Shown: positions 1-32,000 of the stretch, one piece after another
Position numbering within the stretch: the first letter of the stretch is position 1
How the letters are laid out: each line of letters starts with the position of its first letter
Origin: Thermococcus argininiproducens
Lineage (GTDB): Archaea > Methanobacteriota_B > Thermococci > Thermococcales > Thermococcaceae
Reading direction: 5' to 3'
Length of the DNA stretch: 32,000 nt
NCBI RefSeq assembly: GCF_023746595.1
Contig: NZ_CP080572.1
Location: 985,890-1,017,889 of the forward strand
Translations under genes and position numbers: made by a program
The notes under the pieces: model-generated
Database searches by the model: none
What the model saw: the letters and a program-made list of their open reading frames with translations, nothing else
Told to the model about the DNA's origin: nothing

Positions 1-1053
1 ATTGGGGAGAAGGCATATTATAGTCCCTACGGTATTCAATTCCAGATAATCGAACAGGAAGGAAAGAAATTAGGAATAATAGTAGCCGGTAACCAACAAG
101 GAGAACCTGTTCAAACAGTAGATCTGCAAACTGGTGAGGTTATACCTGGAAAAGGCAACTTCCCATACGTTGTTTATGTCTTCCCAAATTATGCCGTTGC
201 GGTTTATCATAAGGTTGCCACAAGTAATTTCATAAAATTGGCTTTTGGAGTCCCTATTAGTACTGAAGCAGGATTTACTGGAAAGCTACGCTCGAACTTT
301 AGAGTTGTGAAGAGTACGGGAGATGTAGCAACATATGAATTTGTTCCATTTGGGGTTTATAGGATTGAAATCTATGAAAACAATACTTGGAAATCAGTTT
401 CGAAGCTAAGCCCAGGAGAATATAAAGCCCGACTTTACATATCTGCATTTGGAAGAGATATAAAAGATGCGACAATAAAACTCAGGGCATATAATGGGGA
501 TGAGCTTGTGAGTGAACAAGTAATAGCTCAGAATGTCAACGTTAACCATCTTAATGAGATCCCATTAGAAGTTGAATTAAAACTACCAAATGCTACGAGA
601 TACCAGTTAGTTCTTATACAGAAAGGTCCAGTTGGAGTTCTTACTGAAGCCCCTAAAGTAGACGGCAAAATAACGAATCCAATAAGGGTTTTTGGAGATG
701 GTCAGAGTGGAGAACTCGAAGTAAAGGCAGGGTTCAGAAAAGATTATTCAAATCTTGGGCTTTATCTTAGGGCAACAGTAATCTATCTTGTTAGAACTAG
801 GGGAGAAAGCAATGATGATCCAAAAGCAGCATTTGAGCCGCATATGGACATTATACACTATGAGAAAGTTGCTGAGGGATTAAGCACAGAGAACAGAGAG
901 GTTTATTTCAAAGGAGAAGCTAACTTCCCAGTCGTTATCCAACCATACATAGAGAAGCTTAAAGAAAAATATGGGGATAGAGTAGAGGTTAGAGGAATAA
1001 GAGTAGAACCTGTGTTTATAGCTGAGAAAGAGTATGTGATATATGAGGGTTGA
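1..1053 (+). CDS. Hypothetical protein, C-terminal part (5' end lies outside the window)
   Basis: Frame 1 is open from base 1 to the TGA at 1051-1053, so the listed ORF 238..1053 is only the tail of a longer gene. The composition is beta-rich (V/Y/K/E) like the neighbouring genes. I recognise no named motif. Confidence 0.6.
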   Translation: MGEKAYYSPYGIQFQIIEQEGKKLGIIVAGNQQGEPVQTVDLQTGEVIPGKGNFPYVVYVFPNYAVAVYHKVATSNFIKLAFGVPISTEAGFTGKLRSNFRVVKSTGDVATYEFVPFGVYRIEIYENNTWKSVSKLSPGEYKARLYISAFGRDIKDATIKLRAYNGDELVSEQVIAQNVNVNHLNEIPLEVELKLPNATRYQLVLIQKGPVGVLTEAPKVDGKITNPIRVFGDGQSGELEVKAGFRKDYSNLGLYLRATVIYLVRTRGESNDDPKAAFEPHMDIIHYEKVAEGLSTENREVYFKGEANFPVVIQPYIEKLKEKYGDRVEVRGIRVEPVFIAEKEYVIYEG

Positions 1054-1090
1054 CTCTTTTCTTTTGCCTTTTCTAATTCTCCTTCTTAAA

Positions 1091-1110
1091 AGAAAGGAAA
1101 GATTTAAAAA
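1091..1110 (+). promoter_or_regulatory. Putative BRE/TATA promoter of rpl7ae
   Basis: A purine-rich stretch AGAAAGGAAA (1091-1100) is followed by GATTTAAAAA (1101-1110). This lies about 60 nt upstream of the ATG at 1170 and predicts a leader of roughly 40 nt. Confidence 0.45.
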
Positions 1111-1136
1111 GCAAGCATCCTTCCCTAACTTGATGA

Positions 1137-1162
1137 CTCGATGAACGATGAAGTTTGGAGGG
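1137..1162 (+). promoter_or_regulatory. Candidate K-turn stem-loop in the rpl7ae 5' leader, overlapping the Shine-Dalgarno
   Basis: Hand-folded. C-stem C1137-U-C1139 pairs with G1160-G-G1162. The 3-nt bulge is G1140-A-U1142. Tandem sheared pairs would be G1143.A1159 and A1144.G1158, followed by A1145.G1157. The SD GGAGGG is at 1157-1162. See findings. Confidence 0.35.
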
Positions 1163-1169
1163 ATGTGAA

Positions 1170-1541
1170 ATGGCAAAGCCAAGTTACGTAAAGTTTGAAG
1201 TTCCAAAAGAGCTTGCTGAGAAGGCTCTTGAAGCAGTTGAGGTTGCAAGAGACACCGGAAGGGTTAGGAAAGGTACAAACGAGACAACAAAGGCTGTTGA
1301 GAGGGGCCAGGCTAAACTTGTAGTAATAGCTGAAGATGTTGACCCCGAAGAGATTGTGGCTCACTTACCACCCCTCTGTGAGGAGAAAGAGATACCCTAT
1401 ATTTATGTTCCAAGTAAGAAGGAGCTTGGAGCTGCTGCAGGTATTGAAGTTCCATCTGCAAGTGTTGCTATAATCGAGCCTGGTAAGGCTCGTGAACTTG
1501 TTGAAGAAATCGCAATGAAAGTTAGGGAGCTCGCTAAGTGA
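1170..1541 (+). CDS. rpl7ae: 50S ribosomal protein L7Ae (K-turn binding protein)
   Basis: [23 protein letters not shown]...[31 protein letters not shown] is the classic archaeal L7Ae sequence. The ATG at 1170 is preceded by GGAGGG (1157-1162). The TTG at 1155 given in the ORF track is less likely. Confidence 0.96.
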
Positions 1542-1551
1542 GCTCCCTTTT
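1525..1551 (+). terminator. Perfect 8-bp hairpin plus T-tract spanning the rpl7ae stop codon
   Basis: GGGAGCTC (1525-1532), a 7-nt loop, GAGCTCCC (1540-1547), then TTTT (1548-1551). The stop TGA is at 1539-1541. Confidence 0.35.
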
Positions 1552-1609
1552 CCTCACTCTCATTAAATTGAGCGAGTTTTTATATTTACAATCATTAGAG
1601 GTGTGAGAA

Positions 1610-1822
1610 ATGTCAGACGAGGGATACCCGGCAGAGGTTATTGAGATTGTAGGAAGAACAGGGGTTACTGGAGAGGTTACTCAAGTAAAGGTTCGTGTTC
1701 TTGAAGGTATGGACAAGGGGAGAGTTATCAGAAGAAACGTCAAAGGCCCAGTTAGGATTGGAGATATAGTTATCCTCAGAGAGACTGAAAGAGAAGCCAG
1801 AGAAATTAAGGCAAGAAGGTGA
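1610..1822 (+). CDS. rps28e: 30S ribosomal protein S28e
   Basis: [33 protein letters not shown]...[19 protein letters not shown] is the S28e signature. GAGGTG lies 7 nt upstream of the ATG. Confidence 0.95.
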
Positions 1823-1827
1823 TGTAA

Positions 1828-2031
1828 ATGGCAAGGTGGAACGTTTGCTCGTACTGTGGAAAGGAATTCGAGCCTGGAACAGGAAAAATGTATGTTAGAA
1901 ACGATGGAAGAGTATACTTCTTCTGTTCGAGGAAGTGCGAAAAGTACTTCTTTATGGGCAGAAACCCAAGAAAACTCAAATGGACAAAGGCATTTGAAGA
2001 GGCAAAACTTCAAAGAGCAAAGAAGAAGTGA
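1828..2031 (+). CDS. rpl24e: 50S ribosomal protein L24e
   Basis: [41 protein letters not shown] is the L24e zinc-ribbon fold. It starts 5 nt after the S28e stop. Confidence 0.95.
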
Positions 2032-2035
2032 TCTT

Positions 2036-2090
2036 TCTTAATTTTTCTTCTTAATTTTGAATTGATGATGTATTTAGAAAAATATAAAAA
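2036..2090. terminator. Convergent intergenic region with oligo-T tracts on both strands
   Basis: TTAATTTTTCTTCTTAATTTTG follows rpl24e on the + strand. AAAAAA at 2082-2087 reads as TTTTTT on the - strand just after the dnaG stop. Archaeal termination uses oligo-T tracts. Confidence 0.4.
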
Positions 2091-2093
2091 AGC

Positions 2094-3419
2094 TTACTCA
2101 GCGAAAGTGAGTATTTTGAGATTTATTGGCCTTCTAACAACGTTACTTTTCCTGGCGCCTACTAAATATTTAACACCTTTCTCACTAACTACATCAATAA
2201 GCCGCTGAGTTATTATTCCATTGAAAATTATTGCATATACATTTTCTTTATCGTTCAATGAACTTGAAAGGTCTCTTACTGGTATTTCTGCAATGATATT
2301 TTTATTTTCATCTAGTAAGATTGCCTTTGAGTCCTTTTTCACTTCCTCAACCCACTGGTTAAATTTATCAATTTCTGGAGGTTTTGATATTTTTATTGGT
2401 TTTATAAATCTCTCTTCTCTCTTTTCCTCCCTTTCAGGGGCTCGAATCTCGACTTTTGGAGCTTCTGAGTGAATTTCTGTAGGCACTTCAGGTTTATTTT
2501 CAACTGGAGCTTCTATTTTTTCAACGGGAGCAACCTTTTGCTGTTCCCTCTCTTTTACGAGTTCGTAAAAGCTTTTACCCTTTGCAAATAGTTCATTGAT
2601 CACTTGTTCTGCTGGAACTTTGCTCCTTAAGGATTTAATTATCTCCTTCTTGGTTAGCTCTTCAACTTCTTTTCCTTCTGGGGCCCTAGCGACGTAGTCA
2701 ATATCTGCCACTTGAAGAAGTTCTTTGAGTATTAGTTCCCCACCTCTATCTCCATCAGTAAAAGCTGTAACAATCCTTTCTTTGCTGAGTCGTATTATAG
2801 TTTCTGGAATTGAAGTACCTTCAACGGCTATAGCGTTCTTTATCCCATGTTTGAGGAGGTTAAGCACATCGGCTCTTCCTTCAACAACAATTATTGAATC
2901 TGAGAATGGTACATGAGGTCCTGCAGGGAGTTTTTCTGAACCATATTCAATGAGTTCCTTAGCCCGTACCTCTTTTTTGACCTCTTCAGTAATCTCTTGA
3001 GTCTCTGGGATTTCCTCTTCCATAAGAGTCTCCAGAATCTCTTTGGCTCTTTCGATAATGTACTTTCTCTTTGTTGCTCTAACATCTTCAATTCTCATTA
3101 CTTTGATTCTAGCCTCTGATGGTCCTATTCTGTCTATAGTTTCTAAGGCAGCTGCTAAAATCGCAGTTTCTACTCTATCTAGACTGGAGGGAATTGTTAT
3201 ACTTCCATAACTTTTTCCAGCTCTCGTATGAACATCAACTTTTATTCTTCCAATTCTTCCAGTTTTTTGCAGTTCTCTTAGATCCAAATCATCCCCGAGT
3301 AAGCCTTCAGTTTGTCCAAAAATAGCACCAACAACATCTGGTCGTTCGACAATCCCACTTGCTTCAAATTCTGCGTGGATTACATACTTTGTTGTTCCAA
3401 AATCATCCTTCGCAGCCAT
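2094..3419 (-). CDS. dnaG: Archaeal DnaG primase-like protein (Toprim domain; exosome-associated)
   Basis: MAAKDDFGTTKYVIHAEFEASGIVERPDVVGAIFGQTEGLLGDDLDLRELQKTGRIGRI is the conserved archaeal DnaG N-terminus. The Toprim region is IIVVEGRADVLNL...FTDGDRGGELI. I prefer the ATG at 3419 because AAGGAGATAGAAGGTGATAGC lies directly upstream. The track start at 3575 would overlap the upstream gene. Confidence 0.9.
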   Translation of the reverse strand: MAAKDDFGTTKYVIHAEFEASGIVERPDVVGAIFGQTEGLLGDDLDLRELQKTGRIGRIKVDVHTRAGKSYGSITIPSSLDRVETAILAAALETIDRIGPSEARIKVMRIEDVRATKRKYIIERAKEILETLMEEEIPETQEITEEVKKEVRAKELIEYGSEKLPAGPHVPFSDSIIVVEGRADVLNLLKHGIKNAIAVEGTSIPETIIRLSKERIVTAFTDGDRGGELILKELLQVADIDYVARAPEGKEVEELTKKEIIKSLRSKVPAEQVINELFAKGKSFYELVKEREQQKVAPVEKIEAPVENKPEVPTEIHSEAPKVEIRAPEREEKREERFIKPIKISKPPEIDKFNQWVEEVKKDSKAILLDENKNIIAEIPVRDLSSSLNDKENVYAIIFNGIITQRLIDVVSEKGVKYLVGARKSNVVRRPINLKILTFAE

Positions 3420-3525
3420 GCTATCACCTTCTATCTCCTTCTTTTTTAACATTCTTTGCTTATCAAGCAAAATCTGCTGGATTGTAGTCTTCTTTCTCTT
3501 CAATCCATACCCCTCCTGTTGGGGG

Positions 3526-3906
3526 TCAGAAACGGAGATTTTCAGCCCGTAAATATAGGCCATATAGGTCTTCAATACCTTTAATGTATTTTTTTGCTAT
3601 TTTTTTGAACTCTTTTCTTGTTTCGACATCGACTCTACATTTGTACCCTTCTAAATATTGAGCTAATTTCTTTGCCAGTTCTTCACCCTTTCTGTCAAAG
3701 TCCGTTAATATCATTATATCATGATAATGAGAGGCTGTTAGTGCAATCTCCGCTAATGGCAAGCGGGAAAGTTTAATTATCTCCGTTTCGACCCCCAATT
3801 TTCGTAAAGCCACCTCGTCTCGCATTCCTTCTACCAGGATAACACCATCAAACTCTCGCAATTTATCTATAAGTTGTTTGAGTCTTTTATAATTTTCGGC
3901 GTTCAT
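3526..3906 (-). CDS. Small Toprim-domain protein (COG1658/UPF0292-like, small primase-like)
   Basis: GVILVEGMRDEVALRKLG...IMILTDFDRKGEELAKKL carries the Toprim E and DxD motifs. The ATG at 3906 (MNAENYKRL) is preferred over the 23-codon upstream extension. Confidence 0.8.
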   Translation of the reverse strand: MNAENYKRLKQLIDKLREFDGVILVEGMRDEVALRKLGVETEIIKLSRLPLAEIALTASHYHDIMILTDFDRKGEELAKKLAQYLEGYKCRVDVETRKEFKKIAKKYIKGIEDLYGLYLRAENLRF

Positions 3907-4187
3907 TTTGCCGTCATGAGGAGTGAGAGACAAAGGTATTATAAAGTTTTGGGAAACATTTGTGGTAAATCCCAATCACTTTGCTCAAAATTTTACTGTC
4001 TTTAATGAATTGTATGTAAAAAATCAATTACACTTCTCATAGTGTATTTTTAATAATATTAAGAGTAGCAGAATTGCATAATCATACATTCTAAATAAAA
4101 TTGTTATGTAGAAAAAGAGCAACTAACAGTGATAAGAAAAATTTATATAGATCGTCGACTTTTTTATAAAAAGAAGAGGTGGTTAAA

Positions 4188-4982
4188 ATGGTAAAAGAAA
4201 AAATTGTAGAACTTCTACAGGAACACTTCGAGTTGAATTTATATGAGGCCAGAGCGTACGTTGCTTTGGTAGGCTTTGGAATCCTTACACCTGCAGAGCT
4301 GGCTAGTGTTTCAGAAGTCCCAGCTCCTAGAACATATGATGTGCTAAGAAGCTTGGAAAAGAAGGGATTTGCGCTAAGCCAGCCTGGAAAGGCCAATAAA
4401 TATAGGCCTGTACATCCTAAGAACATTCTGGAGAAATTTATAGAGGACTGGCAAGAGAGGGTTAAAGAAGAACTTGAAGCAAAGAAAAAGGCAAAAGAGG
4501 AACTTATAGAGCTAATGACACCTCTAATAGAAACTGAAATTCCAAAATATGGTGTTGAAAGAGTTTGGGTGGTAAGAGGAATTAGAAATTCAACTTTAAA
4601 GACACAAGAAATGTTAGAAGAAGTTGAGAAAGAAATACTACTCGCTGATAATGGATATGTTGCGGCAAATCTTGATAAAGAGATAGTTGCCGCGGTGGAT
4701 AAGGGAGTTAAAGCAAAATTGCTTGTCTTAAAGCAACTACTTCCTAGACTTGAAACTTCAAAAATCATGGATTATTATAAAGACGGAAAACTGGAACTTA
4801 GAGTTCTTGATAAGATAGAGCTTCCAATGTTGATTTGTGATGAAGAAGTCTTTTTCGCTTTAGAAGATCTAGCCGCTAGATACTTTAATTATGAGACCCA
4901 AGTGTGGATTAAAGACTTCAGAATAGTCGAACTATTCAAGGACAAATTCAATGAATACTGGGAAAAAGCAGAGAAAGCTTAG
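4188..4982 (+). CDS. trmBL2: TrmB-family transcription regulator / chromatin protein, TrmBL2-like (no sugar-binding domain)
   Basis: The N-terminal TrmB wHTH is ELNLYEARAYVALVGFGILTPAELASVSEVPAPRTYDVLRSLEKKGF. At about 264 aa it is too short to carry the sugar-sensing domain, which matches TrmBL2. The ATG at 4188 is 5 nt after GAGGTGG. It sits close to hps-phi, which matches my recollection of gene order in T. kodakarensis. Confidence 0.8.
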   Translation: MVKEKIVELLQEHFELNLYEARAYVALVGFGILTPAELASVSEVPAPRTYDVLRSLEKKGFALSQPGKANKYRPVHPKNILEKFIEDWQERVKEELEAKKKAKEELIELMTPLIETEIPKYGVERVWVVRGIRNSTLKTQEMLEEVEKEILLADNGYVAANLDKEIVAAVDKGVKAKLLVLKQLLPRLETSKIMDYYKDGKLELRVLDKIELPMLICDEEVFFALEDLAARYFNYETQVWIKDFRIVELFKDKFNEYWEKAEKA

Positions 4983-5181
4983 ATATACTTGAATTTCTCT
5001 TCAGCTTTATCCCTTTCTTTAGCTTTCCAAACCAATTTTCATTCTTCTCGAGACTTTCTATCTTCCCTTGGCCCAAAAGTCTCAATAGAAGTCTTTTTAC
5101 TTGGGGAATGTCCATCCCTGTTCTATTTGCAATCTCCTCAACTGTTGCTTCTTCATTTTTTAGAATTTCTAAGATTTTCAT
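4948..5181 (-). CDS. Small winged-helix DNA-binding protein
   Basis: MKILEILKNEEATVEEIANRTGMDIPQVKRLLLRLLGQGKIE has a wHTH pattern. Start is either the ATG at 5181 or the GTG at 5190, which overlaps the upstream stop as GTGA. The 3' end overlaps the trmBL2 3' end by 35 nt. Confidence 0.65.
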   Translation of the reverse strand: MKILEILKNEEATVEEIANRTGMDIPQVKRLLLRLLGQGKIESLEKNENWFGKLKKGIKLKRNSSISKLSLLFPSIH

Positions 5182-5186
5182 AAGCT

Positions 5187-5507
5187 TCACTTTCTTCCCT
5201 CCATTCTCTTGTATTTTTCTAGCAGTGTGATTATCATGTCCATAACTTCTAAGTATTTTCTTAACTCATTAACATCATTGGGAAGGGTGTTTGCTAACAT
5301 GTTCAGTTTCTGTATCAGATTTTCCTCAACACTTTTTAATTCGACTTCTCCATGCTTTTTCCTCTGCTCACAAACAGGGCAGAATACCTTCCCATTTAGT
5401 TCAAATAGTGGGGAGCCACATCTGGGGCAGTGTTTATCAAGCATCTTTGCTCCTGAAAGTAAGAGAGGTGTTATTATTTCTCTAATTTCCTTATCACTGA
5501 GTACCAT
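5187..5507 (-). CDS. Zn-ribbon protein, UPF0148 / Sjogren autoantigen p27-like family
   Basis: MVLSDKEIREIITPLLLSGAKMLDKHCPRCGSPLFELNGKVFCPVCE contains a CPxC...CPxC ribbon. The ATG at 5507 overlaps the upstream gene's stop (5494-5496). Confidence 0.75.
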   Translation of the reverse strand: MVLSDKEIREIITPLLLSGAKMLDKHCPRCGSPLFELNGKVFCPVCEQRKKHGEVELKSVEENLIQKLNMLANTLPNDVNELRKYLEVMDMIITLLEKYKRMEGRK

Positions 5508-6237
5508 CTTCCTCCCCCATAAGAGTTGTATAAAGTTCAATTAGGGCTTTCTTTCCTAGTTTAGATCTCTTTATTCTGTCTGAAACCTCAGCAATATCGC
5601 ATGCAATTATTTTGAAATTCTTTTTAATCTCTTCTATAATATCAATCAATTCATCTAATGTTAGTTCTCCATGTTGGAACCTAGCGAGTTTGTATTCTGG
5701 TTTTAAAACATCCATATCAACGGTTAGGTATATTTCGTCTCCTAGGTATTTTTTCATATCTTTGATGATTTCTTTGAGAGGGGAAGTTCTTAAACTTTTA
5801 TATGCTCTCCATGTCCCTCTTACACGTCTGCTCCTTGGGAGAGCTGGAAATATCCTAACTCGCCGTGTCCATAAGCTTGTCCCCTCAGTTGTGGGAATCA
5901 TTAACACTGGCCCAACTATACTTGCCCTATCAATTAGTCGCTCTTCTAAGCTATAAGCAAGCCATGAGCCATGGTCAAGGTAGTCATGCATTAAGTCAGT
6001 ATGAGCATCGACACTTATCAATGCTCGTGGTTTAACACGTTTAATTATTCCATAAGTGGCTAAGTGATCTCCTACTATGTAGCATTTGTCGAACGGCAGT
6101 CTATCGGCTAAGAGTTCAACATTACTTGATTCGACCACCATGAAATCTTGTATTATCTTATTTTTTCTAAGTAATTCAAGGGCATATATGACTCCATCTC
6201 TATTTGGTTTTTCTCCAAAAGGAATGAAAGTGACCAT
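5494..6237 (-). CDS. Short arginase/agmatinase-fold (ureohydrolase family) protein
   Basis: Ureohydrolase-like motifs are present: VGDHLA, SVDAHTDL and LTVDMDVLKPE. The protein is only about 247 aa. The ATG at 6237 is preferred; a GTG at 6246 is also possible. Confidence 0.7.
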   Translation of the reverse strand: MVTFIPFGEKPNRDGVIYALELLRKNKIIQDFMVVESSNVELLADRLPFDKCYIVGDHLATYGIIKRVKPRALISVDAHTDLMHDYLDHGSWLAYSLEERLIDRASIVGPVLMIPTTEGTSLWTRRVRIFPALPRSRRVRGTWRAYKSLRTSPLKEIIKDMKKYLGDEIYLTVDMDVLKPEYKLARFQHGELTLDELIDIIEEIKKNFKIIACDIAEVSDRIKRSKLGKKALIELYTTLMGEEDGTQ

Positions 6238-6267
6238 ATTTCTCACGTGAGGCTATTTTGGGCTTAT

Positions 6268-6283
6268 TATTTTTAAATTTATG
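6268..6283 (+). promoter_or_regulatory. Putative TATA region in the divergent arginase-like / hps-phi intergenic region
   Basis: TTATTATTTTTAAATTTA lies about 90 nt upstream of the hps-phi ATG. This is the AT-richest part of the 133-nt gap. Confidence 0.3.
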
Positions 6284-6370
6284 GGAGAGAGTGATTAATG
6301 GTGAAGGGGTTAAAGTTAAAAGTAACCCTCTTGATGTTAAGTTTGAGGATCATTGGGGAGGTACGTTAAG

Positions 6371-7591
6371 ATGATCTTACAAGTGGCACTTGACTTAACG
6401 GATATAGAACAAGCTATTTCTATAGCAGAAAAAGCAGCTCGTGGTGGGGCTCATTGGCTCGAGGTTGGAACACCACTCATAAAGAAGGAAGGCATGAGAG
6501 CAGTAGAACTCATGAAAAGAAGGTTCCCTGATAGAAAAATAGTAGCTGACCTGAAGACTATGGATACAGGGGCACTTGAAGTAGAAATGGCGGCTAGACA
6601 TGGGGCAGATGTCGTCTCGATACTTGGAGTTGCTGACAACAAAACCATAAAAGACGCAGTTACCGTAGGTAGAAAGTATGGAATAAAGGTAATGGTGGAC
6701 TTAATCGGAGTTAAGGACAAGGTAGAAAGGGCAAAAGAACTTGAAAAGATGGGAGTTCACTATATTCTTGTTCATACAGGAATAGATGAACAAGCTCAAG
6801 GAAAAGATCCACTTGAAGATCTAGAAAAAGTTGTAAAGGCAGTAAAAGTCCCGGTTGCTGTGGCCGGCGGGTTAAATTTAGAGACAATCCCTACGGTTAT
6901 AGAAGCCGGTGCTACCATTATCATAGTTGGAGGAGCAATAACAAAGACGAAAGATCCTGAAGGTATTACCAAGAAGATACTTGACCTCTTCTGGGGTGAA
7001 TACATGCAAACGATTAGAAAGGCGATTCACGATATCACAGACCATATCGACATGGTAGCTGATTCTTTAAAACTGGATCAAGTCAGGGGAATGGTAGATG
7101 CAATGATTGGGGCAAATAAAATATTTATTTATGGCGCTGGGAGAAGTGGTCTAGTAGGAAAAGCCTTTGCAATGAGGTTAATGCACCTTGACTTTGACGT
7201 TTATGTTGTAGGTGAAACAATAACTCCTGCGTTTGGTGAAGGAGATCTCCTTATAGCAATCAGTGGGAGTGGTGAAACCAGAACTATAGTAGATGCAGCA
7301 GAGATTGCTAAAAAACAAGGGGGAAAAGTTGTAGCAATAACATCATATAAGGATTCAACTCTTGGAAAGCTTTCTGATGTGGTTGTGGAAATACCAGGAA
7401 GGACAAAAGCAGATATCCCCACTGACTACATTGCTAGGCAAATGCTCACAGAGTATAAGTGGATAGCCCCAATGGGAACACTTTTTGAAGATTCAACAAT
7501 GCTGTTTTTAGATGGGATAATAGCCCTATTGATGGCCACTTTCCAAAAGACAGAAAAGGATATGAAGAGAAAACATGCTACATTAGAGTGA
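6371..7591 (+). CDS. hps-phi: Bifunctional 3-hexulose-6-phosphate synthase / 6-phospho-3-hexuloisomerase (Hps-Phi fusion, RuMP pathway)
   Basis: The N-terminal half is MILQVALDL...WLEVGTPLIKKEG...VADLKTMDTG...ILVHTGIDEQ (Hps/OMPDC-like barrel). The C-terminal half is IFIYGAGRSGLVGKAFAMRLMHL...LLIAISGSGET (SIS domain, Phi). This fusion is known in Thermococcales. ATG at 6371 follows GGGGAGGT. Confidence 0.92.
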   Translation: MILQVALDLTDIEQAISIAEKAARGGAHWLEVGTPLIKKEGMRAVELMKRRFPDRKIVADLKTMDTGALEVEMAARHGADVVSILGVADNKTIKDAVTVGRKYGIKVMVDLIGVKDKVERAKELEKMGVHYILVHTGIDEQAQGKDPLEDLEKVVKAVKVPVAVAGGLNLETIPTVIEAGATIIIVGGAITKTKDPEGITKKILDLFWGEYMQTIRKAIHDITDHIDMVADSLKLDQVRGMVDAMIGANKIFIYGAGRSGLVGKAFAMRLMHLDFDVYVVGETITPAFGEGDLLIAISGSGETRTIVDAAEIAKKQGGKVVAITSYKDSTLGKLSDVVVEIPGRTKADIPTDYIARQMLTEYKWIAPMGTLFEDSTMLFLDGIIALLMATFQKTEKDMKRKHATLE

Positions 7592-8352
7592 TTCGTATGC
7601 CTTCATTTCCTCATATTTTTATTGGGATCGGGAACAATGGTAATAGAGTTGTCCAAAATATTGGAATAGAAGAAGTTCTAAAGTTCTCCATAAACCCCTC
7701 TTATTATTTATTGGGGAAATCCTCATTCAAGAAGAAAATCAGGAAGACCTTCTGGGACATTCCAGATAATGCAGTTCTATGGATTGTGTTAGAAAATAAG
7801 CCAATAAATATTGAGATATTAGAGATTATTCTTGATTATCTGCCTAAAAATCCATTAAAACTTGCGTACATCTTGACCCCTCAAAAAGAGCTGGTACATG
7901 AAAAGAAACCGTGGTGGGCCCAGGAATTCGATACAGTATTCTATGATTCTCTATGGGAATTCTTACATGATTACACAGATGTTTCACTAGAAACGGCCTT
8001 TCAAATGGCAGCAAAAAATATTGGACTTATGTTCACTAGGCTTCATTACTATCTTGAAAACCAAATGTTAGTAAATGTTGATTATGCTGACTTCTTTAAC
8101 ATAGTTAGGGGCAATAATGTAGGGATCCTACGGTTGCTAACTAAAGTTAACTTTGAGTGGCATTGGGGAATCTGGGATAAAGGCTTGATAAACATTCTTG
8201 TAGGAGAAAATGTTCCCTTAAGCGATGCACATAAAATACTTTATAATTTTCAGAATTTCCTGAAAGAAAAAGACATAATCTGGGGAATAAAAATGGAAGA
8301 GGGCTTAAACAGCCGCGTTGAGATACTTTCTCTCTTAGTTAAGAGGTGGTAG
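7588..8352 (+). CDS. Degenerate FtsZ/tubulin-fold protein (T3/T4 glycine loops apparently absent, T7-like NVDYAD retained)
   Basis: Segments match FtsZ in order: IFIGIGNNGNRVV vs VVGxGGxGxN; SINPSYYLL vs AINTDAQQL; LVNVDYADFFNIV vs LINVDFADVKAVM; DIIWGIKMEEGLNSRVEILSLLV vs TIIWGATIDENL..VRVLLVITG. Start is either the GTG at 7588 (GTGA overlap with the hps-phi stop) or the ATG at 7597. Confidence 0.6.
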   Translation: MIRMPSFPHIFIGIGNNGNRVVQNIGIEEVLKFSINPSYYLLGKSSFKKKIRKTFWDIPDNAVLWIVLENKPINIEILEIILDYLPKNPLKLAYILTPQKELVHEKKPWWAQEFDTVFYDSLWEFLHDYTDVSLETAFQMAAKNIGLMFTRLHYYLENQMLVNVDYADFFNIVRGNNVGILRLLTKVNFEWHWGIWDKGLINILVGENVPLSDAHKILYNFQNFLKEKDIIWGIKMEEGLNSRVEILSLLVKRW

Positions 8353-8353
8353 C

Positions 8354-9001
8354 ATGAGAGCTATCTTTTTTGACATAGATGGAACTCTCTTAACAGAAAA
8401 ACCTCTCATTATGCTATTTCTTCCACAGGTATATGATACACTCTCAAAAAAACTTGGAATATCCAAAGGTGACGCTCGACTAAAATTTCTTAGAGAAATC
8501 GCAGAAAGAAAAAATACTTACGAATGGCATGATTGGAATTTTTTCTTTAAGAGCTTTGGACTTGAGTTTAGGTATGAAGAGTTGATAAAGAGTTATCCCC
8601 ACAAAATTCAGGTGTTTCCGGATGTAATCCCAACTTTGGAGTGGTTAAAAGAAGAGGGATATAAGTTAGGGGTAATAACTAGTGGTCCAGAGTATCAGAA
8701 ATTGAAACTCAGGATAACAAAACTTGACATGTACTTCGATGTTATTGTAACAAGAGAAGATGTAAAAACTGTGAAGCCTGATCCTAGAATATTTTTATAT
8801 GGGTGTGAGAAGTTGGGAATAGAACCGAGAGAAGCTGTAATGATAGGAGATGACTTAAATCAGGATGTATATGGCCCTAGAAATGTTGGTATGATGGCTA
8901 TCTGGATAAATCGTGAAGGCATAGAGGATTATAATTTTGCTACCATTGAAATTAGGAGCCTTCATCAGCTTAGAAGTATACTGGGGGGATTTAGAAAATG
9001 A
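8354..9001 (+). CDS. HAD-superfamily hydrolase, subfamily IA
   Basis: HAD motifs I to IV are present: FFDIDGTL, VITSG, K(P)D and MIGDDLNQDV. The ATG comes 1 nt after the preceding stop, and GAGGTGG lies upstream. Confidence 0.85.
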   Translation: MRAIFFDIDGTLLTEKPLIMLFLPQVYDTLSKKLGISKGDARLKFLREIAERKNTYEWHDWNFFFKSFGLEFRYEELIKSYPHKIQVFPDVIPTLEWLKEEGYKLGVITSGPEYQKLKLRITKLDMYFDVIVTREDVKTVKPDPRIFLYGCEKLGIEPREAVMIGDDLNQDVYGPRNVGMMAIWINREGIEDYNFATIEIRSLHQLRSILGGFRK

Positions 9002-9177
9002 GGGAGATATTCAATAAGGAAGGGATTTTCATAAAATTTGAAGAAAAGCTAGTGAAACTGGAGAATGGGGATGAGTTGGTGCATAGGCAAGAACGTCCTA
9101 CTAATCTATGGTGGGAACTTAAAGAGGTCATAAAGGGAAAAAAGGTCAAAATAATTGTATATGAGCTTGGGGAATGA
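8998..9177 (+). CDS. Small 59-aa protein, not in the supplied ORF track (below its length cut-off)
   Basis: My own translation is MREIFNKEGIFIKFEEKLVKLENGDELVHRQERPTNLWWELKEVIKGKKVKIIVYELGE. The ATG (8998) overlaps the HAD stop as ATGA. Its TGA (9175-9177) lies 3 nt before the next ATG. A G-run at 8983-8988 could serve as the RBS, and the composition resembles the neighbouring genes. Confidence 0.6.
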   Translation: MREIFNKEGIFIKFEEKLVKLENGDELVHRQERPTNLWWELKEVIKGKKVKIIVYELGE

Positions 9178-9180
9178 AAG

Positions 9181-9990
9181 ATGATTGCACATCTAATCAA
9201 CACTGATATCTATGGAAGGGACATTTTGGAAGTTTATTTGGAATATCGAAAGCAAAACTTCAATTTTTTAGAGGATGCTAAAGATCTCTTTTTAAAAAAC
9301 CTAGATAATGTTCTCATTGTGACATGTTTTCCAATACCTCCAATGCAAATAGTAGAAACTGACGGTCCACCTGGTGCTTTGGCCCTATATAAGGCAATTG
9401 AAAAACTTGGAGGGAAGGCGGAGATATTAACGTGTGAAAAAATAAGAAGAGCCCTCAACGAGTTTAAAGTTAATTTTGCAGAGAATCCTTCAGTTGAAGA
9501 GTACTCTCTTTTGATAAGTGTTGAAACCCCTGGACGGGCAAAGGATGGAAGATATTATTCGATGAGTGCATTAGAAATTAAAATGCCGCCTTTTGATGAA
9601 TTATTTTTGAAAGCGAGAGAGCTTGGGATACCTACCATTGGAATTGGGGACGGAGGAAATGAGATAGGAATGGGAAATATTGCCGAACTCATTAAGAAGT
9701 ACATCAGGTTTGGAGAGAAAATAACTAGTATTATAGAAGTTGATGAATTAATACTTGCTGCAGTTTCCAATTGGGGTGCGTATGGGTTAATTGCTCAAGT
9801 TTCTCTTGAAGTTAAGGAGAATCTCTTGAAAAATTGGGATGAAAGAAGAGTTCTGGAGGCTCTAATTTCTGCAGGGGTTATAGATGGGGTTGTTAAAAAA
9901 CCTCAGCTTAGCGTTGATGGAATTCCACTTGAACTTCATAAGAATCTCATAACCTTGCTTAATTCGATAATAGAAAGTAGAATTGGGTGA
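9181..9990 (+). CDS. DUF4392 / D-glutamate-cyclase-like family protein (function unknown in archaea)
   Basis: VETDGPPGALAL and GIGDGGNEIGMGN match the motifs I associate with DUF4392. The gene itself is a clear 269-aa ORF in operon context. The family call is from memory only. Confidence 0.55.
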   Translation: MIAHLINTDIYGRDILEVYLEYRKQNFNFLEDAKDLFLKNLDNVLIVTCFPIPPMQIVETDGPPGALALYKAIEKLGGKAEILTCEKIRRALNEFKVNFAENPSVEEYSLLISVETPGRAKDGRYYSMSALEIKMPPFDELFLKARELGIPTIGIGDGGNEIGMGNIAELIKKYIRFGEKITSIIEVDELILAAVSNWGAYGLIAQVSLEVKENLLKNWDERRVLEALISAGVIDGVVKKPQLSVDGIPLELHKNLITLLNSIIESRIG

Positions 9991-9995
9991 GTACG

Positions 9996-10610
9996 ATGAA
10001 AATCGAGGAGTATATTCATAATAATGCTAGTTTGGAGCTTATACGAAAAGCAGAGCAATTTGCTAAAAATTTCTTTGAAAGAGAGGGGACTCATGGATTT
10101 TCTCATATTAAACGAGTTTTTAATCTTTGTTTACATTTAGGAAAGGATGAAGGGGCTGATCTTGAAGTTCTAGCTTTAGCAGCATTGCTTCATGATATTG
10201 CACGGCCTTTGGAAGACAAGGGAATTGTGGATGATCATGCAAAAGAAAGTGCAAAAATTGCCCGTCGCTTTTTGGGTTCTCTTGGATATCCCAAGATAGA
10301 GGAAGTAGTTCATGCAATCGAAGCTCACCGGTTCTCAAAACCTCCGGAACCAAAAACCATTGAGGCAAAAATACTAAGCGATGCGGATAAACTTGATGCC
10401 ATAGGTGCAATCGGAGTTGCAAGAGTATTCATGTATTCGGGAGAGCATGGGAGAGATATAGAATTCTCATTAAAGCACTTTGAAGAGAAAATATTGAAAC
10501 TTAAAGATTTGATGTATACCAAAAGTGCAAAGAAGCTTGCTAACGAAAGACATAAGTTCGTGGAGGAATTTATTAAAAGAATACAGAAGGAAATTGAAGG
10601 AGAGCTTTAG
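9996..10610 (+). CDS. HD-domain metal-dependent phosphohydrolase
   Basis: The HD motif is present: H..H (FSHIKRV), LLHDIARP, HAIEAH and SDADKLDAIG. Start is the ATG at 9996 or the GTG at 9987, which overlaps the upstream stop as GTGA. Confidence 0.85.
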   Translation: MKIEEYIHNNASLELIRKAEQFAKNFFEREGTHGFSHIKRVFNLCLHLGKDEGADLEVLALAALLHDIARPLEDKGIVDDHAKESAKIARRFLGSLGYPKIEEVVHAIEAHRFSKPPEPKTIEAKILSDADKLDAIGAIGVARVFMYSGEHGRDIEFSLKHFEEKILKLKDLMYTKSAKKLANERHKFVEEFIKRIQKEIEGEL

Positions 10611-10612
10611 GG

Positions 10613-10636
10613 TTTTTTGTGAGATACATCTTTTTT
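10613..10636 (+). terminator. Oligo-T terminator tracts after the hps-phi...HD operon
   Basis: TTTTTT occurs at 10613-10618 and again at 10631-10636, immediately after the HD gene stop. Confidence 0.45.
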
Positions 10637-10765
10637 GAGGTCTTGATTTTAGAGTGAACAGCTCACTTTTCAGTTCTTTTTGCGAGGGGATAAGGTTTTT
10701 AAATAACATCTACAAAAGAGTGTTAGCTTATGTTCATTTTTTGCAAATAACTGGGAGGTGAGCTA

Positions 10766-11275
10766 ATGAAAGCACCAATCTGTGAGGTGTGTCTTAAAAC
10801 GGAGGATATTTTATGCCCAGCAGATGAAAAGAAACTGCAAGAGGGGGTTATTTCTGAGATGGATGTTAGGATTTCAAGGATGCTTTACAAGCTCTTAGGA
10901 GACGTTGATGTAGAATTTAAAAAAGCAGTAGAGGCTGGTGACCTAGTAGTTATAATGGTAGGAGAGGGAAATGTCCCTCTTGTCATCGGGAAGGGTGGCA
11001 AAAATATCAAGCTCCTTATGAGGGAGCTTGGAAAGAGAGTGAGAGTAATTGAAGGGATGGAAATAAAGGGGACTGAAGACATCAAAAAGTTGGCAATAGA
11101 CTTATTATATCCTGCAAGTGTCTTTGGGGTTAATGTAGTGTATGCTCCAGCTGGACAGTACTACAAAGTCTTGATACTTAGAAGAGATAAGCAGAAGCTT
11201 CCTGAGAGGCAGGAAATTTTGGAAAATATATTATCTAAAATCGTTGGCTCTGATGTAAAGATCTCTTTTATCTGA
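10766..11275 (+). CDS. KH-domain RNA-binding protein (NusA-like) with an N-terminal Cys-rich segment
   Basis: The KH GxxG motif is LVIGKGGKNIKLL. The N-terminus is ICEVCLKTEDILCP. A strong RBS, GGGAGGTGA, precedes the ATG. Confidence 0.7.
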   Translation: MKAPICEVCLKTEDILCPADEKKLQEGVISEMDVRISRMLYKLLGDVDVEFKKAVEAGDLVVIMVGEGNVPLVIGKGGKNIKLLMRELGKRVRVIEGMEIKGTEDIKKLAIDLLYPASVFGVNVVYAPAGQYYKVLILRRDKQKLPERQEILENILSKIVGSDVKISFI

Positions 11276-11298
11276 TTCTATTTTTTGGAGGTTTAAGC

Positions 11299-12615
11299 AT
11301 GTATAGGACACACTATTCAAGTCAAATCACTGAAGAGTTGAATGGGAAAAAGGTAAGAATAGCCGGATGGGTACATGAAGTTAAGGATCTAGGTGGAATA
11401 AAGTTTCTATGGATACGAGACAGAGAGGGCATAACCCAAGTCGCTGCACCAAAAAAGAAAGTATCTGAAGAGCTATTTAAACTTATACCAAAGCTCAATA
11501 GTGAAGATGTAGTTTCGGTTGAAGGAGTTGTTAACTTCACTCCAAAAGCAAAATTGGGTTTTGAAATTATTCCTGAAAAAATTGAGATTCTGTCAAAAGC
11601 CGGGACACCACTCCCATTAGACCCAACTGGAAAGATTAAAGCTGAATTGGATACTAGGCTTGATAATCGTTTTATAGATCTAAGAAGGCCAGAAGTCATG
11701 GCAATATTCAAAATCCGTTCAAGTGTCTTTAGAGCAGTTAGAGACTTCTTTTATAAGGAAGGCTTTGTAGAAATTCACACTCCCAAAATAATAGCTACAG
11801 CTACAGAGGGTGGAACTGAACTCTTTCCTATGAAATATTTTGAGAAGGATGCTTTTTTGGCCCAGTCTCCGCAGCTTTACAAACAAATTATGATGGCTTC
11901 AGGGTTGGACAGAGTCTTTGAAATAGCCCCAATATTTAGAGCTGAGGAACACAATACTACTAGACACCTAAATGAGGCTTGGAGTATTGATGGAGAAATG
12001 GCGTTTATAGAGAACGAAGATGAAGTGATGCAGCTTCTTGAACGCCTCGTAGCATATGTAATTGGTTATGTGAGAGAGCATAATGAGAGGGAACTAAGAG
12101 CCCTTGATTTTGAACTTGAAGAACCAAAGCTTCCTTTCAGAAGGATTACTTATACTGAAGCTCTTGAAATCCTAAGAGAGTTAGGAAAAGACATTCCTTG
12201 GGGAGAAGATATAGACACTGAAGGGGAGAAACTTCTTGGTCGTTATATTAAAGAAGCCTATGATGAAGACCTCTATTTCATATATCAATATCCTAGTAGT
12301 GCCAAGCCTTTCTATATTATGAAATATGACAATAAGCCAGAGATCTCAAGATCATTCGACCTTGAGTATAGGGGGATAGAGATAACCTCTGGTGGTCAGA
12401 GAGAACACAGATATGATAAACTAAAGGCTCAAATAGCAGAAAAAGGGCTGAATGTGGAAAGCTTTGACTTTTACTTAAAAGCATTCCGTTATGGCATGCC
12501 GCCGCATGGAGGGTTTGGTCTCGGTGCTGAGAGATTGGTCAAGCAAATGCTTGACTTGGGCAATATCCGAGAAGTCATACTATTCCCAAGGGACAGAAAA
12601 AGGTTGGAACCATAA
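11299..12615 (+). CDS. aspS: Aspartate--tRNA ligase, archaeal type
   Basis: The protein is 438 aa. The N-terminal OB fold is [26 protein letters not shown]. Class II motifs are [14 protein letters not shown] and [10 protein letters not shown], with the QSPQLYKQ signature. Confidence 0.95.
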
Positions 12616-12676
12616 GAGCTTTATATTCTTTTACCTTTTTATGAATTTAGGAAACAAGTTGGTGGAGGAGAAAAAG

Positions 12677-14728
12677 ATGAAAAAATTGCCTCTGATTATG
12701 ATGGGGTTGCTGATTTTTTCACTTGTGCCTTATGTGGAATCAGCTAGTGTTGGAAAAGCTAGCATTGATCAAGTAATGCTCGGTTTGGGAGAATCAGTGA
12801 CTTTTGGTGATTATAAGATTCAATTTGCAGATGTAGATCAGGCATGGACTCAAGCACTAATAAAGGTTTATGCTAAAGATGGGAGTCCTGTCACGAGTAA
12901 AGTGCTCCCCACTGGGTACTCTCTTCCAGTACCCGATGCTCAAAATCCAATATTTTATGTCAGGGTTTCGTGGATATTAGCAAGCAATCAAAAAATTTTG
13001 ATATCCTTAGAATCAGATCTGGAGTTAGTCCAAGGGGATGTAAATATTACCAAAAATGGGGAGTATTCCCTGCCTTATAAGTTCAATGATGTAGTAATTC
13101 CAGCTATAAAAATAAAAGTGACCAACACTTATGACAATAAGGTAGATGTTCAAATTAAATTGCCTTATGAAACTGTAACTCAAACTATTTTTGAAGGAGA
13201 CTATTATGGCGTCGCTTACAAGTTAAATGGTGATTTTCAATACTCTCCGTACCTATATCTTTACCTCAAAAACGCAACTACAAGTTATGCAGTTTTTGAT
13301 GTGTATCTTCCAAAATATCCAACTACAGTTTTCCAATTGGGTGAAGGGGAGACTGGTGGTACTACGCCAAGTGCCCCAAGTGCAGAGCCGACTGAACTTG
13401 TTTATAATGACATAATGTACGAAGGGGAAAATCTCACAATAACTCTTAATGAGACTAGTTACACAGTGAAGCTTAATTCGGTTGGATATTATTCTAGCTT
13501 TTCCGTTTTTGAGCAAAACAACGAGATAGCAACATTTAGGGTGAAAGAGGGGAAAAGTTATCAGCTTTCAGAAGCACCACTTAGAATAGAAATTCCACTC
13601 CATAGTGTTGACTTGGAATACAATAGGGTTCAAGTAAAGATTTATGCTCCCCAAGGCTCAGAGGTTTCACCGATAATTAGAGAAGCAGAAATAAAAGCTG
13701 AGTTAAGTGTTAGTACAGAAAAACTTCTACTAAACGATGAATTAGTCCTCTTTGTTAATATTAGGAATCAAGGGCGAGGAAAGGCTTTTGATGTTAAGAT
13801 CGTTGTTCCAATTCCCACGGGGTTTGAACTTAAAAGTAGTAGAACATGGAATCTTAAAACACTTGAACCATTTACTGAGGTACCAGCATTATTTTACACC
13901 TTAAAGCCAATACAAGTTGGCACATATAAGATGGGACCAGCAAGTGTAACTTATTACAAAGAAGATGGGCAAGAGGAGAGTATAATTTCAAATACGATTG
14001 ATCAAGTTGTTGTTTACGCAATTCCAAAGCTTTCTGTAACAGGAGAGGCCTTCAACGGTACATGGAGCACTTATGTCCATACCCAAGAGAAAACCGTCAA
14101 ATTAAAATTCACGATCTCTGCAGAGGGTAAAGATCCGAAGTATGAGTTCATTAAAAATGCAACCCTGCAACTAGAGCTTCCTGATAGTATGGATGGAGAG
14201 ACAAAACTATACGTTGGTGATATTAAAGCTGGTGAAACAAAGACTCTTGAAAGTGATTATGCAATACTAAAAGCAGACAATGCCATAATAAATGCGAAAC
14301 TAGTTTATCAAGACCCTCTGGGGAATTGGCACGAGGAGAGCTTTGGAAATCTAGTTGTAGTAAACTCACTTCCACCAGCAATTGAGATTAAGGAAGTAAA
14401 GGTGTATCCCGCCCCAGATGAACTCCCATCCTATGTGAACAGAACTCTCGCCGAATTGGATAATGATAGTAAGGTCACGCTGGCAGAAGCTCTCCAGAAT
14501 ATTACCATTGCATACTTACCAGAAAAGGGTATCAGCTGGTGGCCAATCCTTACAGTTCTCTTCATTATAGTTTCAGCGGTTCTAGGATACAATTATGTTG
14601 ACTTGAAGTCAAAATATGATAAAGCTCTCAAAGAACTTGGAAGAAAGAAGAGGAGACCTGGAGGAATTCCAAAGAAAGAGGAAGCTCAAAAAACTGAAGA
14701 AATCCAGAGTAAAGAAGAACAACTTTGA
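12677..14728 (+). CDS. Predicted cell-surface glycoprotein: signal peptide, beta-sandwich (CARDB/DUF11-like) region, C-terminal TM anchor
   Basis: The ATG at 12677 follows GGTGGAGGAG. The signal peptide is MKKLPLIMMGLLIFSLVPYVESA. The CARDB/DUF11-like segment is LVLFVNIRNQGRGKAFDVKIVVPIPTGFEL. The C-terminal TM is WWPILTVLFIIVSAVLGYNYV, followed by a K/R/E tail. There are nine N-x-S/T sequons. The track start at 12491 lies inside aspS and is rejected. Confidence 0.8.
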   Translation: MKKLPLIMMGLLIFSLVPYVESASVGKASIDQVMLGLGESVTFGDYKIQFADVDQAWTQALIKVYAKDGSPVTSKVLPTGYSLPVPDAQNPIFYVRVSWILASNQKILISLESDLELVQGDVNITKNGEYSLPYKFNDVVIPAIKIKVTNTYDNKVDVQIKLPYETVTQTIFEGDYYGVAYKLNGDFQYSPYLYLYLKNATTSYAVFDVYLPKYPTTVFQLGEGETGGTTPSAPSAEPTELVYNDIMYEGENLTITLNETSYTVKLNSVGYYSSFSVFEQNNEIATFRVKEGKSYQLSEAPLRIEIPLHSVDLEYNRVQVKIYAPQGSEVSPIIREAEIKAELSVSTEKLLLNDELVLFVNIRNQGRGKAFDVKIVVPIPTGFELKSSRTWNLKTLEPFTEVPALFYTLKPIQVGTYKMGPASVTYYKEDGQEESIISNTIDQVVVYAIPKLSVTGEAFNGTWSTYVHTQEKTVKLKFTISAEGKDPKYEFIKNATLQLELPDSMDGETKLYVGDIKAGETKTLESDYAILKADNAIINAKLVYQDPLGNWHEESFGNLVVVNSLPPAIEIKEVKVYPAPDELPSYVNRTLAELDNDSKVTLAEALQNITIAYLPEKGISWWPILTVLFIIVSAVLGYNYVDLKSKYDKALKELGRKKRRPGGIPKKEEAQKTEEIQSKEEQL

Positions 14729-14783
14729 ACTCTTTTCTTAACTTTTATATACTCCTTTTTATTTGGTTCTCTTGGGATGTGAA

Positions 14784-15140
14784 ATGTTTAGGTATAAGCA
14801 AGTCGTAGTAGTTAGGAGCGACTTAAAACTCAGTAAGGGAAAGTTAGCAGTCCAAGTAGCTCATGGAGCAGTTACAGCAGCCTTTAAAGCGTATAAAGAG
14901 AAACCGGAGTGGTTTAAAGCATGGTTCCAAGAGGGCCAGAAAAAAGTCGTAGTAAAAGTAGATAGCGAAAGTGATCTATTTAAACTAAAAGCTGAAGCTG
15001 AGAAACTTGGGCTTCCAACAGCTCTAATAAGAGATGCAGGCTTAACAGAAATTCCTCCAGGCACGATAACATGCTTGGCAATTGGCCCTGGCCCTGAAGA
15101 ACTAGTTAATAAAGTCACTGGAGATTTAAAGCTTGTGTGA
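14784..15140 (+). CDS. pth: Peptidyl-tRNA hydrolase, archaeal Pth2 type
   Basis: [30 protein letters not shown]...[18 protein letters not shown] matches the Pth2 family. ATG at 14784. Confidence 0.92.
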
Positions 15141-15150
15141 GTGGAAGAAA

Positions 15151-16416
15151 ATGGACTATAGAGAATTCTTTGCTCAATTCAAATATTTAAGTCCATTGGC
15201 AGGTATCGGTGGAAGAATCAAGTCTCGACCAGAGGATTTTGTAGTTAAAGAAGTTATTCCAAAGTCTGTGCATAGAGGGAACAAATGTTTGATTTACATC
15301 ATGAAAAAGCGGAATTGGGAAACAATGGCAGCTGTAAAGGAAATTGCCAAACGCAGCAGCATTGATTATAAAGCTATTGGATTCGCTGGGACTAAAGACA
15401 GACATGCTGTGACGTATCAGTATATTAGTATTTGTACAGAAAACCTAGAAGAGGTTAAAGAGCGTGTTGATGCTTTAGATATACAGGATATTTCTCTAAA
15501 GTTTGTAGGATTTGGAAAACCTCTAAAGCTTGGCATGCTCCTTGGGAATCATTTTCAAATAATTGTTAGGGATGTCAATCCTATCAAAGGACTAAATAGA
15601 ACACGTGAGATTCTAAAGGAATTGAAGTCTAAGGGAGGGTTCCCGAATTACTTTGGTTACCAGCGTTTTGGAGAGAGAAGAGTTATTAATCATGAAGTTG
15701 GGAAGCTTTTACTAAAAGGGAACTTTGAAGAGGCAGCTTTAAAGTTTTTGGGCGAGTATACTGGAGACATGATGGGCGATGAAGCTAGGAAGAATTTTTT
15801 AGAAACCAAAAATGTAGAAAAAGCTTTGGAAGAGTTTCCTAATTTTCTCCGGTATGAGCGCGCAATGCTTTACAAGTATAGAGAAACCAAAAGCTGGAAA
15901 AAAGCCTTTGCAGTTCTTCCAAGACCGATAGTACGGATATTCATTCATTCTTATCAGTCCTATTTGTTCAATAAAGTGTTATCCCGTAGAATAGAAGAGG
16001 ATTTGCCTCTTAATGAGGCTTTTGTGGGTGATATAGTCTGTCAAGTGAAAAAAGGTCTTCCACTTCGGAGTAAGACATTTAAGGTTACAAAGGGGTCATT
16101 AAGATTCGTTAATGAGAGGATTAGGCGAGGAGAGGCCATGGTAACTGGGCCAATTTTCGGTTTTGCCTCAAGACTTGCCGAGGGTCAGATGGGTAAGATA
16201 GAAAGGGAAATCTTGGAAGAGGAGGGAATAAGCATGGATGAATTCAAAATGAAACAGCTCTCAATTCTCGCAGAGGCTGGTGGTAGGAGAGAGCTTCTAA
16301 TCAAACCAAGAGAATTTAAGTACAGGAGCTTCGAACAAGGATTGGTATTTAGATTTTTCCTTCCTAAAGGGGTTTATGCTACAAGTGTTATGAGAGAGAT
16401 AATGAAAGATCATTAG
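15151..16416 (+). CDS. truD: tRNA pseudouridine(13) synthase TruD/Pus7 family
   Basis: The TruD catalytic motif [14 protein letters not shown] is present, with NYFGYQRFG downstream. The ATG at 15151 is preferred over the TTG at 15133. Confidence 0.9.
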
Positions 16417-16428
16417 GGGGGAGATACC

Positions 16429-17145
16429 ATGGTTAAGGCAATCTCGGTAGATATAGACGGAACGATAACGTACCCAGATAGGAGATTACATGAAAAAGCT
16501 GTTGAAGCCATAAGACTAGCAGAGACTCTTGGGGTACCTGTTATGCTCGTCACTGGGAATAGTGCATGTTTTGCTTATGCTACAAGCATTTTAATTGGCA
16601 CGACTGGCCCATTTATTGCTGAAGATGGGGGAGTGATAGGGGACAGGAAAAATAATCGTATTTTTCTTGGGGACATGGGTGATTCGATGATTTTGTGGAG
16701 TGAACTGAAAAAACGTTATCCTAATGCTGAAATGAGTGATACGATGAAATATGGAGAAAGACGGGCAGGTCTTGTAATAAAGAGAACGGTACCTGTAGAA
16801 GTCGTTAGGGCCATTATAGGGGACTTGAATTTAGATCTCATAGCTGTGGACAGTGGATATGCTATTCATGTAAAACAGCCCCATGTAAATAAAGGAGAGG
16901 GAATAAAGAAAGCATGTCAAAGTTTGGGCATAACTCCAAAAGAAGTCGCACATATTGGTGATGGAGAAAATGATCTTGATGCTTTCAGGGTTGTAGGGTA
17001 TAAAGTTGCAGTGGCCCAGGCTCCAGAGAGTCTTAAAAAGAAAGCAGATTATGTCACAAATAAATCTTATGGGGAAGGAGGAGCAGAAGGTATTTTGCAT
17101 ATTTTGAAAAAGTTTGGATATTTGGAGGACTATTACCCTAAGTAG
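16429..17145 (+). CDS. Phosphoglycolate phosphatase-type HAD hydrolase (subfamily IIB, archaeal)
   Basis: [16 protein letters not shown] and [11 protein letters not shown] form the HAD IIB (Cof-like) pattern typical of archaeal PGPase. Confidence 0.8.
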
Positions 17146-17894
17146 TATTTGTTTAGAATCTCTCTGAATTCTTCTGCGGTGTTTCTAACATTTTCTGCAA
17201 ATATTATTGCTCTTGACACGTTTACTAAGATGTCTCTCCCCTTTAATTCTTCAAGGATTTTTGGGTTTCCTCCCTGTGTTCCAATTCCAGGAATTAGCCA
17301 TGGGAGAGTCCCACTTTCGTGGGAAACTTTTTTTATGTAATCCTCTTTTGTAGCACCAACAACAATTCCCACTTTTTTGGGATAGGTGCGTTCAAGCTCT
17401 TTTGAAAGTTCAAGCACTCTTGGATATACAGATATTTCGAGCTCATGTGCAGACTCATTACTAGTTAAGAGAAGAATGAACACATGTCCTTTTTCTAAAA
17501 ATGGAATTATGGCATCTCGTCCCATGTAGGGATTTACAGTTACAGAGTCTACTTTTAGTTTGTCGAAATAAGCCTCTGCATAGGCTTTTGCAGTATTTCC
17601 TATGTCTCCCCGCTTGGCGTCCAGAATTATTGGAACTTTTGTATCTTGTTTTATTAGTTCTACTGTTTCTTCTAAGGCTTTGTATCCTCTCCAACCAAGT
17701 TTTTCATAGAAAGCAATGTTTATTTTGTATGCACATACGAGATCTGCGGTTTCTTTTATAACATGCTCATTGAATTCTGTAATATTCCTGAATTTTTTGG
17801 GAATCCTGTCTATATCACTATCCAAACCTACTACAAGGATAGAATTGTTCTTATCTCTAGCTTTTCTGTATTTCTCAAGAAACACTGAATCCAC
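17133..17894 (-). CDS. pyrF: Orotidine 5'-phosphate decarboxylase, long (type 2-like) form
   Basis: ILVVGLDS and [16 protein letters not shown] are present, and the protein is about 250 aa. No ATG start is available. The choice is between the GTG at 17894 and the GTG at 17885, which lies 5 nt after GAGGTGG. Confidence 0.85.
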
Positions 17895-18804
17895 CTCTGT
17901 GGGCTATTCCAATTATGTCCCTAAATCTTTTTATCTTTTTCCGCTTGAGAAATGCTTCAATCCCACTTAAGATTGTTGTAGGGCTCTGTGGATCTACCAT
18001 TACAGCCGTTCCTATTCCTAAAAGTGATGCTCCTGCCATAGCATATTCGAGAGCATCTTGCCAGTCCATAATTCCGCCTATACCTATTATTGGTATATCC
18101 AATACCTCACTCGTTTTAAATACTCTTGCAAGGGTTATTGGTTTTATAGCTGGCCCACCTAAGCCTCCTGTTTTAAGTTTGAGTACTGGTAAGCCAGTTT
18201 CAACATTTATTCTCATGGCTTGAATACCATTTCCAATAGTTAATCCATCTGCTCCTGCCTCTGCAGCCGCTTTTGCAATCTCTATTATATCTGTGACATC
18301 TGGAGCAAGTTTGACTATTATTGGCTTATTTGTTAACTCTCTGGCAGTTTTCACGACTTTTTGTGTAAGTTTCACGTCTTCTGCCCAACGTCTCTTTCCC
18401 TTGATATTAGGACAGGAAAGATTAAGTTCGATGAGTGGTATTTCTTTTATCTTGTCCATCTCTTCTACTAGGAGTTGCCATTCCTCAAGACTGAATCCAG
18501 CTATACTACCAATCTTTATGGTATTAAGCTTATTGAGTTCGGGCACGATTTCTGTGATAAATCCTTTAATACCTGGGTTTTGGAGTCCTATGGAATTTAT
18601 GATTCCTCCATACGCATCTACGAGTCGTGGAGGTGGATTTCCCTCTCTAGCTTTCACTGTAATCGTCTTTAGGGTTATTGCACCAACTTTTGAGAAGTCT
18701 AAGTACGGTTGGAGCTCAAAACCAAACCCTGCAGGCCCAGAGGCCAGCACTATTGGGTTTTTAAACTGTATTCCGAATACTTCAATGCTTAAATCCACTC
18801 CCAT
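17875..18804 (-). CDS. pyrD: Dihydroorotate dehydrogenase 1B, catalytic subunit
   Basis: MGVDLSIEVFGIQFKNPIVLASGPAGFG...NSIGLQNPG...LNLSCPN...GGI is typical of PyrD. The ATG at 18804 is preceded by GAAAGGAGGAGATAAC. The track start at 18903 is rejected. Confidence 0.92.
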   Translation of the reverse strand: MGVDLSIEVFGIQFKNPIVLASGPAGFGFELQPYLDFSKVGAITLKTITVKAREGNPPPRLVDAYGGIINSIGLQNPGIKGFITEIVPELNKLNTIKIGSIAGFSLEEWQLLVEEMDKIKEIPLIELNLSCPNIKGKRRWAEDVKLTQKVVKTARELTNKPIIVKLAPDVTDIIEIAKAAAEAGADGLTIGNGIQAMRINVETGLPVLKLKTGGLGGPAIKPITLARVFKTSEVLDIPIIGIGGIMDWQDALEYAMAGASLLGIGTAVMVDPQSPTTILSGIEAFLKRKKIKRFRDIIGIAHRGGFSVS

Positions 18805-19526
18805 GTTATCTCCTCCTTTCTGAATAAGGGGCCATCTTTGCAGACGAGCTTCACACCCTCTATAGTCTTCAGGGCACAGCTCTTGCACGTTCCAACCCCA
18901 CATCCCATTACAGCTTCAAGAGATACATACGCATTTTTAGGCAAGTTTTTTAGCATTGGAATAGGACCGCATGCTATTATTCCAACTTCCTCTGAAATTA
19001 GCTCGTTAAGAGCATCTACAACAGTATGTCCGCTTTCTTCCTCTATTACGAGATGTTTCTGTTCATTTTCATTAAAGAGTTTTCTTATATGTGCTTCTTT
19101 GAATCCATATAACTTTGTATATGTTAGCTCTGGATGTAGTTCAGAAAAGAAGTTTAGTGGGGAAATTCCACTTCCTCCTCCAACCAGAATGTACCGTTTC
19201 GTTAAATCTATTGAGCTAATGTAGGGATTTCCATGAGGTCCTCTTACATAGAAAATTTCTCCAATAGGACTTGAAAATATTCTCCCTGTTAGTCTTCCAA
19301 CGCGCTTTATGAACAATACGAGTTCTCTATTCTTATATGAGTATATGGAGAATGGTTTCGCTAAAATTGGCTCGTCTGGAGCTTTAAGCATTACAAATTG
19401 CCCTGCATCTGGGTTTTCTATCTTTTCCTGAAGTTTGAAAATAAAAAATCCATAGTCGCCACTTATTCTCTTTTTCTTAAGTTCAGCTTCAATCAATCCT
19501 ATCCCCCCTGTACACAATTTTGCCAT
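18789..19526 (-). CDS. pyrK: Dihydroorotate dehydrogenase 1B, electron-transfer (FAD/2Fe-2S) subunit
   Basis: KPFSI (FAD binding), GGGSGISP, and the C-terminal cluster CGPIPM...MGCGVGTCKSCALK...VCKDGPLF are present. The ATG at 19526 overlaps the pyrC end by 38 nt. A TTG at 19496 is an alternative start. Confidence 0.88.
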   Translation of the reverse strand: MAKLCTGGIGLIEAELKKKRISGDYGFFIFKLQEKIENPDAGQFVMLKAPDEPILAKPFSIYSYKNRELVLFIKRVGRLTGRIFSSPIGEIFYVRGPHGNPYISSIDLTKRYILVGGGSGISPLNFFSELHPELTYTKLYGFKEAHIRKLFNENEQKHLVIEEESGHTVVDALNELISEEVGIIACGPIPMLKNLPKNAYVSLEAVMGCGVGTCKSCALKTIEGVKLVCKDGPLFRKEEITWEWI

Positions 19527-20754
19527 TTTTAATCGTTAATTCAATAACTCCTGGAAGGGTTTTGTTTAAAAATGGTGTATTTTTACCTTTTGAAAAGAGA
19601 GTCTCTTCATTAACCCTCCATGTTTTGCTTGGATCGAGTATCACAACATCTCCGGAATATCCGGGGATAATGTCTCCTTTAAGACCCAAGTTGAAAAGTT
19701 GGGCTGGTTTCCAAGTAACTTTCTCCAAAAGAACCTTGAAGGGGATTTCGTATTTCTCGGCTATAATGAAAAGTGAAGAGAGGAGGGTCTCGATACCACT
19801 TATTCCAAATGGGGCCTCTTCTATGTTTGTAGATTTTTCTTCTTTTGAATAAGGTGCGTGATCAGTAACTATTATATCAATTGTACCATCTAAGAGGCCC
19901 TTTATAAGCTCTTCTTGATCTTCTTTTCTTGGAAGTGGAGGATTAACTTTTTTAAAAGGAGATCGGTCTCTTAAATCCTCATCAGTAAAAAGTAGATGGT
20001 GATGAGTTACCTCGGCTGTTACTGGCACTCCTCTTTTCTTCGCGTCTCTTAGAATTTTGACAGAAGCACTTGTAGATAAGTGTTGGACATGGATGTGAGC
20101 TCCAGTATAACGAGCAATCTCAATATCCCTTGCAACAGCTATTGATTCAGCAATATCTGGGATTCCACTTATCCCGTAAGCCCTTGAGAATTTACCTTCC
20201 CTTATACTTCCCCCAGATAATTCTGTTATCTCTGCATGGTCAGCAATTGGCTTCCCTACGGCTCTTGCAAGCTGCGCTGCCTTGAGAAACACTTTAAAAC
20301 TCTGGGGGGTTGTTCCATCATCGCTAAATGCAACTACGTGTGGAGCTAGGGTTTTAAAATCTACAAGATCTTTTCCATATCTCTTTTTTGTTATTGCTCC
20401 TACTGGGAGAATATCGATAAGCCCCACTTGTTGGGCTCGTTTTTTTACATAATTAATGCTTTCAATACTATCTAGCGGAGGATTCGTGTTTGGCATTATT
20501 GCCACAGTAGTAACTCCCCCGTGGACAGCAGCTTTTGAGCCACTTTCTATAGTCTCCCTATGTTCATAACCTGGTTCTCTGAAATGAGCGTGCATGTCTA
20601 TTAAGCCAGGAATCACGAGTTTGTCTCCTGCATCTATAAACTCTCCTCTTTCTTTAGGCTTATCGTGCTGGACTTTTTTGATTATTCCATTTTTTATCAC
20701 AATGTATCCTTTTCCTTGATAGCTGTGAGATAGTATCTCGCCTCTAATTATCAT
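19489..20754 (-). CDS. pyrC: Dihydroorotase (long, bacterial-type class I)
   Basis: The metal-binding motif is GLIDMHAHFREPG. It continues ...ADHAE...HVQHLST...VTDHAP. The protein is 421 aa. Confidence 0.92.
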   Translation of the reverse strand: MIIRGEILSHSYQGKGYIVIKNGIIKKVQHDKPKERGEFIDAGDKLVIPGLIDMHAHFREPGYEHRETIESGSKAAVHGGVTTVAIMPNTNPPLDSIESINYVKKRAQQVGLIDILPVGAITKKRYGKDLVDFKTLAPHVVAFSDDGTTPQSFKVFLKAAQLARAVGKPIADHAEITELSGGSIREGKFSRAYGISGIPDIAESIAVARDIEIARYTGAHIHVQHLSTSASVKILRDAKKRGVPVTAEVTHHHLLFTDEDLRDRSPFKKVNPPLPRKEDQEELIKGLLDGTIDIIVTDHAPYSKEEKSTNIEEAPFGISGIETLLSSLFIIAEKYEIPFKVLLEKVTWKPAQLFNLGLKGDIIPGYSGDVVILDPSKTWRVNEETLFSKGKNTPFLNKTLPGVIELTIKNGKIVYRGDRID

Positions 20755-20763
20755 GTTTAGTCC

Positions 20764-22170
<1,407 letters not shown>

Positions 22171-22211
22171 TTTTTTGTTAACATATTTTTGGAAATGTAG
22201 GGGTGGTTTAC

Positions 22212-22766
22212 ATGGAACTGTCAAAAGAAAAGGATCTTTTGATTGACCTGATCTTCAAAGAGGGTGCTATTGAATTTGGAAACTTTGTTCTTAGCTCAGG
22301 AAAACAAAGCAACTATTATATTAATATTAAAAAACTTATAACAAATCCTCAAGCCTTAAAGATAATTGCTTCTCTTATAAAAGCTAAAGCAGAGAGTTTT
22401 AGTCTTGAGTATGACAAAATAGCAGGTCCAGAACTTGGGGCAGTCCCCATTGCAGTTTCATTGGCTTTAATAACTGATAAACCTCTTTTAATAGTACGTA
22501 AAAAGAAGAAGGATTACGGAACGGGAAAGCAAGTTGAGGGAGATGTAAAAAGAGGGGATAGGGTCCTTCTTGTAGAGGATGTTACAACAACTGGGGGGAG
22601 TGTACTTAGAGCAGCTAAGATTTTGGAGATGGAGGGTGCTAATATAGTGGCTATCATTGTGGTTGTTGATCGGGAGGAAGGTGCCAAGCAAACTCTGGAA
22701 AAAGAAGGTTACATGTTAATTCCCTTGGTAACAGTTGGAGAGCTCTTTAAATATAGAGAAAAGTGA
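22212..22766 (+). CDS. pyrE: Orotate phosphoribosyltransferase
   Basis: [17 protein letters not shown] is present, with the PRPP-binding loop [13 protein letters not shown]. The ATG at 22212 is 6 nt after GGGGTGG. Confidence 0.93.
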
Positions 22767-22779
22767 AGTAAATAAGGGA

Positions 22780-22992
22780 CTAAAAATAATCTTCAAGAGT
22801 TTTTGCTTTAATCATTATTGCGGCTTTTTCGTTTCCGTAGAATATTTCAACAAGTCCTTCTGATTCCAGACTTTTTAATGTATAGAGAAGCCATGGCATT
22901 GGGGTCTCCAGTTCTTCACTCAACTTTTGTAAAGAAGTCGCCTTCTTTTTTGTCACTAATAGTTTGTAAATAATGTCTTTTTTGACAACCAT
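22780..22992 (-). CDS. Small winged-helix protein (about 70 aa)
   Basis: MVVKKDIIYKLLVTKKKATSLQKLSEELETPMPWLLYTLKSLESEGLVEI has a wHTH pattern. The ATG at 22992 is preferred over the longer track ORF. Confidence 0.55.
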   Translation of the reverse strand: MVVKKDIIYKLLVTKKKATSLQKLSEELETPMPWLLYTLKSLESEGLVEIFYGNEKAAIMIKAKTLEDYF

Positions 22993-23133
22993 TCTGAAGA
23001 CACCAAATAATATATTGTTTTTGTTTCTAATAAAGATTTCTTGCCATGGTGTTGACATTTTGACAAGTTAGAGGAGAAATTATTCTCTTTTTTAGACGGC
23101 ACATTTTTATAGGGATATTTTAAACTTTGACAC

Positions 23134-24393
23134 ATGCGAGTGGAGATAAAGAGGCTAAGTCCCGATGGATTTGGGGAAACTGAGGTTGGAGAAAAGAAGA
23201 TACTAGTCCCTTTCACTGTTCCAGGGGATATAGTTGATATTAGGAAGTGGCATAGGGAAAAAAGAAAACTTGTAGCCCATGATTATGAGATAGTCGAGAC
23301 ATCTTCTTCTAGAATTAAACCGAAGTGTGGATATTTTGGCATTTGTGGAGGTTGTTTATTACAACATCTTCCTTATAAAGAGCAGATAGGGTTTAAAGAA
23401 CAGAAATTATTCGAGCTTTTACAGATTCAAGTTGATGTGATTCCATCTCCTAAGATATATGGATATAGGAACAGGGTTGATATTGCAATAACAACCAGGG
23501 GTATTGGGTTTAGAAAAAGAGGTACTTGGTGGAATGTTGTTGATATAGAGAAGTGCGATGTGTTTGGGAGTAAAAGTAAAAAAGCTCTAAAATCCCTAAG
23601 AGAACTCATTGAAGACTATAAATTGGCAGTATGGGATCTAAAGAAAAATACGGGCTTTCTAAGGTATATTGTATTACGAGAGGGCAAATTCACCGAAGAG
23701 CTTATGATAAACTTGGTGACATCCGAAGGGGAGCTTCCTGAAAGAATTTTTGAATACTTTGATTTTGCGACTTCTCTTTACTGGAGTGTTAACGATACTA
23801 AAAGTGATGTGTCTTATGGAGAACCAAGGAACTTTTGGGGAGAGGAGTTTATTAGGGAGAAGTTGGATGATGTTACATACTTTATCCATCCAAATTCATT
23901 TTTCCAAACAAATTCATATCAGGCTGTTAATCTTGTAAAAAAGGTTAGTGAATTTGTAGAGGGGGAGAGAGTTCTTGATCTCTACTCTGGAGTCGGAACC
24001 TTTGGAGTTTATTTAGCAAAGAGGGGTTTTCAAGTGGAAGGGATTGAAGTGAATCCTTTTGCCGTAGAAATGGCCAATAAAAATGTTAGAATAAACAATG
24101 TGAATGCTGAATTTAGAGTGGGCGTTGACAAAGATGTGAGAAATCTGGGAGTTTATGATACTGTTATTGTGGATCCTCCTAGAGCGGGTCTTCATCCAAA
24201 GCTCATAAAGAAACTGCTAAGGGATCTTCCTGAGACACTAGTTTATGTCTCATGTAACCCAAAAACCTTCTCTGAAAACTTGGAAAAGCTTAAAGAGAGT
24301 TATCTCATTGAGCAAATAGTGGGCCTTGATATGTTTCCTCATACTCCCCATGTTGAAATTATTGCAAAACTAAATTTGAAAAGCAAAATATAG
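23134..24393 (+). CDS. RumA/TrmA-family RNA (uracil-5)-methyltransferase (TRAM domain, Cys cluster, SAM methyltransferase)
   Basis: The N-terminal TRAM-like region is LSPDGFGE...VPFTVPGDIVDI. The Cys cluster is CGYFGICGGC. The SAM motif is VLDLYSGVGTFG, followed by VDPPRAG and SCNP (catalytic Cys). I cannot tell from sequence whether the target is tRNA U54 or rRNA. Confidence 0.85.
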   Translation: MRVEIKRLSPDGFGETEVGEKKILVPFTVPGDIVDIRKWHREKRKLVAHDYEIVETSSSRIKPKCGYFGICGGCLLQHLPYKEQIGFKEQKLFELLQIQVDVIPSPKIYGYRNRVDIAITTRGIGFRKRGTWWNVVDIEKCDVFGSKSKKALKSLRELIEDYKLAVWDLKKNTGFLRYIVLREGKFTEELMINLVTSEGELPERIFEYFDFATSLYWSVNDTKSDVSYGEPRNFWGEEFIREKLDDVTYFIHPNSFFQTNSYQAVNLVKKVSEFVEGERVLDLYSGVGTFGVYLAKRGFQVEGIEVNPFAVEMANKNVRINNVNAEFRVGVDKDVRNLGVYDTVIVDPPRAGLHPKLIKKLLRDLPETLVYVSCNPKTFSENLEKLKESYLIEQIVGLDMFPHTPHVEIIAKLNLKSKI

Positions 24394-24444
24394 GGTTCAA
24401 AAAGTTAATATACATGTTTGATAAAACAACGGTGAGGTGAGTTT

Positions 24445-24870
24445 ATGTTAGACGAACGAGATAAGGTCATAATTGAAATGTTGACAAAAGATGCAAGGAT
24501 GCCTTTCACAGAAATAGCAAAGACCTTGGGTATAAGTGAAACGGCAGTCAGGAAAAGAGTACGGGCATTAGAGGAGAAGGGGGTTATACGTCAGTATACT
24601 ATTAAAGTGGATCCACAAAAACTCGGTTATAATTTGATAAGCCTTACTGGCGTTGATACAAAACCGGAAAAACTTTTTGAAGTTGCGGAAAAACTGAAAG
24701 CCTTTGAGTTTGTTAGAGAATTATACCTCTCAAGTGGGGACCACATGATTATGGCAGAAATATGGGCAAGAGACGGGGAAGACTTAGCAGATATAATGTC
24801 AAATAAAATAGGAAAAATTGACGGGGTTATAAAGGTTTGTCCTTCCATAATCTTAGAGCGCCTAAAGTAA
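24445..24870 (+). CDS. Lrp/AsnC-family transcriptional regulator
   Basis: The HTH is [47 protein letters not shown], followed by a RAM/ACT-like C-terminal domain. The protein is 141 aa. Confidence 0.9.
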
Positions 24871-24872
24871 AG

Positions 24873-24880
24873 CTTTTAAA
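24873..24880 (+). promoter_or_regulatory. Putative TATA box of tRNA-Gly
   Basis: CTTTTAAA lies 26-33 nt upstream of the mature tRNA 5' end, preceded by purine-rich AAAG. Confidence 0.45.
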
Positions 24881-24905
24881 CCTTTTTTGTATTATTCTTC
24901 GTTGA

Positions 24906-24983
24906 GCGGTGGTAGTCTAGCCTGGTCTAGGACACCGGCCTCCCAAGCCGGTGACCCGGGTTCGAATCCCGGCCACCGCACCA
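24906..24983 (+). tRNA. tRNA-Gly (anticodon CCC), with genomically encoded CCA
   Basis: Hand-folded cloverleaf. The acceptor stem pairs GCGGTGG with CCACCGC. The anticodon stem pairs CCGGC with GCCGG around the loop CTCCCAA, giving anticodon CCC. The T arm is CCGGG-TTCGAAT-CCCGG. The discriminator is A24980 and CCA is at 24981-24983. A T5 run at 24989-24993 follows. Confidence 0.93.
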
Positions 24984-25025
24984 TGCACTTTTTCTATTCT
25001 GGAGAAGGGGGGCAAGTTGGAGGGA

Positions 25026-25295
25026 TTAGCTTACCATTTCAATGACATCCGTATCTTCGTTCCCAAACACATAGAATCTTAGTTCGATGATTTCTCCAGT
25101 AGACTTGCGTAGCTCCCAAACTTCATAAAGTCTATCTTCAGTTTCTTGCCTCTTTGAAAAACTTCCTCCTTCTTTATAAAATTTGTTTAATTCTTCGTAA
25201 ATGAAATTACTCAACTGTTCTTTATCTCCTATTAGAAGAGTAAGTTTTTTGAGTTTCCCATTGACTATCTCCTCCCTGACGATTACATAGACCAT
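25026..25295 (-). CDS. Hypothetical small protein (89 aa)
   Basis: MVYVIVREEIVNGKLKKLTLLIGDKEQLSNFIYEELNKFYKEGG... is the translation. The ATG at 25295 has AGGTG 8 nt upstream. I recognise no motif. Confidence 0.5.
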   Translation of the reverse strand: MVYVIVREEIVNGKLKKLTLLIGDKEQLSNFIYEELNKFYKEGGSFSKRQETEDRLYEVWELRKSTGEIIELRFYVFGNEDTDVIEMVS

Positions 25296-25410
25296 ATACC
25301 ACACCTAGAATCTTTTCATATTACATTCACAATTTTTATGGTTTCTTCAAATATAAATAATTTTCTTTCAAAAGAGTTGAAGAAGAGTCTCTGTTAATAA
25401 GAGTTTTATT

Positions 25411-26574
25411 TCATTTTTCTGACGTCTTAACTGTTTTGATAGAGGGGGCTTTTGAATAGTAAACCCATTTTAGTAGGGGAGGTGTTAAAATCGTAGTCAC
25501 GAATACCATGAATATGGCTATTGTTAAGGCGTCTGTACCAATTACACCACTTGCTAGGGCTATTGTAAGCATTGCAAGCTCAACACCAAGTCTAGGGATC
25601 ATTCCAACTCCAATTCGTAGGGAAGCACTGAAATCAAAACCTGCTAGATACGCCCCGGCTCCACACCCAATGACTTTACTCATTATTGCGGCAATAGTGT
25701 ATAAAATCGCGAAAAGGCTAGCATGTAAAATATAACTGAGTTCAATTCTCATTCCCACTTCTACAAAGAAAAGGGGAATAAACAGAGAGTAACCAAGAAT
25801 GCTTACATGATCTTCAACTTGCTTTCGATAGTTTGTCTGCCCAATAGTTAGTCCTACTAAATATGCTCCTAGAATAGAGGCTAGGTTTAAATGTTCGGCC
25901 ATGTAAGCAAAGATTATTAGAAAGACTATTGCGAATGCTGTCGTAGATTCAGGCAAGTCTATGCGGGAGATTCTTCTAAAAGCCTTTTCTGCAAAAACGG
26001 GGCCGAAATACAGAAAAACTGCTAGGAATCCACTAACCTCAATAATAATCTCAAGGATAGTTTTATAATCGATAGTTCCTTCACGGAGGAGAGATATTAT
26101 TACAGTTAGGACAAGTATTCCTAATACGTCATCAACAACTGCAGCAGCCAAAATAGTTGTACCTTCTCTAGTTCTAAGTTTCCTAAGCTCCATTAGGACT
26201 TTCACAGTTATACTGACACTTGTTGGGGTCATTATTGCACCATAAAGGAGAGCTTCGTGGAACTCTACAAATGGATATGCAACTAAAAATCCAAGTATAA
26301 AGGCGAATGCTACTCCTATTCCAGCTACGAGGACACTTGGCTTTCCAACTCGCTTAAATTCGGTAAGGTCGCTTTCAATTCCTGCTAGGAATAAGAGCAG
26401 GAGAACTCCAAGGTTAGAGAACTCTCTAATTATTTCATTGCTTTCTGCAAAAAGCCCTATGAGTAATCCGCCTAAAATTTGTCCGAGGACTACAGGTTGG
26501 CCGATTTTTTCAAATACCCACCCAAGAAGTTTAGCCACTGCAAGCATTAGGGCAATCACAAGTATTGTCTCCAT
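25411..26574 (-). CDS. Monovalent cation:proton antiporter, CPA2 (Kef/NapA-like) family, paralog B
   Basis: Polytopic membrane protein with LGQILGGLLIG, a conserved ...AAAVVDDVLGI... segment and about 12 hydrophobic segments. It starts 1 nt after the paralog A stop. Confidence 0.85.
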   Translation of the reverse strand: METILVIALMLAVAKLLGWVFEKIGQPVVLGQILGGLLIGLFAESNEIIREFSNLGVLLLLFLAGIESDLTEFKRVGKPSVLVAGIGVAFAFILGFLVAYPFVEFHEALLYGAIMTPTSVSITVKVLMELRKLRTREGTTILAAAVVDDVLGILVLTVIISLLREGTIDYKTILEIIIEVSGFLAVFLYFGPVFAEKAFRRISRIDLPESTTAFAIVFLIIFAYMAEHLNLASILGAYLVGLTIGQTNYRKQVEDHVSILGYSLFIPLFFVEVGMRIELSYILHASLFAILYTIAAIMSKVIGCGAGAYLAGFDFSASLRIGVGMIPRLGVELAMLTIALASGVIGTDALTIAIFMVFVTTILTPPLLKWVYYSKAPSIKTVKTSEK

Positions 26575-26575
26575 A

Positions 26576-27718
26576 CTAATCCCTCGAGAAGGCCCATTTT
26601 AAGAGGGGTGGTGTAACAAATGTGGTAATTATTACCATCGTAACCGGAATTGAAAAGATACCTTTGTCAAATACCCCTTCTGTTAGTGCGACATTGGCCA
26701 TAATTAAAGCAACCTCCATTCTGGGAACCATTCCTACACCCACTTTAAGAGCGTCTTTTGGACTAAATCTGGCTGCTAAGGCTCCAACACCACAGCCGAA
26801 TATCTTCCCTGCGACTGCTATTATTGAATAAACTATTGCGAAGGATCCTGCATGTAAGAGAATACTCAGGTCAGTGTTAATTCCAATCCCAACGAGGAAA
26901 ACAGGGACAAACAGGGAGTATGAAAGGGTTATTATTCTATCGGTTATTCTCTTTGCTTCATCTGTTTGGGCTATTAAAACTCCTGCTAAATAAGCTCCCG
27001 TTATTCCTGCTATTTTAAACTGTTCAGCTATATAGGCGAAGATAAGTGTTAAAGCAAGAGCAAATGCTGTTAAGGTTTCTGGCAAGTCGATTCTCTCTGA
27101 AAGCATTAAAATTTCTTTGATAACAGGTTTTCCAACGAGCCAGCTTATTATGAAAAATAGAATTATTTCTCCGATTAATATTCCAAGATCTTCTACATAT
27201 ACATGTCCTTTTCTATGCATGGCTATCAATGTGGTAAGCACTATAATTCCTAATATGTCATCAACAACTGCAGCAGCCAAAATTGCTGTTCCTTCTTTTG
27301 TTCGGAGTCTTTTCATTTCCATCAAAATACTTGCAGTTAGTCCAACACTAGTGGCTGTTAAAATACCTGCTAGGAATAATGCCTCCATCTTTTCATATCC
27401 AAACCCTTCAGAAACAAAGTATCCTAGTGCGAAAGGTACTGTTACTCCTCCTATGGCCACCAGAAAAGCGGGAAGTCCAACGCTCTTGAATTCTTCAACG
27501 TCTGTTTCAAGGCCAGCAAGGAAAAGTAATAGAACTATTCCCATTTCACTTATTAAATGAACCCCTTCAGAATAGCTTACTATACTAAGAATAGAAGGGC
27601 CAATAAGCATTCCTCCAATAAGTTGCCCAAGAGCTCCAGGCATTTTTACTTTTGTAGCAATATAGCCAAATAGTTTGGCCACTATCAGGATCACTGCAAG
27701 TTCAAGGAACACATCCAT
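26576..27718 (-). CDS. Monovalent cation:proton antiporter, CPA2 (Kef/NapA-like) family, paralog A
   Basis: LGQLIGGMLIG and ...AAAVVDDILGI... are present, and the protein is colinear with paralog B along its whole length. GGAGATGA lies upstream of the ATG at 27718. Confidence 0.85.
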   Translation of the reverse strand: MDVFLELAVILIVAKLFGYIATKVKMPGALGQLIGGMLIGPSILSIVSYSEGVHLISEMGIVLLLFLAGLETDVEEFKSVGLPAFLVAIGGVTVPFALGYFVSEGFGYEKMEALFLAGILTATSVGLTASILMEMKRLRTKEGTAILAAAVVDDILGIIVLTTLIAMHRKGHVYVEDLGILIGEIILFFIISWLVGKPVIKEILMLSERIDLPETLTAFALALTLIFAYIAEQFKIAGITGAYLAGVLIAQTDEAKRITDRIITLSYSLFVPVFLVGIGINTDLSILLHAGSFAIVYSIIAVAGKIFGCGVGALAARFSPKDALKVGVGMVPRMEVALIMANVALTEGVFDKGIFSIPVTMVIITTFVTPPLLKWAFSRD

Positions 27719-27736
27719 ACTTTCATCTCCTGCTGA

Positions 27737-28294
27737 TTAAAGAGCGACAAGTCTAATAAGCCGGATTATGTCTTTGACCTCCAACAACCCATGGACCTTT
27801 TTTTCACTATCCACAACCGGAAGATGATGTTTCCCCGTCTCTACCATGAGCTTGATCGCGTGTCCGAGATTATCATCCACATGAATTGTTATTGGCTTTG
27901 TCACCATTATATCTTCTACTCTAGAGGCTCGGGTTATTGTGTACTTTTTTAGCAATCCCAACCCCACAACAGAGTACCTTCTAGGGGTTGTGAAAAATTG
28001 GAGAAGATCTTTCATTGTGATAAACCCTAACAGCTTCCCTTCATCGTCTACAACTATTGCAGAAGTTTCTTCGCTTGTGAACTTTCCTATCAAAACAGTA
28101 AGTGAATCTTGGGGATGAACTGTTAGAAAATCTTTATCCATAACAATTTTTACGGGAACTTTTGAAATATATCGAAGGTTGTGGCTTAGTTCCTCTTTTC
28201 TCTGAAGTTGTAAATGTCTCTTTTTGCCTATTATTATTGCTATTTTTTTATTTTTAGCTTCTTTAGGTTTGTTTGAAAGGGAGGCGTCTTCCAC
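27737..28294 (-). CDS. CBS-domain pair protein with a basic N-terminal extension
   Basis: There are two CBS repeats: IVMDKDFLTVHP...VVDDEGKLLGFITMKDLL and VEDIMVTKPITIHV...LPVVDSEKKVHGLLEVKDII. The GTG at 28294 has GGGGAT 5 nt upstream. It ends 18 nt before antiporter A. Confidence 0.75.
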   Translation of the reverse strand: MEDASLSNKPKEAKNKKIAIIIGKKRHLQLQRKEELSHNLRYISKVPVKIVMDKDFLTVHPQDSLTVLIGKFTSEETSAIVVDDEGKLLGFITMKDLLQFFTTPRRYSVVGLGLLKKYTITRASRVEDIMVTKPITIHVDDNLGHAIKLMVETGKHHLPVVDSEKKVHGLLEVKDIIRLIRLVAL

Positions 28295-28479
28295 ATTTAT
28301 CCCCTATAGTTTTTCTCTCTTCTCAACTTAAAATTTTCTCTTCTTGAGCAAGGTCTCTATTATGGACCCTAAAAATATACATTTTTAAGGCAAAAACTTA
28401 GAGAAAAGCATGAGGTATTAGTCTTGTAACAAGCAAAAAGTTTATAAGAACGGTGACTACAAACATAGACAAGGGAAAT

Positions 28480-29934
28480 ATGAATTTTGAAGAAAAGTTT
28501 GATGTTGTCATAATTGGTGCTGGACCGGCAGGTCTTTTTTCGGCCTATGAGCTTTCAGAAAAGAGTGACCTGAAGATTGCAGTAATTGACGAGGGAGGAG
28601 ACATTGAAAATCGAATATGTCCAATGGATGAACTTGGCTATTGTATCGAGTGCAAACCGTGCCATATCATGAGTGGTGTGGGTGGAGCAGGAGGACTTAG
28701 TGACGGGACTATAAACTTAAGACCAGATATTGGAGGAGATTTAACAGAATTTACAAGGGATGAGATGTATTCTTGGCAGCTTGTTTGGGAAGTAGATCAG
28801 ATTCTCTTGAAACATGGTGCTCCTAGAGGGGTCTACAAAGGCAACGAAGATGAAATACGGATGTGGGAACGGAGAGCTGCCCAAGCTGGAGTGAAATTTA
28901 TTCCAATAATCCAGCGCCACATAGGTTCAGATCATACTAAAGGAGTTATAAAGAGCATAAAGGATCACTTAGAGAATAAAGGAGTTAAGTTCCTCTTGTG
29001 GACAAAAGTGGAAGAATTTAGAGAGGGGGAAGTTATTGCTAGGAAAGGGAAGGATACATTTGCAATAAAAACACGCTACATAATAGTTGCTCCAGGAAGA
29101 GGAGGAGCAGAATGGTTTCAAGAAGTTGCGCAAAAGATTGGTTTACACTCAAGGCATGGGCCGATTGATGTGGGGGTTAGGGTTGAGGTACCAGCCATAA
29201 TAATGGACCCAATAACGAAAATAAACCATGATCCCAAGTTCCATATATACACTGAGACTTACGATGATTTCGTGAGGACATTCTGTACGAACCCAAATGG
29301 TTTTGTCGTTGAAGAGAAATACGATAGTTATGTAGGAGTAAATGGGCATTCAATGAGGGACAAAAAGAGTAATAATACAAATTTTGCTTTTCTTACAAGA
29401 ATTGAGCTTACAGAGCCAGTAGAAGATACGACAGCATATGGAAAAAGTATAGCTCAGTTAGCAACGACTATTGGTGGAGGGAAACCGATATTGCAGAGGT
29501 TAGGGGATTTAAGGCGAGGAAGGAGAAGTACATGGAGTAGGATTAAGAAAAGTGATGTTGAACCCACTTTGAAACATGTTACTCCAGGAGATATAGCAAT
29601 GGCCTTGCCTCATAGAGTTGTTACAAACATAATCGAAGGACTTGAAAAGCTTGACAAAGTAATTCCAGGTGTTGCCAGTGACCATACGCTTCTCTATGCT
29701 CCTGAGATTAAATATTATGCTATGAGAGTGGAAGTTAATGATCTGCTTGAAACGAACATGGAGAATATTTTTGTGGCTGGAGATGGTGCAGGACTTTCAA
29801 GGGATATAGTAAACGCCGCTGCAACTGGTCTTTTAGCAGCTAGAGGAATACTAATTAAAGAAGGGTTTTACAGAGAACGAGACTTCAAAAAATCAGGTAA
29901 TTGGAAAAAGTCTGTTGAAAGTTTGGAAGAATAG
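28480..29934 (+). CDS. FAD-dependent oxidoreductase (COG2509-like uncharacterised FAD dehydrogenase) with a CX7CX2CX2C insert
   Basis: The Rossmann motif is FDVVIIGAGPAGLFSAYEL...VIDEG, and the C-terminal motif is FVAGDGAG. The Cys cluster is CPMDELGYCIECKPC. The ATG at 28480 is preferred over the GTG at 28453. Confidence 0.8.
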   Translation: MNFEEKFDVVIIGAGPAGLFSAYELSEKSDLKIAVIDEGGDIENRICPMDELGYCIECKPCHIMSGVGGAGGLSDGTINLRPDIGGDLTEFTRDEMYSWQLVWEVDQILLKHGAPRGVYKGNEDEIRMWERRAAQAGVKFIPIIQRHIGSDHTKGVIKSIKDHLENKGVKFLLWTKVEEFREGEVIARKGKDTFAIKTRYIIVAPGRGGAEWFQEVAQKIGLHSRHGPIDVGVRVEVPAIIMDPITKINHDPKFHIYTETYDDFVRTFCTNPNGFVVEEKYDSYVGVNGHSMRDKKSNNTNFAFLTRIELTEPVEDTTAYGKSIAQLATTIGGGKPILQRLGDLRRGRRSTWSRIKKSDVEPTLKHVTPGDIAMALPHRVVTNIIEGLEKLDKVIPGVASDHTLLYAPEIKYYAMRVEVNDLLETNMENIFVAGDGAGLSRDIVNAAATGLLAARGILIKEGFYRERDFKKSGNWKKSVESLEE

Positions 29935-29980
29935 GAGCAAGCTTTAAATTTGGTTCCTATTTTCTTCTTTTGGTGGGAAC

Positions 29981-30883
29981 ATGAGATGTAAGTTTTGTGA
30001 GAACAAGGCTTACATAAAAATTCACTATCCCAAAATGTATCTTTGTGTTGATCACTTTATCGAATACTTTGAGAGAAAAGTTAAACGAACTATTGAAAGA
30101 TATAAGCTCCTCAAACCTACCGAGAGAATTCTTGTGGTTATCAGTGGCGGTAAAGATTCAGCAGTAACTGCTTATATTCTCAAGAAACTTGGGTACAACA
30201 TTGAGTGTCTCTATATAAATCTTGGCATAGGAGAATACTCCAGGAAAAGTGAAGAATATGTAAAAAGACAATGCGAACTAATAGATGCTCCTTTGCATAT
30301 AGTCAGAGTCAAGGAGATTTTAGGCGCGGGTATTGGAGAAGTCAGAACCAGAAGGCCTACATGCTCATATTGTGGGCTGACAAAAAGGTATATCTTTAAT
30401 AAGTTTGCTTATGACAATGGGTTTAACGTAATAGCCACCGGTCACAATTTGGATGATGAAGCGAGTTTTATCTTCTCCAACTTGATGAACTGGAATACAG
30501 AGTACTTGGCCAAACAAGGTCCTCTCTTACTAGGTGAAGGAGTTTTTGTGAAAAAAGTCAAACCTCTTTATGAACTTACAGAAAGAGAAGTTGTTGCATA
30601 TGCTTTGGCGGTGGGAATAGAATATCTTATTGAGGAATGTCCCTATGCAAGAGGTGCGACAACAATAGAATATAAGGAGATTTTGAACCAAATGGAAGAG
30701 GAAAGACCTGGAACAAAGATAAACTTTGTAAAAGGTTATCTAAGGAAAAAATCCCTCTTTGGTCAAGAGTTAGAAAAAGCCGAGCTGCATGCCTGTGAAG
30801 TTTGTGGAATGCCAGCTCAGAGAGAAAAATGTTCTTTTTGCAGGTTCTGGCGTTTGGATGAGCCTATAAACTTTAAAATTTAG
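29981..30883 (+). CDS. ttuA: TtuA/NcsA-type PP-loop tRNA 2-thiolation ATPase
   Basis: The N-terminal Zn finger is CKFC...CVDH and the PP-loop is VVISGGKDS. Candidate Fe-S ligands are CSYCG and ECPY. The C-terminal Zn finger is CEVCG...CSFC. Confidence 0.85.
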   Translation: MRCKFCENKAYIKIHYPKMYLCVDHFIEYFERKVKRTIERYKLLKPTERILVVISGGKDSAVTAYILKKLGYNIECLYINLGIGEYSRKSEEYVKRQCELIDAPLHIVRVKEILGAGIGEVRTRRPTCSYCGLTKRYIFNKFAYDNGFNVIATGHNLDDEASFIFSNLMNWNTEYLAKQGPLLLGEGVFVKKVKPLYELTEREVVAYALAVGIEYLIEECPYARGATTIEYKEILNQMEEERPGTKINFVKGYLRKKSLFGQELEKAELHACEVCGMPAQREKCSFCRFWRLDEPINFKI

Positions 30884-30975
30884 AGTTTCAGACTTTTGTT
30901 TTTAGTGAAATTTTAAAAATTTCTCACCGTACATAGAATAATATATTAGAATAAAATTTATCCCGGGTGATAGTC

Positions 30976-32000
30976 ATGAAAAAGAGTATGCTCTTGCTCA
31001 TGATACTCATCATAACACTTTTTTTCTATGCTCTTATTGTGAATAATGCAAATCCAAAAACTGTTTTAATAATAGAAAACATTACTCAGGAGATAATTTT
31101 TCAAAAAATAGAAAAAGAAAAATTGGATGAACTTTATCAAGAAAATAAGCTTTCTACACTCAATGCTTCTTATCATTATGTCTTAAATATCAGCATAGAG
31201 GATGAACGTGTATCGATTGTAGGATTTGAAAGGGTCACCTTTCCCTTGACATATCCTGCTTTATATTCAATACTCTTTGAAGATTTCAAGCAGGTTGATA
31301 GGATTATAGTGTCCAATGCATCAGTTACATATAGAGCATTCAAAGACAAAGAAAGCGGACTGATCTTGCTTAACATAACTCCAAAAACTAAAGATGTAAC
31401 TGTTGAAGTCCATTTTAAAGTGAGGTATAACCCTTTCCGCGAAAAACCAAAAAGTTATCTAGATTACCACTTAAATCAGGATTCTCTGCATATTTATATA
31501 CCAAAAAGATACTTTACTATCTCAAATAACTTAAAGGGTAATGAAGAGAGAATTAAGGTCGACATTAACTACCCAAAAGATTATATTCTTGTTATCTTGG
31601 ATCAGCCATCTGAGACAGAATTCTGGAGATTCAGGCCTTTACTCTATAATGGAAGTTTTGAAAAAGAGAATCTAAATGATTTTTATTTAATTTTTGGAAA
31701 GTGGGATTTTTATGAGGGGAGCATAAACGTTGGAAATAGGACTGTTAGAGTAATAGCTCTTACAAATGAAGGCGAATGGGTTTTGCAGAATATTAAAGAT
31801 ATCTTACTTTTTTACTCAAAAGTTTTTACGCCTTATCCCAATGACGAATACTTCTATATACAGATCAAGTACTCAGAGAGTGAGTACAGGGGACATGGAC
31901 TAGACGGAGGAATAATAGCAACTCAGTTATATATTCCATTGATTGCCCATGAGACTGCACATAATTGGTTTGGTCTCTATGCTAACATTTATCCAATACA
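30976..32000 (+). CDS. Membrane-anchored zinc metallopeptidase, M1 (aminopeptidase N-like) gluzincin; 3' end lies outside the window
   Basis: This ORF is absent from the track because it has no stop inside the window. Frame 1 is open from the ATG at 30976 to the window end. The N-terminal anchor is MKKSMLLLMILIITLFFYALIV. My translation reaches ...IAHETAHNWFGLYANIYPI, where HExxH followed by WFG is the M1 signature. GGGTGAT lies 5 nt upstream of the ATG. Confidence 0.75.
   Translation, partial: MKKSMLLLMILIITLFFYALIVNNANPKTVLIIENITQEIIFQKIEKEKLDELYQENKLSTLNASYHYVLNISIEDERVSIVGFERVTFPLTYPALYSILFEDFKQVDRIIVSNASVTYRAFKDKESGLILLNITPKTKDVTVEVHFKVRYNPFREKPKSYLDYHLNQDSLHIYIPKRYFTISNNLKGNEERIKVDINYPKDYILVILDQPSETEFWRFRPLLYNGSFEKENLNDFYLIFGKWDFYEGSINVGNRTVRVIALTNEGEWVLQNIKDILLFYSKVFTPYPNDEYFYIQIKYSESEYRGHGLDGGIIATQLYIPLIAHETAHNWFGLYANIYPI

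Follow-up and report, generated by a model that had tools for sequence, protein, structure and literature searches.

The window, i.e., the whole stretch of 32,000 nucleotides of Thermococcus argininiproducens DNA that was analyzed, encodes on its forward strand a protein, here called X. Its neighborhood consists of genes for phosphatase-type enzymes; genes for the synthesis of pentoses and pyrimidines lie close by, and division genes are absent. The genes at the locus are:

6353..7591 (likely ATG at 6371), + strand: hxlAB, bifunctional 3-hexulose-6-phosphate synthase/6-phospho-3-hexuloisomerase (NCBIfam, Pfam)
7597..8352, + strand: gene X, FtsZ-derived protein of 251 aa (open reading frame, starts of the orthologues, FtsZ fold)
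7588..8352, + strand: gene X read from the alternative start GTG 7588, 254 aa
8354..9001, + strand: HAD-family phosphatase (Pfam HAD_2; PDB 4ygq, E = 4e-100)
8998..9177, + strand: conserved 59-aa ORF, the ATG of which overlaps the HAD stop codon
9181..9990, + strand: TON_0340 orthologue with a DUF4392/D-glutamate-cyclase-like C-terminal domain (Pfam PF14336; PDB 4fc5/4dwz, E ~1e-113)
9987..10610, + strand: HD-domain phosphohydrolase (Pfam HD)

ATG 7597 is the likely start of gene X because the orthologues, with lengths of 245–262 aa, have as first residue a Met matching this codon and because a Shine-Dalgarno-like element (GAGTGA) is located 5 nt 5' of it. X is a real gene under strong purifying selection. 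None of the 34 related loci shows a disrupted reading frame (two contain a partial gene at contig ends), and 46 residues are invariant in the alignment of the 34 orthologues, the sequences being 47–80% identical. A comparison with the related loci L006 and L007 resulted in a pN of 0.09 and a pS of 0.74; for X as for the HAD and TON_0340 genes the synonymous sites are saturated, so that the ratios are upper-level estimates only.

The map of synteny and distribution proposed with the original prediction revealed a family present throughout Thermococcus and Pyrococcus and confined to these genera, with the conserved order hxlAB, X, HAD phosphatase, 59-aa ORF and TON_0340-like gene at every related locus reaching far enough. 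The HAD gene begins 1 nt past the stop codon of X and is found directly 3' of X in 33/33 related loci extending beyond X, with a tight spacing throughout, from an overlap of 7–23 nt to a distance of about 25 nt. The 59-aa ORF follows in 32 of these 33, the exception ending within the HAD gene. The HD gene, the start of which overlaps the preceding stop codon here, is absent or inverted in several related loci. Upstream, hxlAB (545.7 bits for NCBIfam NF041755, cut-off 500; Pfam OMPdecase and SIS) is located 5' of X at each of the 34 related loci whose upstream side was visible, with a gap of 5 nt here, of up to about 190 nt containing a TATA-like box, and of about 840 nt where another gene intervenes. 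The coupling to the pentose-synthesis gene suspected from the window therefore holds as adjacency at all visible loci and does not hold as tight spacing, X being packed much more tightly against its downstream genes than against hxlAB. Judging by the TATA-like box 5' of X (related locus L035) and by the extra gene that separates hxlAB from X in L030, X seems to head a unit composed of X, the HAD gene, the 59-aa ORF and the TON_0340-like gene.

For the 59-aa protein neither a Pfam nor an NCBIfam match was obtained and only seven homologues were found, all in Thermococcus; its AF2 model is mediocre (pLDDT 76.6, pTM 0.48) and Foldseek gave no significant match. The best 120 matches listed for TON_0340 are all from Thermococcales. 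In T. onnurineus, TON_0340 is a weak Mn-dependent phosphatase of unknown substrate (PMC5132392). No X was detected in Palaeococcus, although CetZ and a TON_0340 homologue occur there, the latter without X, HAD gene or small ORF adjoining. Hence X does not belong to the core division machinery.

The relationship of X to FtsZ is hidden from standard domain searches. In Pfam no family was matched at E ≤ 1, Tubulin (PF00091) and FtsZ_C (PF12327) included; a precomputed Pfam domain was present in 0/61 clusters of X homologues, and the NCBIfam FtsZ model TIGR00065, whose cut-off is 295.2 bits, gave 15.4 bits within the C-terminal 48 residues only. As a single sequence, X matched FtsZ in the PDB below significance (HMMER, E = 0.9). 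A profile built from the 34 family sequences and run against all PDB sequences retrieved M. jannaschii FtsZ with E = 9.2e-7 in three collinear segments; CetZ (PDB 3zid) was far weaker (E = 0.079). The profile comparison proposed with the original prediction thus came out negative for the Pfam models and positive for the family profile. Moreover, hhalign of the X family against an FtsZ alignment resulted in a probability of 98.3% (local) and of 98.4% over residues 1–250 (E ~1e-14). The five FtsZ-like segments originally picked by eye were all recovered by HMMER in collinear order, pairing X with M. jannaschii FtsZ as follows: IFIGIGNNGN with VVGCGGAGNN, SINPS with AINTD, ETAFQMAAKNI with LKLAFKVADEVL, LVNVDYADF with LINVDFADV, and DIIWGIKMEEGL..VEIL with IIWGATIDENL..VRVL.

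The structure prediction is in line with these matches. The AF2 model is confident (pLDDT 86.5, pTM 0.87) and the top 50 Foldseek matches are all FtsZ (probability 1.00, E ~4e-12, TM 0.65–0.72). The model is built of two domains, a Rossmann-like N-terminal one and a C-terminal one containing four beta strands, plus the core helix H7, and its elements follow in the order S1-H1-S2-..-S6-H6-H7-T7-H8-S7-S8-H10-S9-S10, with S3 and H9 missing. When 1.84 billion proteins were scanned exhaustively with the family profile, a single full-length cluster at 50% identity emerged, together with fragments, and the farther matches are mostly true FtsZ; nine of ten distant matches tested with Pfam carry FtsZ/tubulin domains, the remaining one being an ankyrin-repeat protein. 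Neither a family intermediate between X and FtsZ nor relatives outside Thermococcales were found among these 1.84 billion proteins. The fold claimed by eye is hence borne out independently by four approaches, the family profile, hhalign, AF2 with Foldseek and a column-by-column mapping, showing that X is a Thermococcus/Pyrococcus-specific FtsZ paralogue with the two-domain FtsZ fold, reduced to 251 residues. The elements of X that are kept, deleted or replaced relative to FtsZ are:

7624..7641, + strand: T1 remnant GIGNNG (residues 10–15, family pattern GxGxxG), with G10, G12 and G15 kept
7735..7746, + strand: site of the S3-T3 deletion (26 residues, between residues 48 and 49; near-global hhalign)
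7786..7809, + strand: site of the T4 signature, L-ENKPIN (residues 64–71), without Gly (8-residue deletion; hhalign, mapping)
7876..7962, + strand: remodeled T5-H5-S6-T6 region (residues 94–122: TPQKELVHEKKPWWAQEFDTVFYDSLWEF; conservation, mapping)
7987..8061, + strand: core helix H7 (residues 131–155; AF2 model, mapping)
8065..8094, + strand: T7 loop and start of H8, MLVNVDYADF (residues 157–166), NxDxxD intact
8152..8184, + strand: Trp-rich loop FEWHWGIWDKG (residues 186–196) in place of H9 (hhalign, AF2 model)
8272..8286, + strand: S9 motif DIIWG (residues 226–230), the IIWG being common to archaeal FtsZ

The nucleotide pocket is dismantled at several positions. In T1, compared to the FtsZ glycine box GGGGxN, the fourth Gly is present in 26% and the Asn in 6% of the orthologues, and in T2 the FtsZ NTD is replaced by NP(A/S/G). 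The T3 loop, which in FtsZ/tubulin is the gamma-phosphate sensor, had been noted as missing together with about 30 residues; by hhalign this is a 26-residue deletion taking out S3, the T3 loop (GxGxGG) and the beginning of H3, leaving five strands in the N-domain sheet of the model versus six in FtsZ. The reported loss of the T4 glycines is likewise real and is, precisely, an 8-residue deletion of GxGGGTGT that removes the tubulin signature [SAG]GGTG[SAT]G, with ENKP aligning just past it. At this site E66 and N71 are nearly invariant, and in the model S4 (60–66) is joined to H4 (69–80) by only two residues. No glycine occurs from residue 41 to residue 142. Within the T5-T6 region P95, E98, L99, P105, W107, F111, T113, F115, Y116, D117 and S118 are invariant; in T6 the column of the FtsZ Asn is occupied by Leu, with the invariant D117-S118 adjoining. 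H7 retains A134 and F/Y135, whereas at position 139 Ser, Ala or Thr takes the place of the Asp that contacts guanine. Altogether, 5/26 FtsZ-invariant N-domain columns are kept and 11/26 lie inside the T3 and T4 deletions. Beyond the losses originally described, X thus has an altered T2 and lacks the T6 Asn, the H7 Asp, H9 and the C-terminal linker/tail, the protein stopping right after S10. As T2, T3, T4, T6 and the H7 Asp are deleted or substituted, canonical GTP binding by X appears very unlikely, judged from the alignments and the model.

The opposite side of the protein is preserved. The T7 loop, predicted to be intact, carries N160, D162, A164 and D165, i.e., all four FtsZ-invariant T7 columns, and these are invariant in 34/34 orthologues. 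In FtsZ, the NxDxxD of T7 acts in trans by triggering GTP hydrolysis in the neighboring subunit. From H7 onward, 6/11 FtsZ-invariant columns are kept, 4/4 of them within T7. The most FtsZ-like segments are S9 and T7, with the peak of consensus identity to FtsZ in the part of the alignment containing S9. H9 is lost by a 16-residue deletion, the model having no helix between S7 and S8, and W188, W190, G191, W193 and G196 are invariant in the Trp-rich loop found there. The FtsZ bottom-face elements H7, T7, H8 and S7–S10 are shown to be kept under strong constraint. Within the family, T7-H8 (conservation 0.79) and S7 (0.88) rank with the best conserved stretches, the overall value being 0.64. The remodeled top face (S5-T5, S6-T6; 0.73–0.77 for the T5-T6 region) equals T7 in conservation and does not give the impression of a dead surface.

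From the sequence pattern and the model, X might be a half-site pseudo-subunit, acting as a non-extendable cap or as a GTPase activator on FtsZ1, FtsZ2 or CetZ, a reading to which we assign a probability of roughly 0.4. Its FtsZ-like bottom face would dock onto the GTP-bearing top face of one of these proteins, D162/D165 would enter the partner's active site, complete it and stimulate GTP hydrolysis, and no FtsZ subunit would stack on X, its top face being without nucleotide and without T3/T4. A filament of FtsZ gains subunits at its T7-exposing end and loses them at its nucleotide-exposing end. X would therefore cap the shrinking end or, alternatively, form a non-polymerizing X-FtsZ heterodimer. 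Capping at this end, opposite to the one bound by the known regulators MipZ, MinC and MciZ, complicates the model, as does the conservation of the top face. The conserved top face and the Trp-rich loop would be free for another partner, e.g., the HAD, 59-aa or TON_0340-like product, and through such a contact the metabolic state signaled by the operon could be linked to the filament system. Possible partners exist, since the supplement of PMC9856176 lists three canonical tubulin-family genes (FtsZ1, FtsZ2, CetZ) for Thermococcales genomes. Against the pseudo-subunit model count the fixed phosphatase-type operon without division genes and the absence of X from Palaeococcus. Moreover, a mere dead cap accounts for the conservation of T5-T6 on the top face less well than a newly acquired site for a ligand or partner does; the loss of H9 and the novel Trp-rich loop may have reshaped surfaces near the bottom face, and the invariant NxDxxD could serve another purpose, e.g., metal binding or self-association. 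A further-reaching version is considered unlikely: X would then be a nucleotide-free T7 donor capping the shrinking end, its top face would bind the phosphatase module and tie division or shape to pentose/nucleotide-precursor metabolism, and no natural half-site protein of the tubulin superfamily would precede it.

Alternatively, X might be an exapted metabolic or scaffold subunit that no longer makes contact to FtsZ-type proteins and regulates or scaffolds its three co-translated neighbors (HAD phosphatase, 59-aa protein, TON_0340-like Mn enzyme), its remodeled Rossmann-like N-domain (GxGxxG together with the conserved acidic and polar residues E66, N71, E98, E102, K104, D117 and S118) binding a small phosphorylated metabolite or a protein. 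This is a possible, if doubtful, reading. It would account for the constant order from X to the TON_0340-like gene with X and HAD gene nearly or actually overlapping, for X apparently heading the unit, for the highly conserved T5-T6 face and for the similar divergence rates across related loci (identities of 48–83% for X, 51–85% for HAD and 52–82% for the TON_0340-like protein). However, it leaves unexplained why NxDxxD and its flanks are invariant while the rest of X drifted to about 15–20% identity; furthermore, the Palaeococcus TON_0340 homologue works without the other three nearby, and no tubulin-fold enzyme subunit was found described. It seems improbable that X is a nucleotide-dependent, self-polymerizing minimal filament with a non-canonical pocket made of the T1 GxGxxG, the H7 F/Y and the T5 Glu. 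Three T1 glycines, the stacking aromatic of H7 and Pro plus Glu of T5 are retained, and top and bottom faces are both conserved, as a homopolymer interface would be; however, T3 and T4, which hold the phosphates, are physically gone, other residues stand in place of T2, T6 and the guanine-specific Asp, and we know of no tubulin-superfamily GTPase without the T4 signature. A decaying FtsZ relic that happens to be read through, or a chance resemblance of an unrelated protein, for which the silent Pfam models and the insignificant single-sequence match might speak, is effectively refuted by the intact and constrained frames (pN/pS), the invariant residues and the significant, collinear profile, profile-profile and Foldseek matches.

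Thermococcus and Pyrococcus are usually credited with the three tubulin-family proteins FtsZ1, FtsZ2 and CetZ, to which X adds a conserved fourth family that was overlooked by domain databases. X represents a natural separation-of-function variant: of the longitudinal FtsZ interface it has lost the acceptor (nucleotide) half and retained the donor (T7) half. Literature searches for an inactivated FtsZ paralogue in Thermococci and for pseudo-GTPase FtsZ-like proteins yielded no paper on the X family, and searches for the locus tags PF0221, PH1937, TK0476, TK0474 and TON_0337 returned nothing. PF0219 led to the discussion of an unrelated paralogue. This agrees with the original remark that no characterized archaeal protein of this kind was known to its author; a few database records already carry the label "FtsZ/tubulin family protein" or "ftsZ GTPase-related." An archaeal FtsZ end-regulator was likewise not found in the literature searched. 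X makes a long-standing question directly testable, namely how ends of archaeal FtsZ/CetZ filaments are regulated and whether tubulin-fold pseudo-GTPases serve as built-in GTPase activators or cappers. If the metabolic-operon reading were true, X would represent a rare recruitment of a cytoskeletal fold to an enzyme module and might help to find the substrate of the widely conserved TON_0340/DGLUCY-C family. Both T. kodakarensis and P. furiosus can be manipulated genetically and, as Thermococcus and Pyrococcus species, should carry X orthologues; the proteins are thermostable and easy to purify.

Among known systems, archaeal FtsZ1 (M. jannaschii FtsZ, PDB 1fsz/1w58) shares with X the two-domain fold, the order of secondary-structure elements and a near-identical T7 (L-[VI]-N-V-D-[YF]-A-D) and S9 (IIWG), and it is the best sequence-profile match and among the best structural matches. 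X differs in being about 110 residues shorter, with S3-T3, the T4 signature and H9 deleted, T2, T6 and the H7 Asp replaced, and neither an N-terminal H0 nor a C-terminal linker/tail present. In real FtsZ this tail is the tether to membrane anchors. CetZ is, like X, an additional tubulin-family paralogue of Euryarchaeota, and cetZ neighborhoods also hold nucleotide-biosynthesis genes; unlike X, CetZ retains a full GTP pocket and polymerizes. A survey reported one extra "highly divergent" tubulin-family protein each for T. gammatolerans EJ3 and Thermococcus AM4 (Brown and Duggin, 2023; PMC9856176). As the EJ3 orthologue of X is annotated "ftsZ GTPase-related," this extra protein may be X; the supplements give counts and no accession for it. 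In the survey it was treated as strain-specific, whereas X occurs throughout Thermococcus and Pyrococcus.

The closest precedent for the half-site model would be ARC3 of plant chloroplasts, a protein with an FtsZ-like domain that directly inhibits Z-ring assembly and, as a whole protein, enhances the GTPase activity of FtsZ2 (PMC12232670 and its reference 49). As proposed for X, ARC3 has an FtsZ-derived domain, builds no ring itself and acts on true FtsZ. Unlike X, which has no extra domains, it is eukaryotic, multidomain (middle domain, MORN) and regulated by ARC6/PARC6; there is no orthology and the origins are independent, making the likeness a functional analogy only. In the alpha/beta-tubulin heterodimer, one partner gives a catalytic T7 residue to the nucleotide site of the other, and the sites are non-equivalent. 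Both tubulins bind GTP, whereas X appears to be without a nucleotide site. Finally, MciZ, MinC and MipZ, which bind the T7/H10 face of FtsZ at the growing end, regulate FtsZ by occupying the longitudinal polymerization interface, as X would do. However, their folds are unrelated to FtsZ; X carries the T7 face itself and would, unlike these regulators, bind the opposite, nucleotide-bearing face of FtsZ.

The FtsZ-derived gene X lies in an open reading frame at 7588..8352 (+), which gives 254 aa from its GTG start. As the orthologues begin with the Met encoded by ATG 7597, and as a GAGTGA element immediately precedes this ATG, the gene is taken here as 7597..8352 (251 aa), with residues numbered from this Met. 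In a protein database search K1720_05255, annotated as 'hypothetical protein', is 100% identical to X. The homologues fall into 61 clusters at 90% identity with lengths of 245-262 aa and originate solely from Thermococcus, Pyrococcus and unclassified Thermococci or Thermococcaceae MAGs. Neither the homologue cluster search nor the exhaustive profile scan returned an X protein from Palaeococcus, and X is therefore restricted to Thermococcus and Pyrococcus. The reading frame is unbroken in all 34 related loci (partial in two, where the contig ends), and compared to the closest relatives the non-synonymous divergence is 0.09 at a saturated synonymous divergence of 0.74. This shows that X is a functional protein-coding gene under strong purifying selection.

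The original prediction assigned the protein to the FtsZ/tubulin fold, and this was borne out by profile-based and structure-based comparisons. Pfam gave zero matches at E <= 1, and NCBIfam TIGR00065 reached only 15 bits (cut-off 295) over the last 48 residues. Searched as a single sequence against the PDB, X matched Methanocaldococcus jannaschii FtsZ at E ~0.9 over three collinear stretches that coincide with the earlier by-eye alignment, and a family profile built from 34 orthologues matched the same protein at E = 9.2e-7, followed with weaker scores by many bacterial FtsZs and one CetZ. Alignment with hhalign to seven true FtsZ proteins resulted in 98.3% probability over H7-S10 and 98.4% near-globally (residues 1-250). 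HMMER was also run exhaustively over 1.84 billion representative proteins and recovered a single full-length X cluster plus fragments; among ten more distant matches checked with Pfam, nine carry FtsZ/tubulin domains and the remaining one is an ankyrin-repeat protein. The AlphaFold2 model is confident (pLDDT 86.5, pTM 0.87), and the best 50 Foldseek matches in the PDB are all FtsZ structures (probability 1.00, E ~4e-12, query TM 0.65-0.72). The fold assignment is secure.

Compared to FtsZ, the following elements (T, loops; S, strands; H, helices) are altered or kept in X:

T1: GGGGxN cut back to GxGxxG, with G10, G12 and G15 retained.
T2: NTD replaced by N-P-[A/S/G].
S3, T3 and start of H3: 26-residue deletion, leaving an N-domain sheet of five strands instead of six.
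T4: signature GxGGGTGT gone (8 residues); the S4-H4 turn has 2 residues in the model, E-[D/N]-K-P-x-N.
T5: Pro and Glu retained.
T6: Asn missing (Y-D-S-L).
H7: A134 and F/Y135 retained; guanine-binding Asp replaced by Ser/Ala/Thr.
T7 (synergy loop): M-L-V-N-V-D-Y-A-D-F, with N160, D162, A164 and D165 unvarying in 34/34.
H9: 16-residue deletion, with an invariant Trp-rich loop W-x-W-G-x-W in its place.
S9: D-I-I-W-G retained.
C-terminus: chain stops just past S10, with neither linker nor tail.

In the N-domain X keeps 5 of 26 FtsZ-invariant columns, and 11 more fall within the T3 and T4 deletions; from H7 onward 6/11 are kept, including 4/4 in T7. Since residues 41-142 contain zero glycines, no alignment can recover a glycine-rich T3 or T4. 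The absence of T3 and T4, noticed originally from the sequence alone, thus holds and is extended by further losses, and the T7-like loop reported at the same time is likewise confirmed in all 34 aligned orthologues. From the alignment and the model we infer strongly that canonical GTP binding has been lost in X.

The genes upstream of X and the small reading frame downstream of it are:

5494-6246 (-): divergently oriented arginase-fold protein upstream of hxlAB, conserved in most loci.
6353-7591 (+): hxlAB, bifunctional ribulose-monophosphate enzyme (NF041755 match), listed with TTG 6353 as ORF start, 412 aa.
8998-9177 (+): conserved 59-aa ORF, which overlaps the HAD stop codon with its start and is followed by the TON_0340-like gene.

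Because the hxlAB orthologues have 406 aa and begin with MILQVALD, its true start is probably ATG 6371. The arginase-fold protein scores 48 bits, far below the agmatinase/arginase equivalog cut-offs of 174-302, and is therefore a divergent representative of this fold. Across the 34 related loci, as far as the contigs reach, the gene order is hxlAB, X, HAD phosphatase, 59-aa ORF and TON_0340-like gene: hxlAB lies 5' of X in every locus with a visible upstream side, HAD directly follows in 33/33 loci extending past X, and the 59-aa ORF is missing solely where the contig terminates within the HAD gene. Four loci lack the TON_0340-like gene, two of them clearly running past the 59-aa ORF. The HAD protein matches PDB 4ygq, and the TON_0340 orthologue of the window, encoded at 9181-9990 (+), matches 4fc5/4dwz; the TON_0340 protein was described as a weak Mn-dependent phosphatase, the real substrate of which is unknown (PMC5132392). 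For the 59-aa protein, homologues were found in Thermococcus only, with no match to a Pfam or NCBIfam family; its AlphaFold2 model (beta-hairpin plus helix, pLDDT 76.6) has no significant structural match.

In the window the genes from X to an HD gene either overlap or are spaced by 0-4 nt, and in every locus HAD shares 7-23 nt with X or is no more than about 25 nt away from it. The spacer between hxlAB and X, by comparison, varies from 5 nt in the window to about 190 nt in L035, a deep-branching Thermococci MAG, and about 840 nt in L030, a Thermococcus MAG. The stable unit is therefore X-HAD-small ORF-TON_0340, adjoining hxlAB. Of the proposed translational coupling of X to a pentose-synthesis enzyme the adjacency to hxlAB remains, while the coupling as such does not, given these spacers. 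In L035 the 190-nt spacer (3811-4000) carries a TATA-like TTTTTTAT box about 25 nt 5' of the X start codon, and from this position X may be transcribed in L035 from a promoter of its own, with a very short leader. In L030 a gene for a 233-aa histidine-phosphatase/phosphoglycerate-mutase-like protein (3201-3902, LLRHGES... motif) lies between hxlAB and X, another phospho-transfer enzyme recruited to the X locus. Two complete copies of the hxlAB-X-HAD-small ORF-TON_0340 locus are found on different contigs of one MAG (Thermococcus sp. S013_metabat2_scaf2bin.004), for which mixed binning is a more likely cause than genuine duplication. In Palaeococcus pacificus (L036, 6001-6813) the TON_0340 homologue has a methyltransferase gene and an HD gene as neighbours, and hxlAB, X, HAD and the small ORF are missing from its surroundings, so the TON_0340-HD pairing looks like the older linkage.

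The remainder of the window encodes pyrimidine-biosynthesis genes, tRNA-modification enzymes and transporters, with no division genes or second FtsZ in the window. Further features are:

12491-14728 (+): 745-aa ORF with no Pfam match, overlapping the aspartyl-tRNA synthetase 3' end by about 125 nt as listed.
17133-22766: pyrimidine-biosynthesis cluster (pyrF-like, pyrD, pyrK-like, dihydroorotase-like amidohydrolase, pyrI, pyrB, phosphoribosyltransferase), about 9 kb 3' of X.
24906-24983 (+): tRNA-Gly(CCC), the sole Rfam or ARAGORN match in the window.

Due to its overlap the start of the 745-aa ORF probably lies further downstream; its positional counterpart in the related locus L005 shows no more than faint matches to TRAP_beta, CLIPPER and BatD. 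Nucleotide-biosynthesis genes occur near cetZ as well (Brown and Duggin, 2023; PMC9856176).

The majority of X orthologues are annotated as 'hypothetical protein' and none has a Pfam domain. Exceptions are the Thermococcus gammatolerans EJ3 orthologue ('Conserved hypothetical protein, ftsZ GTPase-related'), two RefSeq entries ('FtsZ/tubulin family protein') and two JGI calls ('cell division GTPase FtsZ'). In T. gammatolerans as well as in strain AM4 one extra 'highly divergent' tubulin-family protein was recorded, with the authors treating it as strain-specific (Brown and Duggin, 2023). This protein may be X, in which case its order-wide distribution was overlooked. Literature searches found no published description of the family, of the loop losses with T7 retention or of the operon. 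As judged from alignment and model, X is an FtsZ paralogue predicted to lack the nucleotide pocket while retaining T7.

Of the longitudinal interface of FtsZ, X has lost the acceptor half (nucleotide and loops), and the donor half (H7-T7-H8, S7-S10) is its most FtsZ-like part and among the most conserved in the family. The T7 aspartates of FtsZ have no role in their own subunit and serve to complete the GTPase site in the subunit beneath. Given strict T7 retention in a protein without its own pocket, the simplest account would be that the T7 of X enters the GTP site of another protein. Candidate partners would be FtsZ1, FtsZ2 or CetZ, all recorded for Thermococcales (PMC9856176). Such a complex would not be extendable on the top face of X, which would make X a terminator or GTPase-activating pseudo-subunit, a plausible reading to which we assign a probability of about 0.38. 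FtsZ filaments gain subunits at the end that exposes T7 and lose them at the end that exposes the nucleotide, so X would sit at the shrinking filament end, where it may either stabilise or destabilise the filament.

A serious, somewhat less probable rival is a metabolic or scaffold role of X together with the operon products. No decay is seen in the remodelled top face, as conservation in S5-T5 and H5-S6-T6 is 0.73-0.77 versus 0.64 overall and 11 of 29 positions in the top-face region are invariant, and this face probably serves as a binding site. Such a role is kept live by this conservation and by the fixed position of X in an operon of phosphatase-type enzymes. Both readings can be combined, with X as adaptor between the operon products and filaments. 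Self-assembly of X with a non-canonical nucleotide site is conceivable but unlikely, because T3 and T4 are physically lost. A pseudogene or chance resemblance to FtsZ is excluded by the profile match, Foldseek and purifying selection.

As a T7-donating pseudo-subunit, X would act at the filament end opposite to that targeted by MipZ, MinC and MciZ, whose binding site is the T7/H10 face of FtsZ. A precedent is plant ARC3, an FtsZ-derived regulator that inhibits Z-ring assembly and enhances the GTPase activity of FtsZ2 (PMC12232670).

What the first reader, a model, noticed from the sequence alone, without database searches (positions are those of the whole stretch)
6371..10610. Six genes fused by stop/start coupling: hps-phi, FtsZ-like, HAD, 59-aa ORF, DUF4392-like, HD hydrolase
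Every junction in this block is overlapping or nearly so.
- hps-phi TGA 7589-7591 against GTG 7588 (GTGA overlap).
- TAG 8350-8352 against ATG 8354 (1-nt gap).
- TGA 8999-9001 against ATG 8998 (ATGA overlap).
- TGA 9175-9177 against ATG 9181 (3-nt gap).
- TGA 9988-9990 against GTG 9987 (GTGA overlap), or ATG 9996.

The only TATA-like region lies upstream of hps-phi, and oligo-T tracts appear only after 10610. This architecture implies one transcript with stoichiometric co-expression.

Only the first gene has a known role. In archaea Hps-Phi runs in reverse, producing Ru5P and formaldehyde from F6P. The other five comprise two phosphohydrolase superfamilies, a cyclase-like DUF, a cytoskeletal-fold protein and a micro-protein. 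They form no pathway I recognise. They could be an uncharacterised sugar-phosphate or formaldehyde-handling or salvage module attached to the RuMP shunt.
Basis: partly seen in the sequence, partly recalled or inferred. Interest (0 to 1): 0.62.

Follow-up and report, generated by a model that had tools for sequence, protein, structure and literature searches.

The report
Conserved six-gene hps-phi operon, Thermococcaceae
Six tightly packed genes led by the pentose-making enzyme Hps-Phi form an operon-like cluster found throughout Thermococcaceae and already listed as one transcription unit in a relative, but it was assembled from two older gene groups and nothing yet shows that the six genes form one pathway.

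Summary
The five tight junctions are real. The conserved start codons are probably ATG 7597 and ATG 9996, which gives gaps of 5, 1, -4, 3 and 5 nt.

The same gene order occurs in every Thermococcus-type locus examined. It breaks between the 59-aa gene and DUF4392 in two genera, and the HD gene is inverted in Pyrococcus. The block is therefore composite: hps-phi, FtsZ-like, HAD and orf59, plus DUF4392 and HD.

Published maps list the orthologues TON_0336-0341 as one transcription unit. They also record internal start sites in T. onnurineus and T. kodakarensis, so equal expression of all six genes is not supported.

Two of the "unknown" genes already have crystal structures. DUF4392 is the orthologue of TON_0340, a weak Mn-dependent phosphatase. 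HAD is the orthologue of TON_0338. The HD protein is YpgQ-like.

The FtsZ-like protein is FtsZ-derived. It has lost GTP-binding loops T2-T5 but keeps the T7 loop. It occurs only in Thermococcales and also follows hps in a sister family.

No pathway link to the RuMP shunt was demonstrated. Overall this is an orthologue of a catalogued transcription unit, with one unusual component.

The parts
6314..6325 (+). Probable BRE/TATA element of the hps-phi promoter (AAAGTTAAAAGT). The predicted transcription start is near 6348.
   Evidence: Inferred by placing the window at the same 23-nt 5'-UTR as the mapped start sites of TK0475 and TON_0336. Both relatives have CTTTAAAAA at -32 to -22. Not measured in this genome.
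6371..7591 (+). [quoted passage not shown]
   Evidence: NCBIfam NF041755 scores 543 bits against a cut-off of 500. TIGR03128 and TIGR03127 are both above their cut-offs. Pfam OMPdecase plus SIS. Identity to relatives is 87-99%.
7597..8352 (+). Degenerate FtsZ paralogue, 251 aa (alternative start GTG 7588). The nucleotide-binding loops T2-T5 are deleted and the T7 NxDxxD loop is kept.
   Evidence: Profile against PDB: M. jannaschii FtsZ, E 9e-9. AlphaFold2 pLDDT 85.6, pTM 0.86. Foldseek matches to FtsZ, E 5e-12, TM 0.67-0.75. Alignment with the genome's own three FtsZ/CetZ proteins. No Pfam family; TIGR00065 only 15 bits.
8354..9001 (+). HAD-IA phosphatase, 215 aa, orthologue of TON_0338.
   Evidence: PDB 4YGQ, E 3.7e-100. 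Pfam HAD_2, 103 bits. TIGR02253 scores 166.4 bits against a cut-off of 169.75. DxDGT motif FFDIDGTL.
8998..9177 (+). Conserved 59-aa protein of unknown fold family.
   Evidence: Single copy in 82 of 84 Thermococcaceae genomes and in 0 of 36 genomes of other families of the class. Always follows the HAD gene in the loci examined. The alignment shows a fixed length and conservative substitutions. AlphaFold2 pLDDT 82.7, hairpin plus helix; no Foldseek, Pfam or PDB match.
9181..9990 (+). DUF4392 / GLUCM-like_C protein, 269 aa, orthologue of TON_0340 (a Mn-dependent weak phosphatase).
   Evidence: PF14336, 228 bits. PDB 4FC5/5GL4, E 1.7e-113. All six metal ligands (E59, D61, E115, D157, E161, D246) are invariant. 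Biochemistry from PMC5132392.
9996..10610 (+). HD-domain phosphohydrolase of the YpgQ/YedJ group, 204 aa (alternative start GTG 9987).
   Evidence: PF01966, 79 bits. PRK10119 scores 114 bits against a cut-off of 286. PDB 2PQ7, 3B57, 5DQV (YpgQ) and 3GW7 (YedJ), E 1e-25 to 1e-31. The H..H, HD and D metal ligands align with YpgQ.
10613..10742 (+). Cluster of five T5-T6 runs after the last stop codon; likely the main terminator region.
   Evidence: In T. onnurineus the transcription unit ends after the HD gene, and the next unit starts at the NusA-like gene. Not measured in this genome.

Best explanation
**What it is.** This is the local copy of a composite operon found throughout Thermococcaceae.

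**Transcription.** A promoter about 50 nt upstream of hps-phi drives a polycistronic RNA that can run through all six genes to a T-rich terminator after 10610. Each downstream gene has its own Shine-Dalgarno-like motif inside the end of the preceding gene, so ribosomes can re-initiate within a few nucleotides. Expression is not equal across the genes. Relatives show weaker internal start sites and a 5'-to-3' decline in signal, and isolated T5-T6 tracts lie inside the block.

**History.** The block combines two units, whichever arrangement came first:
- Unit A is hps-phi, a GTP-pocket-less FtsZ paralogue, a HAD phosphatase and a 59-aa protein.
- Unit B is a DUF4392 Mn-phosphatase-like enzyme and a YpgQ-like HD hydrolase.

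**Function (inferred).** The three hydrolases are low-efficiency, broad-range phosphohydrolases acting on nucleotides or flavin nucleotides. The most likely reading is that they form a nucleotide and phosphometabolite housekeeping set co-expressed with the enzyme that supplies pentose phosphate for nucleotide synthesis. They are unlikely to be steps of a linear pathway with Hps-Phi.

**Confidence by part.** Architecture, orthology and composite origin: about 0.85. The housekeeping function: about 0.35.
For: **Architecture**
- Junctions and Shine-Dalgarno-like motifs.
- Gene order is identical in 9 of 9 loci from the window's own genus, in the g3 and g6 loci, in 30 further loci and in three metagenome bins.
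- In Pyrococcus both flanks differ but the five-gene core is kept.
- Unit A and unit B lie at separate places in G016, G017 and G021.

**Transcription in relatives**
- TU0180 covers TON_0336-0341, and TU0181 starts 11 nt before TON_0337.
- T. kodakarensis start sites and per-gene counts.
- Promoter alignment.
- T-tract distribution.

**Enzymology**
- TON_0340 is a Mn-dependent phosphatase that works best on AMP, with kcat/KM 1.9e2 per M per s.
- TON_0338 is a HAD phosphatase reported to recognise FMN. This rests on the titles of Ngo 2015 and Niu 2016 only.
- YpgQ hydrolyses (d)NTPs, with kcat/KM of about 90-280 per M per s.
- Catalytic residues are conserved here.

**Co-regulation hints**
- TON_0336 is reported as up-regulated on formate.
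Against:
- The transcription units in relatives were partly inferred from read continuity. The T. kodakarensis counts are dRNA-seq counts, which are biased towards 5' ends.
- No physiological substrate is known for any of the three hydrolases.
- Outside Thermococcaceae, DUF4392 sits beside PxpABC 5-oxoprolinase or D-glutamate cyclase genes, not beside nucleotide enzymes. Its true role may therefore lie in 5-oxoproline or D-glutamate chemistry.
- The order of events between units A and B is unresolved.
- The housekeeping reading gives no role to the FtsZ-like protein or to the 59-aa protein.
Confidence: 0.6

Rival explanations
1. All six genes are made from a single transcript in fixed proportions, and they form a dedicated sugar-phosphate or formaldehyde-handling or salvage pathway attached to the reverse RuMP shunt.
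For: - Tight junctions.
- A six-gene transcription unit in T. onnurineus.
- Broad conservation of the order.
- Three phosphohydrolases could in principle act on phosphosugars.
Against: - Internal start sites and unequal RNA signal in two relatives.
- The block is split in two genera, and HD is inverted in Pyrococcus.
- The sister family keeps only Hps plus the FtsZ-like gene. There, DUF4392 and HD lie on other contigs and no close HAD or orf59 was found.
- In the TON_0340 assay the best substrate was AMP. Sugar phosphates were among the 20 compounds tested.
- No glycolytic TGM regulator motif lies at the promoter.
Confidence: 0.12
2. Hitch-hiking without shared function. Unrelated housekeeping genes ended up behind a strong, constitutively needed promoter. 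They stay together because of genome compaction and operon inertia, and the overlaps simply reflect deletion bias.
For: - 40-45% of same-strand neighbours in this genome are 10 nt or less apart.
- Units A and B exist apart in some genera, and HD can flip without being lost.
- DUF4392 has quite different neighbours in bacteria.
- The HAD gene is kept in genomes where DHBP synthase, a riboflavin-pathway enzyme, was not found.
Against: - The five-gene core survives in Pyrococcus although both flanks have changed.
- The Hps/FtsZ-like adjacency recurs in a sister family with different flanks.
- orf59 always follows the HAD gene in the roughly 50 loci examined and is present in 82 of 84 Thermococcaceae genomes.
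Confidence: 0.25

Closest known systems
T. onnurineus NA1 transcription unit TU0180 (TON_0336-TON_0341) and T. kodakarensis TK0475-TK0480
   Same: The same six genes in the same order, with 51-99% protein identity. The start site lies 23 nt upstream of hps-phi, and the next transcription unit starts at the NusA-like gene.
   Different: The exact junction lengths differ: hps-phi to the FtsZ-like gene is 8-9 nt in those species and 5 nt here. Internal start sites have been mapped there but not in this genome. Neither paper discusses the cluster as a functional unit.
Bacterial hxlAB / RuMP operons
   Same: They encode Hps and Phi activities. Here the two are fused into one protein, which matches NF041755 above its cut-off.
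   Different: From general knowledge, bacterial hxlAB operons serve formaldehyde fixation or detoxification and carry no FtsZ-like, HAD, DUF4392 or HD genes. In Thermococcales the enzyme is thought to run in reverse to make Ru5P (Orita 2006, recalled, not read here).
FtsZ / CetZ tubulin-superfamily proteins
   Same: The FtsZ-like protein shares the full two-domain fold, helix H7, the T7 NxDxxD loop and the C-terminal subdomain.
   Different: Loops T2/T3, the T4 signature GGGTG[ST]G and T5 are deleted. TIGR00065 scores 15 bits against a cut-off of 295. The protein is restricted to Thermococcales. A 2023 CetZ survey mentions an extra 'highly divergent' tubulin-superfamily protein only in T. gammatolerans and Thermococcus AM4 and calls it strain-specific (PMC9856176). 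If that is this family, which is my inference, it is in fact present in 82 of 84 Thermococcaceae genomes.
D-glutamate cyclase (DGLUCY) and bacterial DUF4392 genes next to PxpABC 5-oxoprolinase
   Same: The same PF14336 domain with the same six acidic metal ligands.
   Different: In this genome there is no adjacent D-Glu_cyclase (PF07286) or PxpABC gene. PxpA lies about 280 kb away, at 1,275 kb in the genome. In 77 loci outside Thermococcaceae, 21 have PxpC and 16 have PF07286 among the nearest genes, mostly immediately upstream. None has HD, HAD or Hps nearby.
B. subtilis YpgQ / E. coli YedJ HD hydrolases
   Same: The same subfamily by sequence, with the metal ligands aligned. YpgQ is a Mn-dependent (d)NTP pyrophosphohydrolase.
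   Different: Identity is only about 30%, and the PRK10119 equivalog cut-off is not reached. Activity is untested.

Membership tests
Bifunctional Hps-Phi (NCBIfam NF041755 RuMP_HxlAB) | Whole-protein score above the curated cut-off, with both the HxlA and HxlB domains present | tested here: met
   543.4 bits against 500. TIGR03128 scores 242.6 against 200, and TIGR03127 scores 215 against 160.
FtsZ/tubulin superfamily | Two-domain FtsZ fold and detectable sequence homology | tested here: met
   Foldseek E 5e-12, TM 0.67-0.75 over the full length. Profile against M. jannaschii FtsZ, E 9e-9.
FtsZ/tubulin superfamily | GTP-binding signature GGGTG[ST]G (T4) and the T2/T3/T5 loops | tested here: not met
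   These segments are deleted in the alignment with the genome's own FtsZ1, FtsZ2 and CetZ-like proteins. TIGR00065 scores 15.4 bits against 295.2, and there is no Pfam Tubulin or FtsZ_C hit.
FtsZ/tubulin superfamily | T7 synergy loop NxDxxD | tested here: met
   N160, D162 and D165 are invariant in 28 family members, including the short sister-family form. They align to FtsZ NLDFAD.
HAD-IA phosphatase, TIGR02253 (CTE7) subfamily / TON_0338 orthologue | Pfam HAD domain, catalytic DxDGT motif and close identity to the crystallised TON_0338 | tested here: met
   HAD_2, 103.5 bits. FFDIDGTL motif. PDB 4YGQ, E 3.7e-100.
HAD-IA phosphatase, TIGR02253 (CTE7) subfamily / TON_0338 orthologue | Score above the TIGR02253 curated cut-off | tested here: not met
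   166.4 bits against 169.75, a narrow miss.
DUF4392 / GLUCM-like_C (PF14336), TON_0340-type Mn phosphatase | Pfam score above the gathering threshold, and six invariant acidic metal ligands | tested here: met
   227.7 bits against 27.9. E59, D61, E115, D157, E161 and D246 are conserved. PDB 4FC5, E 1.7e-113.
D-glutamate cyclase system (PF07286 + PF14336) | Fusion to, or adjacency with, the D-Glu_cyclase domain PF07286 | tested here: not met
   No such neighbour in the window. The adjacency is seen only in bacterial loci.
YpgQ/YedJ-type HD phosphohydrolase | HD domain with the H..H, HD and D metal ligands | tested here: met
   PF01966, 79 bits. The ligands align with YpgQ, PDB 5DQV.
YpgQ/YedJ-type HD phosphohydrolase | Equivalog-level score for PRK10119 (YedJ) | tested here: not met
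   113.9 bits against 286.
Single-promoter operon | Same strand, short or overlapping junctions, terminator only at the end | tested here: inconclusive
   The junctions meet this criterion. A T-tract cluster lies after 10610, but 11 isolated T5-T6 runs lie inside the block.
Single-promoter operon | One transcription start, no internal promoters | not testable with these tools
In relatives, internal start sites are reported, so the criterion is not met there.
Single-promoter operon | Gene order conserved in related genomes | tested here: met
   Conserved in genera g1, g3 and g6, and as a five-gene core in g2. Split in g4 and g5.

The most novel reading that the evidence does not exclude
The GTP-pocket-less FtsZ paralogue keeps the T7 catalytic loop and the lower polymer interface but has lost its own nucleotide site. 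It may work with Hps in one of two ways. It could cap or modulate FtsZ filaments and so couple cell division to pentose-phosphate and nucleotide supply. Or it could use the remnant Rossmann-like domain, which keeps the GxGxxG motif, to bind a phosphosugar and scaffold Hps-Phi. The hps/FtsZ-like adjacency has been kept in two families of Thermococcales despite different flanking genes and despite Hps not being fused to Phi in one of them. The 59-aa protein and the hydrolases would then be accessory.
Probability: 0.12. Interest if true: 0.75.

Novelty: new member of a known kind. Interest (0 to 1): 0.4.

Why it matters
Hps-Phi is thought to be the sole route to pentose phosphates in Thermococcales. 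Its operon partners are present in nearly every member of the family, yet none has a known physiological role. Two of them have been crystallised as orphan enzymes, apparently without reference to their genomic context.

Seeing the cluster as 4 + 2 genes gives concrete, cheap experiments in T. kodakarensis, where genetic tools exist. The cluster contains:
- three weak phosphohydrolases
- an FtsZ paralogue without a GTP pocket
- a microprotein confined to this family

This analysis also suggests a correction. An 'extra divergent tubulin-like protein' reported for two Thermococcus strains was taken to be strain-specific. If it is this family, which I infer but did not confirm, it is in fact almost universal in Thermococcaceae.

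If the FtsZ-like protein really links division to pentose supply, that would be a new kind of metabolic control of the archaeal division ring.

Tried and rejected
1. **HAD as the missing riboflavin-pathway (ARPP/FMN) phosphatase fed by Ru5P.** Rejected as its conserved role. DHBP synthase (PF00926) was not found in this 98.6%-complete genome or in G019, yet the HAD gene is retained in both.
2. **Control of the promoter by the Thermococcales glycolytic motif TATCAC-N5-GTGATA.** No match with 3 or fewer mismatches lies near 6250-6370, and the window total is at chance level.
3. **A DUF4392/HD pair conserved beyond Thermococcaceae.** None of 77 bacterial and archaeal DUF4392 loci has HD, HAD, orf59, an FtsZ-like gene or Hps within 6 kb. 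In the sister family, HD lies on a different contig.
4. **Fold assignment for the 59-aa protein.** No Pfam, NCBIfam, PDB-sequence or Foldseek match; the best Foldseek E-value is 1.1.
5. **RNA families inside the block.** None found.
6. **Bacterial sigma-70 promoter and hairpin-terminator scan.** Counts are at shuffle level and the models do not apply to archaea.
7. **Order of the A/B merger from a rooted tree of concatenated unit-A proteins.** The outgroup branch is very long and the rooting (Pyrococcus basal) conflicts with the accepted taxonomy. Left unresolved.
9. **Locus-tag searches (TK0475/0476, PF0220/0221, PH1937/1938).** No papers in the searchable library.

Full report
**Observation**

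Two start codons are probably different. Database orthologues of the second protein are 251 aa and begin MPSF, which corresponds to ATG 7597. HD orthologues align from residue 4, which corresponds to ATG 9996. The junctions are then +5, +1, -4, +3 and +5 nt.

Each start is preceded by a GGTG-type purine-rich motif lying inside the previous gene.

In a crude longest-ORF gene set of this genome, which is 90% coding, 40-45% of same-strand neighbours are 10 nt or less apart. Only about 10 of 1338 runs reach six genes. Tight spacing is the local norm, but six in a row is uncommon.

Two side claims fail. Eleven T5-T6 runs lie inside the block, although five cluster at 10613-10742 just after the last stop. 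A/T-rich octamers also occur internally.

**Gene identities**

- **Gene 1** is a bifunctional Hps-Phi, above the NCBIfam equivalog cut-off.
- **Gene 2** has no Pfam family. A profile of 28 homologues finds M. jannaschii FtsZ at E 9e-9. An AlphaFold2 model (pLDDT 85.6, pTM 0.86) matches FtsZ structures over its full length (Foldseek E 5e-12, TM 0.67-0.75).
  - I aligned it with the genome's own FtsZ1, FtsZ2 and CetZ-like proteins. The T2/T3 region, the T4 signature GGGTGTG and the T5 region are deleted.
  - Part of T1 (GxGxxG), helix H7, the T7 loop NxDxxD (invariant N160, D162, D165) and the C-terminal subdomain remain.
- **Gene 3** is a HAD-IA phosphatase, the orthologue of TON_0338 (PDB 4YGQ, E 4e-100). 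References to Ngo 2015 and Niu 2016 ('recognition of FMN') are cited by title only.
- **Gene 4** is a 59-aa protein with no detectable family or fold match.
- **Gene 5** is the orthologue of TON_0340 (PDB 4FC5/5GL4, E 2e-113).
  - That protein is a homodimer with a di-Mn site formed by six acidic residues.
  - It has weak phosphatase activity, best on AMP, with kcat/KM 1.9e2 per M per s (PMC5132392).
  - All six ligands are conserved here.
- **Gene 6** is an HD hydrolase of the YpgQ/YedJ group, with the metal ligands aligned. YpgQ is a Mn-dependent (d)NTP pyrophosphohydrolase of low catalytic efficiency (PMC8177086).

**Conservation of the order**

tblastn on 14-kb loci shows all six genes in the same order in the window's genus (9 of 9 loci) and in genera g3 and g6. 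Thirty further loci all read arginase-like, hps-phi, FtsZ-like, HAD, orf59, DUF4392.

Hps-phi, FtsZ-like, HAD and orf59 are at one locus. DUF4392 and HD are at another, next to CYTH and archaemetzincin genes.

In an uncultured sister family of the same order (G025, G026):
- A stand-alone Hps is followed 14 nt later by a 178-aa short form of the FtsZ-like protein, with different flanking genes.
- DUF4392 and an HD orthologue lie on other contigs.
- No close HAD orthologue and no orf59 were found.

Distribution of the two unusual genes:
- The FtsZ-like family gives strong matches in 82 of 84 Thermococcaceae genomes and the short form in 2 of 2 sister-family genomes. Elsewhere in the class, only true FtsZ proteins match.
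- An exhaustive HMM search of 1.8 billion representative proteins finds nothing else closer than FtsZ.
- orf59 is single-copy in 82 of 84 Thermococcaceae genomes and was found in 0 of 36 other genomes of the class.

The block is therefore composite: unit A (four genes) plus unit B (two genes). Only the Hps/FtsZ-like link extends beyond the family. A rooted tree of unit-A proteins could not resolve whether the joined or the split arrangement is ancestral.

**DUF4392 elsewhere**

I examined 77 DUF4392 loci from bacteria and other archaea. None has HD, HAD, orf59, an FtsZ-like gene or Hps within 6 kb. I clustered the three nearest ORFs on each side and found:
- a PxpC-like protein (CT_A_B) in 21 loci, immediately upstream in 19 of them
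- PxpB (CT_C_D) and PxpA (LamB_YcsF) in 18 loci each, mostly two and three genes upstream
- D-Glu_cyclase (PF07286) in 16 loci, immediately upstream in 12
- a class IV aminotransferase downstream in 12 loci

The broadly conserved context of this domain is 5-oxoproline and D-glutamate metabolism. PxpA is present in this genome but lies about 280 kb away.

**Transcription**

In T. onnurineus, Supplementary Table 2 of PMC5316973 lists two transcription units:
- TU0180, with its start at 311590, 23 nt before TON_0336, covering TON_0336-0341
- TU0181, with its start at 312832, 11 nt before TON_0337, covering TON_0337-0341

In T. kodakarensis, PMC4247193 lists:
- a primary start site 23 nt before TK0475
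- an internal start site within TK0476
- start sites 16 nt before TK0477 and 10 nt before TK0480
- normalised dRNA-seq counts that fall from TK0475 and TK0476 (hundreds to thousands) to TK0478 (about 8) and TK0479 (about 31), with some recovery at TK0480. These counts are biased towards 5' ends.

I lined up the window at the same 5'-UTR lengths as the mapped start sites. This places the likely hps-phi TATA at AAAGTTAAAAGT, about 6314-6325. It also shows that the sequence under the T. onnurineus internal promoter (AAAAGGATATGAAGA) is present at the corresponding position in the window, although that sequence is also constrained as coding sequence.

Co-transcription of the six genes is thus documented in a close relative. 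Exclusive single-promoter, stoichiometric expression is not.

**Function**

- *Shown.* Orthology to two crystallised weak phosphatases and membership of the YpgQ-type HD group. The FtsZ derivation, with loss of the nucleotide-binding loops.
- *Inferred.* The three hydrolases form a nucleotide and phosphometabolite housekeeping set co-expressed with the pentose-phosphate supplier. My confidence in this part is about 0.35.
- *Hints of co-regulation.* TON_0336 is reported as up-regulated on formate. [quoted passage not shown]
- *Rejected.* A riboflavin-pathway role for the HAD gene, because DHBP synthase was not found in this genome or in G019. Regulation through the glycolytic TGM motif.
- *Not excluded.* A specific partnership between Hps and the FtsZ-like protein.

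**Literature on the FtsZ-like protein**

A 2023 CetZ survey notes an extra 'highly divergent' tubulin-superfamily protein only in T. gammatolerans and Thermococcus AM4 and treats it as strain-specific (PMC9856176). NCBI labels the T. gammatolerans and P. abyssi members of the present family 'FtsZ/tubulin family protein'. I infer, but did not confirm, that these are the same proteins. The family is in fact near-universal in Thermococcaceae.

**Verdict**

The junction observation is correct. The cluster is the orthologue of a transcription unit already catalogued in T. onnurineus. It is best described as a composite, leaky operon, not a fused single-pathway module.

Its most unusual parts are the GTP-pocket-less FtsZ paralogue linked to hps and the family-specific 59-aa protein.

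Noticed in passing
L033:5489-7456 (G017), L031:7022-9077 (G016), L039:5518-7321 (G026): Where DUF4392 (with or without HD) is not joined to the hps-phi unit, it lies next to a CYTH-domain (triphosphate tunnel) gene. This holds in two Thermococcaceae genera and in the sister family. In this genome the CYTH and archaemetzincin genes are far away, at about 84 kb. It may be ancestral synteny or a functional link between phosphohydrolases.
   Followed up: partly
L062-L138 (bacterial and archaeal DUF4392 loci): Among 77 DUF4392 loci outside Thermococcaceae, 21 have PxpC among the three nearest genes (immediately upstream in 19), usually with PxpB and PxpA further upstream, and 16 have the D-glutamate cyclase domain (immediately upstream in 12). 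A class IV aminotransferase lies downstream in 12. This points to 5-oxoproline or D-glutamate chemistry, not the generic phosphatase role suggested by the crystal-structure paper.
   Followed up: partly
window 6264-6328: The A/T stretch at 6264-6283 probably serves the divergent arginase-fold gene, which starts at 6246 on the minus strand.
   Followed up: partly
G104:C2:360118-361698: One Thermococcus-type genome carries a second copy of the FtsZ-like gene plus orf59. In that copy the FtsZ-like match is split into two overlapping pieces, one with an internal TGA. This could be a decaying duplicate or contamination (2% by the quality figure).
   Followed up: no
window 16429-17124: A HAD-IIB phosphoglycolate-phosphatase-like gene lies about 6 kb downstream of the block. 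Its orthologue sits beside the DUF4392/HD pair in Palaeococcus-type genomes.
   Followed up: no
G000:C1:610326-611291, 942484-943458, 1805062-1806063: The genome encodes three further tubulin-superfamily proteins: two canonical FtsZ proteins above the TIGR00065 cut-off, and one divergent CetZ-like protein at 134 bits. The FtsZ-like gene in the block is therefore a fourth paralogue.
   Followed up: partly
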